Source: Fibrobacteria bacterium (lineage in GTDB: Bacteria; Fibrobacterota; Fibrobacteria; UBA11236). From it: DNA of 64,000 nt. The stretch spans positions 9,272-73,271 of the forward strand of contig JBJHDK010000004.1 in assembly GCA_050486505.1 (NCBI GenBank), in the 5' to 3' direction. This document shows positions 1 to 64,000 of the stretch, piece after piece. Under the pieces are notes generated by a model. That model made no database searches, was not told the origin of the DNA, and saw only the letters and a list, made by a program, of their open reading frames with translations. Numbering within the stretch: the first letter of the stretch is position 1; each line of letters opens with the position of its first letter. Made by a program: the position numbers and the translations under genes.

Positions 1-455
1 AACGGATCCACGAACAGATACTGGGCGATCGAGTGGATGCCTCCGAAGCCTTCCTTGGTCACCGGCTGCGTCTCAAGGCGCGAGGCGGCGTAGTACACCG
101 GCGGAATCAACACCAGCCCGACCCCGGCGAGCAGGAGCAACCAGGTCACCGTCCCCTTGCGGGAGGGGCCCTCGAAGCCGGCCCCCTCGGGCACCTCGCC
201 CTCGTGCGGGGCGGGGTTGATCATCATGATCACGAAGGTGAACAGCATGAGGATCGCGCCGGCGTAGACCAGGATTTGCAGGATGCCCGCGAACGAGGCC
301 TGCAACATGATGTAGATGAGGCTGACGGGCAAAAAGGACAGAATGAGGAGCAAGGTCGCCCGCACCGGGTTTTTCGCGAAAACAACGCTGAGGGAGAAGC
401 CGAGCACCGCCACCACGGCAACGGCGAACAGGGTATCGATCAGGATTGGCGGCAC
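1..455 (-). CDS. nuoJ: NADH-quinone oxidoreductase subunit J (5' part; runs off the window edge)
   Basis: Hand translation from GTG at 455: MPPILIDTLFAVAVVAVLGFSLSVVFAKNPVRATLLLILSFLPVSLIYIMLQASFAGILQILVYAGAILMLFTFVIMM. Contains the NuoJ NPV and QILVYAGAI motifs. Missing from the ORF track because no stop lies in the window. Confidence 0.9.
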   Translation of the reverse strand, partial: MPPILIDTLFAVAVVAVLGFSLSVVFAKNPVRATLLLILSFLPVSLIYIMLQASFAGILQILVYAGAILMLFTFVIMMINPAPHEGEVPEGAGFEGPSRKGTVTWLLLLAGVGLVLIPPVYYAASRLETQPVTKEGFGGIHSIAQYLFVDP

Positions 456-600
456 TGATTTCCCGGCGTTGAAACGGGCCCTCGAAAGCGGGTTCCGACG
501 GCGATTTTTGCCCGAATTGACGGGCGGTATGTAGCAAAAAGGGGGGGGGAAATAAAGGAAGGATTCGGGGGGATCCCCCGGAAGCCGCTCTTTGTCGGGG

Positions 601-1062
601 TCAGGAGCGCGGTCGCATCGCCTCGTACGCGGCCACGGCGACCGCGTTCGACAGGTTCAGGGACCGCCCTTCGGGATTCCGCTTCGGAATCGTCACAAGC
701 CGGTCGGCGTAACGGCGGTGCATTTCCCGCGGAAGCCCCGCGGTCTCGCGCCCGAAGACGAGGTACACCGGATCCGGGTACTCCGCCTCCCAAAAGGATC
801 GCTCCGTATGCGCGGTGAAGAACCACCCCGAGGCCGCAATGCCAGGATGCTTCGCCGCGAAGCCATCCCAATCAGGGTGGATCTCGACCTGGGCCGCGAA
901 ACGGTCCCAATAGTCGATCCCTGCCCTGCGCAGGGAGGCGTCATCCAGCGAGAACCCCAACGGTTCGATCAAGTGAAGCCGCAGGTTGTTGAGAAAGCAC
1001 AGCCGGATGATGTTGCCGGTGTTCGCCGGAATCTCGGGCTGGTAGAGGACGATGTGAATCAC
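601..1062 (-). CDS. trmL: tRNA (cytidine/uridine-34 2'-O)-methyltransferase, SpoU family
   Basis: Motifs IVLYQPEIPANTGNIIRLC, RRAGIDYW, FGRETAGLP and RSLNLSNAVA. Confidence 0.92.
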   Translation of the reverse strand: MIHIVLYQPEIPANTGNIIRLCFLNNLRLHLIEPLGFSLDDASLRRAGIDYWDRFAAQVEIHPDWDGFAAKHPGIAASGWFFTAHTERSFWEAEYPDPVYLVFGRETAGLPREMHRRYADRLVTIPKRNPEGRSLNLSNAVAVAAYEAMRPRS

Positions 1063-1478
1063 CCCCGCAACATCCGCCCCAACGACAGGTTGCCGCCGCC
1101 GCCGATCAAAAGGGCCGTGAAGCCGATGGCGAAAAGTGCGCCCATTTCGCTGCGCCCGAAGAAGTCCGCGCCCGTGGCGACGAAGACCACCACGGCCATC
1201 GTGAAGAGGATGGGAATCGATGCCAGGCGCGTGAAGATGCCGAGCACGACAAGCGCCGCGCAGAAGACTTCGGCAAATACGACGAGCGCGAGGCTGAGGG
1301 GAGAGCCGAGGCCGAAGGGGTCATGGAACGTGGCGGCCCGCTCGGAGAAGCTCATCAGTTTAGGGACCCCGTGCCCGAAGAGCATGAAGAAGCCCATGCC
1401 GATGCGGAGAACGAAGAGGCCCCAGCCTGCGGAGCCGGACGCGGAGGAGTCGGAGGCGAGGGTGCGGAGGAGTTTCAT
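1059..1478 (-). CDS. DoxX family membrane protein
   Basis: 139 aa with four hydrophobic segments; LRIGMG..HGVPKL, AE...LVVLGIFTRLA and GGGNLSL are typical of DoxX. Confidence 0.85.
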   Translation of the reverse strand: MKLLRTLASDSSASGSAGWGLFVLRIGMGFFMLFGHGVPKLMSFSERAATFHDPFGLGSPLSLALVVFAEVFCAALVVLGIFTRLASIPILFTMAVVVFVATGADFFGRSEMGALFAIGFTALLIGGGGNLSLGRMLRG

Positions 1479-1490
1479 AATGCGGTGAAT

Positions 1491-1922
1491 CTACACACTC
1501 GAAACCACCCGAAACCCTTCGCGCATCGCTGCGACGGAAAGACGTTTGTCCAGGCAGATGAAATCGAATGCCGCCGGGTACCCTTCGCAAGCAACAAGCG
1601 CGGCGGCAAGTTGAAACGCGTCTCCCGCACGAAGCTCATGCACCCTTAGCAGGCGTTGTGCCTTGATGCGCACTTCCTCGGTCGCGCCGACTTCTGCCCA
1701 ATGATTGGCGATACCGTCGAGAATTTCCAGGGCCACGACACTCTGATCGATCCGCAGTTTCTGCTCCAGCCTCTCGAGCCTCGAAATCGCGGAGACGCAT
1801 TCAACCTTCGTGCCCCACCAAACCGTCATCAGCGGGTCGGATTTAACGACCTCCTCAACTGCAGTGGACGCAGGTTGGTCCACAAGCAGCGGAACGATGG
1901 CGGAGCTGTCCCAGAATTTCAT
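1491..1922 (-). CDS. vapC: PIN-domain VapC-family toxin
   Basis: MKFWDSSAIVPLL start, conserved E, LRAGDAFQLAAAL and CLDKRL acidic PIN motifs. Overlaps the upstream antitoxin by ATGA. Confidence 0.88.
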   Translation of the reverse strand: MKFWDSSAIVPLLVDQPASTAVEEVVKSDPLMTVWWGTKVECVSAISRLERLEQKLRIDQSVVALEILDGIANHWAEVGATEEVRIKAQRLLRVHELRAGDAFQLAAALVACEGYPAAFDFICLDKRLSVAAMREGFRVVSSV

Positions 1923-2230
1923 CGGGATTCCTCACGCTCATCGAGAAGCGCCCTCAGGATATCGCCACCGGGAAGTGGTTTGGCCCGCGGCATCTTCATC
2001 CAGCCCAAGTCCAGCGGCTTGTCCGCCACCCGGATCACACCCGCCTTCTCGAGACGATAAAGCCGTCCCTCATCGTCGGGGCTCATTCCGGGCCGGGCGG
2101 GACGCGCGGCGGATTCAAGGCGGGCGACGGGCACGCCGCGATCGGTAATGATGACGGTTTCCCCGTTTTTCGCCAATTCGATGTAATGGCTCAGCCGGTT
2201 CTTTGTGTCGGAGATTGTAGCCTGAATCAT
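1919..2230 (-). CDS. Phd/YefM-family antitoxin
   Basis: From ATG 2230: MIQATISDTKNRLSHYIELAKNGETVIITDRGVPVARL (Phd fold). Coupled to the PIN gene. Confidence 0.88.
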   Translation of the reverse strand: MIQATISDTKNRLSHYIELAKNGETVIITDRGVPVARLESAARPARPGMSPDDEGRLYRLEKAGVIRVADKPLDLGWMKMPRAKPLPGGDILRALLDEREESR

Positions 2231-2325
2231 CTGGCCAAAATAGCCTTTTCGATACCCTGACGCAAGCGGTTTCCGGACGAACATCACGATCCCGGCCCGG
2301 GCGCAGCCTCGACTCCCTGCACCCC

Positions 2326-2354
2326 AAAAGAAAAGGGCGACCTCACGGCCACCC
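2326..2354 (-). terminator. Rho-independent terminator after nuoI
   Basis: Minus strand GGGTGGCC-GTGA-GGTCGCCC followed by TTTTCTTTT. Confidence 0.7.
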
Positions 2355-2382
2355 CCCATCATTCCCCTGGCTTCGTCAACAA

Positions 2383-2955
2383 CTAGTTGTTGAGAAGTTT
2401 CTCCCGATCATAGATGAACTCCTGCCGGGTCTGGTACACTTTCGGCACCTTGTTGGTCATCTCGATGGCTTCCTTGGGGCAGGCCTCCACGCAGTAGCCG
2501 CAGTAGATGCACTTCAGCATGTCGATCTCGAACACGCGCGGAATCTTGTCGCGACCTTCCCACTCGGGCGGCGCAGCCTCGGCCTCGATGGTGATGCAAT
2601 GCGCGGGGCAGGCGGTGGCGCACATGTAACAGGCCACGCACTTCATGTGTCCTTCGTCGTCCTTCGTCAGGCGATGCTCCCCGCGGAAGCGCTCGCTCAC
2701 GCGCGGCTTCTCCTCGGGGTAGTTGAAGGTCACCGGCTTGCGGAAGAACTCGCGGAGCGAAATGAGCATGCCCTTCGCGATCATCGGCAGGTAGATGCGC
2801 GTGATCCACGACATCTTTTCGGTCACCTTGCGCGCGGCCGAAGGAGCGGGAACCTGTTCCGCAGGCTCGCCGCCGTTCAGGATGACGGGGGGTTCCTTGA
2901 CATCCATTCCCTGCCAGGGGTTCCGGGGCGTCTGAGAAGAAGCACTACCGGACAT
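2383..2955 (-). CDS. nuoI: NADH-quinone oxidoreductase subunit I
   Basis: YPEEKP, RFRGEH, and two 4Fe-4S motifs CVACYMCATACP and CIYCGYCVEACP. Confidence 0.95.
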   Translation of the reverse strand: MSGSASSQTPRNPWQGMDVKEPPVILNGGEPAEQVPAPSAARKVTEKMSWITRIYLPMIAKGMLISLREFFRKPVTFNYPEEKPRVSERFRGEHRLTKDDEGHMKCVACYMCATACPAHCITIEAEAAPPEWEGRDKIPRVFEIDMLKCIYCGYCVEACPKEAIEMTNKVPKVYQTRQEFIYDREKLLNN

Positions 2956-4018
2956 ACCAGCCTCCGAACTCCATTGCCAGCGCGACGAAGAGAATGTTGA
3001 CCAAGGCGATGGGGATGAGCTTCGTCCAGCCGAGCTTCATCAACTGATCCCAACGGAAGCGCGGAAGCGTCCAGCGCACCCACATGAAGAAGAAGACCAT
3101 GGCCACGACCTTCGCGAGGAAGATGCCGAAGCTCGCGATGCCCGCGACATACCAAGGGAAGGCCTCGAGCCAGCCGAGCCACGCTTCGGGAAGCGTCCAC
3201 CCGCCGAGGAAGAGCGTGACCATCACCGCGCACATGGCCCACAACGCGGCATACTCGCCCAGCATGAACCACGCGTAGCGCATGCCGGTGTATTCGGTGA
3301 AGTAGCCGCCCACGATCTCCTGCTCGGCTTCAGGCAGATCGAAGGGCGCGCGGTTGGTTTCGGCGAAGGCCGCGATGAGAAAGAGGATGAAGGTCAGGGG
3401 GTTCAGGAACAGGTTCCACGCGGGGAGGACGCTGCCCTGTTGTTGCTGCACGATCTCCGCGAGATTGAGCGTGCCTGTGGTCATGATCAGCGCGATCACC
3501 GAAAGCAACATCACGATCTCGTAGCTGATCAGCTGCGCCGAGGAACGGATGCCGCCGAGAAGACTGTACTGGTTGTTCGATGCCCAGCCTCCGAACGCAA
3601 GGCCGTAGGAAGCGACGGAGGAAATCGCCATCACCACGAGCAAGCCCATCTGCACGTAACTCACCGCCAGCACGCCGTCGGGTCCGAGGAAGCCCGCGCC
3701 CGGGGCCTGCCCCACGGGAATGAGCGCGAAGGCGATCACGCCGGGCAGAAAGGTCATCAGCGGCGCGGCGAGGAAGAGCACGCGGTCGGTGTTGCGCGGG
3801 AAGAAGTCTTCCTTCCACATCAGCTTGAGCGCGTCGGCGGCGGCCTGCAGCAGGCCGAAGGGGCCCACGCGATTCGGGCCGAGGCGACGCTGGATCCGCG
3901 CCGAGATCTTGCGCTCCATCCACACCAGCATGGGCACGGCGCTCAGGACGATGCCGATGGCGACCAGCATCTTGATCACCGCGATGGCGAGGGGGTGTTG
4001 CAGGGTGGCGGCGATCAT
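2945..4018 (-). CDS. nuoH: NADH-quinone oxidoreductase subunit H
   Basis: ERKISARIQRRLGPNRVGPFG, AETNRAPFDLPEAEQE and RWTLPRFRWDQLM. Confidence 0.96.
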   Translation of the reverse strand: MIAATLQHPLAIAVIKMLVAIGIVLSAVPMLVWMERKISARIQRRLGPNRVGPFGLLQAAADALKLMWKEDFFPRNTDRVLFLAAPLMTFLPGVIAFALIPVGQAPGAGFLGPDGVLAVSYVQMGLLVVMAISSVASYGLAFGGWASNNQYSLLGGIRSSAQLISYEIVMLLSVIALIMTTGTLNLAEIVQQQQGSVLPAWNLFLNPLTFILFLIAAFAETNRAPFDLPEAEQEIVGGYFTEYTGMRYAWFMLGEYAALWAMCAVMVTLFLGGWTLPEAWLGWLEAFPWYVAGIASFGIFLAKVVAMVFFFMWVRWTLPRFRWDQLMKLGWTKLIPIALVNILFVALAMEFGGWYVR

Positions 4019-5490
4019 GCCGGAGTTCCCTGTTGGGGCGAATAATTATTCGCCCTTACATCACCCCGCAACGCCGCCACGATCTCCGTTTCGGGCATCC
4101 CGAAGGTCACCGGTTCCATGACGGGTTCGAAGGTCTGGGCGACGCCGGTGCGGTTGACGAAGGTTCCGGCCTTCTCGAACGTGGTCAACGTGGGCAGAGC
4201 CACGGCCACATTCCCGTAGCGCAGCAGCTCGCCCGATGCGAAGTCGAGAAGCACCACGTTTTCGCTGCGGTCGAGCACGGACTTGAGTTCCGGCGTGAGC
4301 ACGAAGCCGGGGATGTTGTGCACCAGCAACAAGGTGCCGATGCGTCCGGTCTCGGCGGCCAGCGCTCGCAGGGACGCGGCGGGATCGTCGATGCCCAAGA
4401 TTTGTTTCAGGCCCGCGGTGTTGGGGTTCTTGTCGCCGCTGATGGTGAAACCGGGGAAGACCTGGTCGGCGACGACGGGGTTGCCGTACCCGAAGAGACG
4501 GGCATGGGGGGCTGCTTCGGAAAGCACTTCCTTCAGGGACGTCATGGCCTCGTTGGTGTTCCACGCGGAGATCAACGCCACCGTGTCGGGGGCCGCGAGC
4601 AGGTCGAGCGCGGCACGGCGCGCTTCGCGCCAGGTCGCGTCGCGGCCCTGCACCTTGGGTTTGCCCAGCCGGTCGACATGCGCGTAGCCGAAGGAGAGAC
4701 GGCCGCTGTCGCACATCCATTCCTTGTTGACCGCGTCGTTGCGGCGGGGAACGATGCGCTTGATACGGTCCTTCGCATCCATGTCGACGCGCGTGTTGCA
4801 ACCGACCGAGCAGTCGGCGCACACGGAAGGGTTCGAGTGCAGGTTCCACACGCGCGACTGGAACAGAAAGTCCGAGGAGACGAGCGCGCCCACGGGACAG
4901 ATGTCCACGGTGTTCATCGACAGGGGATTGTCGAGGACCCGGCCCGGGAAGGTCGCGATCTCGCTGCGGTCGCCGCGATAGATGACGCCCAGTTCTCCGG
5001 TCCCCGAAACCTCGTCGGTGAAGCGCACGCAGCGGGTGCACACGATGCAGCGGGAACCCCAATACTTGACATGCGGGCCCATGGTGGCTTTCGACTTGCG
5101 CACCTTCTCTTCGCGGAAGCGCCCGTGGTCGCGGCCGTGCTCCACGCTGTAATCCTGCAGCTTGCACTCGCCCGACTGATCGCATTCGGGGCAGTCGAGC
5201 GGATGGTTGATGAGAAGGAACTCCATCACGCCCTTGCGCGCCTCCACGGCATCGGGAGCCATGGTGGAAACCTCCATGCCCTCGGCGACGGGGGTGGCGC
5301 AACCCACCACCGGGCGCGGCATGCCCTTCACGTTGACCATGCAGATGCGGCAGTTGCCGGCGATGCTCAAATCGGGGTGGTAGCAGTAGTGGGGAATGTC
5401 GACGTCGTTGGCGTGCGCCGCGCGGATCACGGTCCAGTCCGCGGGAACGGTGACGTCCTTGCCGTCGATTTTGAGGGAGACTTGTTTCAT
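4015..5490 (-). CDS. nuoG: NADH-quinone oxidoreductase subunit G (short form, 491 aa)
   Basis: IPHYCYHP..GNCRIC (N1b), HPLDCPECDQSGEC (N5), CIVCTRCVRF..CPVGAL (N4) and CADCSVGC..C (N7). Start taken at MKQVSLK. Confidence 0.92.
   Translation of the reverse strand: MKQVSLKIDGKDVTVPADWTVIRAAHANDVDIPHYCYHPDLSIAGNCRICMVNVKGMPRPVVGCATPVAEGMEVSTMAPDAVEARKGVMEFLLINHPLDCPECDQSGECKLQDYSVEHGRDHGRFREEKVRKSKATMGPHVKYWGSRCIVCTRCVRFTDEVSGTGELGVIYRGDRSEIATFPGRVLDNPLSMNTVDICPVGALVSSDFLFQSRVWNLHSNPSVCADCSVGCNTRVDMDAKDRIKRIVPRRNDAVNKEWMCDSGRLSFGYAHVDRLGKPKVQGRDATWREARRAALDLLAAPDTVALISAWNTNEAMTSLKEVLSEAAPHARLFGYGNPVVADQVFPGFTISGDKNPNTAGLKQILGIDDPAASLRALAAETGRIGTLLLVHNIPGFVLTPELKSVLDRSENVVLLDFASGELLRYGNVAVALPTLTTFEKAGTFVNRTGVAQTFEPVMEPVTFGMPETEIVAALRGDVRANNYSPQQGTPA
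4032..4059 (-). repeat. GTA(A/G)-type REP-like palindrome inside the nuoG 3' end
   Basis: Perfect 20-bp palindrome GGGCGAATAATTATTCGCCC at 4036-4055, preceded by GTAA on the minus strand. Confidence 0.7.
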
Positions 5491-5508
5491 CTCGGTGTAG
5501 ACCCATTC

Positions 5509-5622
5509 GGACATTGGACAGTGGACAATGGACAATGGACAATGGAAGTCCGTATCGCGAACCCGCCGTAGCCCGCAACGGGTTGCCCTCTATTCCCCAT
5601 TGTCCACTGCCCACTGTCCATT
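5509..5622. repeat. Inverted arrays of heptamer tandem repeats (GGACADT x5 versus AHTSYCC-like x4) between nuoF and nuoG
   Basis: 5509-5543 reads ggacatt ggacagt ggacaat ggacaat ggacaat; 5592-5619 reads attcccc attgtcc actgccc actgtcc. Confidence 0.8.
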
Positions 5623-5623
5623 C

Positions 5624-7012
5624 TCATTTCCTCTCCCCCATTCCCACGCCCATCACGCTGGGGGCGCCGTTGCGGGCGGCGTCGCGCTTGGCGGCGGGGG
5701 TGATCTCGTCACGGGCGGTGCGTTCCCGCATCTTGCTCGCGCCGAGCGAAGTCGAGGCGTCGAACTCGCCGCGGAAATGCTGCAGGTAGCTTTGCATGGG
5801 CATGGCGGCGGCATCGGCAAGCACGCAGATGGTGCGGCCGCGCATGTTCTTGGCCACCTCGCCGAGCAGGTCGGCGTCACCGGCGCGCGCATGGTTCTCG
5901 TGGAAGCGGTGCGCCAGTTTCTCGAGCCAGCCGGTGCCCTCGCGGCACGGGGTGCATTGGCCGCACGACTCGTGGTGGTAGAAGCGCATGGTGTTGTACG
6001 CCGCCGACATCAGGTCGACGCCGTCGTGCAGCACCGTGATCCCCCCGGATCCCAGCATGGAACCCAAAGACGCGAGGCTTTCGTAGTCGAGCGTGCATTG
6101 CTCCACCATGTCGGGCGTGAGCAGCGGCGCGGAGAGCCCCCCGGGGATGACGGCCTTCAGGGAGCGCCCCTCGACAAGGCCTCCGCCGTACTGGTCGATG
6201 AAGTCGCGCATGCGAATGCCGAGCGGAACCTCGTACACCCCCGGCTTGCGCACCGCGCCCGAGAGGCAGAAGATCTTGAAGCCCGGGCTCTTTTCCGTGC
6301 CCCACTGGCGGTGCCAGGCGGCGCCGTGCTCGAGGATATGCTTCACCGTGGCGATGGTCTCGACGTTGTTGACGATGGTCGGGCAACCGAAAAGCCCCGA
6401 AACGGCGGGGAAGGGCGGCTTGATCTTGGGATACCCGCGCCCGCCCTCGATCGAGGAGAGCATGCCGGTCTCTTCGCCGCAGATGTAGGCGCCCGCGCCG
6501 CGCACCACGGTGACGGTGAGGTCGAAGTTCGTGCCGAAGATGCCCTTGCCGAGAATTCCCTTCGCCTTCGCCTCGCGCACCGCGGCTTCGAGCCGTTGGT
6601 ATCCGAGGACGAACTCGCCGCGCAGGTAGACGAAGGCCTGGTGGCTCTGGATGGCCCAGCAGGTGAGCAGGATGCCCTCGAGCAACTGGTGCGGATCCTT
6701 CTCGATGATGTGGCGGTCCTTGAAGGTCCCCGGCTCGCTCTCGTCGCCGTTGACGGCGAGGTAGGCGGGCTTGCCCGTACCCTTGGCGAGGAAGCCCCAC
6801 TTCATTCCCGTGGGAAAGCCCGCGCCGCCGCGGCCGCGCAGGCCCGACTCCTTGACGATGGCGACAAGCGATTCCGGATCTGCTTGGCCCACCAGTTTGC
6901 GGGCGGTCTCGTAGCCGCCGCGCGCCGTGTAATGCTCTAGGGTGTGGGAACCTTCCTCGTGGACATGCTTGAGGAGGATCGGGGAAAACGGAGTCGCGGA
7001 AGTGGCGGTCAT
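5624..7012 (-). CDS. nuoF: NADH-quinone oxidoreductase subunit F
   Basis: SGLRGRGGAGFPTGMKW, NGDESEPGTFKDR, GAGAYICGEET and ESCGQCTPCREG. True start MTATSAT at 7012 overlaps the nuoE stop. Confidence 0.96.
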   Translation of the reverse strand: MTATSATPFSPILLKHVHEEGSHTLEHYTARGGYETARKLVGQADPESLVAIVKESGLRGRGGAGFPTGMKWGFLAKGTGKPAYLAVNGDESEPGTFKDRHIIEKDPHQLLEGILLTCWAIQSHQAFVYLRGEFVLGYQRLEAAVREAKAKGILGKGIFGTNFDLTVTVVRGAGAYICGEETGMLSSIEGGRGYPKIKPPFPAVSGLFGCPTIVNNVETIATVKHILEHGAAWHRQWGTEKSPGFKIFCLSGAVRKPGVYEVPLGIRMRDFIDQYGGGLVEGRSLKAVIPGGLSAPLLTPDMVEQCTLDYESLASLGSMLGSGGITVLHDGVDLMSAAYNTMRFYHHESCGQCTPCREGTGWLEKLAHRFHENHARAGDADLLGEVAKNMRGRTICVLADAAAMPMQSYLQHFRGEFDASTSLGASKMRERTARDEITPAAKRDAARNGAPSVMGVGMGERK

Positions 7013-7740
7013 GCGTTCCCCCGTTCGACGGGATCGGAGACCGGCGCAGTCAGGGGCGTCTTCAACGGCGGTGGAACGACCGTCGTGCGCGGCGCGGTTC
7101 CCGGAGCCAGATAGGGATCTTTGTCGTCGAAGCGGCGTGCGCCGGTTTGCGTTTCGCCCTCGAAGTTGTAGTGGTTCGGCAGCACCGACACGCGCAGGTC
7201 CATGGCGAGGCCCGGCTTGCCCTGATAGTCGGCGACAGATTTGCCCTCGGCCTTGAGAAGCGAGTCGATGTAGTTGTCGAGCACGACACCCTTCATGGAG
7301 CAGAAGTGCTCGGAGTCCTTTTGCACCACGGGCGGCTTGTCGCAGTCGGCAAGGCACTCGACCTTCTCGCAGGAGAACAGGCCGTCCGCGGTGCGCTCGC
7401 CGGGGCCGATGCCGATCCGCGCGCGGATCTGCCGCAGGGCCTGCGCGGTGTTGCCGTCGAGCGCGCACATCAGCGTGGCGCACACCATGAAACGGTGCTT
7501 GCCGTGCGCGGGGCGCTTGAAGTGGGTGTAGAAGGTGACCATGCCCTGCACGTGGGCGACGCTGACACCGCACAGTTCCGCGGCGATGAGCATGCCGTCG
7601 TCGTCGATGCAGCCGAACTCCTCCTCGACGAGGCGGAGCACCATCATGAGCATGGAGCGCTTGTTGGGGTACTCGTCGACCCAGTCGTGGAATTGCTTCA
7701 TCCCCTCGGGGGAGAGGGTTTTCTTCGTGTCGGCACTCAT
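7009..7740 (-). CDS. nuoE: NADH-quinone oxidoreductase subunit E with C-terminal extension
   Basis: VTFYTHF plus VCATLMC and ECLADCD 2Fe-2S ligands. Lies between nuoD and nuoF. Confidence 0.92.
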   Translation of the reverse strand: MSADTKKTLSPEGMKQFHDWVDEYPNKRSMLMMVLRLVEEEFGCIDDDGMLIAAELCGVSVAHVQGMVTFYTHFKRPAHGKHRFMVCATLMCALDGNTAQALRQIRARIGIGPGERTADGLFSCEKVECLADCDKPPVVQKDSEHFCSMKGVVLDNYIDSLLKAEGKSVADYQGKPGLAMDLRVSVLPNHYNFEGETQTGARRFDDKDPYLAPGTAPRTTVVPPPLKTPLTAPVSDPVERGNA

Positions 7741-8951
7741 CAGCGATCCAGCTCCCCGGCGATGATGTTGAGCGAACCCAGGATCGCCACCACGTCGGCC
7801 AGCATCGCCCCCTCCATCAACTTCCCGAAGATCGGGTAGTTGATGAACGAAGGCGGACGCACGCGCACGCGCCAGGGGTTCGAGCTCCCGTCGGAGACAA
7901 GGTGGAAGCCCAGCTCCCCGTTGGGGGACTCCGTGGCGGAATACAGGTCGGTGACCGGAGGATTCAGCCCGTGCTCCTCGCCCGGCATGATCATCTTGAA
8001 ATGGTGGATCATCGATTCCATGTCGGTGTAGGTCGACAGCTTGTCGGGCAGGGCGTGCTTCTGGTCGAGCGCAGAGATGGGGCCCGGCTCCAGCATCTTC
8101 AGCGCCTGGCGCACGATGCGGATGCTCTGGTCCATCTCGTCGAGACGAACCTTGTAGCGCGCCAGGCAGTCGCCCTCGGTGTACACCGGCACGTCGAAGT
8201 CGAGCTCGTTGTAGATCAGGTAGGGGCGATACTTGCGCAGGTCGTATTCCACGCCCGCCGCGCGCGCCAAGGGGCCGGTGATGCCATAGCTGTCGGCCTC
8301 TTCCGCCGTGATGATCCCGATGCCCGCCGTGCGGTCGATGAAGATACGGTTCTTGTAGAAGCTCTCACGCAGCATCCCGACAGTCTTCTCCATGCTGTCG
8401 AGGATCGTCAGCACGCGCTTCTCGAAGTCGGCGGGCAGGTCGAAGGCCACTCCTCCCACGCGGGTGTAACTCGTGGTGAGGCGCGTGCCCGTCACCGCCT
8501 CGAACACGTCGTAGAGCTTCTCGCGCTCGACGAAGGTCCACAACAGCGAGGAAAAGGCGCCGAGGTCCATGGCGAGCGCGCCCACGCACAGGGAGTGGTC
8601 GGCCATGCGCGACAGCTCACACAGGATGGTGCGGATGACCTGGCAGCGCCGCGGCGTCTCGAGCCCGATCAACTCCTCGACGGCAAGGGCAAAGCCGATA
8701 TTGTTGTTGAGCGGCGAGAAATAATTGAGCCGGTCGCTCAGCGTGATGAACTGGTTGTAGGTGCGGTATTCGCCCAGCTTTTCGAAGCCGGTGTGCAGGA
8801 ACCCGATTTCCTGCTCGGCACGCAGCACGCGCTCGCCGCGCACCTCCATCATCACGCGCAAGGTGCCGTGCATCGCGGGATGCGAAGGCCCCACGTTCAT
8901 GCGGACGACGTTGTCGTCGCGCTCGGTGACTTCTTGCTCGTAGGAATACAT
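7740..8951 (-). CDS. nuoD: NADH-quinone oxidoreductase subunit D
   Basis: NVGPSHPAMHGTLR, GFLHTGFEK, ESPNGELG, RVRPPSF and C-terminal GELDR. Start MYSYEQE at 8951. Confidence 0.96.
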   Translation of the reverse strand: MYSYEQEVTERDDNVVRMNVGPSHPAMHGTLRVMMEVRGERVLRAEQEIGFLHTGFEKLGEYRTYNQFITLSDRLNYFSPLNNNIGFALAVEELIGLETPRRCQVIRTILCELSRMADHSLCVGALAMDLGAFSSLLWTFVEREKLYDVFEAVTGTRLTTSYTRVGGVAFDLPADFEKRVLTILDSMEKTVGMLRESFYKNRIFIDRTAGIGIITAEEADSYGITGPLARAAGVEYDLRKYRPYLIYNELDFDVPVYTEGDCLARYKVRLDEMDQSIRIVRQALKMLEPGPISALDQKHALPDKLSTYTDMESMIHHFKMIMPGEEHGLNPPVTDLYSATESPNGELGFHLVSDGSSNPWRVRVRPPSFINYPIFGKLMEGAMLADVVAILGSLNIIAGELDR

Positions 8952-8952
8952 G

Positions 8953-9510
8953 TCAGTCGCGCGCCTCCGCGGGTGCCCTGTGCGCCGGAATCGCATGGTA
9001 CACCGGGAAGGCACCGCGCTCGCCCCGGCCGCGCAGGGGATAGTCCTTGCGCAGGGGATAACCTTCGTAGTCATCGGGCATGAGAATGCGCTTCAGGTCG
9101 GGATGCCCGGTGAACTCGATTCCGTAGAGGTCGAAGATCTCGCGCTCAGTCCAGTCGCAGCCGGCGAACAGGTCGACATTCGAGTCGATGCGGGGCGCGT
9201 CCGCGGGCACGAAGGCGCGCACCTGGGCCTTTACTCCGAGTTTGGGGGACAGGAGGGTCGTCACGACCGCAAAGCGTTCGGGCATGGCCTTGGGGTATTT
9301 CAGGTAATCGGCGCCGCAGCAATCGACGAAGCGGGTGAACGCCAACTCGGGGTCTTCCTTGAGAAGGCGCACCAGATCGCGGGCATCGGCACCACGCACG
9401 GAGAACTGCACGTACTGGGTCTTCTCTTCCTTGCCGAGAAGGCGGTCCCCGAAGGCGGCTTCCACCTTGCCCGCGAGAACGGAAAGATTCCCCTTGCGGT
9501 AGGTCAGCAT
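8953..9510 (-). CDS. nuoC: NADH-quinone oxidoreductase subunit C
   Basis: WTEREIFDLYGIEFTGHPDLKRILMP..GYPLRKDYPL. Confidence 0.95.
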   Translation of the reverse strand: MLTYRKGNLSVLAGKVEAAFGDRLLGKEEKTQYVQFSVRGADARDLVRLLKEDPELAFTRFVDCCGADYLKYPKAMPERFAVVTTLLSPKLGVKAQVRAFVPADAPRIDSNVDLFAGCDWTEREIFDLYGIEFTGHPDLKRILMPDDYEGYPLRKDYPLRGRGERGAFPVYHAIPAHRAPAEARD

Positions 9511-9513
9511 GGA

Positions 9514-10101
9514 TCAGTGCCCCCCGTTTCCCTCTGTCCCGACGCGGGACGACGAGGACGCAAAGGCATCGGGCGAACGATAGTTGGGCGACAGCGAGGG
9601 GTCGCGCGCGAGGTCGTCGCTGATGAACTCCGTGGACTTGGCCTTGCCCTGTTTCGCCTTTTCCTGCACGGCCATCAGGGCCTCGATGAAGGCCTCGGGG
9701 CGCGGGGGGCAGCCGGGCATGTAGGCGTCCACGGGGATGAACTGGTCGACGCCCTGGATCAGGGTGTAGGTGTCGAACACCCCGCCGCTGCTGGCGCAGG
9801 CGCCCATCGAAATGCACCACTTGGGTTCGGGCATCTGTTCCCAGATGCGCTGCAGCACCGGCATCATCTTCAGGGAAATGCGTCCCGAAACGATCAGCAG
9901 GTCGGACTGGCGGGGCGTGAACTTGAGCACTTCGGATCCGAAGCGCGCGGCATCGTACTTCGAGCTGAACGTCGCCATCATCTCGATGCCGCAGCACGCG
10001 GTGCCGAAGGGCATGGGCCACATCGAGTTGCCGCGCGCCCAGTTGATGGCGAAGCCCAGCCGCGTCGTGATGACGTCGTTGATGCGCTCGTTCAATCCCA
10101 T
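9514..10101 (-). CDS. nuoB: NADH-quinone oxidoreductase subunit B
   Basis: FGTACCGIEMM, PRQSDL, QMPEPKWCISMGACASSGG and PGCPPRPE. Start MGLNERI at 10101. Confidence 0.96.
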   Translation of the reverse strand: MGLNERINDVITTRLGFAINWARGNSMWPMPFGTACCGIEMMATFSSKYDAARFGSEVLKFTPRQSDLLIVSGRISLKMMPVLQRIWEQMPEPKWCISMGACASSGGVFDTYTLIQGVDQFIPVDAYMPGCPPRPEAFIEALMAVQEKAKQGKAKSTEFISDDLARDPSLSPNYRSPDAFASSSSRVGTEGNGGH

Positions 10102-10454
10102 TCGAGGGCTCCCGTGCGAATGATGTAGAGCAGGCCGAGACCCAGCACGCCCATGAAGACCAGGACGGCGATCAAGGCGCCGCTGCCGAGCAGGTTCTGG
10201 TAATCCGCGGCGAAAGGCAGGAGGAAAATGGTCTCGATGTCGAAGAGGATGAAGAGCAGCGCGAAGACGTAGAACTTGATGGCGAAGGGGCGGTGCGGGT
10301 TCTGCATCTGGTCGACGCCGCACTCGTAGGGCTCGTATTTGACCTTGCTCCAGGTGCGGCGGGGCCCCAACAGGGAGGACAGGCCGAGACCCGCCACTCC
10401 GACAAGGAGGGCAAGCCCGATGAATGCCAGCAGCGGCAAATACTCGCTTAGCAC
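10092..10454 (-). CDS. nuoA: NADH-quinone oxidoreductase subunit A
   Basis: K..PYECG, FYVFALLFILFDIE and C-terminal GALEWD. Confidence 0.95.
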   Translation of the reverse strand: MLSEYLPLLAFIGLALLVGVAGLGLSSLLGPRRTWSKVKYEPYECGVDQMQNPHRPFAIKFYVFALLFILFDIETIFLLPFAADYQNLLGSGALIAVLVFMGVLGLGLLYIIRTGALEWD

Positions 10455-10808
10455 CGAAAACGTCCTTTTTTTAGCGCTTTGGCAGGTTTCGGACTGTCTC
10501 CGAACCCCCTGCAGGCGCCCTTCCGGTCTCGAAAATCCGGCGGGCCGCCGGGTTTTAAAAGTGCCGAAATCGCGCGCGCGGCGCGAAATTTAGGAAACCC
10601 CGCGTCGAATCGGAACCGTGAAAATCGATTCCTGCGGCGAATCCCCTGATTTTCCTGCTTCCCCGCCACCCGCGATTTCCGCTCTTGCGGACCTGTAACT
10701 CACTGTTTGCCGCTCACCGTGCACTGTCCGCCATTCGCTCTTCGTTGCCTGTTCTTTGTTAAATATCGTCGTCCCCCCCAACAGGGCCAAACGCGAAAGG
10801 ACTCCGCC

Positions 10809-11624
10809 ATGGGCATCATCGATGGAAAAATCAAGCCGGCACTTCCCACTTGGGCCATGGGCGTCTGCCACGAAGAAAAGTGGTCGCTCGACAAGCTCTG
10901 CCAGGTCGCCAAGCAACTGGGCGTCGAGGCCATCGAGGTCGTGAACCCCGAGGACCTCCCCACTCTCAAGAAATACGGTCTCGTCTCCTCGCTGACCGTG
11001 TCCCACTGGTTCACCAAGGGCTACGTCCACAAGAACTTCTGGAAAGAATGCGACGAGGCCTACAAGAAGGCCATCGATGCCAACGCCGAGCACGGCTTCA
11101 CCAATGTGGTGGCCTTCTGGGGCTACGGCGACAGCACCGCCGAGGGGGGCGGGGTCGTCTCTCTCGAGGATGCCAAGAAAAACCTCATCGAGGGGTACAA
11201 GAACATCGTCGGATACGCCGAAAAAAAGGGCGTGACCCTCTGCCTCGAACCCTTGAACAGCCGCGATGGCGCCGACTGGAAGGGGCACCCCGAGTACCAG
11301 GGCTCCAACATGGACGACTGCATGGAAGTCATCAAGGCCGTGGGCTCTCCGGCGTTGAAGCTTCTCTTCGACATGTACCACGTCCAGATCATGAACGGCG
11401 ACCTCATCCGCCGGATCCGCGACAACGCCGAGTACATCGGCTACGTGCAGGCTGCCGGCGTTCCTGGGCGCCATGAGCTCGACGCCTCGCAGGAAATCAA
11501 CTTCCCCGCCGTGCTCAAGGCCCTGGTCGACAACGGCTACCGCGGCTACCTCGGCATGGAGTACATCCCCACCAAAGATCCCATGGACTCGCTCTCCGAG
11601 GCCGTGGCGTTTTTCCGGCAATAA
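10809..11624 (+). CDS. Hydroxypyruvate isomerase-like / AP endonuclease 2 TIM-barrel protein
   Basis: LCLEPLNSR, LLFDMYHVQIMNGDL, AGVPGRHEL and EYIP. Start MGIIDGK follows an AAGGA SD. Confidence 0.85.
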   Translation: MGIIDGKIKPALPTWAMGVCHEEKWSLDKLCQVAKQLGVEAIEVVNPEDLPTLKKYGLVSSLTVSHWFTKGYVHKNFWKECDEAYKKAIDANAEHGFTNVVAFWGYGDSTAEGGGVVSLEDAKKNLIEGYKNIVGYAEKKGVTLCLEPLNSRDGADWKGHPEYQGSNMDDCMEVIKAVGSPALKLLFDMYHVQIMNGDLIRRIRDNAEYIGYVQAAGVPGRHELDASQEINFPAVLKALVDNGYRGYLGMEYIPTKDPMDSLSEAVAFFRQ

Positions 11625-11659
11625 GCCGGACAGTGGGGGCTCCCCCCGATGCCCCTTCC

Positions 11660-11690
11660 GAAGCCCCGCATTCGCGGGGCTTCTTGTTTT
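11660..11690 (+). terminator. Rho-independent terminator
   Basis: GAAGCCCCGC-ATTC-GCGGGGCTTC followed by TTGTTTT. Confidence 0.75.
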
Positions 11691-11804
11691 GGGGTTTCTT
11701 CGCCACCGCCGGGCAAAATACCCCTGACGGCAGGGTCTGCCGGGAAGATTCCCCCAATCTCGGCTGGCGCAAGCCGCCACCGCGCTGTACTTTGGGAGCT
11801 GGAG

Positions 11805-12512
11805 GTGCCCTTGAGCCCGGACATATTAAGACAGGAAGTGCGCGCCCTGCGCGAAAAATGGCGTGACCAACCGCCCGCTCCGCTCTACGACGAGCTCTCG
11901 GACCTGTTGTTCAAGGCGGGCAAGATCACTGCGGCCATGAACCTGATGGAATCATCGCTTCGGGCGGCCCCCTCCCCCGATGACGTGGCGACCGATTTGA
12001 GCGATGATGGTGCTTGGTGGTTCCGGCGCGGGATGGAATATGCCGATGCCTGCCTTTACGAAGAGGCCTGCGCCTGCCTGAACCGGGCCCTTGCGGCGGG
12101 CGGAGAAAACTTCGAGACGCATTATTGCCTGGCCGGCCTCTACAAGAGCCTGGAGCGGCCCGACAAGGCCGAACACCACTGTCGCGTTTCACTGCGCCAC
12201 AATCCGGGATTCGCGCCGTCTTTCATCCTTCTCGCGTCGATCACGCGCATGACCGGTCGCGTGGAAGAAAGCGCCGATGCGGCGCGCATGGCCGTATTGC
12301 TTGATCCCGACTGCGCGCCCGCGCACTATGATCTCGCCTGCTATTACGCCCTTTCAGGTGAATGCGACAAGGCCCTCAAGGCCTTGCGCAGCGCCATGGA
12401 CAAGGGGTTCTGCGATTTCGAATGGGCCGATCGCGATCCCGATCTCGCCCCGTTGCGCGAGCATGCGGAGTTCCGCAGGCTGCTCGAAACGTTCGGCGCC
12501 GGGGACCGGTAA
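11805..12512 (+). CDS. Tetratricopeptide repeat protein
   Basis: TPR-like helices and C-terminal YDLACYYAL..DPDLAPLR motif. Start uncertain (GTG 11805; the ORF is open from 11649). Confidence 0.75.
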   Translation: MPLSPDILRQEVRALREKWRDQPPAPLYDELSDLLFKAGKITAAMNLMESSLRAAPSPDDVATDLSDDGAWWFRRGMEYADACLYEEACACLNRALAAGGENFETHYCLAGLYKSLERPDKAEHHCRVSLRHNPGFAPSFILLASITRMTGRVEESADAARMAVLLDPDCAPAHYDLACYYALSGECDKALKALRSAMDKGFCDFEWADRDPDLAPLREHAEFRRLLETFGAGDR

Positions 12513-12679
12513 CCCAACCGGGAATCGGACGGATCCGCCCGTCGGGGTCGTTCACCACCGACCCCTGTTATTATATTGAACCGACTTTTCCCGAAACGGC
12601 CTAAGTCGTTGCGCGTCATTCGTTTGGCCCGCGGCCTGGGACGGCGCGGATTTTCCTCGAAAGAATTGAGAAGGGGCAC

Positions 12680-15313
12680 ATGAAAAGGGATACAGGCCTG
12701 CGTAGCGTGATCTTGTTGGCGGTTTTGGTGCTGAGCGCCATCAGCCTTTGGCCGACGATCGCGGTTTTTTCAAAGAGCAACGACACGAACCTCCCCCTTG
12801 AGGAGCGCGAGCGCGAAATCTTCAAGCGCGAAAATCCCAAGATCGCCTCCAAGTCGCTCAACCTCGGGCTCGACCTCGCGGGCGGCACGCACATCATCGT
12901 CGAGATCGACAGGTCCCAGCTCGATGAGGCCGCGAGCCGCGACGTGCTCGATCGCAGCCTTGAAATCATCCGAAACCGCGTCGACCAGTACGGCCTCAGC
13001 GAGCCCGTCATCACCCGCTCGGGCGACAATCGCATCATCGCGTCTCTGGCCGGCATGGGCGCCGAAGACGCCCGCCGCCTCATTGGCGCAACTGCCTTGC
13101 TCGAGTTCAAGCTTGTCGCCGAGCTCGACGAATTCCGCCCGGTCCTGAACCGCCTCGACAATTTCCTCGCCCGCCAGCGCGGGCAAGGCTCCGCGACATC
13201 CGCTCCCCGCGGGACTTCCGAGGTCGAAAGCGTTTTCGGCCGCGTCGTCCGCGACGACACGGCGGCCACCCTTGCCGACCCGGATGCGGAAAACGGCGAG
13301 CTTGCCGACGCATTCCTCGACGACACCACCGCCATCGACGAGTTCTTCGATCCCGAAGCAAGGCCGTTCAGCGCCATGCTCGTGCAAGTCGGCCGCGACA
13401 TGGGTGTCGCCGCGGAGAACTACGAACGGATGCGCCGCCTCCTTCAGGACCGTGAAATCCAGCAGCTGATCCCGGCGCGCTACCAGTTCCTCTGGGGCCG
13501 CGAAACCGAGCGCCTTGAAGACGGTCGCGAAGTCCGCCGCCTCTACCTGCTGCGCCGCCGCGCCGAAATGACCGGTTCCACCATCGCAGACGCCACGTTC
13601 CAGCACGTGCAGGGCGGTTTGCAGGCGGGTGAGATCGAAGTCGGCCTGACCTTCCGCGGCATCGGCCCCAACGAATTCGCCCGTGTGACCGGGGCGAACA
13701 TCGGCAGGCAGCTCGCCATTGTCCTCGACTCCGTCGTGTACTCGGCCCCGGTGATCCAGGGGCGCATTCCGCACGGGCGCGCCTCCATCACCGGCATCCG
13801 CAGCATCACCGAGGCCAAGCAGCTCGCCGTCGTGCTACGTGCCGGCGCGCTCCCCGCGCCGATGAACATCGTCGAACTCCGCTCCGTGGGTCCGACGCTC
13901 GGCGAGGAAAATATCCGCAAGGGGATGTATGCGGCCCTGGTGGCCCTTGTCCTTGTCGCGCTCTTCATGGCCGTGTATTACCGCGGCGCGGGGCTGATCG
14001 CCAACGCCGCGTTGGTCATCAACATGATCGTGATCTTCTCGGTGCTGTCGGCCTTCGGTGCAACGCTGACCCTGCCAGGCCTGGCGGGCATCGCGCTGAC
14101 GATCGGCATGGCGGTCGACGCCAATGTGCTGATCTTCGAACGCATCCGAGAAGAGTTGAAGGCCGGAAAGTCGGCGCGCATCGCGGTCGACACCGGCTAC
14201 CGCAAGGCCCTGAGCGCCATTCTTGACGCGAACATCACGACCTTCGGCACCGCCGCCATTCTCTACTACATCGGCGTCGGCCCCATCAAGGGTTTCGGTC
14301 TCACCCTCATGATCGGCCTCGCCGCCTCCATGTACACCGCCCTCGTGGTGACGCGCCTGCTGTTCGACTACCGCCTGCGCAAACCCGAGGTGCGCGACAT
14401 CAGCATCGGCAACGGCCTCGCCTGGCTCGACAATGCCGATATCAAGCTCATCCCCGGGATGCGCTACTATGTCGGTTTCGCCCTGCTGATCGCGGCCGTG
14501 ACAGCCGGCTCCCTGGCCACTCGCGGCGTAAACCTGGGCATCGACTTCACCGGCGGCCATGTCTATCAGGTGCAGTTCCAGGAGTCGCCCGATGTCGAGG
14601 CGCTGCGCTCCAGCGTTGCCGCGGCCGGGTTCAGCCAGCCTCGCGTGCAAAGCTTCGGCCCGCAGTCCGAGAACCGCGTGCTCGTCTACCTGCAGGACGT
14701 GGGCGGCGACACGGCATCCCTTGCGGCCGTGCGCGAAGCGGTGGCTCCGGGCTTCATCGAAAGCGAAGACGCGGTGGGTGCGTCCGTCGGTCGCGACCTT
14801 CGCTGGGCGGCGATCTGGTCCCTCCTCGCGGCGACCCTGCTCATCATCTTCTACATCTGGATCCGCTTCGGACGAAACGGCCTCGGCTTCGGCATCGCCG
14901 CGGCCCTGGAGTCGCTGGCGGCAAGCATCGCGACAATCGGCTTCTTCTCGCTGTCTGGCATGGAGGTCAACCTCCCGTTCATCGCCGCCGTGCTGACCGT
15001 GATCGGTTACTCGCTCAATGACGCCGTCGTCATTTTCGACCGCATTCGCGAGCAGACAAACCTCACCGGTACGCGGGACAGCTTCGCGACCCGGGTCGGC
15101 AGTGCCGTGAACCAGTGCATGAGCCGCAGTGTGATCACCCATGTCACCACGATCTTCACGTTGCTGACCCTCGTGGTTCTGGGAGGGAGCTCGATCCGCG
15201 ACTTCGCGGGTGCCATGCTCGTGGGCATCACCATCGGCGGAATCTTTACATACGCCGTTGCCTGTCCCTTCGTCGTCTGGTGGGACAGCCGCCGCGTGCG
15301 TGTCAAAGCCTGA
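12680..15313 (+). CDS. secDF: Protein translocase SecD/SecF fusion
   Basis: LGLDLAGG, RNRVDQYG, VGPTLG, GMAVDANVLIFERIREE, GIDFTGG and GYSLNDAVVIFDRIRE. Confidence 0.96.
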   Translation: MKRDTGLRSVILLAVLVLSAISLWPTIAVFSKSNDTNLPLEEREREIFKRENPKIASKSLNLGLDLAGGTHIIVEIDRSQLDEAASRDVLDRSLEIIRNRVDQYGLSEPVITRSGDNRIIASLAGMGAEDARRLIGATALLEFKLVAELDEFRPVLNRLDNFLARQRGQGSATSAPRGTSEVESVFGRVVRDDTAATLADPDAENGELADAFLDDTTAIDEFFDPEARPFSAMLVQVGRDMGVAAENYERMRRLLQDREIQQLIPARYQFLWGRETERLEDGREVRRLYLLRRRAEMTGSTIADATFQHVQGGLQAGEIEVGLTFRGIGPNEFARVTGANIGRQLAIVLDSVVYSAPVIQGRIPHGRASITGIRSITEAKQLAVVLRAGALPAPMNIVELRSVGPTLGEENIRKGMYAALVALVLVALFMAVYYRGAGLIANAALVINMIVIFSVLSAFGATLTLPGLAGIALTIGMAVDANVLIFERIREELKAGKSARIAVDTGYRKALSAILDANITTFGTAAILYYIGVGPIKGFGLTLMIGLAASMYTALVVTRLLFDYRLRKPEVRDISIGNGLAWLDNADIKLIPGMRYYVGFALLIAAVTAGSLATRGVNLGIDFTGGHVYQVQFQESPDVEALRSSVAAAGFSQPRVQSFGPQSENRVLVYLQDVGGDTASLAAVREAVAPGFIESEDAVGASVGRDLRWAAIWSLLAATLLIIFYIWIRFGRNGLGFGIAAALESLAASIATIGFFSLSGMEVNLPFIAAVLTVIGYSLNDAVVIFDRIREQTNLTGTRDSFATRVGSAVNQCMSRSVITHVTTIFTLLTLVVLGGSSIRDFAGAMLVGITIGGIFTYAVACPFVVWWDSRRVRVKA

Positions 15314-15333
15314 CGGCTCCGGAAGATCTCTCC

Positions 15334-15369
15334 AACGAAAAAGCGCCCCTTGCAGGGCGCTTTTTCGTT
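15334..15369. terminator. Bidirectional terminator between secDF and the AraC genes
   Basis: AACGAAAAAGCGCCC-cttgca-GGGCGCTTTTTCGTT. Confidence 0.85.
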
Positions 15370-15404
15370 CTCTGCGGTCGGGAACCCGAAGCCCGGGACC
15401 GCCG

Positions 15405-16223
15405 CTACTCGTCGTCGAAAACCGCCGGATCGTAGTGCCCGAGCGAAAAGAATTTTTTCTGGTCGGGCATCTCGCGAAAGCTGGCGCGGAACTCCTTCGG
15501 GGTCATCTTCTTGTACTTCGCGAACTGCTTGGTAAAGAAGCTGTGATCATAGAAGCCGGCCTCCACGGCAATATCCGCAATGGGCTTGCTCGTGCCAACC
15601 AACAGGCGACACGCCACATTCAACCGAACCATGGCCAGGTAGCGCCCGGGCGTCACCTGGAACTCGCGCTTGAAACGTCGTGTGAAACGTGAAAGGCTGA
15701 GCCCCGCCAACTCCGCGAGTTCTTCGGTGCGCAGCGGTTTGGCATAATGCGCCATGATATGCCTGACAACGGGCTCCAAGGTGCGGTAGGGGTGCAAGTC
15801 CGAATCCGCTGAACGCAAATCCTGCGTGATTCCGATCAGGCCGGCGGCATTGCCGTGCCTCCCCCTGAGGGGGATTTTTGTGGTCTGATACCAGTCCACC
15901 ATGCCGTCCGCGGTGGGAATGATCTCGGGTTTGTTGATTTGCGGCACACCCGTGCGCATGACCTCGGCATCATCGTGACGGTATGCCTCCGCCTGCAACT
16001 TCCAGAAGAAATCGTAATCCGTCTTGCCGACGATTTCTTCCGGGCCGTTGAGCCCCATTTTTTCCCAATGGTTGCGGTTCGACATGATGAACCGGCTCTG
16101 CGAGTCCTTGATGAAGATGTGGATGTTGCTGGGGAAATAGTTGAGCAACTTTTCGATCAACTCATCCTCGGGGAGTTCCCCCAGAAATGCGCGACGGAAC
16201 TCCTGATGGTCTGCACGTGTCAT
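15405..16223 (-). CDS. PAS-domain AraC-family transcriptional regulator (copy 2)
   Basis: PAS-like IFIKD..RFIMSN..GKTDYDFF..TKIPLR. AraC HTH LAELAGLS..F.R.FK and IAVEAGFYDHSFFTKQF. Confidence 0.9.
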   Translation of the reverse strand: MTRADHQEFRRAFLGELPEDELIEKLLNYFPSNIHIFIKDSQSRFIMSNRNHWEKMGLNGPEEIVGKTDYDFFWKLQAEAYRHDDAEVMRTGVPQINKPEIIPTADGMVDWYQTTKIPLRGRHGNAAGLIGITQDLRSADSDLHPYRTLEPVVRHIMAHYAKPLRTEELAELAGLSLSRFTRRFKREFQVTPGRYLAMVRLNVACRLLVGTSKPIADIAVEAGFYDHSFFTKQFAKYKKMTPKEFRASFREMPDQKKFFSLGHYDPAVFDDE

Positions 16224-17095
16224 GGGGTTGCCTTTCTCCGCGACGGAGTCCCGCGGACACCGGCCGATAGTTCGGCGCTTTCCCTGGCCGAACTCCGCGG
16301 CGTCAGATCTCCGAGCGGGAAAAATTTCTTGCGGTCGGGAAGGTCGCGAAACCGGATGCGAAACTCCTTGGGCGTGAGGCCCTTGTACTTCAGGAACTGT
16401 TTGGTGAAAAAACTGTGGTCGTAAAAGCCCGCCTTCAGTGCGACTTCAGAAATCGGCGAAGTGGTGTCAAGCAGCAGCCTGCATGCTGCATTCAGTCTGA
16501 CCATGGAAAGGTAGCGGCCCGGTGTCACCCCGAACTCCTGCTTGAAGCGACGGATCAGGTAGCCAGGGCTCAACCCGGCAACATCGGCCATTTCTTCGAG
16601 CCGGAGCGGCTTCGCGTAGTTCGTCATGATGTGGCGAACCACGGGTTCAAGGGTGCGGTAGGCCGACAACGCCGAATCCGCGGAGCGCAGGTCGCGGATG
16701 ATGCCCACAAGACCCTCGATCCCTCCATCCTTGCCGCGCAGGGGGATTTTGGTCGTCTGGTACCAATCCACCATGCCGTCCGCGGTGGGAATGATCTCGG
16801 GCTTGTTGATTTGCGGAGTCCCGGTCCGAAGAACCTCGCCATCGTCATGGCGGTAGGCTTCTGCCTGCAATGACCAAAAAAAATCATAGTCGGTCTTGCC
16901 GATAATCTGCTCCCCGCCCTCCAGGCCCATCTTTGTCCAGAAGCTGCGATTCGCCATCATGAAGCGGCCTTGCGCATCCTTGACGAATACATCGACATTA
17001 TCAGGAAAATGCTCCATGATTCTCTCGGTGATCTCGTTCTCGCGAAGCCTGTCGAGAAACGCGTGCCGAAGATCCTCCTCGCGACCAAGCGCCAT
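16220..17095 (-). CDS. PAS-domain AraC-family transcriptional regulator (copy 1)
   Basis: Same architecture as copy 2. Start MALGREE follows a GGAGG SD, and the gene overlaps copy 2 by ATGA. Confidence 0.9.
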   Translation of the reverse strand: MALGREEDLRHAFLDRLRENEITERIMEHFPDNVDVFVKDAQGRFMMANRSFWTKMGLEGGEQIIGKTDYDFFWSLQAEAYRHDDGEVLRTGTPQINKPEIIPTADGMVDWYQTTKIPLRGKDGGIEGLVGIIRDLRSADSALSAYRTLEPVVRHIMTNYAKPLRLEEMADVAGLSPGYLIRRFKQEFGVTPGRYLSMVRLNAACRLLLDTTSPISEVALKAGFYDHSFFTKQFLKYKGLTPKEFRIRFRDLPDRKKFFPLGDLTPRSSARESAELSAGVRGTPSRRKATP

Positions 17096-17228
17096 GCATC
17101 CCCTCCGAAGTACGACTGTCGAAATGATACCAATGTTATGGCGAGCGAGACCCGTAAGTGAGCGAGAATTTCCACGTGGGCGGCGCGACACCGGTTAAAT
17201 TCCCTCGTCCCGCAACCGGACGCGACTC

Positions 17229-18341
17229 ATGGATACTCGAACACACCACTCGCGACAGGCACTACGCCACATGGATGCGGCCTTCGCCGAAGCGTTGGCC
17301 GCCAAGGGGCGGACCCTGCCCAACCCGGCGGTGGGCGCAGTGCTGGTCAGGAACGGCCGCGTCGTGGGGCGCGGCGGGACGCGGCCGGCAGGACAGGCGC
17401 ACGCCGAAATCGTCGCGTTGGAGCAGGCTCGCGGCGAAGCGCGAGGAGCCACCCTGTACGTGACGCTCGAGCCCTGCCGGCACTTCGGCAGAACACCGCC
17501 CTGCACCCGCGCCATCATCGACGCCGGTGTGACGAGGGTCGTGGCCGCCTGCACCGACCCCAACCCCAAGGTCGCCGGAAATGGGCTTGCGGATTTGCGG
17601 CGCGCCGGCATCGAGGTCGAATGCGGACTGATGCGCGAGCGCGCCGAAACCTTCTACGCGGGCTTCTTCTTCTGGATCCGGAACGGGCGCCCACGCATCG
17701 TCGTCAAGGTCGCGCAAAGCCTCGACGGGCGCATCAATGCGCGACCGGGCACGGAAACCCCGCTCACCGGCCTTGAGGCGCACCACTTCGCACATGCCCT
17801 CCGCGCGAGCGCCGATGCGATCCTCATCGGGGGTACAACCCTGCGCAGCGACAACCCGGACCTGACCCCGCGGCTTGTTCCCGGTGCGCCGGCGCCGGAT
17901 GTGTTGGTCCTCACGCGCGACCGGATCCCAAGTCCCCGTCACAAGGTCTTCGCCCGCAACCGTCCGTCCCGAACCGTCGTGATTTCACCGGATCCCCCCC
18001 TTAACCTGCCTGCCCACGTGGATCTGGTCCGCATCCCCGGCAAAAGACCGCTTGTGCGGGAACTCCTGAACGTCTTCGCCGATCGCGGGTACCACGAGAT
18101 TCTTGTGGAGGGGGGGCGTGCGGTGTGGTCTCCTTTCCTGAACGGGGGACTCTGCGACGCGCTGCATCTCGTCACGGCGCCGGCGCTCCATCCGGGAGGG
18201 GAACGCTGGGATGAAGGTCTTCGGGCAGGATGGGTGAAACCCCTTGAATTTCATAGATTTACGCCGCTTGGCCCTGATGTTTGGGCCGAATTTCGACGGC
18301 GACCGGCCACCGCAACCGCGCGGAGGAGAACCGCGCCTTGA
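17229..18341 (+). CDS. ribD: Bifunctional pyrimidine deaminase/reductase RibD
   Basis: PNPAVGAVLV, HAE, TLEPCRHFGRTPPC, AQSLDGRI and ILVEGG. Confidence 0.95.
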   Translation: MDTRTHHSRQALRHMDAAFAEALAAKGRTLPNPAVGAVLVRNGRVVGRGGTRPAGQAHAEIVALEQARGEARGATLYVTLEPCRHFGRTPPCTRAIIDAGVTRVVAACTDPNPKVAGNGLADLRRAGIEVECGLMRERAETFYAGFFFWIRNGRPRIVVKVAQSLDGRINARPGTETPLTGLEAHHFAHALRASADAILIGGTTLRSDNPDLTPRLVPGAPAPDVLVLTRDRIPSPRHKVFARNRPSRTVVISPDPPLNLPAHVDLVRIPGKRPLVRELLNVFADRGYHEILVEGGRAVWSPFLNGGLCDALHLVTAPALHPGGERWDEGLRAGWVKPLEFHRFTPLGPDVWAEFRRRPATATARRRTAP

Positions 18342-18371
18342 CGCATTGAGTGAAAGGGCCCGGTACACATC

Positions 18372-19031
18372 ATGTTTACAGGGATCGTGCAGGAAACCGG
18401 TCGTGTCCGCGGGCTCTCTCCCCTTGGCGGAGCCGTGCGCTTTACGATTTCCGCTCCCGGGCTTTCCTCGCGGCTTGCCGTCGGTGACAGCGTTGCCTGC
18501 GACGGTGTCTGCCTGACGGTGGAGCGACTGGAGCGCGACGGATTCACCGTCTGCGCCGTGCCGGAAACGCTCGCGCGAACGACGTTGGGCCACCTGGCCA
18601 TGGGCTCGGCGTTGAACCTGGAGTCCGCGTTGACTCCCACGACGCCGATGGGCGGGCATTTCGTCCATGGTCACGTCGACGGCACATGCGAAGTGATCGA
18701 AATCCGCCCCTTGGGCGACGGGGAGGGGCGTGAAGTCACCGTGCGCCTGCCCGGGCCGTTCGCGCGTTACTGCGTGTACAAAGGCTCGATCTGTTTATCG
18801 GGCGTAAGCCTCACGATCGCCGCCGTGGAGGGGAGCTCCGTGCGAGTGGCCCTGATCCCGCACACGCTCTCCGCCACCACCTTGGGCAATGCAACGGTGG
18901 GGGACCTCCTGAACTTCGAAGTCGACATCCTGGCGAAATACGTGGAGCGTCTCGCGGGACGGGGCACGGGCTCGCAGCAGGCGTCGCTTGATGAGGCGGC
19001 GCTCAGGAAGTGGGGTTATGAAGTTTCATAG
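18372..19031 (+). CDS. ribE: Riboflavin synthase (alpha chain)
   Basis: MFTGIV start, GVCLTV, GGHFVHGHVDG, GVSLTI and NFEVDILAKYV. Confidence 0.95.
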   Translation: MFTGIVQETGRVRGLSPLGGAVRFTISAPGLSSRLAVGDSVACDGVCLTVERLERDGFTVCAVPETLARTTLGHLAMGSALNLESALTPTTPMGGHFVHGHVDGTCEVIEIRPLGDGEGREVTVRLPGPFARYCVYKGSICLSGVSLTIAAVEGSSVRVALIPHTLSATTLGNATVGDLLNFEVDILAKYVERLAGRGTGSQQASLDEAALRKWGYEVS

Positions 19032-20196
19032 CATCGCCGAGGCGATTTCGGACCTGAGGCGCGGACGATCCATCGTGGTGGTGGACGACAAAAACCGCGA
19101 GAACGAAGGCGACGTCGTCTTCGCTGCGTCCAAATCGACGCCCGCAAAAATCAATTTTCTCGCGAAGCACGCGCGCGGCCTGGTGTGCGTGGCGCTTTCG
19201 GCGGATCGCGTCGAGGCCCTCGGCCTGCCTCCGATGACCGACCAGAACCGGTCTCGCTACGACACGGCATTTACCGTGTCCGTCGAAGCGCGCGAGGGCA
19301 CGACCACGGGAATTTCGGCTTCCGATCGCAGCCTCACCGCACGCTTGCTGGCCGACGAGTCCTCGGGTCCGCGCGACTTCATCAGCCCCGGCCATGTGTT
19401 TCCAATCAAGGCGCGGCGCGGTGGCGTGCTCGTGCGTGCGGGCCATACCGAGGCCGCCGTGGATCTGGTGCAAATGGCCGGGCTCGGAAACGCCGGGGTG
19501 ATCTGCGAGATCATGAAAGAGGACGGGTCCATGGCCCGGCTTCCGGATTGCGCCCGATTTGCGCGCAAGCACGGACTGAAAATCATTTCAGTGGAAGACT
19601 TGATCCACTACCGCCACATGCGCGAAAAACAGGTGCGCGCCGCCGGTTCCTTCCGTTTGCCCACTCCGCATGGGGAGTTCGAGGCGCACGCCTTCGAAGA
19701 TCTTGTTCACGGTCGCATGCATTTGGCCCTCGTGCGCGGAGAGTTGTCCCAGACGCGCGCCGTCCCCGTGCGCGTGCATTCGGAATGCGCGCTCGGCGAC
19801 GTGTTCGGGTCCCGGCGGTGCGACTGCGCCGACCTGCTGCAGCAGGGGCTCCGTGCCATTGCCCGGGAAGGCGGCGTCTTCCTATATATGCGCCAAACCC
19901 ATTCCGAGGAGGCCTTCGGCCGCACCCTGCAAAAGTACGCCGCCGAGGACGCCCAACCGCGCTCCCGGGAAGCGAAGGGACGTTCCCAACACGGGGCCCC
20001 CATGGACGCCAGAACCTACGGCATCGGCGCGCAAATCCTCTTCGAGTTGGGGATCCGCCGCCTCAGCCTGCTGACCAACCATCCCAAGCGCATCCAGGGT
20101 CTTGAGGGTTACGGCCTCACCATCGTGAGGCAGGCGCCCCTGAGGGACGTAAAACCGGTCCGAACCCCGCGAGTCCGAAGCAAGGAGACAACATGA
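19018..20196 (+). CDS. ribBA: DHBP synthase fused to a divergent GTP cyclohydrolase II domain
   Basis: RibB motifs [26 protein letters not shown] and RAGHTEA. The C-terminal domain has VRVHSEC..CDC but lacks EGRGIG. Confidence 0.9.
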
Positions 20197-20654
20197 ACAT
20201 CCTCGAAGGCAATCTCAACGCGAACGGAAAATCCTTCGGGATCGTCGTGTCCCGATTCAACACCCTTGTCACGCAAGAACTGCTCAAGGGTGCGGTCGAC
20301 TGCCTCGTCCGCCACGGGGCCCGGGAGAAGGATATCACGGTGGCCTGGGTTCCCGGAGCCGGCGAGATCCCGCAAGTGCTCAGGCGTTTCGCCGCATCGG
20401 GCAAGTTCGACGCGGTCATCGCGTTGGGTTGTGTGATTCGCGGCGCCACGCCTCACTTCGACCAGGTCGTGCAGACCGCCGTGAAGGGGTTCGGTGGCGT
20501 CGCGGACGTCGGCGTCCCCGCCACCTTCGGGGTTCTCACCACCGAGAACCTGGAACAGGCGCTGGAACGGGCAGGCTCCAAGGCCGGGAACAAGGGCTGG
20601 GATGCCGCACTGGCGGCCATCGAACTGACCTCGCTTTGGAGCAAGCTGCCGTGA
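20193..20654 (+). CDS. ribH: 6,7-dimethyl-8-ribityllumazine synthase
   Basis: [35 protein letters not shown] and GNKGWDAA. Confidence 0.95.
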
Positions 20655-21085
20655 TCTCGCGCCGCAAGGGCAGAGAATTCGCCATGCAGGCGCTGTATGC
20701 GTCCGAAGTCGGGGCAGAGACCCTCGACAAGGCTGCGGAAACCCTCATGCAGGACGATCCCGTTTCTCCCGACATGCGCGACTACGGCATGCGATTGTGC
20801 CGCGTCGTGCGCACCCGCGCCGACGAGATCGACGCTCTCATCGCAGCCTGCGCCGAACGTTGGGATGTCGCGCGCATCGCCGTGGTGGACCGCATCATTC
20901 TACGCATCTCCGTGGCAGAACTCATGACCGAGCCCGATGTTCCCGCGAAGGTCTGCATCAACGAGGCGGTGGAAATCGCCAGAAAGTTCTCAACCGAAAA
21001 CAGCAGCCGCTTCGTGAACGGCGTCCTTGACGCCGTTTCCCGCAAGCTGGCTGATCTTCACAACGAACCCGCTCCGAAAAAGTAA
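20651..21085 (+). CDS. nusB: Transcription antitermination factor NusB
   Basis: GTG start overlaps the ribH stop. Motifs [30 protein letters not shown] and FVNGVLD. Confidence 0.94.
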
Positions 21086-21094
21086 GGAAGACGC

Positions 21095-23899
21095 ATGCTC
21101 AACGAAAAAAAGTTGGACGTCATTCTGGCGCTGACTGTATTCTTCGCCGCATTCTTCGTGTACCTGTCCACGATGGCACCCACAGTCTCCTGGTGGGACA
21201 CCGGGGAATGGATCGCCTCGTCGTATGTCCTGGGAAACCCCCACCCCCCGGGGAATCCCCTTTTCACCTTGTTGGGACGCGCCTTCGTCGTCGCCATGCC
21301 CATCTGGGAGAAAGCGGCGCGGATCAACTTCATCTCCGTGCTTACGATGGCCTTGAGCGCGATGGTCGCCTTCCTGTTCATCCTGAAGGCGATGCGCCTC
21401 ATTTTCAACAAGGGAGGACTCAACCGCTTCGCCCTGTATTCGGGCGCCGTCATCGGTGGTTTCCTGGTCGCATTCTCCGACACGGTCTGGTTCAGCGCGG
21501 TGGAAACCGCCGCGTACAGCCCGGCGATGCTGATCGTGATGCTCACTGGCCTCCTGAGCCTGCATTGGTACGCGCGGCGCGGCACCCCGGCCGCTGACCG
21601 GCTTCTCCTTCTCATCGCCTATATCGGCTTTCTGGGCGTCGGCGTGCACATCTTCGCGTTCATCACCATCCCCGTGATCGCGCTGTTCGTGCTCCTCGAC
21701 AAGGAGTCCCGGTCCAACATCCCGCTCATCCTTGCGGGCGTGCTGCTGCTGTCCGTCATTTACGACATCGGCAACTTCGTCTTCTACGCCGCCGCCTCCC
21801 TCGCATTCTGCGTCACGGGGTATCTGGTTGCCCGTGCTCCCGAATGGCGTCGGCGCTGGTCGCTCGCGGGCTGGCTGAGCCTTGCCGCCATTCTCGGGTT
21901 CTCCACCTACATCTATGCCCCGGTCCGTTCCCACACCAATGTGTTGATCGACGAGGGCGCCCCCCGCACATGGCCCCTGCTGAAGGAGTACCTGGAACGC
22001 AAGCAGTACGGTTCCGAATCGATGCTGCGGCGAGCCTTCCATCGCCGCGCCCAGATCGGCCACCAGATCCTGATCCACCCCCACATGGGCTACGGGGGCT
22101 ATATGCTCTCGCAATACTTCCCCTGGAAGGTTGGCGATCGCAGCGAGGAAACCGTGGTCACCACCCGGAACCTCCTCGGCAAGGAGCTTGTCTTCCCGGA
22201 GCTGTACCGCTCGCTGCAGGGGCGAACCGGAACCCAAATCGGGCTTTTCCTGCTTCTGCAGATCCCCTTCATCTGGGGAGTCCTGCTCGCTTACCGCCGC
22301 AACCGAAAAATCGGCGCGTTCATCGGCGCGCTGTACGTCGCGACCAGTTACGGCCTCATCTTCTACCTCAACTTCGCGGATGGCACGCGCATGGAACTGC
22401 GCGACTACCAGTGGTGGAAGAGCACGGGATTCGACCCGAACCAGCAACCTCCCCCGGTTCACATGGAGGTGCGCGAACGCGATTACTTCTTCACGCCCGG
22501 GTTCATGTACATGGGCATCCTGTTCGGCGTTTCGGCTGTCTTCCTGCTGAACTGGATCGCCTCCCGGCGCAGGTTGCTGCTGCGCCCGGCCGGCTTTGCC
22601 CTGATCGGCCTGGCCTTCGCTCTTCCCGTGTGGTCGAACTACCGTGAGCACGACCGCTCCCGCGACTTCGTGCCTTACGACTACGCCTACAACCTGCTGA
22701 ACTCCTGCCGTCCGAACTCGATCCTGTTCACCAACGGAGACAACGACACGTTCCCGCTCTGGTTCATGCAGCAGGTCGAGGGGATCCGTACCGACGTGCG
22801 CGTCGTGAACCTCTCGCTGGTGAACACCACCTGGTACATGCACCAGCTTTACGAGCACGAGCCGAAACTGAAAATCGGATTCACGCCCGAGGAGATCGAG
22901 AACCTCCGTCCGCAGCCGTGGCGCTTCCGCGGTCCGGTCGAGATCACGATTCCCGGAACGCAGATCCGCTACCAACTGGACCCCCTCCCTTACCTTCGCG
23001 TTCAGGACATCATGGTGCTGCACATCGTGCAAAACAACTTCCCCGAGCGCCCTGTTCACTTCGCCGTCACCATCGGCGGCAACAACGCGATGGGCCTTGA
23101 GAGATTCACGGTCATGGAAGGCATGGTGTATACCCTCGTCGAAGAGCCGCGCGATCGAGAAATCGACGTCGTCGCCACCGCCCGCCTCGTGGACTCTGTC
23201 TACCAGTTCCGCGGTCTCGGCGATCCCCGCGTGCACATCGACAAGACCACCGAGGGCTTGCTGACCAACTACTCCGCGACCAACTTCAGGCTGGCGGGGT
23301 GGGCACAGGACAGCCTCGAGAAAGTGATGCGGGAGCTGGAGCGCCTGCGCGGCCGCGATGGTCTGGGACGTGCCGAAACGGAGCGTCTTGCCGTCCTCGA
23401 AGAATCCCGCGAAGAAATGCTGGCCTTCGCCGAGCGCTACCTCGGGCTGAATGCGCGCATCCTCCCGGGTGAATGGCGCGTCCACTACTACCTGGGCCAG
23501 CTTTACCATCTCGCGGGCGAGCCCGGGAAGGCGGAATCGGCCTTCCGCGACGGCATGCGGACCCGCGGACCCGCGGCGAAGATTTTCGCCCTCAACCTGA
23601 TGCAGCTCTTCATGGATGCCGGGCGAAGCGACGAGGCCAAGGCCGTGCTTTCCGAAATGACGGTGCGTTTTCCCGAGGATCTTGAAGTCGCATACCGTCT
23701 CGCGGAGATGTACCAGCAGGAAGGCGACTTCACCCGCGCGCGCGACATTCTTTCGAGATGGCTGCGGGCGAATCCCAATCACGAGTACGCGCGGCCCATC
23801 GAACAGCAGCTCCGCCAGCTGGAGTCGATGCCGCAGCGGGAGCTCCCGCCTCCGTCGCACGAGATCGAGGCTGAGATTCCCGGCCTCCTTCCGGAGTAA
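21095..23899 (+). CDS. DUF2723 / TMEM260-like multi-pass GT-C glycosyltransferase with C-terminal TPRs
   Basis: PTVSWWDTGEWIA..HPPGNPL, RERDYFF, NGDNDTFPLW and VVNLSL. Many TM segments and a TPR-like tail. Confidence 0.85.
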   Translation: MLNEKKLDVILALTVFFAAFFVYLSTMAPTVSWWDTGEWIASSYVLGNPHPPGNPLFTLLGRAFVVAMPIWEKAARINFISVLTMALSAMVAFLFILKAMRLIFNKGGLNRFALYSGAVIGGFLVAFSDTVWFSAVETAAYSPAMLIVMLTGLLSLHWYARRGTPAADRLLLLIAYIGFLGVGVHIFAFITIPVIALFVLLDKESRSNIPLILAGVLLLSVIYDIGNFVFYAAASLAFCVTGYLVARAPEWRRRWSLAGWLSLAAILGFSTYIYAPVRSHTNVLIDEGAPRTWPLLKEYLERKQYGSESMLRRAFHRRAQIGHQILIHPHMGYGGYMLSQYFPWKVGDRSEETVVTTRNLLGKELVFPELYRSLQGRTGTQIGLFLLLQIPFIWGVLLAYRRNRKIGAFIGALYVATSYGLIFYLNFADGTRMELRDYQWWKSTGFDPNQQPPPVHMEVRERDYFFTPGFMYMGILFGVSAVFLLNWIASRRRLLLRPAGFALIGLAFALPVWSNYREHDRSRDFVPYDYAYNLLNSCRPNSILFTNGDNDTFPLWFMQQVEGIRTDVRVVNLSLVNTTWYMHQLYEHEPKLKIGFTPEEIENLRPQPWRFRGPVEITIPGTQIRYQLDPLPYLRVQDIMVLHIVQNNFPERPVHFAVTIGGNNAMGLERFTVMEGMVYTLVEEPRDREIDVVATARLVDSVYQFRGLGDPRVHIDKTTEGLLTNYSATNFRLAGWAQDSLEKVMRELERLRGRDGLGRAETERLAVLEESREEMLAFAERYLGLNARILPGEWRVHYYLGQLYHLAGEPGKAESAFRDGMRTRGPAAKIFALNLMQLFMDAGRSDEAKAVLSEMTVRFPEDLEVAYRLAEMYQQEGDFTRARDILSRWLRANPNHEYARPIEQQLRQLESMPQRELPPPSHEIEAEIPGLLPE

Positions 23900-25038
23900 T
23901 GCCCGTGCCGGAGGGGGCAACGCGTCCGCGCGTGCTGATCGTCAACTGGAGGGATATCCGCAACCCCGCGGCGGGCGGGGCGGAGGTTCACCTCCACGAG
24001 ACGGCGCGCAGGCTCGTGCACAACGGCTTTGACGTCGTGCAATATGCGCACGCCTTCCCCGGCGGATCCGCCGAAGACAATGTCGACGGCGTGGAAATCC
24101 ACCGGAAGGGGAACGCGTTCCTCTTCAATTACACCGCCCTGCTCAATCTGCGCCGATGGGTGCGCCGCCACCGCATCGATGTCGTGATCGACGACTCGAA
24201 CAAGGTTTGTTTCCTGCTCCCGTTGGTTTCGCCGGTTCCGGTCGTGGCGCGCTTCCATCATCTTTTCGGACGTTCCATTTTCCGGGAAGCCGGGTTTTTC
24301 CCCGCCCTGTACGTCTATCTCTTCGAGTGCATGATCGGCCCCGTGTATCGACGCACCCGCATCCTGACGGTATCGCCCAGTACACGCGCCGAATTGGAAG
24401 CCAAGGGCCTGCGGCGCATCACGATCGCGCTCAACGGCGTCGACCGCTCCGTGTACCGCGTGATTCCCGGAGCGGAGAAGATCCCTTTTCGCATCGTCCA
24501 CATTGGGCGCATCAAGCGCTACAAGAAGCTCGACACCCTTCTTCACGCGCTGGTGCATGTGCGGCACGAGTTCCCGCAGGCGCATCTGGTGGTCGGAGGC
24601 GGGGGGAACGACCTCCCCGCGCTGCGCAGGCTTGCGCTCTCGCTCGGAATCGGGGATGCGGTCGATTTCCGGGGGTTCGTTTCCGAGGAAGAAAAGGTGC
24701 GGCTTTACAACGAGGCCCAGGTGTTCGTGAACGCCTCCCTGAAGGAGGGCTGGGGCCTGACGTCCGTCGAAGCCAACGCCTGCGGGACACCCGTGGTCGC
24801 CACCGACGCGCCCGGTTTGCGCGACAGCGTGCGCCACGACGTGACCGGCCTGCTCGTGCCTCCCGATTCCCCGGACAAGTTCGCTGCCGCAATCGTCAGC
24901 CTCCTCCGCGACCCGGAGCGGCTCTCGCGCATGCGGGAAGCGGCCATGGAGTGGGCTGCCGCGCACGATTGGGACCGCGCCGCCGGGGTTACGCGCGACG
25001 TCCTGCTTGAGGCGGTTTCCGGGAGATCCGCGCCATGA
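23899..25038 (+). CDS. Glycosyltransferase family 4
   Basis: NWRD..P.AGGAEV, HIGRIKRYKK and EGWGLTSVEANACGTPVV (EX7E). Confidence 0.9.
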   Translation: MPVPEGATRPRVLIVNWRDIRNPAAGGAEVHLHETARRLVHNGFDVVQYAHAFPGGSAEDNVDGVEIHRKGNAFLFNYTALLNLRRWVRRHRIDVVIDDSNKVCFLLPLVSPVPVVARFHHLFGRSIFREAGFFPALYVYLFECMIGPVYRRTRILTVSPSTRAELEAKGLRRITIALNGVDRSVYRVIPGAEKIPFRIVHIGRIKRYKKLDTLLHALVHVRHEFPQAHLVVGGGGNDLPALRRLALSLGIGDAVDFRGFVSEEEKVRLYNEAQVFVNASLKEGWGLTSVEANACGTPVVATDAPGLRDSVRHDVTGLLVPPDSPDKFAAAIVSLLRDPERLSRMREAAMEWAAAHDWDRAAGVTRDVLLEAVSGRSAP

Positions 25039-26078
25039 CCACCGAAACCCCGAAGGAAGGCATGAAGCCGGAAGGGCGCCCCCCCGTCCCGGGCCGCTTC
25101 TGGTTCTGGACACGCGTCCTTGCCGTCATCGGCATCCTGTGGTGGGTGGTCGAGCGCAACGGCGGCGCACGCATCGCCCACGCGCTTCTCTCTGCTGATC
25201 CGCGTTGGGTCGCGGCGGCGGCGGCGGTCTTCTTTCTGTCGATCGTCCTCGCTGCCTGGCAATGGAGCCTGCTTCTGCGCATCCAGGGCATCCGTTTCGG
25301 ATTCAAGGCATGTTTCAGGTCTTATTACTCGGGAATGTTCCTCAACAATTTTCTTCCCGGCACCGTCGGGGGAGACGCCCTGCGCGTTTGGGACGTACAT
25401 CGCCACGAAACTTCGCTGGGACGCGCCGCCGCTTCGACCCTGCTTGACCGCCTGATGGGTTTCAGTGCGCTGTCGTTCTTCTCCCTGATCGCGCTCGCCA
25501 TCGAATTTCATCGGCAAGATCTCCCGCAGGGGTTGCTGGTGCACTTGTTGCAGGCGGTTGGGGCCGTTGCCGTCGCCTTTCTGTTTCTTCTTTTGCTGCT
25601 GCTCAGCAGGAGATTTTCGGGGGGACTCCACGCGATCATCCGTGCCCTCGGGTTGCAGCGACTCGGCAACATCCACGCCAAGGTGCAAGATGCACTGATG
25701 GCCTACAAGGCTCGCTGGGGAAGCATCGGCATCGTCTTCCTGGTCGCCTGCACCGTCCAGCTGCTGCGAATCTCCGTGCACGCCTTTTGCGCCATGGCGC
25801 TCGGGCTTTCGCTCGCACCGGTGTTTTTCTTTTCGTTCATCCCCTTGATCGCGCTGACTGCCGTGCTCCCCTTGAACGTGGGCGGTTGGGGCGTCCCGCA
25901 GGGGCTCGGCGCCTACCTTTACTCCCTGCCCGGAATCCTGGCCGTGTCGACGCTCGACCCGCGCGCCGCTGCGGCGGCGCTCGCCTTCCTTCCCACCGCC
26001 ATCGGCATGGTGGTGATGCTCGGCGGGGGTATTTACCTTGTCTTCCGTCCCTCACAACCATCCCGGAAGGCCATGTGA
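25035..26078 (+). CDS. Lysylphosphatidylglycerol-synthase TM-region (flippase-like) membrane protein
   Basis: NNFLPGTVGGDALR, LDRLMG and LPLNVGGWG. Highly hydrophobic. Confidence 0.8.
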   Translation: MTTETPKEGMKPEGRPPVPGRFWFWTRVLAVIGILWWVVERNGGARIAHALLSADPRWVAAAAAVFFLSIVLAAWQWSLLLRIQGIRFGFKACFRSYYSGMFLNNFLPGTVGGDALRVWDVHRHETSLGRAAASTLLDRLMGFSALSFFSLIALAIEFHRQDLPQGLLVHLLQAVGAVAVAFLFLLLLLLSRRFSGGLHAIIRALGLQRLGNIHAKVQDALMAYKARWGSIGIVFLVACTVQLLRISVHAFCAMALGLSLAPVFFFSFIPLIALTAVLPLNVGGWGVPQGLGAYLYSLPGILAVSTLDPRAAAAALAFLPTAIGMVVMLGGGIYLVFRPSQPSRKAM

Positions 26079-27028
26079 CGCGACTCAGTCTTGTTCTTCC
26101 CGCCTTCAACGAAGCGGAGAGCCTCCCCATCCTCCTGGAGGAGATCCGCTCGGTGTGCGAATCGGAGGGCATCGCCTACGAAGCCATCATCGTCGACGAC
26201 GGCAGCACGGACGGCACCTTCGAGCGCGCCACCGAGGCCGCCTCCCGCGACTCGCGCGTCCATGCCGTGCGCTTCCGGCGCAACAGCGGCAAGGCGGCGG
26301 CGCTTGCCGAAGGGTTCCGGCGCGCGCAGGGCGAGTACGTCATCACCATGGACGCCGACCTGCAGGACAACCCGTCGGAAATTCCGGAACTGATCCGAAT
26401 GCTGGAAGCCGGCTCCGACATGGTTTCAGGCTGGAAGAAAGTACGCCACGATCCCTGGCACAAGACTTTGCCCTCGAAGCTGTTCAACGCGGTCACGGCC
26501 ATGGCTTCGGGCCTGCCCCTGCACGACTTCAATTGCGGGCTCAAGGCCTATCGCCGCGAGGTGGTGGAAAGCATCGAGCTCTACGGCGAGTTTCACCGGT
26601 ACATCCCCGTGCTTGCACACTGGGACGGGTTCCGTGTCGAGGAGAAAGTCGTCGAGCATCGGGCACGGCGTTACGGAAACTCCAAATACGGTTGGGCGCG
26701 CCTGAGCAACGGATTGTTCGACCTGATCACCCTGCTCTTTCTTCACCGCTACACGCGCCGCCCGCTGCACCTGTTCGGCTTCGTCGGCATGTTGTTCACC
26801 GCGCTGGGGGTGGCGATTCTCGCCGGTTTCGGCATCAGCTGGCTCGCAACCGGAGCGCTGCACGTGCGGCCCCTGATGCTCGGCGGCGTCGCCTTCATGC
26901 TGGTGGGCGTTCAATTCGTTTCGCTCGGACTGCTGGGGGAGCTGGTGAACCAGCGCTTCGCCGCGTCATCCCCCCCGCCCCCCGTCGCCCGCGAGACCCC
27001 TGGAGCGCCGCCGGCCCGGTCCCGATGA
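26075..27028 (+). CDS. GT2 polyprenol-phosphate glycosyltransferase (ArnC/GtrB-like) with two C-terminal TM helices
   Basis: LPAFNEAESL, VDDGSTD, RRNSGKAAAL, MDADLQDNP, HDFNCGLK and HRYIP. Confidence 0.88.
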   Translation: MTRLSLVLPAFNEAESLPILLEEIRSVCESEGIAYEAIIVDDGSTDGTFERATEAASRDSRVHAVRFRRNSGKAAALAEGFRRAQGEYVITMDADLQDNPSEIPELIRMLEAGSDMVSGWKKVRHDPWHKTLPSKLFNAVTAMASGLPLHDFNCGLKAYRREVVESIELYGEFHRYIPVLAHWDGFRVEEKVVEHRARRYGNSKYGWARLSNGLFDLITLLFLHRYTRRPLHLFGFVGMLFTALGVAILAGFGISWLATGALHVRPLMLGGVAFMLVGVQFVSLGLLGELVNQRFAASSPPPPVARETPGAPPARSR

Positions 27029-27867
27029 AAATCTTGGTCGCGGGCTGCAACGGCCTGCTCGGCCAGAACCTGCTCCGTTGCGCTCCGGCCGGGACGGAAC
27101 TTCACGGACTGGCCCGGCATCCCGCGGCCCGGCTTCCGGGTCACCTGGCCTCCTTCCATTCCCGCGACATCACCGCCCCGGAAACATGGGACTTCGTTCG
27201 AGCGACGATCCGTCCCGAGCGGATCCTCAATGTCGCCGCGATCACCGATGTCGATGGCTGCGAACGTGCCCCTGTTGCATGTTCGCGCGTCAACCATGAC
27301 GCCGTGAGCCTGATGACCGGAACGGGAATCCCGGTCGTGCAGCTTTCAACCGATTACGTGTTCGACGGAAGCTCCGGCCCCTACCGGGAGGAGGATGCAA
27401 CGAATCCCCCCAATGCCTACGGCCGCATCAAGCTCGCCTCGGAGGCTCTTGCACTCGAGGGTTCTCCCGCCGGACTGGTGGTGCGCACCATGTGGGTTTG
27501 GGGCGAAGGAACGGGGACGAAGAAAAGCTTTCCGGCCTTTGTGGAGGAGACCTTGCGGGGTGGCGGCGTCGTGCGCGCCGTGACGGACCAGACCGGAAAC
27601 CCGACGTGCGCGGAGGGCCTGGCGCGGGCGATCTGGGCCTTGGTGACGGGGGGGTGCTCCGGCGTCTATCACGTTGCGGGGAGCACTCTGCTGAGCCGCT
27701 TCGACTGGGCCCGGCACATCGCGGAATCGCGAGGGCTCGATGCATCCCGGATCGTTGCCGTAACCACGGCGGAGCTCGGACTCGCCGCACCACGGCCCTT
27801 GCGGTCGGGACTGGTCAGCGACAAGCTGTTCCGCGACACGGGGACCAGGTTGCAGGGCATCGAATAG
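27025..27867 (+). CDS. RmlD-like NDP-4-keto-sugar reductase (extended SDR)
   Basis: GCNGLLG, STDYVFDG, YGRIK (YxxxK) and APRP. Confidence 0.85.
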   Translation: MKILVAGCNGLLGQNLLRCAPAGTELHGLARHPAARLPGHLASFHSRDITAPETWDFVRATIRPERILNVAAITDVDGCERAPVACSRVNHDAVSLMTGTGIPVVQLSTDYVFDGSSGPYREEDATNPPNAYGRIKLASEALALEGSPAGLVVRTMWVWGEGTGTKKSFPAFVEETLRGGGVVRAVTDQTGNPTCAEGLARAIWALVTGGCSGVYHVAGSTLLSRFDWARHIAESRGLDASRIVAVTTAELGLAAPRPLRSGLVSDKLFRDTGTRLQGIE

Positions 27868-27966
27868 TCCCGTCGCCCCCAGTGCCCCCTGGCCGTCGCG
27901 GAATCGCGGACGATCCCCATCTTTCGCCTGCTATATTAGGCCCTCACGTCATCAGACCGGACTTCC

Positions 27967-28674
27967 ATGCCCAGAACCCTCATCATCATCCCGACCTACA
28001 ACGAGATCGAGAATCTCCCGCTGATGATTCCCGCTCTGGAGGCGCTTGACCTCGGACTCGAGGTTCTCGTCGTCGACGATGGTTCGCCCGACGGCACCGG
28101 GGCCTGGGTCAGGGAGCAACAGGCCTCGAAGCCGCACCTGCACCTGATCGAGCGCTCCGGCAAACAGGGGCTCGGATCCGCGTACGTCGCGGGGTTCAAA
28201 TATGCGCTGGAGCGCGATTATGAACTCATCTTTGAAATGGACGCGGATTTCTCGCACGACCCGGCCTACATCAAGGATTTTCTCGCTGCGATCCACGACG
28301 CGGACCTCGTCATCGGCAGCCGCTACATCAACGGCGTCAATGTCGTGAACTGGCCCATGAGCCGCCTGCTTCTGAGCTACTTCGCCAACATGTACGCACG
28401 GCTGGTGACCGGGCTTCCGGTCCGCGACGCCACGGGCGGATTCAAGTGCTTCCGCGCCGACGCCCTGCGCAAGCTCGACCTCGACCGCATCAGCTCGGGC
28501 GGCTACTCTTTCCAGATCGAAGTGAACTACAAGCTGTGGAAGAAGGGTTGCCGCATCCGCGAAATCCCCATCATCTTCAAGGACCGCACGTTGGGTGCCT
28601 CCAAAATGTCGGGGAAAATCATCAAGGAAGCCCTGTTCCTGCTGGTGAAGCTGCGCCTTGGCGGAGGAAAGTGA
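27967..28674 (+). CDS. Polyprenol monophosphomannose synthase (Ppm1/DPM1-like GT2)
   Basis: IIPTYNE.EN, VVDDGSPDGT, GLGSAY, MDADFSHDP, DATGGFKC, GYSFQIE and F.DR..GASKM. Confidence 0.88.
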   Translation: MPRTLIIIPTYNEIENLPLMIPALEALDLGLEVLVVDDGSPDGTGAWVREQQASKPHLHLIERSGKQGLGSAYVAGFKYALERDYELIFEMDADFSHDPAYIKDFLAAIHDADLVIGSRYINGVNVVNWPMSRLLLSYFANMYARLVTGLPVRDATGGFKCFRADALRKLDLDRISSGGYSFQIEVNYKLWKKGCRIREIPIIFKDRTLGASKMSGKIIKEALFLLVKLRLGGGK

Positions 28675-30413
28675 GGACGGGGGACCAACCCTTCGACTCC
28701 ACTTCGGTAAACTCAGTGCGATACCCCCAGGACAAGAGCCAGGATGCGGGAGACGAGGAGGGACAAGGAGCACCCCCAACCTCTTCCCCCCTGCCTACTG
28801 CCTACCCAAGGGGCGTCTCTGTCATCATCGTCTCCTACAACGTCCGCGAATTTCTTGATGCCTGCCTGCAGAGCATCCGCCACGCTGCGGCGGGTTTCGA
28901 CGGAAAAATCGAGGTCATCGTGTTCGACAACGACTCGCACGATGGCACTGTATCGCTGCTGCGGCCACGTTGGCCCGATGTCACCTGGATCGCTTCGGAT
29001 CGCAACCTCGGCTTCGGATCAGGGTGCAACCGCGGTGCCGCAGTGGCCACGCAAGACCTGCTGCTGTTTCTCAACCCCGACACCTTGGTTCGCGAAGACA
29101 CCTTCCGGGTCATGCGCGACTTTTTCTCGGGACGCGGCGACGTGGGGGCGGCCGGCTGCAAGATCGTGAACCGCGACGGCAGCCTGCAGGCCGCAGCGAA
29201 GCGCAGTTTCCCCTCCCCGCGCGTAGCGGCCTACAAATTCATGGGCCTCGGCAGTCTTTTCCCGAAAAGCCGTGTTTTCGGCCGCTACAACCTGACCTAT
29301 CTCGACGAGAACGAGACTCATGAGGTCGACGCGATCTCGGGTTCCTTCATGTGCATGCGCGCCGAAGTGTTCCGCAAGGCGGGAGGCTTTGACGAGGACT
29401 TTTTCATGTACGGGGAAGATCTGGACCTCTGCTTCCGGATCAAATTGTTGGGGCTGCGCAACTACTACCACCCGGCCACTCAGGTGGTCCACTTCAAGGG
29501 CGAGAGCGCGAAAAGCCGTCCCTTCCGGTCCTTCCTGTATTTCCACGAGGCCATGATCCTCTTCGCCCGCAAGCATCTTGAACTGCACGCGCTGCCGGGA
29601 TTCCTGCTGAATGCCGGCATCATCGTCCTGGCCGCGGCCAATTTCATCTCTTCGCGCTTCCGCAAGTGGAGCCGCTGGCTCGCCGATCTCGTCGTGGTCA
29701 ACGGAGTGCTCGCTGCGACAGCCTACGCCTACCACAACATCCTCGACATCCGCCACGTCGCGACAGAGTACCCCGGCATGTATCTGCTGTCGCATTTACT
29801 CGTTTCCCTCGCGGTATTGCTTCCCTTCGCCTACATCGGCGAGTACGGCCGTCGCGTCGCACCTCCGCGCGCGGTTCTGTTCGCAGCCGCAGGCGGATTT
29901 CTTGCCTTCTTTTCCTTGAGCTACTTCCTCCACGAGCACGCCTATTCAAGGGTCGTCTTCGGAGTCACGGGTCTCCTGAGCGTCGCCCTGCTTTCGGGAT
30001 GGCGCTGGGTTCGGTCGCACGGAGGCAAGCTTTTCCGAAAGCTCATGGACGGTTCCCGGCGCGTCGCCATTCTCGGAACCGGGGCGCGGGCCCTCGCGCT
30101 CGCGGAACTCATCCACTCGGATCGCGTGGAGGGTTATGAATGCGTCGGCTTCATCCATTTTCCAAAGGGCCCGGCGCCTCCCGAGGTGCGGGCAAGCGTG
30201 ATCGGCGAAGTCGATTCCCTGCCGGGGTTGTCGAGAAAACTCGACCTCGCCGGAGTCATTGTTGCATTGGAGGGCGACGCATACCCCGCGGCACTCGAAA
30301 TCCTCGCGCAACAGGGCGCGCGAGCACTTGAGGTCAAGGTGCTGCTGGGGCCTCCGGAACCGGGGAAATTCAGCCTGATCGACCTTAATTTCGCGGATTC
30401 CCCGAAACAGTGA
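28671..30413 (+). CDS. GT2 glycosyltransferase fused to a membrane domain and a Rossmann-like domain
   Basis: VIIVSYNV, DNDSHDG, NLGFG, LNPDT, FFMYGEDLD and HFKGES, then TM helices and VAILGTG. Exact start uncertain. Confidence 0.85.
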   Translation: MRTGDQPFDSTSVNSVRYPQDKSQDAGDEEGQGAPPTSSPLPTAYPRGVSVIIVSYNVREFLDACLQSIRHAAAGFDGKIEVIVFDNDSHDGTVSLLRPRWPDVTWIASDRNLGFGSGCNRGAAVATQDLLLFLNPDTLVREDTFRVMRDFFSGRGDVGAAGCKIVNRDGSLQAAAKRSFPSPRVAAYKFMGLGSLFPKSRVFGRYNLTYLDENETHEVDAISGSFMCMRAEVFRKAGGFDEDFFMYGEDLDLCFRIKLLGLRNYYHPATQVVHFKGESAKSRPFRSFLYFHEAMILFARKHLELHALPGFLLNAGIIVLAAANFISSRFRKWSRWLADLVVVNGVLAATAYAYHNILDIRHVATEYPGMYLLSHLLVSLAVLLPFAYIGEYGRRVAPPRAVLFAAAGGFLAFFSLSYFLHEHAYSRVVFGVTGLLSVALLSGWRWVRSHGGKLFRKLMDGSRRVAILGTGARALALAELIHSDRVEGYECVGFIHFPKGPAPPEVRASVIGEVDSLPGLSRKLDLAGVIVALEGDAYPAALEILAQQGARALEVKVLLGPPEPGKFSLIDLNFADSPKQ

Positions 30414-30507
30414 ACGGACGCTCCTTGCTGGAGCCCCCTTCGACGACTAGGTTTTGGCCTCGCCGCGCGCGTAAAAAAGCCGCTCACGGCACAGGAAAGG
30501 ACAGGAC

Positions 30508-31464
30508 ATGCCCGTACCCAAGGGGCCCCATCTCGAGTTCGAACAGCCGGTGGTCGAGCTGGCGATGAAAATCGAGGATCTCCTCAAGTCAGGTGAAGTG
30601 ACAGGGTCCGATGTCAAGGCTCTCCAGGTCAAAAAGGAAGCCCTCCAGAAGAAAATCGCGGCGAAACTCTCGCCCTGGAACCGGATCGAACTGGCCCGGA
30701 GAGCGGGCCGCCCATTCACCCTGGATTACGTTCACAGCATCTTCGCCGACTTCGTCGAACTGCATGGCGATCGCCGCTTCGGGGATGACCCGGCCATGGT
30801 TTGCGGTCTCGCGCGCCTCGGTGAGCAAAGTGTCATGATCATCGGCCAGCAAAAGGGCCGCGACACCAAGGAAAGCATCCGTCGCAACTTCGGCATGGCT
30901 CACCCCGAGGGATATCGCAAGGCCCTGCGCTGCATGAAGCTCGCGGAGAAATTCCGCATCCCGGTGATATCATTCATCGACACTCCCGGGGCCTATCCCG
31001 GCCTCGGGGCGGAAGAACGAGGGCAGGGTGAGGCCATCGCCCTCAATCTCATGGAAATGGCCGTGCTTCGCGTCCCCATCATCGCCGTGGTCATCGGGGA
31101 AGGAGCCAGCGGGGGTGCACTCGGGATCGGCGTCGGTGACCGCCTGCTCATGCTTGAGAACGCATGGTACGGCGTCATCTCTCCGGAATCGTGCAGCGCC
31201 ATCCTTTGGGGCGACAGCAGCAAGAAACAGGAACTGAGCGGCACCATGAAAATCACTGCTGGGGACCTCAAGAACCTCAACGTGATCGATCGCATCATCC
31301 CCGAGCCCTTGGGCGGAGCCCACTGGGATCCCGATGCGATGTGCGGCACCTTGAAGCAAGTGCTCACGGAAGAGCTCTCTCTCCTGCGTGATGCCGACAT
31401 CGAAGCTCTTGTTGAAAAGCGCGGAGCGAAATATGCCGCCATCGCCCAGTTCGCGGAGAAATAG
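30508..31464 (+). CDS. accA: Acetyl-CoA carboxylase carboxyltransferase alpha subunit
   Basis: LHGDRRFGDD, RNFGMAHPEGYRKA, DTPGAYPG and GEGASGGAL. Confidence 0.96.
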   Translation: MPVPKGPHLEFEQPVVELAMKIEDLLKSGEVTGSDVKALQVKKEALQKKIAAKLSPWNRIELARRAGRPFTLDYVHSIFADFVELHGDRRFGDDPAMVCGLARLGEQSVMIIGQQKGRDTKESIRRNFGMAHPEGYRKALRCMKLAEKFRIPVISFIDTPGAYPGLGAEERGQGEAIALNLMEMAVLRVPIIAVVIGEGASGGALGIGVGDRLLMLENAWYGVISPESCSAILWGDSSKKQELSGTMKITAGDLKNLNVIDRIIPEPLGGAHWDPDAMCGTLKQVLTEELSLLRDADIEALVEKRGAKYAAIAQFAEK

Positions 31465-31472
31465 GAGGCGTC

Positions 31473-31721
31473 ATGCTCGACGGGAAACTTCTTGAAATCC
31501 TGTGTTGCCCCGAAACACGGCAAGACCTTGCGGTCGCCGGCGACGAGGTCATTTCAGCGCTCAACGCTCGCGTGGACGCCGGAACGCTGACAAACCGCGT
31601 GGGCGAGCCTGTCCGCGAAAAACTCGATGGCGGCTTGGTACGCGCCGACGGCAAATTTCTCTACCCCGTCCGCGAAGACATTCCCGTGATGCTCATCGAC
31701 GAAGCCATCCCGCTCTCCTGA
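31473..31721 (+). CDS. Trm112-family protein
   Basis: LLEILCCPET...YPVREDIPVMLIDEA. Confidence 0.85.
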   Translation: MLDGKLLEILCCPETRQDLAVAGDEVISALNARVDAGTLTNRVGEPVREKLDGGLVRADGKFLYPVREDIPVMLIDEAIPLS

Positions 31722-31749
31722 AGCCGGCCACGGCAACGCATCCACAGGC

Positions 31750-32424
31750 ATGACACGTCCAGCATCGACTCCGGATCAGCACGAGCCTCCAGGAATGGTG
31801 GCAGGGTTCGCCCGCACCGCGGAAGCCCTGCACCTGGACGGCGATACCGATGCCGCGCTGCAGTTGCTTGCGGAGGGAATCCGCCTGCGGCCCCGCGATG
31901 TGACGGGGCGTCTCGTGCTCGCGCGCGTCTGCCTCGACAGCGGACGGCGGGGCGAAGCCGTCGAGTGGCTTGAGAGTGTGTTGCGTGCTGATCCGGACTG
32001 CCCGGCGGCTCTCGTACAATTGGCCGAATTGCGCGCCGATGCGGAAACTGCGAGGTACAGAAAACGGGCCCTTGCGCGCGAGCCTTGGGACGAATCCGAA
32101 AGTCTTTCCACGAACACGCCGAATGTCGACCAGACACCCGCGAGCCCCGAACTCGAGTCGGCTCCCGCACCGATACCCCATGTTCTACCCGTGCAAGAGG
32201 ACGAGGAGCTTCCCGAAGACGAAGATCCCGCAAATCTTCCGCACATTGCCACGGCCACTCTGGCCGAGATATATTTCCAGCAGGGCCTGAAAGAGCAGGC
32301 AGCGCAAATTTACCGCCTGATTTTGGAGCGGCATCCAGGGGACGCTTCCGCGAGGGAACGCCTTGAGGTGATTGAAACTTCCATTGAGGGGCCCGCTCCG
32401 CGGGCAACGGACGAAAACGGTTAG
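31750..32424 (+). CDS. TPR protein with acidic/Pro-rich linker
   Basis: N-terminal TPR helices, low-complexity linker and C-terminal TATLAEIYFQQG..A.QIY motif. Confidence 0.7.
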   Translation: MTRPASTPDQHEPPGMVAGFARTAEALHLDGDTDAALQLLAEGIRLRPRDVTGRLVLARVCLDSGRRGEAVEWLESVLRADPDCPAALVQLAELRADAETARYRKRALAREPWDESESLSTNTPNVDQTPASPELESAPAPIPHVLPVQEDEELPEDEDPANLPHIATATLAEIYFQQGLKEQAAQIYRLILERHPGDASARERLEVIETSIEGPAPRATDENG

Positions 32425-32450
32425 CTCCGGTTTCTGAAGGGGATTCCAGC

Positions 32451-32930
32451 ATGCAACTTTCCGATGTATCGAACCTGGTCAAATTGCTCGACAAGAGCGG
32501 ACTCGCCGAGCTGAGGTTCAGCGACGGAACGTTCAACCTGGTCCTCAAGAAAGAATCCCGCCACGCCCCCGTTGCCCAGATCGTTCACGCAGCCGCCCCG
32601 GCGGCACCTGCGGCCGCACCGGCCGCCCCCACTGCGACTCCCGTGTCTTCGGCTCCGCCCCCCGCGCCCGAAAAAGCCTCCGGGCCCGCACTCAAGGAAA
32701 TCACTTCACCGATGGTCGGCACCTTTTATGCCAGCTCGTCTCCGGGAAGCCCCGCCTTCGCGCAGGTCGGCACGGTGGTGAAGCCAGGCCAGGTGCTCTG
32801 CATCATCGAAGCCATGAAGATCATGAACGAAATCGAATCCGACATCTCGGGCGAAATCGTCGAGGTCTGCGTTTCGAACGAGACCCCGGTCGAGTACGGC
32901 ACCGTGCTCTACCGCGTCCGCCCCGCGTAG
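32451..32930 (+). CDS. accB: Biotin carboxyl carrier protein
   Basis: Ala/Pro linker, SPMVGTFY and EAMKIMNEI biotinylation motif. Confidence 0.96.
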   Translation: MQLSDVSNLVKLLDKSGLAELRFSDGTFNLVLKKESRHAPVAQIVHAAAPAAPAAAPAAPTATPVSSAPPPAPEKASGPALKEITSPMVGTFYASSSPGSPAFAQVGTVVKPGQVLCIIEAMKIMNEIESDISGEIVEVCVSNETPVEYGTVLYRVRPA

Positions 32931-32978
32931 GGCGATTCATTTTTGCCCCGCAAGGGCGCACGCGAACGGAGAATCACG

Positions 32979-34334
32979 TTGTTCAAGAAAATCCTGGTCG
33001 CCAATCGCGGCGAGATCGCCCTGCGCGTCATCCGCACCTGCAAGGAGATGGGCATCGCCACGGTGGCCCTGCACTCCACCGCCGACACGCACTCGATGCA
33101 CGTGTACCAGGCCGAGGAAGACATCTGCATCGGTCCCCCGAACAGCAAGCAAAGTTATCTGAACATGCGGCAGATCCTTTCCGCTGCCGAGTTGACCAAC
33201 GCAGATGCCGTGCACCCGGGCTACGGGTTTCTCTCCGAGAATGCCCGCTTCGCGGAAGTCTGCCGCGACAACAAGCTGGTGTTCATCGGCCCGACTCCCG
33301 AAGTGATCCGCAGCATGGGCGACAAGGCCCAGGCCAAGGCCACCATGCGCAAGGCGAAGGTGCCCGTCATTCCCGGCTCGCAAGGCCTGGTGAAGTCGCT
33401 GGATGATGCTCTCAGCGAGGCATCTAAGGTCGGGTATCCCGTGATCGTGAAAGCTTCGGCCGGCGGCGGCGGGCGTGGCATGCGCATGGCGCGCAACGCA
33501 GAGGAACTGAAAAAGCTTTATCCCGTGGCCGCTTCCGAGGCGCAGGCATGCTTCGGCAATAACGACCTTTACTTGGAACGCTTCTTCACCGAGCCGCGCC
33601 ACGTCGAAATCCAGCTCATCGGCGACCAGCACGGCAACATGGTTCACTTGGGTGAGCGCGACTGCTCGGTGCAGCGCCGCCACCAGAAGCTGATCGAGGA
33701 GAGCCCCAGCCCCGCCGTCACGCCCGAGATCCGCAAGCGGATGGGCGAGATCGCCGCCAAGGGCGCGCTCGAAGCGGGCTACCACAACGCCGGCACCATC
33801 GAGTTCCTCTACGATACCGACAACTCGTTCTACTTCATGGAAATGAACACGCGCATCCAGGTCGAGCATCCGGTAACCGAGTGCGTCACGGGCATCGACC
33901 TCATCCGCGCGCAGGTCATGGTCGCGGCGGGCGAGAAGCTTCCCTTCACGCAGGACGACGTGCGCTTCGACGGGCACGCGATCGAGTGCCGCATCAATGC
34001 CGAGGATCCGTTCAACGACTTCCGGCCCTCGCCCGGGACCCTGCAAACCTTCCATCTTCCCGGCGGGCCCGGCGTGCGCGTGGACACCCACTGCTACAGC
34101 GGCTATACCGTGCCCCCCCATTACGACAGCATGATCGCCAAGCTGATCGTGCACGCTCCGACCCGCAAGGAGGCGATCGCGCGGATGCTGCGCGCGCTCG
34201 ACGAGTTCGTGATCGAGGGTGTGAAGACCACGATCCCGCTGCACAAGCGCATCCTGAAGCATCCGCAGTTCGCCAAGGGCGAGTACACGACCAAATTCCT
34301 CGAGCTGTTCCCGGAGCTGCTGGTCGGGGAGTGA
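32979..34334 (+). CDS. accC: Biotin carboxylase
   Basis: TTG start then [41 protein letters not shown] and [10 protein letters not shown]. Confidence 0.96.
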
Positions 34335-34390
34335 CCCTACACGGGGAGGCGACGGCGACGAAAACCCCCCGTTTTCTAGCTTTGCCCTCC

Positions 34391-35365
34391 ATGTCCAACC
34401 GCAGCATCTCCACAGCCGCCGAACTCCGCGGCGTGTGGCCCGCCCTCTTCACCCCCCTCAAGAACGACGACCCCAAGCGGCTGCGCAACTCGATTGATTT
34501 CGACAAGGCGAAGTCGATGATCGATGATTTGATCGCAGCCGGAGTCAGCGGTCTCGTTCCGGTTGGCACCACGGGTCAGAGTCCCACGGTCAGCCCCGAG
34601 CAACACCTTGAGATGATCCGGTTCACCGTGGATTATGTGGGGGGCCGCGTTCCGGTCATCGCCGGGGCGGGGTCCAATTCGACCCGCGAGTCGGTCGACA
34701 TGATCCAGCAAATCCAAAAATCCCTGGGTGACATGGCCGTGCTCTGCGTCACCGGCTACTACAACAACCCGCCGCAAGAGGGGCTCATCGCGCACTTCGA
34801 AACGCTCTCGCGCGAGAGCGGGGCGAAAATCGTGGTGTACAACGTGCCCTCGCGCACGGCGAGCTACCTGGAGGCGGATACCTTGATCCGACTCGCCGCC
34901 GACCCGAACATCATCGGCCTCAAGCAGGCGGTCGACTTCCGCAGCGCGGGCAAGTACCGTGAAGACACCATCCGCGTCATCGCGGAAACAAAGGGGCTCG
35001 ATTTCACCACGGTGAGCGGCGAAGACGACGGCGTGGCAGCCATCCTCGAGCTTGGCGGCAGCGGTGTCATCACCGCTTCGGGAAACATCCCCGAGCTGTC
35101 CGGACTGTTCCTCAAGATCGTGGCGGCCCACGAAGCTGGCAAGCCCGACGAAGCGAAGCGCCTGCAGGAGGCCTCCATGGAGTTCGTGCGGAGGGTGTTC
35201 TCCCGCAAGAACCCGATTGTTTTGGGGACGTTGTTCAACTCACCGCTGTTCCTGCCGCTGGTCTCGGTGCGCGAAACGGTGGATGGGGAGGCGCTGGAAA
35301 AGGAACTGCTGCAGTTCATCCGCGACAAGGCGCCGTCGCTCAAGAAGTACCACACCGGAATGTAG
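34391..35365 (+). CDS. dapA: 4-hydroxy-tetrahydrodipicolinate synthase family
   Basis: GTTGQSPT, GAGSNST, YNVPSRT, Schiff-base Lys in IIGLKQA, and SGEDD. Confidence 0.85.
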   Translation: MSNRSISTAAELRGVWPALFTPLKNDDPKRLRNSIDFDKAKSMIDDLIAAGVSGLVPVGTTGQSPTVSPEQHLEMIRFTVDYVGGRVPVIAGAGSNSTRESVDMIQQIQKSLGDMAVLCVTGYYNNPPQEGLIAHFETLSRESGAKIVVYNVPSRTASYLEADTLIRLAADPNIIGLKQAVDFRSAGKYREDTIRVIAETKGLDFTTVSGEDDGVAAILELGGSGVITASGNIPELSGLFLKIVAAHEAGKPDEAKRLQEASMEFVRRVFSRKNPIVLGTLFNSPLFLPLVSVRETVDGEALEKELLQFIRDKAPSLKKYHTGM

Positions 35366-35405
35366 GGCGAGCCTCCCGGTCTTCGCCGGGATGACGAGCT
35401 CGCCC
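35362..35405 (+). repeat. Composite GTAG REP-like element with nested hairpin
   Basis: GTAGGGCGAGC-ctcccggtcttcgccgggatgacga-GCTCGCCC. The inner part is the reverse complement (one mismatch) of 61327-61351. Confidence 0.7.
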
Positions 35406-35424
35406 GGACGGCGCCCGTCCCCTT

Positions 35425-35616
35425 CTAATCATCCTCCCGCGACACATCGACGCGGGGATTCCCCCGCTCATCCACCCTCACGGCGAACTCGATCGGACGA
35501 CAGCACACCTGGCAGTCTTCGACATACTCCTGCCTCTCCACCGAGAGATCGATTTCGATGCGGATGGTTTCCCCGCAATAGGGGCAACCGACGGGAACCA
35601 TTTTCAATCCGTCCAT
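35425..35616 (-). CDS. CPXCG-motif cysteine-rich small protein
   Basis: CPYCGE..D.S...QEYVEDCQVCCRP. Confidence 0.85.
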   Translation of the reverse strand: MDGLKMVPVGCPYCGETIRIEIDLSVERQEYVEDCQVCCRPIEFAVRVDERGNPRVDVSREDD

Positions 35617-35666
35617 ACGGATCAACGTAAAAAGCCGCGGCGCGATAGCGCCAAGACGCCAAGCCG

Positions 35667-36455
35667 CTACACCCCCACGATCGTCCCGGCATTCAACGCG
35701 CCGGTGATCTGGTCCTCCAGCGCCTGCGCGTCGGAGAATCCGCAGATGTGAACCTCGCCCACACCTGCTTCCACGGCAGCAAGACACGACCGCACCTTCG
35801 GAATCATCCCCCCGGCAATCACGCCATCACGGATCAACGCTTCGGCGGACTCGCGGTTCAGGTGCGGCACGATTTGTTTGGATCCATCGAGCACGCCGGG
35901 CACATCGGAAACGAACACAAGCTTTGCCGCTTTCATTCCCGTCGCGATGGCTGCCGCCGCATCATCGGCATTGACGTTGTAATGCAACCCGGCCACGTCC
36001 GCCGAGACCGGGGACAACACGGGCAAAAAGCGCGCGGCGATCAGCGCCTCGACAAGCGCGGGCCGTGCCTGCGCGATCGTGCCGACGCGGCCGAGCTCGG
36101 GATCGAGCGGCCGACACACCAAGGTGGAACCGTCGACACCGCTGAGCCCGCACGCCCGTGCGCCCGAGGATTGCAGCAGCGACACCAGCCGCTTGTTCAC
36201 CAAGCCGCTCAACGTCATCTCCACCACATCAATCGCGGCCTCGGAAGTGACGCGCAACCCGTTCTTGAAGTGCGGCTCCTCACCGAGCCACTGCAAGTGA
36301 CGATTGATGTCCTTGCCGCCGCCGTGAGCAAGTACCAGCGGCATGCCCGCGGTCCAAAGCTCCGCGAGCGCCTTGGCCAAGCCGCCCAGGGCCTCCGGGC
36401 TCTCCATCATGGAACCGCCGATTTTGATGACGACGGGGAGATTCGAAGAAGTCAT
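35667..36455 (-). CDS. argB: Acetylglutamate kinase
   Basis: VIKIGG, HGGGKDI, GLRVT, NVNADDAA, SDVPGV and GGMIPKV. Start MTSSNLP. Confidence 0.94.
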   Translation of the reverse strand: MTSSNLPVVIKIGGSMMESPEALGGLAKALAELWTAGMPLVLAHGGGKDINRHLQWLGEEPHFKNGLRVTSEAAIDVVEMTLSGLVNKRLVSLLQSSGARACGLSGVDGSTLVCRPLDPELGRVGTIAQARPALVEALIAARFLPVLSPVSADVAGLHYNVNADDAAAAIATGMKAAKLVFVSDVPGVLDGSKQIVPHLNRESAEALIRDGVIAGGMIPKVRSCLAAVEAGVGEVHICGFSDAQALEDQITGALNAGTIVGV

Positions 36456-36674
36456 GGGGCGAAAAGGTAGGTAGGGAACATCAAGAGGAAACAGAGGCCG
36501 AGCAAACAGGGGCGCCGGAGCTCCGGGCGAGCGAGAGCAGGAGGACCGAGGGAGCCGTACCGGATGTACGGCGACCGATGGCCGACGCACGATCGCGACG
36601 CCCGCAGCCCGGCGAAACGGCAGCGTGCTCGCCCTTCCGTATTTTTGTCGCCGAACTTTTCCGCACGCTTTGCG

Positions 36675-37706
36675 TTAAATCAGTCCTGCAGTCTCTTCCA
36701 TCCCGAACATGATGTTCAGGTTCTGCACCGCCTGCCCCGACGCCCCCTTCACCATGTTGTCGATCACCGACACGATGATGATGCGGTTCGTGTTCGCGGG
36801 CTGGTACACCTTGAAGCGGCACTCGTTCGACCGCGTCACGTCTCCGGTGCGGGGATAATCCTTCGCCGGCCGCACGAAGGGCATGTTGCCGTAGGTCTTG
36901 TTCCACACGTTCTCGACATCGGCGGCGGACTTGCCTTCGGCAAGCTCGGCGTAAATCGTCGACAGGATCCCCCGCTCCATGGGCACGAGATGGGGCGTGA
37001 ACAGGGGCGACACGGAGCCCCCCGCCGCGAGGGACAATTGCTCCGCGATCTCGGGGAGATGCCGGTGTTGGTCCCCCACCTTGTACGCGGAAAAATTTTC
37101 GTTCACGAAAAAGAAATGCGTGCCTTCCGTGGCCTTGCGCCCCGCGCCGGACACACCCGACTTGGAGTCCGCGATGATGCCTTCCCGCCGGATCACGCCG
37201 TCGTGCAGCAAAGGCACGAGCGGCAGCAGGATCGATGTCGGGTAGCAGCCGGGGTTCGCCACCAGCCTGGCACCAGTGATGTGCCGCCGATTGATCTCGG
37301 AGAGGCCGTACACCGCCTCCTTGAGCCGCGCGGGATGGGGGTGGGCATGGGCGTAGGTCTTGCCGTAGACCTCGGCATCTGAAAGCCGGTAATCGGCGGA
37401 CAGGTCGACGACCCGGGTTTTGCCGTTGGCGAGAAACGGTTCGATGGCTTCCGCGGAGGCAGCGTGCGGGAGGCAGGAAAAGACTGCATCGGGCGACGTC
37501 TTCCAGGCGTCCTGCATCGAAATCAGCCGCTCGGCCGTTTCCGGAAGCCTGCCGGCGAATTGGGGGTATACGCCTGCATACTCCGCGCCTGCCTGGGACT
37601 CGGACGACATCCACGCGATCTTGACCCCCGGGTGCCGCAACAGCAACCGGACCAGCTCGGCCCCGGTCAACCCGGTGGCACCCAGAATTCCCACGGTAAG
37701 TTTCAT
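36675..37706 (-). CDS. argC: N-acetyl-gamma-glutamyl-phosphate reductase
   Basis: GATGLTG, DLSADYR, ANPGCYPT, SGVSGAGR, HRHLPEI and DNMVKGASGQAVQN. Confidence 0.96.
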   Translation of the reverse strand: MKLTVGILGATGLTGAELVRLLLRHPGVKIAWMSSESQAGAEYAGVYPQFAGRLPETAERLISMQDAWKTSPDAVFSCLPHAASAEAIEPFLANGKTRVVDLSADYRLSDAEVYGKTYAHAHPHPARLKEAVYGLSEINRRHITGARLVANPGCYPTSILLPLVPLLHDGVIRREGIIADSKSGVSGAGRKATEGTHFFFVNENFSAYKVGDQHRHLPEIAEQLSLAAGGSVSPLFTPHLVPMERGILSTIYAELAEGKSAADVENVWNKTYGNMPFVRPAKDYPRTGDVTRSNECRFKVYQPANTNRIIIVSVIDNMVKGASGQAVQNLNIMFGMEETAGLI

Positions 37707-37927
37707 GGGGGCAAATTTAGCACCCGCGGCATCGGATCCGGCCTTTTACAAGATTTTACGCGGATTGCAGCGCACTCCAAGTTGCATCGGCGTTCCGTTT
37801 CAAGTAATTTTACCCCTTAGAAACGGGACGAAAAATACGGGGTTTTGCGCCTTTACGGCAGTCGGTAAACGTTTCCCGCAATCAGACAACGCACAAGCAA
37901 GCGCGCAAAATCCAAGGAGAAGAGAGA

Positions 37928-38158
37928 ATGGCAACCGTTACCAAGGTCTGGCTGGATGAGTCCGAGAACGAGTGCACCATGTGTGGTGCCTGCGAGGCGA
38001 CTTGCCCCGAAGTCTTCGAAGTTCCCGAGAAGATGATTGTCGTCGACGGAGCCGACCTGTCGCTCACCGATCAAATCGTCGAGTCGGCCGAAGGCTGCCC
38101 CGTCGGTACCATCGCGATCGAGTACGACAACAGCGGCAAGCGCGACAATCCGATGTAA
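37928..38158 (+). CDS. Single-cluster Fe-S ferredoxin
   Basis: CTMCGACEATCP...CPVGTI. Acidic, 76 aa, with AGGAG upstream. Confidence 0.9.
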   Translation: MATVTKVWLDESENECTMCGACEATCPEVFEVPEKMIVVDGADLSLTDQIVESAEGCPVGTIAIEYDNSGKRDNPM

Positions 38159-38195
38159 GACACCGCGCACGACGCGCGGTTCCGATCAGACAGAC

Positions 38196-38230
38196 AAAGC
38201 CGGTTCCGACAAGGGGCCGGTTTTTTGTTT
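38196..38230. terminator. Terminator between the convergent ferredoxin and methyltransferase genes
   Basis: AAAGCCGGTTCC-gacaa-GGGGCCGGTTTTTTGTTT. Confidence 0.7.
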
Positions 38231-38244
38231 GCGTGAAGACGGAT

Positions 38245-39069
38245 CTATTTCGTTCCCACTCCAAGCCACGCCTGGCCGCTCGACTCGATCGCGCCCGGCC
38301 CGTAGGTCGAGATCAGGTAGGCATGCACGCCTTCGGCAACGGCTTCCCAGCGCTCTTCGCCGAGCTTGTTCCGCAACAACACCAACGGGGCCACCGTGCG
38401 TTGCGCCGCTTCCCAGAACTCCACAAGCGTGTCGAAGCGGTGCGTGTGACGCGCTTCATGGATCTTCACATCCTGGAACCCCGCGGCGCGCATCTCCTCC
38501 GCGAACTCTTCCACCTCACCGAGCGGGGCCTTGCCCTTGCCGAACGGAAGATCCGGCATTTGTGCCTTGATCCCCTCGATCGCGGTGCCGAACGGACCCG
38601 GCAAGGGCGCCCAGCTTGAGATCACCGCGCGACCACCGGGCTTCAGCACGCGCAAGAGTTCGCGAAACCCCGCGCCGCGATCGGGAAAGAACATGAGACC
38701 GAACATCGAGAAGGCCCCGTCGTAGGTCGCATCGGGCCATGGCAACTTTTGCCCGTCGCCCTCGTGGATCGTGATGCCCTCAATGACGGAGGCCTGGAGC
38801 CGTTTCCGGAACTGCGCCAGCATGTCGGGCGAGAAGTCGAGCGCATCGACCCGGGCGCCGATCGCGGGGTCACCCGCCGCCAACAGGGACAGCGTTCCCG
38901 GCCCGCATGCCACGTCGGCGATGCGCGCGCCCGGAGGAAGCTTCGCGAGCTTCAGCGCCTCGCGGGAGTAGTGCTCGAAGAACGGAAGCAACTCCGCGGT
39001 GTAGTCGCCGGAGACGAGGTTCCAGGGTTGTGGCGTCGCAAGGGGAGACGGCGGCGGGGTGGTGGTCAT
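38245..39069 (-). CDS. Class I SAM-dependent methyltransferase
   Basis: DVACGPG, LDFSPDM, GDGQKLPWPDATYD, FGLMFFPD and RVLKPGGR. Confidence 0.9.
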   Translation of the reverse strand: MTTTPPPSPLATPQPWNLVSGDYTAELLPFFEHYSREALKLAKLPPGARIADVACGPGTLSLLAAGDPAIGARVDALDFSPDMLAQFRKRLQASVIEGITIHEGDGQKLPWPDATYDGAFSMFGLMFFPDRGAGFRELLRVLKPGGRAVISSWAPLPGPFGTAIEGIKAQMPDLPFGKGKAPLGEVEEFAEEMRAAGFQDVKIHEARHTHRFDTLVEFWEAAQRTVAPLVLLRNKLGEERWEAVAEGVHAYLISTYGPGAIESSGQAWLGVGTK

Positions 39070-39091
39070 GGGGTCAATATTAGCCGGTCGC

Positions 39092-39125
39092 AATGTAGGG
39101 GCAAATGATTATTTGCCCCTACATT
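39092..39125. repeat. GTAG REP-like palindrome
   Basis: AATGTAGGGGCAAAT-gatt-ATTTGCCCCTACATT. Confidence 0.8.
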
Positions 39126-39215
39126 CCCTTACAGGGACCCACCACCACCCCGCCGTCCCGCGCCCCATCCACCGGATCGCCCGCGCAGCGTACCCCCCAA
39201 CTACCTTTCACCTCC

Positions 39216-40313
39216 GTGCACATCGACCGACTGACGCTTCACCATTTCCGCAATCTTCACGGCCTCGACGTGCGACCCGCCCCGGGCCTTAACCTCATCG
39301 CCGGGCCCAACGGCCACGGCAAATCGAACCTCCTCGAAAGCGTCCATTACCTCGCGCTGGCCCACTCGGGCCGCACCCGCAAGGACAAGGACCTGATCGC
39401 TTGGGACGCGCCCGCCGACGCGGGTTTCGTGGTCAGGGCGGAAGCCACGATCGGTGCGCGTGACCATGTGCAGTCGGTGGAATACACGGAACACGGAACG
39501 CGGGTAAAGGTGGAGGGGCTGGAGAGCAAGCGCCTCGGCGACCTGCTGGGGCATTTGCTGCTGGTGGCGTTTTCGCCCGAAGACCTGGATTTGCTCCGGG
39601 GGGGGCCGCAGGAGCGGCGCCGGTTCCTGGACGTGCTTCTGTGCCAACTCGACCCCGGCGCGCTGGACGTGCTGCGGCGCTACAGGCAGGCCCTGCGCCA
39701 GCGCAACGCAGTGCTCCGCTGGAACCCCGGCAAGGAGGAGGAGGCCCTCCTGGAGGCCTACGAGGCGACCCTCGCGGAGGCCGGCGCCGACATCGCCCGA
39801 AGGCGTCTCGACTGGGTCGAAAAACTGGCTCCGATGGCAGCCGGATTTTACCGGGAAATCAGCGGCAACGGAGAGCCCCTGACCCTGCGCGTGACCTCCG
39901 CCGCCGGAGCCTCCGAAGACCCGTCTTTATTGGCCGAAACGCTGCTCGCGAAGCTTCGTGAAAAGCGAGCCCAGGACCGCGAAACAGGGCTCACTTCGGT
40001 CGGCCCGCACAGGGACGATTTGCTAGCTTTTCTGGCCGGAAAAACGGTGCGGGACTTCGCCTCCCAAGGGCAAAAAAGGTCCGTGGCGCTGGCCCTCAAG
40101 CTGGCCGCCGCGGGACTGCTCGAAGAGACGGCGGGCCTCCCTCCCATCCTGATTCTGGACGACGTGTTCGCCGAACTCGACCCCGGACGCCGCGAGCGTT
40201 TCGGCGCCCTGATTGCCGGGCGCGGTCAGGCGTTCATCGCCACTCCCCGGCGCGAGGACCTCCCCTTCGCCGTGGAGTCCGTCGTGCAACTGGAGAAGGG
40301 AAAGGCGGCCTGA
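39216..40313 (+). CDS. recF: DNA replication/repair protein RecF
   Basis: FRN, GPNGHGKSNLLES (Walker A), RRRFLD, GPHRDDL, SQGQKR and LDDVFAELD. GTG 39216 is preferred over the ORF-track ATG 39105, which lies inside a REP. Confidence 0.94.
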   Translation: MHIDRLTLHHFRNLHGLDVRPAPGLNLIAGPNGHGKSNLLESVHYLALAHSGRTRKDKDLIAWDAPADAGFVVRAEATIGARDHVQSVEYTEHGTRVKVEGLESKRLGDLLGHLLLVAFSPEDLDLLRGGPQERRRFLDVLLCQLDPGALDVLRRYRQALRQRNAVLRWNPGKEEEALLEAYEATLAEAGADIARRRLDWVEKLAPMAAGFYREISGNGEPLTLRVTSAAGASEDPSLLAETLLAKLREKRAQDRETGLTSVGPHRDDLLAFLAGKTVRDFASQGQKRSVALALKLAAAGLLEETAGLPPILILDDVFAELDPGRRERFGALIAGRGQAFIATPRREDLPFAVESVVQLEKGKAA

Positions 40314-40314
40314 C

Positions 40315-43527
<3,213 letters not shown>

Positions 43528-43664
43528 GTCACAAAGTTACAGAATCCATCCCGGTCCGCCCCGGAACCATCGCCGACCGCAAAGGAAACCCCACGACTTC
43601 CGAACATTTCTCTACGACCCCGCGCTCTTGTACATTGCGCAAACTCTTCCGCAAAGGAGCTCTC

Positions 43665-44375
43665 ATGTCGCGTTCTTCGTTCCTCCCGCTTGCCCTGACC
43701 TTCCTCGCCTTCGCCGGAGCGCCCGGAATCCACGCCTCCGGCTCCGCGCCGGAGCCCCGCGTCTCCGTCCACGGCACGGGCGAGATCCGCGTCGCGCCCG
43801 ACATGGCCGTGCTGACGGTGGAGGCAACCTACAGCCACAAAACCCCGTCCGAGGCCTCGGCCGAAGTCGGCAAGGCCATGGCGGAGATCCTCCGTGCCGC
43901 GCGCAAGACCGTGCGCGACACCGCCGACCTGCGCACCGCGCGCATCCAGCTCAATCCGGAATACGATTGGGTGGACGGGAAACGCAGATTCAGGGGGTAC
44001 TCCGCCAGTCAAACCCTTGAGGTCACGGTGCGGGAGTTGGCCCGCCTGGAGGGGTTGCTGGAAGACCTGTTCAAAACTCCGCTCACGGGCTTGAACGGGC
44101 CCGACTTTCGGCATTCGAAGGCCGACAGCCTGACGCGGGCGGCACACGCTCTGGCCGTGCGGGATGCCGCGCTCAACGCGAAGACCCTGTGCGAGGCGGC
44201 GGAACGCACGTGCGACCAACTCGTCAGCCTGCGGATGTCCGGCGGCGGAGGCGGCCCGGTGTACCCGATGGCGGAGTCGCGGATGATGATGGCGGACGCC
44301 AAGGCCGGCATGCCGGTGCAGCCGGGGCTGCTGACCTTCACCGCGACAGTGACGGCGGAGTATCGGTTGGAGTAG
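43665..44375 (+). CDS. SIMPL (DUF541)-domain periplasmic protein
   Basis: Signal peptide; VSVHGTGE...PDMA, LNPEYD, GYSASQ and AVRDA..AK. Confidence 0.85.
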   Translation: MSRSSFLPLALTFLAFAGAPGIHASGSAPEPRVSVHGTGEIRVAPDMAVLTVEATYSHKTPSEASAEVGKAMAEILRAARKTVRDTADLRTARIQLNPEYDWVDGKRRFRGYSASQTLEVTVRELARLEGLLEDLFKTPLTGLNGPDFRHSKADSLTRAAHALAVRDAALNAKTLCEAAERTCDQLVSLRMSGGGGGPVYPMAESRMMMADAKAGMPVQPGLLTFTATVTAEYRLE

Positions 44376-44452
44376 GACGGAAAACGGGAACGCTCGTCCG
44401 CCCGAAACCCCTCCACCGCATCGCTTCCGGAGAAAACCCCACCGCTCAAACG

Positions 44453-44475
44453 AAAAAGGGACGCTTACGCGTCCC
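44453..44475 (-). terminator. Terminator at the end of the atp operon
   Basis: Minus strand GGGACGC-GTAA-GCGTCCC followed by TTTTT. Confidence 0.7.
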
Positions 44476-44518
44476 GAATTCATTTCCTTCGCTCTCCCCC
44501 CTTTGGGGGACTGGGGGG

Positions 44519-44767
44519 TTACGCTTTCTCCGCCGAATCGACCAGCACCACGCCATTGTCGTGGCTGAACTCGAAAAAGCCCGCGCTGACCTTGAACAGC
44601 AATTCCTTCTTGTCCGCGATCACGCGCACCTCGCCCGGAACCAGGCCCGAGAGAATCGGCACGTGACCCTTCAACACTTCGAAGGAACCCTCGGCACCGG
44701 GAACACGCACGCTCTCGGCCTCGGCGTCGAAGACGGTCTTCTCGGGAGTGAGGATCTGAACCTTCAT
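44519..44767 (-). CDS. atpC: ATP synthase epsilon (beta-sandwich only, 82 aa)
   Basis: ILTPE, PGAEGSFEVLKGHVP and GFFE. Confidence 0.92.
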   Translation of the reverse strand: MKVQILTPEKTVFDAEAESVRVPGAEGSFEVLKGHVPILSGLVPGEVRVIADKKELLFKVSAGFFEFSHDNGVVLVDSAEKA

Positions 44768-44769
44768 TT

Positions 44770-46203
<1,434 letters not shown>

Positions 46204-46220
46204 TTAATTCATTGCCGAGG

Positions 46221-46270
46221 CGTAGGGGCAAATGATGGGGCGCAAGCGCCTGGCACAATTTGCCCCTACG
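46221..46270. repeat. GTAG REP-like palindrome with inner hairpin between atpG and atpD
   Basis: CGTAGGGGCAAAT...ATTTGCCCCTACG enclosing GGCGCAAGCGCC. Confidence 0.75.
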
Positions 46271-46273
46271 TCG

Positions 46274-47173
46274 TTATCCCTTCAGCGCTTCCGCGCCCGA
46301 GACGATCTCGATCAGCTCGCGGGTGATCGCGGCCTGGCGCGCGCGGTTCATGGTCAGGGTCATCGACCCGATCAAATCCTTCGTGTTCTTGGTCGCGTTG
46401 TCCATCGCGGTCATGCGTGCGCTATGCTCGCCCACCGCATTCTCCAGCAGCGCGCGGAACACCTGCAGCGTGACGAGGCGCGGCACCAGCTCGGCGAACA
46501 GGCTTTCCTGGTCAGGCTCGAACGCGTACACATCCTTCATCCCGCCATTCTTTTCGGAGGAGAGGGGGGGTTCCGTTCCGGTTTTCACTTCGGAAGGGGA
46601 CGGCTCGGCGGGCGTCATCGGCAGGATCGGCACGAACACGGGAACCTGCGAAAGCACGCTGCGGAACTGGTTGTATACCAGCACCACGCGGTCGCACTTG
46701 CCGGCGAGATAGTCACGCGTCAATGCTTCGGCGATGGCAGAGGCATTCGCGTAGGTCGGCGCGTTGGTGTGCTCCGTCGCGAGCGTCTCGACTTTTTCCG
46801 AGCGCGCGATGAAGTCGCGGGCGCGGCGACCGAGGCCCATCGCCTCCGCAGGAACGGTGTCGGCAGGGCGGCGCGAGAACGTGCGGAAGAGGTTGTTGTT
46901 GAACGCGCCGGCCAGCCCGCGATCCGAGGACACGATCACGTAACGGATTCGGCCCGCGCTCCGCGTCTGCAGCAGGGGATGCTCCGGGGATTCCATGGCG
47001 GAGAGTACCCGACCGAACATTTCCTCCATGCGATCTGCATAAGGCTTGGAGCGCGCGTGCGCGTCTTGCGCCCGCTTCAGCTTGGCCGCAGAGACCATTT
47101 TCATGGCCGCCGTGATCTTGCTGGTGTTCTTCAGCGCCTTGATGCGGAGGCGCAGTTCCTTGATTCCCGCCAT
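46274..47173 (-). CDS. atpG: ATP synthase gamma
   Basis: KITAAMKMVSAAK, SDRGLAGAFN, ARMTAMDNAT and RQAAITREL. Confidence 0.97.
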   Translation of the reverse strand: MAGIKELRLRIKALKNTSKITAAMKMVSAAKLKRAQDAHARSKPYADRMEEMFGRVLSAMESPEHPLLQTRSAGRIRYVIVSSDRGLAGAFNNNLFRTFSRRPADTVPAEAMGLGRRARDFIARSEKVETLATEHTNAPTYANASAIAEALTRDYLAGKCDRVVLVYNQFRSVLSQVPVFVPILPMTPAEPSPSEVKTGTEPPLSSEKNGGMKDVYAFEPDQESLFAELVPRLVTLQVFRALLENAVGEHSARMTAMDNATKNTKDLIGSMTLTMNRARQAAITRELIEIVSGAEALKG

Positions 47174-47186
47174 CGGTTCTTCCCGC

Positions 47187-48716
<1,530 letters not shown>

Positions 48717-48733
48717 GATGTTTTCCTGTTTTC

Positions 48734-49279
48734 CTACGCGGCCGCAAGCCGCTGCCTGAGTCCGTCAAGTTTGTGTCGCAGGCTTGCGTCGGTGACGTAG
48801 CCCTCCTCTTCGACGCGGAAGCCCGCGATCAAGGAGTCGTCCACTTCGTTGTGGAGGGTGAATTCGGCGCCGGCCCGAAGCTTCGAGAGGACGCCGGACA
48901 GGGTATCGAGTTGCCCCGCGGTCATGGGCTTCGCGCTCACGATCCGCGCGCGCCGGATGTTCCGTGCGTCTTCGTCGAGGCGGAGAAAGGTCGCGATGAT
49001 GTCGGGAAACAAGGCGAGCCGGCCTTTCGCCTCAAGCAGTGCCAGCAAGCGACGCACGGTTTCCGTCGCCTTCTCCGAGATCGGCCGCACGATGATCGCG
49101 CGCTTCTCCTCGGAGAGGCCGACAAGGGTCAACGCACGAACCAGCGAGGGGTTCGCGGAGAACGTCCGCTCCAGGGCGATGAAATCATCGCGCACCCCCT
49201 CCACGCTCCCTTGGGAGGCCGCGTATTCGAGGAGGGTCCTGGCGTACACCGCCGCCGCTTTGTGAAAATGCCGCGCCAT
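48734..49279 (-). CDS. atpH: ATP synthase delta
   Basis: [16 protein letters not shown] and DASL. Lies between atpF and atpA. Confidence 0.88.
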
Positions 49280-49280
49280 G

Positions 49281-49859
49281 TTATGCCTTCGGGGAAACCT
49301 CGTTGATGAGCTCGTCAACCAGCTTGCGCGTCTTTGCCTCGTCGAGGTTCGTGCGAATCAACTTTTCCGCGATGCTCACGGAAAGCTCCGCCGTCACCTT
49401 GCGCAGTTCGGCGACCGCGGCGGTTTTCTCGGCTTCGATCTCGCGACGCGCGGCCTCGAGAATGCGCTGCTTCTCCTGGTGCGCCGTCTCTTCAACCTTC
49501 TTCTTCAGCGCCTCGCCCGACTCGCGCGCGGTCTGCAACACGGAAGCGGCCTGGGCACGCGACTCCGCGAGGATACGCGCCTGCTCTTCCGCAAGCCTGG
49601 CGCTCTCCGATTGGATCCGCGACGCCTGCTCAAGACTTTCGCGGACCGTTTTTTCACGGGCATCAAGCGCGTCGATAATGGGGTTCCACGCGAATTTGCG
49701 CAGCAGCAGCATCAGGAGAATGAAGACGACGAGCGCCCACACCCCGACGCCGGGATCGAAGCGAAGTAACGGTGATCCTTCGCCCTGCGCCGCAAGTGCG
49801 GGGGTCGCGCCCGCAAGCAGCATCACGGCAGGGATCAATCCGTGGAGGGATCGGTTCAT
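49281..49859 (-). CDS. atpF: ATP synthase subunit b
   Basis: TM helix, then KFAWNPIIDALDARE and a coiled coil. Start MNRSLHG. Confidence 0.92.
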   Translation of the reverse strand: MNRSLHGLIPAVMLLAGATPALAAQGEGSPLLRFDPGVGVWALVVFILLMLLLRKFAWNPIIDALDAREKTVRESLEQASRIQSESARLAEEQARILAESRAQAASVLQTARESGEALKKKVEETAHQEKQRILEAARREIEAEKTAAVAELRKVTAELSVSIAEKLIRTNLDEAKTRKLVDELINEVSPKA

Positions 49860-49891
49860 GCGAACTTCCTTTTCACCGCTTGCGCGGGATG

Positions 49892-50995
<1,104 letters not shown>

Positions 50996-50999
<4 letters not shown>

Positions 51000-51367
51000 T
51001 TTGCCATCAATCCGGGATTGCGAAGAATATGGCGTATCTCGACGACTTGATAGATGAGGTAACCCGCCATTCCGGTGAACACGAAGGAATACAACGAGGG
51101 GCCATGTCCCAAGCCCCGGATCACCAGAAGCATGATCGCCGCGAGGAACAGCAGTCGCGCCATCATCGAGATGAAAATCAGCCGGATTGGATCCATTTGG
51201 GAACGAAGACCGAGGATCCAGATGGCTGCGAATGCGTTGACGGCCATGAGAGCGAGGCCTGCCCAAGCGTAAAAGAGGTGCATTTCGGGCCAAAATCCGG
51301 ACAGAATCGCAGCGGCGCCGAAAAGCGCCAGTGTGGTCATGCCCAAGGATTTCAGAAAGGCGTTCAA
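50996..51367 (-). CDS. AtpI-like membrane protein
   Basis: 123 aa with four TM helices, directly upstream of atpB. Confidence 0.65.
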
Positions 51368-51494
51368 AGGGTTTCCCGAGAAAGCGCGGACTCACGAGCC
51401 GCATGCAGAACGGGCCGCAATGTTAGAAAGAAGCCGCTTCGATTTAAAGGCGAAATGTGCCGCAAGTGGCTGTTCGGCACTGATTTCCAGCCGC

Positions 51495-51728
51495 TCAGGG
51501 TGGCCCTCCGTGACGGTTCGCCCGATCAAGACCCTTGACCACGCGATAGACCGTATAGCCGGCCCCCAAAAGCCCCGCCGAGGTTCCTCCAAAGGCCCCC
51601 CATGGATGCCACCCCCAGGTGTTGTCGATCCACTTCCCCAGCAGCATTCCGCCGGCAATCCAGACTGCGAGCGTCCAACCCAGGGTCAGCAACAGGGCCA
51701 AATCTGGAGAAATCTTGGGGCCCGGCAT
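51495..51728 (-). CDS. AtpZ/AtpI-family small membrane protein
   Basis: G..LGKWIDNTWGWHPWG..G...G motif. Start MPGPKIS. Confidence 0.75.
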   Translation of the reverse strand: MPGPKISPDLALLLTLGWTLAVWIAGGMLLGKWIDNTWGWHPWGAFGGTSAGLLGAGYTVYRVVKGLDRANRHGGPP

Positions 51729-51750
51729 GGGAGTTCCCGTGCGTTGCGGG

Positions 51751-52092
51751 TCAGTCGCGGGCGGCGTCCATCGAGCAATTGCCCTGAAAAATCGCGCCCT
51801 CTTGCACCACAAGCTCACGCGCGTGCAGATCGCCCACCAGCACGGACTTGTCTTCGAGCACGAGCTTCTCCTGTACATGGATGTTTCCCGTCAAGCGTCC
51901 GGCCAGCGTCGCGGATCGGCTGGTGACGTCGCCTTCGACGGTTCCTGTCAGGCTGAGAACCAGATTTCCGCCCACGGAAATCGACCCCTTGACCGCGCCC
52001 TCGACGCGCAAGTCGTGTTCCACCGCCATGTCGCCGGTGATGCGGGTGCCTTCGCCGATGAAGGTCATGCTGGTTGCGGCGTTTTTCGACAT
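51751..52092 (-). CDS. Bactofilin (polymer-forming cytoskeletal protein)
   Basis: TFIGEGTRITGD, LRVEGAVKG, G.VEGDV and EGAIFQGNCSM. Confidence 0.92.
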   Translation of the reverse strand: MSKNAATSMTFIGEGTRITGDMAVEHDLRVEGAVKGSISVGGNLVLSLTGTVEGDVTSRSATLAGRLTGNIHVQEKLVLEDKSVLVGDLHARELVVQEGAIFQGNCSMDAARD

Positions 52093-52104
52093 GCTCGTTC
52101 CTCG

Positions 52105-52923
52105 TTATTCCAGATAGGTAAGTGGGTCGACCGGCTGCCCCCGGAAGATAATTTCGAAATGCAAATGGGGCCCAAGGCTGCGACCGGTACTCCCCACGAT
52201 TCCGAGCGGGCTGCCTTTGCCGAGCTGGTCTCCGGGCTTCACGAATACCCGGGCAAGGTGTCCGTACAGCGTTTCCACGCCGAAGTCGTGGTTGACGCGC
52301 ACATACAGCCCCAGATCATTGTCCCAGCCCTGCTCCGTCACCATGCCGCGCGCCGCGCTCACCACGACGGCATTTTCCTCGGTCAGGATATCGATGCCGT
52401 CGTGCCGCGGCTCGGTGGAGCTTCCCGGCGAAAAGCGCTGGCTGATGATGCCCTTCACCGGCCAGATGTTCGGGTTTCTCTCACGGGCAAGTGAGGCATC
52501 GCGCTCCTCGAGTTGCCGGTCGATGGCGCGCAAATTCTCAAACAAGCCGGTCATGTCGCGACCTGTCCACGATGGAACCGCGGCAACGCGCGCAGGATCG
52601 GGCGCGTCCGACAAGAACGCCTGCAAGATGTTCCTGATCGATCGCTCCCGCTCGGCCATCATGGCCAGCTCACGCTCGATCTGGAACATCTTGCGCTGTT
52701 GGGCCTGCAATTCCTGGTTGCGTTCGGCCATGTGGCTGGCCAACAGAACCTTCCCCTGGATCTGCGTCAGTTTCACTGCGGCGAAACCAGCAGCGAACAG
52801 CGCCAGAACAAAGGCGTAAAAAAGGAACTCAAAGAACGGCCGTCGCAGCCGGAACGTCCAGGCCTCACCCGAGCCTTCGGGGAGAATCTGGATGGTCACG
52901 AAGCTTTTTTTGCGCGGGGGCAT
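52105..52923 (-). CDS. M23-family metallopeptidase with TM helix and coiled coil
   Basis: WPVKG, HDGID (HxxxD), YGHL and GPHLHFE (HxH). Confidence 0.92.
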   Translation of the reverse strand: MPPRKKSFVTIQILPEGSGEAWTFRLRRPFFEFLFYAFVLALFAAGFAAVKLTQIQGKVLLASHMAERNQELQAQQRKMFQIERELAMMAERERSIRNILQAFLSDAPDPARVAAVPSWTGRDMTGLFENLRAIDRQLEERDASLARERNPNIWPVKGIISQRFSPGSSTEPRHDGIDILTEENAVVVSAARGMVTEQGWDNDLGLYVRVNHDFGVETLYGHLARVFVKPGDQLGKGSPLGIVGSTGRSLGPHLHFEIIFRGQPVDPLTYLE

Positions 52924-53024
52924 CGGGTCAAATTAGGAAGTCTTGGGATACGGAAAAAATCAGGGGGGACTCCCCGAGGACAACCCTCCGCCTCGGTCCT
53001 GACGAAGGCCGCACAGGAAAACCC

Positions 53025-53879
53025 TCAGGCCGTGCGTCCGCGCCGCAGGACGTCGACCATATTGTTTAATTCGTCACTGTTCTTGTAATGAATTTCGAGC
53101 ACTCCCTTGCGGGCGCCGCCACGCAGCGAAACCTTCATGCCCACAAGCGACTTCACCTCGTCGAGGAACGCGCGTGTATTCGCATCCAGAACCGCGCCCT
53201 TCCCGGCCTTCCGCGAAGGGCCAGCCTTTTCGGCATCGCGAACATTCAGGGAAGCTTCCAGGATCGCGCGTGCACGCTGGATCTGTTTCGCCCCCTGGTA
53301 TTGTAGCAGCGCCCGGCCGTGTCCGGCCGTCAGCTTGCCCTCTCGCAACCAGGCCTGAACCTGCGGTTCCAGCCTCAGCAAGCGCAGGGTATTGGTCACC
53401 GCGGCGCGACTGCGCCCTACGCGCACGGCGATTTCCTCGTGGGTCATTCCGCAGGCTCCGGCCAGTTGCTCGTAGGCCTGCGCTTCTTCGACCGCATTGA
53501 GCTGCACCCGCTGGATGTTCTCAACAAGCGCGAGCTCGCGCATGTCGCGGTCGGACACCTGCTCGCGAACCAACGCGGGAATGTGCGTCCGGTTCAGGCT
53601 CTGGAATGCCCGAAAACGTCTCTCGCCGGAAACAATCTGATAGCCATCTCCGTGCTTGCGCAGGAAGATCGGCTGGATCAGGCCGCTTTGTGCGATCGAG
53701 TCTGCAAGTTCCTGCAACTCCTCTTTCGAAAAATCCTGCCGGGGCTGGAAAGGGTTCGGTAAAATCAGCGAGAGTTCGATCTCATGCACCGCTGACCCCG
53801 TTTGAGGATCCTTGACCTCCGTCCCGAGGTTCGCGAAGATCGCGTCGAGCCCCTTGCCAAGCGCGCGCCGGGAGCTCAT
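53025..53879 (-). CDS. parB: Chromosome partitioning protein ParB
   Basis: LGKGLDAI, NPFQPR, GERRFRA, ENIQR and HTH SRAAVTNTLRLL. Confidence 0.96.
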   Translation of the reverse strand: MSSRRALGKGLDAIFANLGTEVKDPQTGSAVHEIELSLILPNPFQPRQDFSKEELQELADSIAQSGLIQPIFLRKHGDGYQIVSGERRFRAFQSLNRTHIPALVREQVSDRDMRELALVENIQRVQLNAVEEAQAYEQLAGACGMTHEEIAVRVGRSRAAVTNTLRLLRLEPQVQAWLREGKLTAGHGRALLQYQGAKQIQRARAILEASLNVRDAEKAGPSRKAGKGAVLDANTRAFLDEVKSLVGMKVSLRGGARKGVLEIHYKNSDELNNMVDVLRRGRTA

Positions 53880-54649
53880 TTCTCCAGAATCTCCCTGGCG
53901 AGCTCCATGTAGCGCACCGCTCCCACCGAAACCACGTCGTAAAGAATCACGGGCTTGCCGAACGATGGCGCCTCCGAGAGCTTCACGCTGCGGGGAATAA
54001 TGGTTTTGAAGACCTTCTCCGAGAACGTGTTCTGCACATCCTCCGCCACCTGCTTCGAGAGATTGAGGCGACTATCGTACATCGTCAGCAACGCGCCCTC
54101 GATCGCCAGCTTGGGATTCGTGCTCTGTTGCACCAGACGAATCGTGTTCAGCAGTTCTGCCAGTCCCTGCAATGCATAGTACTCGCACTGGATGGGAATC
54201 AACACCGAATCCGCCGCAGTCAGAACATTCAGGGTGAGAATGTTGAGGCTCGGCGGCGAGTCGATCAAAATGAAATCGTAGTCCGCACGCACCGCCTCCA
54301 GCACACGCGCCAGCCGTCGTTCGCGCTTGGACTCCTGCAGCAGCTTGACCTCGAGACCTGCAAGGGAGCGCGAGCATGGAAAGACGTCGAGATACGCCAT
54401 GCCCGTCTTTTTAATGAAACCTTTGACGCGATCCTTCGTGACCTGTTCTTCGGGCAGCAGGAGGGCGTCGTAAACATCCTCCTCGAAATCTTCGTCGAAG
54501 CCCAGTCCCTGCGTCGAGTTCGCCTGCGGATCCATATCCACCAGCAAGACGCGCTTCTCCATGGCCGCCAAAGCAGCTGAAAGATTCACGCAGGTGGTGG
54601 TCTTTCCCACCCCGCCCTTCTGGTTGCATGCGGCGATGATCCTGCTCAC
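53876..54649 (-). CDS. parA: Chromosome partitioning ATPase ParA/Soj
   Basis: NQKGGVGKTTT, DMDPQAN, IDSPPSL, QCEYYAL and EAPSFG. GTG start overlaps the rsmG stop. Confidence 0.96.
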   Translation of the reverse strand: MSRIIAACNQKGGVGKTTTCVNLSAALAAMEKRVLLVDMDPQANSTQGLGFDEDFEEDVYDALLLPEEQVTKDRVKGFIKKTGMAYLDVFPCSRSLAGLEVKLLQESKRERRLARVLEAVRADYDFILIDSPPSLNILTLNVLTAADSVLIPIQCEYYALQGLAELLNTIRLVQQSTNPKLAIEGALLTMYDSRLNLSKQVAEDVQNTFSEKVFKTIIPRSVKLSEAPSFGKPVILYDVVSVGAVRYMELAREILEK

Positions 54650-55245
54650 GTTTCTCCCGCCTTCGAAGTCACGACGACATAATACGTTCTGGCAATGCCC
54701 GGGAGCACATAGGGATGGTTTTCCACATCCTCGTAACCCGGCGGCACATCGTGGCACATCTCCGCCTTGAATGTCATGAACTGGCCTTGCGGCTTCAGCA
54801 TCTTGTAGGCCAGCTTTGCGTCGCGCGTGAACTCTCCGAAAGCACGGCAGCAGACCACGTCCATGTGGGAGAGGTACACGCGTTCCACGCGCTCGGCAAG
54901 AATATGGAAGTTCGGGATGCGAACCTCGCGAATGATCTCCTGCATCAGGGCGCACTTTTTCTGATTGGGCTCGATGGCGAAGAAATCGATGTCGGGGCAT
55001 GCGATCGCCAATGGCAACGAAGGAAGACCCGGGCCCGCACCCATGTCTGCAAGCTTGTTCACCTCGTTGAAGAACGGGATCAACTGCAGCGAGTCAACGA
55101 TGTGGCGCTCCCAGATCAGCGCCTCATCCTGCTGGCTGACAAGGTTCAGGTTCCTGTTCCAGCGTTTGTAAATCCCTTCAAGCGTCCGGAGTTTCTTCTG
55201 GATTTTGGCATCAAGCGTGGAGGGATCAAACAGGAGACCATTCAT
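54646..55245 (-). CDS. rsmG: 16S rRNA m7G527 methyltransferase
   Basis: WNRNLNLV, HIVDSL, DMGAGPGLP and RAF. Lies upstream of parAB. Confidence 0.92.
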   Translation of the reverse strand: MNGLLFDPSTLDAKIQKKLRTLEGIYKRWNRNLNLVSQQDEALIWERHIVDSLQLIPFFNEVNKLADMGAGPGLPSLPLAIACPDIDFFAIEPNQKKCALMQEIIREVRIPNFHILAERVERVYLSHMDVVCCRAFGEFTRDAKLAYKMLKPQGQFMTFKAEMCHDVPPGYEDVENHPYVLPGIARTYYVVVTSKAGET

Positions 55246-55343
55246 AGTCCGCTAAATTTACCACAAGGTTTTGCGCTTTCAAGGAAAATGTAAGCGCGGG
55301 CCGCCACCCCCGACTCCTGATGGTCGCGCAGGATTCCCGGACA

Positions 55344-55359
55344 TGTTTCACGTGAAACA
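55344..55359. promoter_or_regulatory. parS site 1
   Basis: Exact consensus TGTTTCACGTGAAACA next to parAB. Confidence 0.93.
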
Positions 55360-55413
55360 TGGGGTTAATCCGGACGCCTCGATGACGTACTGTTTTGCTG
55401 GTACCCCGGTCGA

Positions 55414-55429
55414 TGTTTCACGTGAAACA
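55414..55429. promoter_or_regulatory. parS site 2
   Basis: Exact consensus TGTTTCACGTGAAACA within a 32-bp perfect palindrome at 55406-55437. Confidence 0.93.
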
Positions 55430-55448
55430 TCGACCGGAAGCGGGCAGG

Positions 55449-57254
55449 TTATTCCTTGTCCATCGACAAAACCGCCAAAAACGCCTCTTGGGGGATTTCC
55501 ACCGTTCCCACGGCCTTCATCCGCTTTTTGCCCTCTTTCTGCTTTTCGAGGAGCTTCCGTTTGCGGGTGATGTCACCGCCATAGCACTTCGCGGTGACGT
55601 TTTTGCGCAGGGCCTTGACCATGCTTCTGGAAATGACGCGGCCGCCAATCGCGGCCTGGATCGCGACTTCGAACATCTGCTGCGGGATCAGCTCCTTAAG
55701 CTTGGAACACAAGGCATTTCCCCAGGTATACGCCTTGTCCCGGTGGATGATGACCGAGAACGCGTCGACGGGCTCGCCGTTCAGGAGAATATCCAGTTTG
55801 ACCAGATTCCCCTTGCGGTACCCCATGGGTTCATAGTCGAACGAAGCGTACCCCTTGCTCACGGACTTAAGCTTGTCGAAAAAATCGAACATGATTTCGC
55901 CCAGGGGGAACTCGTAGGAAAGCGTCACCTTGTCGGGAGTCAGATACTCCATGTGGACATAGACCCCGCGCTTTTCCTCTGCCAGCTGCATCACACCGCC
56001 CACATACTCCTTGGGGAGGATGATCTGCGATTTAACGAATGGCTCCTCGATGCTGTCATAGCGGCCGGAATCAGGGAGTTTACTGGGGTTCTCGATCGTG
56101 ATCGCCTCTCCGCCGGGGAGATTGACGTGGTACTCCACGTTGGGGACCGTGGAAATCACGTTCATGTCGAACTCGCGGTCGAGGCGCTCCCGGACCACTT
56201 CCATGTGCAGCAGCCCGAGAAATCCGACACGGTACCCGAAGCCAAGGGCCTGCGAGGTTTCGGGCTGCCACGAAAGGGCCGAGTCGTTCAGGGCGAGCTT
56301 CTCCAACGCATCGCGCAAGTCTTCGAAATCGTTCGAATCCACGGGATAGATCCCCGCAAACACCATCGGTTTGATTTCCTTGTATCCCTTCCAGGGCGCT
56401 GCAGGCGGACGGGCAGGATCGAACACCGTGTCCCCGATTTTGGTGTCCTTAACATTCTTGATGTTCGCGATGAGGTAGCCGACCTCGCCGGCCGCCAATG
56501 AATCTGTCGGAACCCGCTCCATCGTCAGGTAGCCGATGTCGGTGGCGTCGTATTCCTTGCCGGTGGCCCACATCTTGATCGCGGCCTTGTGCTTCAGGAT
56601 CCCTTCGAAAACCCGGATAAAAGCGATGGCTCCCCGGTATGAGTCGAATTTCGAGTCGAAAATCAGGGCGCGCAGGGGAAGATTTCGCTCGCCTTTCGGC
56701 GGGGGGATGTCCTCGACCACGCGATCCAGCAACTCCGCGACCCCGATCCCTTCCTTGGCGGAAACCCGCGGGATCCTGTCGGGATCATATCCCAACAGCT
56801 CCCCCAGGCTTTCCGCGATATCGTCCGGATGCGCGGAGGGAAGGTCGATTTTATTCAAAATCGGCAGAACGGTCAAATTATTGTCAATTGCTAGGTAGAG
56901 GTTGCTGAGGGTTTGCGCTTCGATCCCCTGGGTCGCATCAACAACCAGGATTGCCCCCTCACAAGCGGCAAGGCTGCGGGACACCTCGTAGGTGAAATCC
57001 ACGTGCCCTGGGGTATCGATGAGGTTCAGGAAGTAGTCCTGCCCTTGGTACTGGTGCCGCATGCGGATTGCATGCGACTTGATCGTGATGCCCCGTTCGC
57101 GCTCCAGTTCCATGTCATCGAGCACCTGTGCCTGCATTTTTTGACGGGTGATCGTCCCTGTGGCTTCGAGCATGCGGTCGGCGAGCGTGGACTTACCGTG
57201 GTCGATGTGCGCGATGATGCAGAAGTTGCGGATTTTGTCGGCGTCAGGGCGCAT
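55449..57254 (-). CDS. lepA: Elongation factor 4
   Basis: [35 protein letters not shown] and [25 protein letters not shown]. Confidence 0.97.
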
Positions 57255-57392
57255 GGGCTTCCCGGGAAAAGGCGAAAGCCATTAAAAATAGGTATGTCCA
57301 TGAATGTTCGCGAAAGAATCGCGCCTTGCCTGTTTTTGTATAATTCCGAACCGATTTTTCAATCTTGAAACGGTTACGTCGTTGAGGATCCG

Positions 57393-57950
57393 ATGAAGAC
57401 AACCGCAATTCTGTGCAGCCTTCTGGCCCTGCTTGCCGCACCGCTCGCTCCCCGCGCCCAGGAAGCAGGGCAGCCTGTTCGGGCCTTCGAACGCGATTAC
57501 ACGGGAGTGGAAAGCATCCAGGCGGAGATTCACACGCACGAAGGCGTGATGACGTTCGAACTCGAATTCCGCGAAGCTCCCATGACTGTCGCCAATTTCC
57601 TGCACCTCATTGATTCGGGCTTTTACGACGGGCTGATCTTCCATCGCGTCATCCACGGTTTCATGGTGCAAGGCGGAGACCCCAAGGGCGACGGCTCGGG
57701 CGGCCCCGGATACGTGATCCCTGACGAAATCTCCCCAACGCTTACGCACGAGACCGGAACCCTTTCGATGGCCAATGCCGGCCCGGGAACCGGCGGCTCG
57801 CAATTCTTCATCTGCCATACGCCGCAGCCCCACCTCAACGGCCGGCACGCCATCTTCGGCCGCATGGTCTCGGGGTACGACGTGGTGACGCGCATCGAGC
57901 GCGGTGATCCGATCCTCGCGATCAGGATCACGGAAACCAAAACGCCTTAA
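57393..57950 (+). CDS. Exported cyclophilin-type peptidyl-prolyl isomerase
   Basis: Signal peptide; FYDGLIFHRVI, QGGDP, SMANAGP and GSQFFI. Confidence 0.93.
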   Translation: MKTTAILCSLLALLAAPLAPRAQEAGQPVRAFERDYTGVESIQAEIHTHEGVMTFELEFREAPMTVANFLHLIDSGFYDGLIFHRVIHGFMVQGGDPKGDGSGGPGYVIPDEISPTLTHETGTLSMANAGPGTGGSQFFICHTPQPHLNGRHAIFGRMVSGYDVVTRIERGDPILAIRITETKTP

Positions 57951-57995
57951 ACGCAAGAAAGGCGGGTTCGCCACAGCGCGTCCGCATTCACACCG

Positions 57996-58877
57996 GTGAA
58001 AAAAAACAAACCCATTGCCAAGCCTTCGAAGAAACCCTCGGCGAAGAAGGCTGTGAAGCCAAAGAAGGCGGCCGCCAAGCCGGCGGCAAAAACGACCAAG
58101 GCAAAAAAACCGGCAGCAGCCAAGACCCCTGCAAAGGCAAAGGCCAAGGCGACGAAACCCTTGAAGAAGCCGGCCACGCCCGCGAAGGCGAAAAGCACGG
58201 CGAAAACCGGGGCCGCAAAAACCTCGGCAGCTGCCGCGAAGAAAGCCGCTGCATCCACGAAGCCGGCCAAGGCTCCCAAGCCCGCGCCTGCCCCGAAGGA
58301 ACCGGCCAAGGGCAGGAAGGAAAAAACGGAGCAGCCCAAGGCCTCCAAGCCAGAAAAAACTCCCAAAGCCTCGAAGGCAAGCGCGAAAACCGACATGAAG
58401 CCGCAAATGGCCACTGTCGAAGCGCAGACGGACATCGAGAGCGGTTTCAAGCGGCCGGCCAAACCGTTTTTCACGGAAGTCAAGCCCGGCATGGAGCGGG
58501 TGATCAAGCGTGGAGACAAGTCTGCCGCCTCTCCCGTGATCGACCTGCAGGCCCGCCGCAAGGGCCCCGCCACCGAAGAAAGCGCCGAAGAACTTGCGGA
58601 GCGCATCGAACGCGAACTGCAAAGCCAGTCCTTCCTGAGGCGCAACCGCATGCGCCCGCAGATGTGCACCAAGTGCGGCATCAATGCCGTTTCATCACGA
58701 TTCACGATCGACCGCGAACTCGCCTATTGCGAGATCTGCGCCGAAATCCTCCACCTTGGAGAAACCAAGGAGGCGCGTCGCATGGAAATCAGCCTCGCGC
58801 CAAAAAGCGACGATGACGAAGGCGGCGACACGAACGGAAACGGCGATGACGAAGCCATCCCCGAGGATGTCGACTAG
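57996..58877 (+). CDS. Histone-H1-like Lys/Ala/Pro-rich protein with a C4 zinc finger and acidic tail
   Basis: About 130 aa of K/A/P repeats, then CTKC-x17-CEIC, then a D/E-rich C-terminus. Confidence 0.75.
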   Translation: MKKNKPIAKPSKKPSAKKAVKPKKAAAKPAAKTTKAKKPAAAKTPAKAKAKATKPLKKPATPAKAKSTAKTGAAKTSAAAAKKAAASTKPAKAPKPAPAPKEPAKGRKEKTEQPKASKPEKTPKASKASAKTDMKPQMATVEAQTDIESGFKRPAKPFFTEVKPGMERVIKRGDKSAASPVIDLQARRKGPATEESAEELAERIERELQSQSFLRRNRMRPQMCTKCGINAVSSRFTIDRELAYCEICAEILHLGETKEARRMEISLAPKSDDDEGGDTNGNGDDEAIPEDVD

Positions 58878-58923
58878 AGCCTCCAGGGTTTGCCACAGGC
58901 ACACCGCCTGACCTGAACTTCAC

Positions 58924-59946
58924 ATGACTCCCCGACGCGATCACGGGCTGGACGCGCTCAGGACACTGGCGGTCGCGGCAATGATGGCGGCCCACACCGC
59001 GCGTCTTGTCACGACAGAAGCCCGCCCGGAGTGGCTCAGCGGCGTGCTCCTGTACGAGCCGCTCATCCCCTCGTTGTTCCTTTTTCTGGTGGGCGTCTCG
59101 CTCACGCACTCCCTTGCGCGCGCGCGCGACCGCCGCGATTGGCTGTCGCGTCAGGGGCGCAGGGCTGTGATGCTGTGGATGATCTCGGCGCTGTTCTTCG
59201 CCCTGGAGCACGGGATCCGGAGTCCCGACATGCTGACAGCCAGCGGAATCCTGGCAAACATCGCTTACGCTGTCGCGATCACCGGGACGCTTCTGGTCGC
59301 ACCGCGCAAGCGGCTTGCGCTCACCCTCGCGTTGCTCGCCGGAGCGGCCGCCTTCGTGATCCTCGACTTCGGGGAAATCGCCGTCTTCGCAGTGAACGCA
59401 GGGAATGCCCCCTTCCTGCCCCTCTGGTTGTTCGCCATCGCCGGAGCCTTGTGCGGGCTCATGTCCGCGCGCCTGCTCACGATTGCAAGCGCAATCACGC
59501 TCGGCGTCGGCGCCTTCATCGCCCTGCGCGCCGGATTGCACGATCTGTTTACGGCTCCACTGGGACGGAGCGACGCCAGCCGCTTGCTGCCCGCCCCGCT
59601 CACGGGAGGGGAGCCACTGCACGTGCGCTACTACAATTTTCGCACCCCGCTGGTGCTCTTCTGCCTCGGCGCGCACATGGCGTCGCTCACAGCCTTGCGA
59701 CGCCTCCTCCGCGACACTCCGGAGCGCCTCGCAAGCCATGTCTTTTCCATCGGACGCCATGCGCTCGGTGCCTACATCCTGCACCTTGCCCTGTTGGCCG
59801 CGCTGGTTGTGGCGGGGGGCCCCCGCCCCCTTCACACGCCCTGGCAGGGGAACCTGGTCGTCGTAACCGTCGTCGGAATCTGCCTGATTTGGTCAATTTG
59901 GAGAGAAAACCGAATCCGGGCCAAAAATATCGATACATCGCGATAA
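58924..59946 (+). CDS. DUF1624 / HGSNAT-like membrane acyltransferase
   Basis: R...LDALRTLAV..M..AH, FLFLVGVS and IGRHALGAYILH. Multi-pass membrane protein. Confidence 0.72.
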   Translation: MTPRRDHGLDALRTLAVAAMMAAHTARLVTTEARPEWLSGVLLYEPLIPSLFLFLVGVSLTHSLARARDRRDWLSRQGRRAVMLWMISALFFALEHGIRSPDMLTASGILANIAYAVAITGTLLVAPRKRLALTLALLAGAAAFVILDFGEIAVFAVNAGNAPFLPLWLFAIAGALCGLMSARLLTIASAITLGVGAFIALRAGLHDLFTAPLGRSDASRLLPAPLTGGEPLHVRYYNFRTPLVLFCLGAHMASLTALRRLLRDTPERLASHVFSIGRHALGAYILHLALLAALVVAGGPRPLHTPWQGNLVVVTVVGICLIWSIWRENRIRAKNIDTSR

Positions 59947-60006
59947 AACGATGTATCGCCCCGGACATCTTTCTAAATTATGCGGCCGCACAAAAGGAGT
60001 TCTTTC

Positions 60007-61212
60007 ATGGCAAAGCATTTGTTCACTTCCGAATCCGTTTCGATGGGCCACCCCGACAAGATGGCCGACCAGATTTCCGATTCGATCCTCGACTCGATGC
60101 TTGAGCAGGATCCCAAGTCGCGGGTTGCCTGCGAAACGATGATCACGACCGGCCTCGTCGTCGTCGCCGGCGAGATCACCACCAAGGCCAACGTCGACTT
60201 CCAGCAGGTCATCCGCGATGCGGTGCACCGCACCGGCTACGATGATGCACTGAAGGGCTTCGATTACAAGACATGCGGCGTCATGGTGGCGCTCGACAAG
60301 CAAAGTCCCGACATTTCCCAGGGCGTGAGCGAAGGCGAAGGCCTCTTCAAGGAACAAGGCGCCGGCGACCAGGGCATGATGTTCGGCTATGCGGTGCGCG
60401 AGACCGACGTGCTCATGCCCATGCCCATCCACCTTTCGCACCGCCTGATGGAGCGCCTCGCGCAACTGCGGCAGAACGACACGCTCGGCTGGCTTCGCCC
60501 CGACTCGAAGTCGCAGGTGACGATCGAATACGTCGACGGCAAGGCCGCCCGTGTCGACACCGTCGTCATTTCGACGCAGCACGACGAGAAGGTCGACCAC
60601 GCCACCATCGAGCGCGAGGTCATCGAGAAGTGCGTCAAGCAAATCATCCCCGGCAACCTGCTCGACGGGAACACGCGTTACCTGATCAACCCCACCGGTC
60701 GCTTCGTCGTGGGCGGCCCCATGGGCGACTGCGGCCTGACCGGCCGCAAGATCATCGTCGACACCTACGGCGGCATGGGCCGCCATGGCGGCGGCGCCTT
60801 CTCGGGCAAGGACGCCTCCAAGGTCGACCGCTCCGCCGCCTACGCCACACGCTACGTGGCGAAGAACATCGTCGCCGCCGGTCTGGCCGACCGTTGCGAG
60901 GTGCAGGTTGCCTATGCCATCGGGTACCCCAAGCCCGTGTCCATCTTCGTGGACACCTTCGGCACGGGACGCCTCCCGGCCGAGACACTGGAAGATTTGG
61001 TGCGCGAGCACTTCGACCTGACACCCGCCGGCATCGTGCGCACGCTCGATCTGTTGAAGCCCCGCTTCAAGGAAACCGCCGTGCACGGTCACTTCGGGCG
61101 CACGGGCGAAGCCTTCACCTGGGAGCGCACCGACAAGGCAGCAGCCCTGCGTGAAGCTGGCGAAAAACAACTCAAGGCCGGAACCAAGCTGCCGGAGCTG
61201 GTGCTGGCATAA
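60007..61212 (+). CDS. metK: S-adenosylmethionine synthetase
   Basis: [33 protein letters not shown] and GGGAFSGKD. Confidence 0.97.
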
Positions 61213-61214
61213 CA

Positions 61215-61411
61215 CCCCTCCCCGAAGGGGGAGAGGGATTGACACAATGAAGGGGCATCCGTCCAAGACGGCCCCCCAACCCGCAGGGTCGAGACGTGTC
61301 TCGACCTCTACACCGTAAGGGCGACCCGTCATCCCGGCGAAGGCCGGGAGGATCGCCCGCAGACGACCGCAAGGTATCAACACCACGTAGGGGCAAATCA
61401 TCATTTGCCCC
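61215..61411 (+). repeat. Cluster of about five palindromic REP-like hairpins between metK and ahcY
   Basis: CCCCTCCCCGAAGGGGGAGAGGG; GGGGCATCCGTCCAAGACGGCCCC; GGTCGAGACGTGTCTCGACC; GTAAGGGCGA..TCGCCC (61315-61358); GTAGGGGCAAATCATCATTTGCCCC (61387-61411). Confidence 0.7.
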
Positions 61412-61431
61412 CCACCACAGAGGAGCCAACC

Positions 61432-62886
61432 ATGTCCCCCACCACCACCGCTCCCGCGAAGAGCACCCCCAAATCCGCCGCCGCGAACGACTACAAGGTT
61501 CGCGACATCAGCCTTGCCGACTTCGGCCGCAAGGAAATCGAGATCGCCGAGCACGAAATGCCCGGCCTCATGGCGACCCGCGAGAAGTACGGCCCCCGCA
61601 AGCCGCTCGCGGGCGTGCGCATCACCGGCTCTCTGCACATGACCATCCAGACCGCGGTGCTGATCGAGACGTTGAAGTCGCTCGGCGCCGACGTGCGCTG
61701 GGCCTCGTGCAACATCTTCTCGACGCAGGATCACGCCGCCGCGGCCATCGCCGTGACCGGCACGCCCGTCTTCGCCTGGAAGGGCGAGACGCTGGAAGAG
61801 TACTGGGACTGCACCTGGAAAGCGATCTCCTTCCCCGACGGCAAGGGCCCCCAGCTGATCGTGGATGACGGCGGCGACGTGACCCTGCTCATTCACAAGG
61901 GCTACGAGATGGAGAAGGGTGACGACTGGGTGAACTCCCCGTCGGACAACCACGAGGTGAAGGTCATCAAGGATTTGCTGAAGAAGATCGGCAAGGAACA
62001 GCCGGGGATCTTCCAGGAAATCGTCAAGGACCTGAAGGGTGTCTCCGAGGAGACCACGACCGGTGTGCATCGCCTCTATGAAATGGCTCGCGCCGGCAAG
62101 CTGCTGTTCCCCGCCATCAACGTGAACGACAGCGTCACCAAGTCCAAGTTCGACAACCTGTACGGCTGCCGGCACTCTCTGGTGGACGGCCTGAACCGCG
62201 CCATGGACGTGATGATTTCGGGCAAGGTCGCCGTGGTGTGCGGTTACGGAGACGTCGGCAAGGGTTCCGCGCAATCGCTGCGCGGCCAGGGCGCCCAGGT
62301 CATCGTGACCGAGGTGGATCCCATCTGCGCGCTGCAAGCCGCGATGGAAGGCTACCGCGTGCTGACGGTTGAGGACACCCTTGGCATCGCCGACATCTAT
62401 GTCACCACGACCGGCAACAAAGACATCATCACCGCCGAGCACATGTCGAAGATGAAGGATCAGGCCATCGTCTGCAACATCGGTCACTTCGACAACGAAA
62501 TCCAGATCGACAAGCTCGCGAGCTTCCCGGGCGTGAAGCACGTGAACATCAAGCCGCAGGTGGACAAGTACACCTTCCCGACCGGGAACAGCATCTACAT
62601 GCTGGCCGAGGGCCGCCTGGTAAACCTGGGCTGCGCCACCGGGCACCCGAGCTTCGTGATGTCGAACTCCTTCACGAACCAGACCCTGGCGCAGATCGAG
62701 CTGTGGGCCACGCGCGACAAGCGCCCCGTCGGCGTGACCGTGCTGCCGAAAAAGCTCGACGAGGAAGTCGCGCGCCTGCACTTGGGCAAGATCGGCGCAA
62801 AGCTGACCGTGCTCTCGAAGGATCAGGCCGACTACATCGGCGTCCCCGTCGAAGGCCCGTACAAGCCCGAGCACTACCGGTACTGA
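61432..62886 (+). CDS. ahcY: Adenosylhomocysteinase
   Basis: [45 protein letters not shown] and [15 protein letters not shown] before ATG 61432. Confidence 0.97.
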
Positions 62887-62913
62887 TTTCGGGGGTTCCC
62901 TTCGGAATCGATC

Positions 62914-62945
62914 CAAAGCCCCTCCTCCGGAGGGGCTTTGTTTTT
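62914..62945 (+). terminator. Rho-independent terminator after ahcY
   Basis: CAAAGCCCCTCC-tcc-GGAGGGGCTTTG followed by TTTTT. Confidence 0.8.
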
Positions 62946-63090
62946 GGGAATTCCCGGTTTCTGCAATCAAATCGCGCAGATGACGCAGAGTCGCGAATTT
63001 TCTTTGTGGTCATAGGACGTCAACGCCGTATATATAGTCGTAGTCAAAAGGCATCTAGGCCTGCCCTGAACTTCCCTAGATTCGCCCCGC

Positions 63091-63537
63091 ATGGCAGAAA
63101 CTCCGAAGTGGAAACGCGTGGGAGAACGCATCGAAGCCCTGATTCGCATCAGGGGGTACAAGTCTGTCGAGCTTTTCGCGCATGAATGTGAAGTGGACAA
63201 GTCGGTGCTCAATCGGTTGATCCGGGGCAAACGCGAAGTCCGTCTCTCGACATTCCTCAAAATCCTCGACACGCTGGAAGTTTCGATCGCTGAGCTCTAC
63301 ACGCCTGGCAGCGGGGGCTTGGTCAGGGAGAAGGATCCTGCCGGAGAGGGAGCAAAACAGGGGAAAGCCAAACACCCTGAACGCGGCGGCAAAACCTACC
63401 GGTTCACGCGTGACGAGTTCGATCGCATCGAAGTGCGAAAAAGCAACCGCGACAAGAGTCCGGTCGTTCTGGAAGCTACGGGGAAAAAATCCAGAACGCT
63501 TTCGCTGCAGACCAAGACGTTCCGCATGGATCTCTGA
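63091..63537 (+). CDS. XRE/Cro-C1 HTH transcriptional regulator with an uncharacterised C-terminal part
   Basis: VGERIEAL, SVELFA..CEVDKSVLNRLIRGKREVRLSTFLKI..LEVSIAEL. Confidence 0.8.
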   Translation: MAETPKWKRVGERIEALIRIRGYKSVELFAHECEVDKSVLNRLIRGKREVRLSTFLKILDTLEVSIAELYTPGSGGLVREKDPAGEGAKQGKAKHPERGGKTYRFTRDEFDRIEVRKSNRDKSPVVLEATGKKSRTLSLQTKTFRMDL

Positions 63538-63556
63538 GGGACCCTCCGCGGGATCG

Positions 63557-63591
63557 CAACAAAAAACCCTCCGACGGAGGGTTTTTTGTTG
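63557..63591. terminator. Bidirectional terminator
   Basis: CAACAAAAAACCCTCCG-a-CGGAGGGTTTTTTGTTG. Confidence 0.85.
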
Positions 63592-63607
63592 GTGTGAACG
63601 CCGAGGC

Positions 63608-64000
63608 TCAGTAACTCTGCAAGCGCACACCCCAGATGATTCCGACCGCCATGCTTTCCTGCATGTTGTCGGCATCCCAGACATTCAGTGCCAGACGCAG
63701 GTCAAGCAGGCCGAGCATCGTGCCGATGGCGACACCCCAGCCAAGATTCGTTTCGTTGTCGATGGTCGTGCCGCCGAGAAGCGCCCGTCGCTCGATTTCG
63801 GTAAACACGTAGCCGCCTTCACCAGCCAGATAGAAGCTGTCGTCGGGCAGGATGTACTTGATGCCCAACATGAGGGGAATATGGGTCCGCTTGCGAACAT
63901 CGGCCTTCTCGGAATAGTAGAGGTAACCGGAACGAATACTGAAGGCCCAGCCGGGAAACGTGCCGCCTTCAAGAATTCCGAGGCCCCCGAAACCGCGCCC
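63608..64000 (-). CDS. Probable outer-membrane beta-barrel protein (3' part; start lies outside the window)
   Basis: Frame is open to the window edge: ..AFSIRSGYLYY..HIPLMLGIKY..FYLAGEGGYVF..NLGWGVAIG.. with amphipathic strands and an aromatic C-terminal residue. Confidence 0.6.
   Translation of the reverse strand, partial: GRGFGGLGILEGGTFPGWAFSIRSGYLYYSEKADVRKRTHIPLMLGIKYILPDDSFYLAGEGGYVFTEIERRALLGGTTIDNETNLGWGVAIGTMLGLLDLRLALNVWDADNMQESMAVGIIWGVRLQSY

Follow-up and report, generated by a model that had tools for sequence, protein, structure and literature searches.

The genes considered here lie in a 64-kb window (the whole stretch of 64,000 nucleotides that was analysed) from a member of the Fibrobacteria and form a run of seven ORFs, all on the + strand, directly downstream of nusB (20651..21085, +; PF01029, TIGR01951), which ends a ribD-ribE-ribBA-ribH-nusB run and serves as the conserved upstream anchor. 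The first ORF (21095..23899) encodes a 934-aa TMEM260-like (DUF2723, GT117) GT-C transferase with a membrane module, a Rossmann-like palm and a TPR tail (PF11028, 4.4e-37). Next come the genes of module A, encoding a predicted cytoplasmic GT4 glycosyltransferase (23899..25038; PF00534, 1.5e-41), an LPG_synthase_TM flippase-like membrane protein (25035..26078; PF03706, 2.5e-37; TIGR00374 above cut-off) and a GtrB/ArnC/PgfS-like polyprenyl-phosphate sugar synthase of family GT2 (26075..27028; ArnC 1.6e-54, GtrB sll0501 2.7e-31). Module B comprises the genes for an RmlD-like dTDP-4-dehydrorhamnose reductase (27025..27867; PF04321, 2.4e-56), assigned to this module by linkage elsewhere, a DPM1/Ppm1-like GT2 synthase (27967..28674; best PDB match 5mlz, 2.4e-31) and a GT2 domain fused to a WcaJ-type membrane and Rossmann part (28716..30413; PF00535, PF13727), for which the start at 28716 is more likely than that at 28446. 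The downstream anchor is accA (30508..31464, +; TIGR00513 above cut-off). These matches bear out the gene identities given in an earlier sequence-only reading, as well as the length, the WWDTGE, HPPG and NGDNDTFP motifs and the C-terminal TPRs of the DUF2723 protein and the start of the run 9 nt after nusB. The same reading had described the run as co-oriented and mostly overlapping; all seven ORFs are indeed present and co-oriented at that place, but the successive gaps of -1, -4, -4, -4, +99 and +41 nt, with +94 nt to accA, limit the overlap to the first five genes.

A promoter-like box, TGCTATATT (27929..27937, +), sits near the join of the two modules, ~30 nt 5' of the DPM1-like gene, as a putative internal promoter; at 12 of 24 loci a comparable box lies upstream of the DPM1-like gene. 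Genome-wide, 73 of the 111 occurrences of TATATT fall within 200 nt 5' of an ORF. A sigma-70 scan found no site within the seven-gene run, and there were no Rfam matches in the 64-kb window. As had been noted from the letters, wzx, wzy, WaaL and ABC families gave no match among the seven proteins of the run in a family profile search; Wzz, a Wza-like protein, one Wzy/WaaL-family protein and several Wzx-type flippases are encoded elsewhere in the host genome.

By its sequence, the first protein of the run (934 aa) is a TMEM260-like GT-C enzyme of family GT117, and it is intact. It scores 128 bits against PF11028 (curated cut-off 24.2) and matches human TMEM260 (9rql) at 4e-17 with phmmer and 6.9e-31 with a profile. 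In the human enzyme, which transfers one unextended mannose, D441 is the catalytic base and D52, H67 and R355 bind the donor (bioRxiv 2026.03.17.711096); D52, H67 and D441 correspond to D35, H50 and D549 here in the phmmer alignment, and R355 to R462 in the profile alignment. All four residues are invariant in 94 of 94 homolog rows, and the catalytic and donor residues are likewise conserved in three Bacteroidota DUF2723 proteins. The Asp of WDTGE, which the sequence-only reading had proposed to compare with the catalytic loop, would accordingly not be the catalytic base, a role that falls to D549, and helps instead to bind the donor. The spacing of the invariant R302 and Y305 equals that of R264 and Y267 in the human donor-loading loop, a stretch of the human chain that lies outside every alignment. 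The position of human E466, which contacts the -1 residue, is occupied by an invariant Ser in the bacterial proteins, where R460, N547, N550 and D551 are invariant as well. Four patterns of the IPT-domain sequon had 0 matches in the 1956 called ORFs of the host, and the IPT/TIG domain PF01833, present in 1 of 21 genomes, was not found in that of the host.

The structure model of the DUF2723 protein (pLDDT 93, pTM 0.90) supports the GT-C fold proposed earlier, with GT-C enzymes at all of ranks 1-9 in a fold search (Z 16.6-21.1) and STT3, Wzy_C, PMT (GT39) and PglL/WaaL domains not among the seven Pfam matches of the protein (E ≤ 0.001). The top fold match, ArnT (Z 21.1, rmsd 5.0, 447 aligned), tied with Pmt2 (Z 20.7), is a lipid A modifier; the GtrB-like gene of the run is closest to ArnC, and a polysaccharide deacetylase gene adjoins the Bacteroidales DUF2723 genes, together with queG. 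Such observations would fit a GtrB/flippase/GT-C system that decorates a glycolipid or an envelope polymer, the glycosylation-motif signal described below then stemming solely from YfhO, a second GT-C enzyme of the host. We consider a non-protein acceptor of this kind improbable: the homology to human TMEM260 continues into the palm that binds the peptide, the catalytic base is conserved, the TPR tail suits protein clients, and neither fold search returned a row for TMEM260 (9rql), so that ArnT is just the nearest entry listed.

The remaining proteins of the run point to the synthesis and flipping of lipid-linked sugars. The DPM1-like enzyme likely makes polyprenyl-phosphate-mannose, since its best PDB match, 5mlz, is a dolichol monophosphate mannose synthase, which supports the mannose-type donor synthase of the sequence-only reading; a GDP-mannose pyrophosphorylase-like gene, scoring under its cut-off, is present in the host genome. 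The RmlD-like gene is the sole strong RmlD match in that genome (next best 3e-16), although its product, at 196 bits, stays under the TIGR01214 cut-off of 224; rmlA and rmlC were found elsewhere in the genome by family searches. The GtrB-like synthase scores under the ArnC and PgfS equivalog cut-offs. The LPG_synthase_TM protein is a candidate flippase for a polyprenyl-phosphate sugar, and the GT2 fusion, which matches TIGR01556 at just 8.4e-9, far below the cut-off, a candidate rhamnosyltransferase. By heuristic prediction the GT4 protein has no TM helix, and no signal peptide was found in it or in the GT2 proteins of the run. Leloir glycosyltransferases such as GT4 and GT2 enzymes use nucleotide sugars in the cytoplasm, so these enzymes should build on the lipid before flipping and not, as had been suggested, extend the glycan after its transfer.

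Among relatives, nusB lies immediately 5' of the TMEM260-like gene in 32 of 32 nusB-linked loci, and all seven genes follow in the same order in 18 of the 32 relatives whose nusB-linked copies were examined, indicating that the arrangement is not due to chance. The TMEM260-like gene was matched at E ≤ 1.1e-36 in 224 of 226 genomes of the phylum and the GT2 fusion at E ≤ 1e-45 in 133 of 137 genomes, while among 14 control genomes the DUF2723 family was found in B. thetaiotaomicron only. The run is nevertheless made of two joined modules that are separate in other lineages. Module A keeps company with its own donor synthase, the GtrB-like one, throughout the phylum and in the other class of the phylum contains a YfhO paralog; module B follows YfhO in some families, the RmlD-DPM1 pair coming after YfhO and not after the TMEM260-like gene in 4 of 30 YfhO loci. 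YfhO itself is encoded outside the window (G000:C14:25545-27923, G000 being the host genome), is near-universal in the phylum (192 of 194 genomes) and is linked there to flippase or RmlD-DPM1 genes. The adjacency of all needed enzyme types, here and in the 18 relatives, had been taken as a complete pathway in which mannose is transferred to proteins and then extended by the GT4 and GT2 enzymes of the run. Such self-containment is very improbable, given glycosyltransferases that need nucleotide sugars and carry no export signals, a run that splits in two elsewhere with a promoter-like box near the join, and a second GT-C, along with further flippases, encoded elsewhere.

The protein acceptor, by comparison, is made likely by a genome-wide glycosylation-motif signal. 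With genes called and signal-peptide classes assigned heuristically, D[ST][AILVMT] occurs 731 times in the 276 predicted exported proteins of the host, against 281 expected (O/E 2.60), and 740 times in its 927 cytoplasmic proteins, against 590 expected (O/E 1.25). The control motifs E[ST]x, N[ST]x and the reversed motif had O/E values of 0.93, 0.81 and 0.95, respectively, and the highest motif count in 200 shuffles was 326. Of the 107 exported proteins with an expectation of at least 1, 89 exceed the expected number. At the third position, the residues enriched are L, I, V, T, A and S, in agreement with the order seen in the Bacteroidota glycoproteome, and motif enrichment in Fibrobacterota has already been noted in a review (PMC12871550). 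In G180, a genome of family f5 that carries the TMEM260-like gene, the motif was found 25 times versus 19 expected in a small sample of 14-16 proteins; for the family, 14 long homologs, which are not independent, gave 61 versus 17 over their periplasmic portion.

The natural-loss test relied on a relative of the same order, G025 (one contig, 1.6 Mb, 98% complete), which is without the TMEM260-like gene and the GT2 fusion and retains YfhO, DPM1 and GtrB; its GT4, flippase and RmlD genes are relocated and diverged, and a flippase gene is broken. This genome, intended as a negative control, came out against a simple sole-enzyme model: the motif was counted 127 times versus 50 expected in 44 exported proteins, some of which have no homolog in the host. 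That the TMEM260-like gene is dispensable in G025 while the motif persists also speaks for the non-protein acceptor considered above. The broken flippase gene implies that G025 may have undergone its losses recently and may still show the motif as a leftover, and no TMEM260 remnant was found in 40 of its stretches, covering about half of the genome. A second genome without the gene, G049, carries no weight in this test: it is 93% complete in ~200 contigs, and in its congeners the gene lies apart from nusB. A fold search with YfhO gave Pmt2 (Z 17.5), AftA (16.8), Pmt4 (16.8), STT3B (16.6) and AftD (16.5), a tie between protein- and glycan-acceptor GT-Cs that rules out calling its acceptor from the fold. 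YfhO thus competes seriously for the role of initiating enzyme, and the tests run here favour it as much as the TMEM260-like enzyme for the indispensable first step, so that the role of initiating transferase, assigned to the latter from the letters, is contested.

The general O-glycosylation system of Bacteroidota, to which the motif belongs, builds on a core of a hexose (Man) and a deoxyhexose (Rha); a review proposes looking for O-mannosylation homologs and reports that deletion of the outer glycan is viable and that a ligase is postulated but unfound (PMC12871550). The OTase, ligase and core flippase of the system have been described as undiscovered (PMC12871550; bioRxiv 10.64898/2026.07.27.740950), YfhO being predicted as the OTase in a preprint that considers it absent from P. 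gingivalis (bioRxiv 10.64898/2026.07.27.740950). In contrast to that absence, PGN_1968 of P. gingivalis is annotated as YfhO/PMT-like and is essential. The Tn-seq essential list of this species includes DUF2723 (PGN_0192), LPG-synthase-like, DPM1-type and COG1216 GT2 genes, a match at the level of families. In B. thetaiotaomicron, YfhO (BT2796), DPM1 and a flippase are essential, and BT3247, the DUF2723 gene as inferred by gene order, is not listed, appearing in none of nine supplementary files. The papers found for BT3247 and for the PGN/PG locus tags were all unrelated, and a literature search, with most subscription journals outside its scope, found no functional study of a bacterial GT117.

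The essentiality pattern of B. thetaiotaomicron would be explained if the TMEM260-like enzyme were the postulated ligase, because outer-glycan deletion is viable. YfhO would then place the Man(-Rha) core on D-S/T-hydrophobic sites with the DPM1-made donor, and the TMEM260-like enzyme would add the next sugar or the outer glycan in the periplasm, using a donor from module A (GtrB-like synthase, GT4, flippase), with D549 activating a sugar hydroxyl. This possibility, to which we assign a minor but appreciable probability, also accounts for G025, where YfhO and the motif are kept and the TMEM260-like gene is lost, and it fits the separate donor synthase of module A, the association of module B with YfhO and a reporter glycoprotein that is unshifted in P. 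gingivalis waaL and wzx mutants. However, the sole characterised member of the family modifies peptide Thr/Ser, G025 still has GT4, flippase and GtrB genes without the enzyme that they would serve, the YfhO paralog inside module A could use the module A donor, and both the ambiguous fold of YfhO and the possibly recent losses in G025 weaken the case. Moreover, solved Bacteroidota glycans carry a beta-linked uronic acid on the core, a linkage not to be expected from an inverting GT-C that uses a lipid-monophosphate donor made by a GT2 enzyme.

Taken together, the conserved catalytic residues, the motif enrichment in exported proteins and the essentiality of the same families in P. gingivalis make protein O-glycosylation the likely job of the run, more likely as part of the known Bacteroidota-type general system (PMC12871550) than as the stand-alone new system first suggested. 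That the run supplies a large part of the front end of such a system, the part based on lipid-phosphate-linked sugars, with the TMEM260-like enzyme adding sugar to Ser/Thr, is in our estimate an evenly balanced proposition; within it, a role as one of two initiating enzymes is a tentative option and a role as the sole one is unlikely. By homology, the DPM1-like enzyme would make polyprenyl-P-mannose at the cytoplasmic face. With weaker backing, RmlD would supply dTDP-rhamnose, with which the GT2 fusion may complete a Man-Rha core, and, in parallel, the GtrB-like enzyme and GT4 may make a second lipid-linked sugar. Once the LPG-synthase-TM protein had flipped the donor, the TMEM260-like enzyme would bind it through D35, H50 and R462, an active site placed by alignment, the palm and TPR tail would hold an extended exported polypeptide, and D549 would activate the hydroxyl of a Ser or Thr, most likely one within a D-S/T-hydrophobic site, inversion yielding an alpha linkage. 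The pathway would thus have two periplasmic GT-C enzymes; as YfhO may be the indispensable general one, the TMEM260-like enzyme may act on no more than a subset of the clients. Slightly short of an even chance, in our view, is the broader proposal that the operon unites the scattered, essential core genes of protein O-glycosylation in Bacteroidota and Fibrobacterota, which would provide a Man(-Rha) donor on a lipid monophosphate, a core flippase of the LPG-synthase-TM type and a GT117 enzyme working with YfhO as a pair of transferases. If true, animal TMEM260 would have a counterpart in bacteria whose sequon is three residues long, D-S/T-hydrophobic, and in which the Ser in place of human E466 leaves space for the -1 Asp.

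The DUF2723/GT117 family, the Bacteroidota O-glycosylation system and the Fibrobacterota motif signal were already known; the cluster is a candidate for part of the missing machinery that glycosylates exported proteins in Bacteroides-like bacteria, a system that modifies many such proteins in major gut and oral bacteria. The locus supplies a few candidate genes that can be pursued by locus tag in tractable species, points to a catalytic residue as a target for mutation, and frames a two-way choice between DUF2723 and YfhO, both GT-C enzymes but of separate families. With human TMEM260 (PF11028; 9rql/9rqm/9rqn) the enzyme shares its family, its three-part architecture and the conserved D52, H67, R355, G440 and D441; it differs in the Ser at E466, in the additional invariant residues and in a bacterial host in which neither IPT sequon nor TIG domain was found. 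The likeness to the Bacteroidota system lies in the exported-protein signature, the mannose- and rhamnose-type enzymes and the families essential in P. gingivalis, whereas the Fibrobacterota genes, unlike those of Bacteroidales, are clustered in an operon. The combination of a GtrB/ArnC-like donor synthase, a flippase and a GT-C recalls the GtrA/GtrB/GT-C and ArnC/ArnT systems, from which the run differs by two donor synthases, an LPG-synthase-TM flippase in place of GtrA and a GT117 enzyme with a peptide-binding hand. Finally, the enzyme has the GT-C fold in common with PglB, AglB, STT3 and Pmt2/4, but it is set apart from PglB/AglB/STT3, PglL and actinobacterial PMT by its Pfam matches, which include no STT3, Wzy_C or PMT domain, and by identities of 8-13%.

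The seven co-oriented genes at positions 21095..30413, which start 9 nt after nusB as the sequence-only reading had it, are real, and the labels first given to them agree with Pfam, NCBIfam and PDB searches: TMEM260-like protein (DUF2723), GT4, LPG-synthase-TM flippase-like protein, GtrB-like protein, RmlD, DPM1-like protein and GT2 fusion. The description of the run as mostly overlapping holds for the first five genes (overlaps of 1-4 nt) and not for the last two, which are preceded by gaps of 99 and 41 nt; in this run a promoter-like box lies upstream of the DPM1-like gene, and 12 of 24 loci have one too. Of the titled relatives listed, an uncultured Fibrobacteria bacterium is the nearest, at 65% identity, and the source names given for 120 listed homologs agree with this. 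From 42 loci, less 2 duplicates and 8 paralogs without operon genes, 32 nusB-linked loci of relatives remained, of which 18 carry all seven genes in order, 6 have a shortened run or lack one member, 4 (family f4) retain TMEM260-GT4-flippase-GtrB and 4 (family f5) retain TMEM260-GtrB-DPM1-GT2. In a hand-picked set of 20 loci of the other class, the gene next after nusB is TMEM260-like in at least 8 and a YfhO paralog in at least 6, often with GT4, flippase or GtrB close by; small membrane ORFs in this set may be GtrA-like. RmlD-DPM1 follows YfhO in 4 of 30 YfhO loci, and on these contigs it is adjoined by the GT2 fusion, possibly a rhamnosyltransferase. The run is thus a junction of two modules, one comprising the transferase, GT4, flippase and GtrB, and the other RmlD, DPM1 and the GT2 fusion. 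Two minus-strand tandem regulators, judged by eye as PAS plus AraC-type, lie upstream of ribD (window 15405-17095).

Of 41 relatives, 40 have PF11028; of 14 control genomes, only that of B. thetaiotaomicron does. The transferase profile matched 224 of 226 phylum genomes at E<=1.1e-36, the exceptions being G025 (a TPR hit only) and G049 (no match); this survey and those of YfhO presence, YfhO loci and GT2 fusions count the unpublished genome G220, and no claim depends on it alone. Several congeners (L067, L068, L069 and L041, in G005, G008, G006 and G001) have additional PF11028 paralogs at a distance from the operon, most of them shorter and as many as four standing in tandem. In G085 the gene immediately 3' of nusB codes for a TMEM260-like protein of 1333 aa that has additional membrane segments (L216:11427-15428).

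The 934-aa transferase scores 128 bits against PF11028, and its match to human TMEM260 stands at 4e-17 by phmmer and 6.9e-31 by profile. In TMEM260, D441 is the catalytic base, and D52, H67, R264, Y267 and R355 are donor residues (bioRxiv 2026.03.17.711096); the phmmer alignment pairs D35, H50 and D549 of the window protein with D52, H67 and D441, and the profile alignment pairs R462 with R355; R302/Y305 resemble R264/Y267 in spacing only. The four aligned residues are invariant in all 94 rows of the conservation alignment, which used 93 of 120 listed homologs, and in three Bacteroidota DUF2723 proteins. The expectation of a GT-C fold is supported by the predicted model (pLDDT 93), the best matches of which are GT-C enzymes (ArnT, Z 21.1; Pmt2, 20.7; AglB, 19.6), with PglB and STT3 among the best Foldseek matches. 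The periplasmic part of the protein itself contains a D-S-V motif (residues 700-702, window 23192-23200) with a nearly invariant D700; the DUF2723 proteins of P. gingivalis and Prevotella carry their glycans, in the available data, at sites other than its equivalent.

The host proteome carries a glycosylation-motif signal. In our own gene calls (1956 ORFs, localised heuristically), D[ST][AILVMT] occurred 731 times in 276 exported proteins, against 281 expected, and 740 times in 927 cytoplasmic proteins, against 590 expected; the 639 membrane or unassigned proteins, tallied separately, gave 1.21 and 1.42. Control triplets were near 1, the maximum motif count in 200 shuffles was 326, and DxL, DxV, DxI, DxT and DxA took five of the top six places among X[ST]Y triplets. 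The motif also stood at 72 versus 21 in the genome G032, and at only 25 versus 19 in G180, a small sample of 14 proteins. The host pattern is the signature of Bacteroidota glycosylation, in which third residues follow the same order, the glycan core is Man-Rha and, in the available text, the OTase, ligase and core flippase are described as undiscovered; comparable enrichment was already known in Fibrobacterota (PMC12871550). Action of the transferase on a non-protein acceptor appears unlikely. In Bacteroidota glycans of solved structure, the core uronic acid is beta-linked. Host sugar-nucleotide genes include rmlA, rmlC, gmd and a ManC-like gene; the only strong RmlD match of the genome is that of the operon.

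Other glycan genes lie elsewhere in the host. Two polysaccharide loci (L148, G000:C5:29783-40457; L156, G000:C1:53299-64093) with Wza-like, Wzz, Wzy/WaaL-family, Wzx or MurJ-type and GT genes are a possible source of outer glycan. A PMT_2-like membrane protein interrupted by a contig end (L149, G000:C6:29-1546) and a 506-aa multi-TM protein without a Pfam match that adjoins gmd (L155, G000:C83:3205-4725) are possibly further GT-C enzymes. The rival candidate OTase, a 792-aa YfhO-family GT-C encoded outside the window, is flanked in its locus (L151, G000:C14:24730-30760) by a second LPG-synthase-TM flippase, a GT4 and two methyltransferases, which could O-methylate the glycan. A strictly self-contained pathway in the seven-gene run is very improbable. 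YfhO matches occur in 192 of 194 genomes, and a preprint predicts YfhO to be the OTase (bioRxiv 10.64898/2026.07.27.740950). Foldseek placed AftD first for the YfhO model (pLDDT 90), and VIA-align gave a tie between protein- and glycan-acceptor enzymes.

Evidence against assigning the whole activity to the TMEM260-like protein comes from G025, a relative with a closed, reduced genome (one contig, 1.6 Mb) that lacks both this gene and the GT2 fusion and retains YfhO (41%), DPM1 (63%), GtrB (58%) and diverged GT4 and flippase genes. With about half of the genome sampled, its exported proteins contained 127 motifs versus 50 expected, and those without a homolog in the host 84 versus 30. That the transferase is a second-step ligase is consistent with this persistence, if somewhat doubtful; the G025 flippase gene is broken, so gene decay is ongoing and the TMEM260-like gene may therefore have been lost recently. 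Several large repeat-rich proteins follow nusB in its place (L094 and L095, G025:C1:1573531-1596744).

Both families recur in Bacteroidota. P. gingivalis PGN_0192 (DUF2723) and PGN_1968 (YfhO/PMT-like), equated with our proteins at the family level, are glycoproteins (PMC8729774), as is a Prevotella DUF2723 protein (PMC10897501). The two P. gingivalis genes are on that species' list of 463 essential genes, which also holds, again as family-level matches, a gene of LPG-synthase type, GT4s, a COG1216 GT2 and a DPM1-type GT2 (PMC3547785). The 378 likely essential genes of B. thetaiotaomicron include BT0251 (DPM1), BT2796 (YfhO ortholog) and BT4044 (flippase-like); BT3247, which the gene order of B. 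finegoldii and the anchors BT3248, BT3249 and BT3253 point to as the DUF2723 gene, is not among the rows listed in nine supplementary files of that study (PMC8121099).

Family, predicted fold, intact active site, operon conservation and the host motif signal are established for this locus; donor identity, the flipping step and the acceptor are what we infer. The reading we prefer, at roughly even chances, is that the transferase puts lipid-linked mannose or Man-Rha on Ser/Thr of exported proteins, probably together with YfhO. The proposed extension after transfer is not supported, since nucleotide-sugar GTs would be expected to build on the lipid at the cytoplasmic side.

In the available text of PMC10214176, bacterial relatives of TMEM260 appear only as 'distant homologs in bacteria'. 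Human E466 touches the residue preceding the acceptor (bioRxiv 2026.03.17.711096); its position is the invariant Ser574 in the window protein, which, speculatively, could accommodate Asp at -1. In contrast to TMEM260 proper, the host gave no hit to an IPT-type client, either with sequon patterns, taken from the available part of a fibrocystin preprint, or with the IPT domain. The transferase is a member of the GT117 family and not an IPT-specific TMEM260, and its mode of action is most likely like that of TMEM260.

What the first reader, a model, noticed from the sequence alone, without database searches (positions are those of the whole stretch)
21095..30413. Candidate bacterial TMEM260-type protein O-mannosylation system: GT-C/TPR transferase with donor synthases, flippase and extending GTs
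Seen: a co-oriented, mostly overlapping run of DUF2723 (934 aa, WWDTGE/HPPG/NGDNDTFP, TPR tail), GT4, an LPG-synthase-TM flippase-like protein, a GtrB/ArnC-like GT2, an RmlD-like reductase, a Ppm1/DPM1-like synthase and a GT2 fusion. There is no recognisable wzx/wzy/wzc, ABC exporter or WaaL, and the run starts 9 nt after nusB. Established: human TMEM260, the DUF2723-family member, is a protein O-mannosyltransferase; GT-C enzymes use lipid-phosphate-sugar donors; Ppm1/DPM1 make polyprenol-P-mannose; TPRs recruit protein substrates. Inference: this is a complete pathway (donor synthesis, flipping, periplasmic transfer onto proteins, extension) distinct from actinobacterial PMT and from PglB/PglL systems. 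The acceptor is unproven.
Basis: partly seen in the sequence, partly recalled or inferred. Interest (0 to 1): 0.75.

Follow-up and report, generated by a model that had tools for sequence, protein, structure and literature searches.

The report
Candidate enzyme sugar-coating FCB bacterial proteins
This gene cluster encodes a bacterial relative of a human sugar-attaching enzyme together with its likely helpers, and it is a strong but unproven candidate for the long-missing first step by which Bacteroides-like gut and oral bacteria and their relatives put sugars on their exported proteins.

Summary
The seven genes are real and sit in a Fibrobacterota housekeeping run between nusB and accA. The 934-aa DUF2723 protein folds as a GT-C and keeps the residues TMEM260 needs. 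D35, H50, R462 and the catalytic base D549 map by alignment; R302 and Y305 map by spacing only. The cluster is not peculiar to this genome: 29 of 78 sampled FCB loci keep at least one partner gene, 13 of them the polyprenol-P-mannose synthase. In Bacteroidales the same families are scattered, yet DUF2723, that synthase, one flippase-like gene and RmlD were called essential or growth-defective in B. fragilis Tn-seq. Bacteroidota glycosylate D-(S/T)-x sites with a hexose-deoxyhexose core (usually Man-Rha) whose transferase is undiscovered, and Fibrobacterota share the motif enrichment. Best reading (0.5): this cluster groups that missing core machinery, with DUF2723 adding the first sugar. Rivals: YfhO initiates (a published prediction), an LPS or lipid acceptor, or a narrow protein target. 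Corrections: the catalytic base is in NGDNDT, not WDTGE; the cytoplasmic GT4/GT2 enzymes cannot extend a periplasmic glycoprotein; the pathway is probably incomplete. No activity has been shown.

The parts
21095..23899 (+). DUF2723/PF11028 (TMEM260-family) GT-C transferase, 934 aa: membrane GT-C core, Rossmann-like lobe carrying NGDNDT, C-terminal TPRs
   Evidence: Pfam; PDB sequence match to TMEM260 E 4e-17, profile 2e-30; AlphaFold mean pLDDT 91.7; best folds STT3 Z 23.2 (rmsd 4.6, 439 aligned), ArnT Z 21.8 (4.7, 440), Pmt4 Z 20.8 (4.0, 367)
21197..21199 (+). Codon of D35 (= TMEM260 D52, donor positioning); H50 (= H67) follows in HPPG
   Evidence: HMMER alignments; role in TMEM260; Asp in 81 of 82 sequences with a residue at this column
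22739..22741 (+). Codon of D549 in NGDNDT (= TMEM260 D441, catalytic base)
   Evidence: Alignment; role; 70 of 70 in alignment A1
23192..23200 (+). D700-S701-V702, a Bacteroidota-type sequon in the periplasmic lobe (candidate self-glycosylation site); a second, D739-S740-L741, lies at 23309-23317
   Evidence: DSV in 46 of 70 homologues; Bacteroidota DUF2723 proteins are themselves O-glycosylated
23899..25038 (+). GT4 glycosyltransferase, no transmembrane helix, cytoplasmic; sugar unknown
   Evidence: Pfam; hydropathy; present in 17 of 78 loci
25035..26078 (+). LPG_synthase_TM (TIGR00374 flippase-like) membrane protein; candidate flippase for polyprenol-P-sugar
   Evidence: in 11 of 78 loci; the family is fused to Ppm1 relatives in 5 of 120 listed fusions, GtrA in 42 (my count)
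26075..27028 (+). ArnC/GtrB/PgfS-like GT2 with two C-terminal helices; candidate synthase of a second polyprenol-P-sugar
   Evidence: PDB ArnC E 1.6e-54; NCBIfam below all cut-offs; in 9 of 78 loci
27025..27867 (+). RmlD-like dTDP-4-keto-6-deoxysugar reductase (dTDP-rhamnose supply, inferred)
   Evidence: Pfam; TIGR01214 196 bits, under the 224 cut-off; PDB; in 7 of 78 loci; L030 has rmlA/B/C-like genes and rmlD after DUF2723
27967..28674 (+). Ppm1/DPM1-type polyprenol-phosphate mannose synthase (soluble type, 235 aa)
   Evidence: PDB DPMS E 2.4e-31; about 51% identical to Bacteroidales and actinobacterial 'polyprenol monophosphomannose synthase'; in 13 of 78 loci
28671..30413 (+). GT2 (WbbL/rhamnosyltransferase-like) fused to the non-catalytic N-terminal membrane and CoA_binding_3 module of WbaP/WcaJ-type transferases; lacks the catalytic Bac_transf domain; start codon uncertain
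   Evidence: a longer homologue keeps a weak Bac_transf match (L017); 41% identical to the recR-adjacent GT2 of Parabacteroides; in 10 of 78 loci
20651..21085 (+). nusB, end of the ribD-ribE-ribBA-ribH-nusB run; conserved upstream context, not part of the pathway
   Evidence: nusB in 13 of 78 loci
30508..31464 (+). accA; conserved downstream context, not part of the pathway
   Evidence: accA in 8 of 78 loci

Best explanation
The cluster groups the core machinery of the FCB general D-(S/T)-hydrophobic O-glycosylation system, and DUF2723 is the initiating transferase. Step 1 (family shown, product inferred): the Ppm1-like enzyme makes polyprenol-P-mannose in the cytoplasm. Step 2 (inferred): the LPG_synthase_TM protein flips it. 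Step 3 (fold and residues shown, activity inferred): DUF2723 binds the lipid donor with D35, H50, R302, Y305 and R462; D549 activates the Ser/Thr of an extended D-S/T-x peptide held by the periplasmic lobe and TPRs; the hexose is transferred with inversion. Step 4 (inferred, two variants): rhamnose from RmlD reaches the core either on the lipid before flipping (GT2 fusion), or through a second polyprenol-P-sugar (ArnC-like) and a second GT-C such as YfhO encoded elsewhere. GT4 and the GT2 fusion act on lipid-linked precursors. Bacteroidales have the same gene families scattered, which would explain why they were not recognised as a pathway.
For: Residue mapping to the TMEM260 mutagenesis. GT-C fold. 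Partner genes recur with both DUF2723 subclades: Ppm1 in 13 of 78 loci, 6 with the EVR type and 7 with the QPR type. The Bacteroidota core is hexose (mannose) plus deoxyhexose (rhamnose); its OTase and flippase are undiscovered; the review suggests looking for O-mannosylation homologues and notes motif enrichment in Fibrobacterota (PMC12871550). B. fragilis P207 Tn-seq (PMC10790697): DUF2723 essential by HMM (uncertain by Gumbel) with its downstream neighbour non-essential; Ppm1 essential by Gumbel, growth defect by HMM; 1 of 3 flippase-like genes and rfbD essential. P. gingivalis (PMC3547785): PGN_0192 (DUF2723) is in the essential list with no polar flag; K07027 flippase-like and K00721 DPM1-type genes are essential there and in B. 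thetaiotaomicron. Sequon: 313 observed against 118.5 +/- 10.0 shuffled in the periplasmic lobes of 139 homologues clustered at 50% identity, spread over 123 columns, with five control motifs at 0.85-1.21 and D-S/T-[KRHWYP] at 0.59. FCB exported proteins O/E 1.51 against cytoplasmic 1.04 (p 5e-7). TMEM260 E466, which contacts the -1 residue, is Ser574 here (132 of 138 homologues), compatible with Asp at -1 (inference). P. gingivalis mutants show hexose-only (+162) and +308 species.
Against: No activity or acceptor shown. YfhO is equally essential and is predicted in print as the OTase. 27 of 78 loci have no glycosylation gene nearby, 0 of 5 Bacteroidota loci have one, and 14 loci pair DUF2723 with a GT9 instead. 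The window protein is in a different subclade from the Bacteroidales proteins, and Ignavibacteria occur in both, so strict orthology is not shown. The sequon test in the window itself is inconclusive (8 against 3.8; p 0.19 against cytoplasmic). My Bacteroidota positive control showed no enrichment (38 against 38.5), E. coli exported proteins reach 1.25, and the other FCB proteins exceed that only at p 0.049. Sequon enrichment shows that these organisms likely have the system, not which enzyme runs it. T. forsythia has DUF2723 but a reducing-end galactose. E139 is Ala here against Glu in 76 of 82. The B. fragilis library covers under a quarter of TA sites. RmlD and Ppm1 essentiality could come from other glycans.
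Confidence: 0.5

Rival explanations
1. YfhO is the initiating OTase of the D-S/T system; DUF2723 is a second essential GT-C in the same pathway (adds a branch or ligates the outer glycan) or in a parallel envelope pathway.
For: Prediction in bioRxiv 10.64898/2026.07.27.740950 from HHpred similarity to Pmt4, conservation, essentiality and topology (passages seen). YfhO is essential in B. fragilis, P. gingivalis and B. thetaiotaomicron. One cluster (L024) holds a YfhO-like gene (weak match, under the Pfam cut-off) and two (L012, L018) a PMT_2 GT-C.
Against: That prediction is also untested. DUF2723's only characterised family member transfers mannose to Ser/Thr, and the palm base and TPR architecture are kept. 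Ppm1 travels with DUF2723 in 13 of 78 loci, a YfhO-like gene in 1.
Confidence: 0.2
2. A three-component (synthase, flippase, GT-C) system that decorates LPS, lipid A or another glycolipid, like ArnC/ArnEF/ArnT or GtrABC, embedded in a mixed envelope-glycan cluster.
For: ArnT scores within about 1.5 Z of the best fold match. ArnC-like and WbbL-like genes are in the cluster. 14 loci, mostly Ignavibacteria, place a GT9 heptosyltransferase-family gene right after DUF2723, and L081 has a Wzx-family gene.
Against: Sequence kinship is to TMEM260; no ArnT sequence appeared among the 6 PDB matches. The peptide-facing base D549 and TPRs are retained. Fold scores do not separate GT-C families.
Confidence: 0.15
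3. DUF2723 is a protein O-mannosyltransferase with a narrow, TMEM260-like domain target, independent of the general D-S/T system (closest to the first reader's reading).
For: TMEM260 is domain-selective and uses its TPRs for recruitment. Two subclades and tandem paralogues exist (L021, L022, L032, L043).
Against: The peptide-contacting palm differs from TMEM260 (RGDLPG against NGDNDT; E466 against S574). Essentiality and conservation across FCB phyla fit a general system, and the rhamnose link fits the known core.
Confidence: 0.12
4. The window's copy is a weakened or diverging paralogue, and the active copy lies elsewhere in the genome.
For: C36T and E139A are shared only with the nearest homologue P0001 among 70.
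Against: The ORF is intact, in the conserved position, with all mapped essential residues; 4 Chlorobiaceae loci also lack this Glu.
Confidence: 0.03

Closest known systems
Human TMEM260 (CAZy GT117; PMC10214176; bioRxiv 10.64898/2026.03.17.711096)
   Same: Pfam family PF11028; GT-C core, Rossmann-like lobe, TPRs; D52/H67/R355/D441 equivalents by alignment, R264/Y267 by spacing
   Different: Bacterial inner membrane; 934 against about 707 aa; NGDNDT and Ser574 in place of RGDLPG and E466; E144 equivalent is Ala in this copy; encoded with donor synthases; TMEM260 mannose on IPT domains is not extended
Bacteroidota general O-glycosylation system (D-S/T-x; review PMC12871550)
   Same: Sister-phylum host with reported motif enrichment; gene content matches a Man-Rha core made on a lipid carrier, flipped and transferred in the periplasm; same gene families essential in Bacteroidales
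   Different: The known locus (LFG: metG, wzx, GTs) makes the outer glycan and is not this cluster; the core genes are unassigned in print; glycosylation has not been shown in Fibrobacterota
YfhO-family GT-C predicted as the Bacteroidota OTase (bioRxiv 10.64898/2026.07.27.740950)
   Same: Essential, polytopic, PMT-like inner-membrane protein
   Different: Different Pfam family (PF09586); no characterised protein-mannosylating member cited; absent from this cluster
Actinobacterial Ppm1/Pmt (GT39) protein O-mannosylation (recalled, apart from the Ppm1 match)
   Same: Ppm1-type donor synthase, about 51% identical to a Tsukamurella enzyme; polyprenol-P-Man donor logic
   Different: The transferase here is PF11028 with no PMT/PMT_2 match; diderm host
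Three-component glycosylation systems (ArnC/ArnT, GtrABC, streptococcal Pgf; largely recalled)
   Same: Polyprenol-P-sugar synthase, flippase and GT-C logic; ArnC/PgfS-like GT2 present
   Different: No GtrA or ArnE/F; the GT-C is TMEM260-type with TPRs; two donor synthases
PglB/STT3 and PglL oligosaccharyltransferases
   Same: GT-C fold shared with STT3/PglB (Z 23.2 and 19.3)
   Different: No sequence match; the cluster has no Wzx or ABC flippase and no catalytic phosphoglycosyl transferase domain

Membership tests
TMEM260 family (PF11028/DUF2723, GT117) | PF11028 match above the curated cut-off | tested here: met
   128 bits against 24.2; PDB 9rql E 4e-17
TMEM260 family (PF11028/DUF2723, GT117) | GT-C fold with luminal Rossmann-like lobe and TPRs | tested here: met
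   Model pLDDT 91.7; GT-C matches Z up to 23.2; TPR matches at 791-912
TMEM260 family (PF11028/DUF2723, GT117) | Structural superposition on TMEM260 itself | tested here: inconclusive
   No TMEM260 chain was listed in either fold search
TMEM260 family (PF11028/DUF2723, GT117) | Catalytic base D441 and donor residues D52, H67, R355 | tested here: met
   D549, D35, H50, R462 by alignment
TMEM260 family (PF11028/DUF2723, GT117) | Donor-loading loop R264 and Y267 | tested here: inconclusive
   R302 and Y305 are invariant (84 of 84, 85 of 85) with the same i, i+3 spacing, but HMMER did not align this region to TMEM260
TMEM260 family (PF11028/DUF2723, GT117) | TPR asparagine ladder and IPT sequon recognition | not tested
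   The TPR regions do not align or 44
TMEM260 family (PF11028/DUF2723, GT117) | Transfers mannose from polyprenol-P-Man to protein Ser/Thr | not testable with these tools
   Needs an assay; a Ppm1-type neighbour supports the donor
Bacteroidota D-(S/T)-x O-glycosylation system | Sequon enriched in exported proteins of the host | tested here: inconclusive
   Window 8 against 3.8, p 0.19 against cytoplasmic; homologue lobes O/E 2.64; FCB loci 1.51 against 1.04; Bacteroidota control 0.99; E. coli 1.25; review reports enrichment in Fibrobacterota
Bacteroidota D-(S/T)-x O-glycosylation system | Capacity to make a hexose-deoxyhexose (Man-Rha) core | tested here: inconclusive
   Ppm1-type and RmlD-like genes present; RmlD under the TIGR01214 cut-off; sugars not assayed
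Bacteroidota D-(S/T)-x O-glycosylation system | LFG outer-glycan locus (metG, wzx, GTs) | tested here: not met
   No wzx or metG in the cluster; the review places the core machinery outside the LFG, so this only excludes 'this is an LFG'
Bacteroidota D-(S/T)-x O-glycosylation system | Glycopeptides depend on the gene | not testable with these tools
   No such experiment found in 10 paper searches
Actinobacterial PMT (GT39) | PMT/PMT_2 family match | tested here: not met
   Not among the 10 Pfam families matched at E 0.01
ArnT/Gtr three-component lipid or LPS modification | ArnT/GtrII-type GT-C with GtrA or ArnEF flippase | tested here: not met
   No such family among the seven proteins; fold similarity only

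The most novel reading that the evidence does not exclude
DUF2723 is the initiating O-mannosyltransferase of the general D-(S/T)-x glycosylation system of the whole FCB group, including human gut and oral Bacteroidales. This cluster is the ancestral operon that names the missing donor synthase and flippase. Transfer is stepwise from monosaccharide lipid donors (DUF2723 first, then a second GT-C such as YfhO) rather than en bloc, making it the bacterial counterpart of human TMEM260 O-mannosylation.
Probability: 0.4. Interest if true: 0.88.

Novelty: new variant of a known kind. Interest (0 to 1): 0.72.

Why it matters
The OTase, core glycosyltransferases and core flippase of Bacteroidota O-glycosylation have stayed unidentified for over 15 years, although about half of non-cytoplasmic proteins carry the motif. 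This cluster gives a short, named list of testable genes (for example PGN_0192, PGN_0249 and PGN_1026 in P. gingivalis; PTOS_000073, 000644, 002697 and 001097 in B. fragilis P207) and a specific catalytic residue. It also offers a direct alternative or complement to the YfhO prediction. If right, it extends the system across the FCB group, supplies a bacterial model for the disease gene TMEM260, and points to essential, group-specific envelope enzymes and a sequon-directed glycoengineering tool.

Tried and rejected
Fold searches did not list TMEM260, so no direct superposition was made. The promoter and terminator scan gave nothing informative (5 promoter-like sites against 2.5 expected, none between 17021 and 32245). 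The phage collection had no DUF2723 match. A search on recalled B. thetaiotaomicron locus tags found only an unrelated paper, so DUF2723 essentiality in that species is unchecked; PGN_0192 is not among the 25 genes of Klein Table S3. The P. gingivalis pangenome paper (PMC11436796) lists PGN_0192 under a code I could not interpret, and its file 1 was unreadable. The LPG_synthase_TM domain of the Ppm1 fusion P0276 has no BLAST similarity to the window's protein, so the fusion evidence is family-level only. The Atlas search added nothing beyond PF03706. D549 and S574 conservation in the 78 loci is partly circular, because the scan patterns were TNGDNDTF and DVR[VI]VNLSL; I rely for these. The localisation classifier is a hydropathy rule and misplaced at least one protein (a Ppm1). 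One search was a redundant self-alignment. No complex prediction was run. Rejected: extension of protein-bound mannose by GT4/GT2 (topology); a wzx/wzy polysaccharide locus (no such genes); a cluster special to this genome (it recurs across FCB). Metagenomic and viral contig neighbourhoods stayed unchecked, as did bioRxiv supplements, which may bear on the TMEM260 residue alignment and on YfhO distribution.
Full report
Observation. The seven ORFs are present, co-oriented and mostly overlapping, as described. Pfam and NCBIfam assign PF11028 plus TPRs, GT4, LPG_synthase_TM, an ArnC/PgfS-like GT2, an RmlD-like reductase, a DPMS-like GT2 and a GT2 fused to the non-catalytic N-terminal module of WbaP/WcaJ. 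G+C is like the rest of the window, and the run lies inside a housekeeping stretch from ribD to accA. The named close homologues are Fibrobacteria MAG proteins, and the protein branches with Fibrobacterota.

The transferase. The only non-TPR match among solved sequences is human TMEM260 (E 4e-17; profile E 2e-30). The AlphaFold model is confident (pLDDT 91.7, pTM 0.88) and matches GT-C enzymes: STT3 Z 23.2, ArnT 21.8, Pmt4 20.8. These scores do not choose among GT-C families, and TMEM260 was not listed. The TMEM260 structure preprint (10.64898/2026.03.17.711096; parts 1-3 of 6 read) shows that D441 is the base, that D52, H67, R264 and Y267 are required, and that R355A leaves about 20% activity. 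By the HMMER alignments, D35 = D52, H50 = H67, R462 = R355 and D549 = D441. R302 and Y305 match R264 and Y267 only by spacing and invariance. Among 88 FCB sequences, D35 is kept in 81 of 82 with a residue, R302 in 84 of 84, Y305 in 85 of 85 and R462 in 85 of 86. One oddity: the E144 equivalent is Ala139 here against Glu in 76 of 82. TMEM260 E466, which touches the residue before the acceptor, is Ser574 (132 of 138 HMMER-found homologues). That would suit an Asp at -1; this is inference. [quoted passage not shown]

Neighbourhoods. The one genome scan returned 78 loci, a capped sample from Fibrobacterota, Latescibacterota, Zixibacteria, Eisenbacteria, KSB1, Marinimicrobia, Calditrichota, Gemmatimonadota, Ignavibacteria, Chlorobia and Bacteroidota-labelled bins. 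29 of 78 carry at least one window partner on the same strand within 10 kb: GT4 17, Ppm1 13, LPG 11, GT2 fusion 10, ArnC 9, RmlD 7. Among the 57 loci with at least 5 kb downstream, the counts are 22 for any partner and 12 for Ppm1. 51 of 78 carry some glycosylation gene and 27 carry none. L006 repeats the whole order. L030 places a full rml set after DUF2723 and a GT2, and L012, L018 and L024 add a second GT-C. Ppm1 goes with both subclades of the tree. In contrast, 0 of 5 Bacteroidota loci have such neighbours; the three annotated Bacteroidales loci have a polysaccharide deacetylase gene next. In 14 mostly ignavibacterial loci a GT9 follows instead.

The link to a known open problem. [quoted passage not shown] It states that the core flippase, OTase and ligase are undiscovered, suggests seeking O-mannosylation homologues, and says Fibrobacterota show similar motif enrichment. 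The window cluster holds a TMEM260-type transferase, a mannose-lipid synthase, a flippase-like protein and a rhamnose-pathway reductase. Supplement rows show the scattered Bacteroidales counterparts to be needed for growth. In B. fragilis P207 (PMC10790697), DUF2723 is essential by HMM and uncertain by Gumbel (7 of 146 sites hit), with a non-essential downstream gene. Ppm1 is essential by Gumbel and growth-defective by HMM, and rfbD and 1 of 3 flippase-like genes are essential; the library covers under a quarter of TA sites. In P. gingivalis (PMC3547785), PGN_0192 is in the essential table without a polar flag, and the K07027 and K00721 genes are essential there and in B. thetaiotaomicron. These counterparts are matched by annotation. 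I tested sequence similarity only against Parabacteroides proteins: DUF2723 29-34%, Ppm1 51% and the GT2 41%. DUF2723 proteins are inner-membrane glycoproteins in P. gingivalis, P. intermedia and T. forsythia (supplement rows).

Sequon tests. In the C-terminal lobes of 139 of 150 representatives (those with the motif and at least 200 residues after it; taxonomy unknown), D-S/T-[ALVIMT] occurs 313 times against 118.5 +/- 10.0 in shuffles, over 123 columns. Five control motifs lie at 0.85-1.21, and D-S/T-[KRHWYP] is depleted at 0.59. Across all loci, 180 predicted exported proteins give O/E 1.51 and 441 cytoplasmic ones 1.04. Against this, my Bacteroidota control gave 0.99, 33 E. coli exported proteins gave 1.25, and the window's own 10 exported segments gave 8 against 3.8, not significantly above its cytoplasmic proteins. 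The data favour the system being present in these organisms but do not name the enzyme.

Mechanism and rivals. Most likely (0.5): Ppm1 makes polyprenol-P-Man, the LPG_synthase_TM protein flips it, and DUF2723 transfers the hexose to D-S/T-x. Rhamnose is added on the lipid, or by a second GT-C from an ArnC-made donor. The flippase role rests on family annotation and on fusions: among 120 listed longer Ppm1 relatives I count 5 with PF03706 and 42 with GtrA. GT4 and the GT2 fusion are nucleotide-sugar enzymes facing the cytoplasm (established knowledge; for hydropathy) and cannot extend a periplasmic glycoprotein. Hexose-only and +308 species in P. gingivalis mutants (PMC8729774, passages) are compatible with stepwise transfer but do not prove it. 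A 2026 preprint (10.64898/2026.07.27.740950, passages) predicts YfhO as the OTase; YfhO is essential too, so this rival gets 0.2. An LPS or lipid acceptor gets 0.15, a narrow protein target 0.12, and a weakened paralogue 0.03. Galactose at the reducing end in T. forsythia, which has DUF2723, warns that mannose is not guaranteed.

Novelty. Ten full-text searches found no paper assigning a function to a bacterial DUF2723 or proposing it as this OTase. The library holds only openly licensed PMC papers and bioRxiv, so a subscription paper could have been missed. The family, the fold and the glycosylation system are each known; the connection is new and untested. Verdict: new variant of a known kind, interest 0.72.

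Noticed in passing
window 21200-21202 and 21509-21511 (residues 36 and 139 of DUF2723): C36T and E139A depart from the family consensus and are shared only with the nearest homologue P0001 among 70; four Chlorobiaceae loci have Gly at 139.
   Followed up: partly
PGN_1968 (literature): A 'putative YfhO/PMT family' protein exists and is essential in P. gingivalis, although the YfhO preprint lists YfhO as absent from that species.
   Followed up: partly
L021, L022, L032, L043: Tandem pairs of DUF2723 genes; in L021, L022 and L032 one copy has three sequons in its C-terminal lobe and the other has none or one.
   Followed up: no
L037 13125-14216 and 13 other loci: A GT9 (heptosyltransferase family) gene directly follows the DUF2723 gene, mostly in Ignavibacteria.
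   Followed up: partly
L007 6370-9525: The record is titled as a Bifidobacteriales bin, but its DUF2723 branches inside Fibrobacterota; probably a mislabelled bin.
   Followed up: no
L032 8030-9106, L066 13598-14626 and 6 other loci: A DUF4837 gene recurs inside the DUF2723 to Ppm1 cluster in 8 loci.
   Followed up: no
window 15405-17191 (- strand): Two tandem PAS plus AraC regulators sit divergent from ribD.
   Followed up: no
window 1491-2230 (- strand): PIN and Phd/YefM toxin-antitoxin pair directly downstream of a nuoI-like gene in the NADH dehydrogenase gene run (nuo label from my reading of the translations).
   Followed up: no
window 12680-15313: SecDF carries four D-S/T sequons in its periplasmic domains, a candidate substrate.
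   Followed up: partly
window 31473-32424: A Trm112-like gene and a TPR gene follow accA; both are also present in L006.
   Followed up: no
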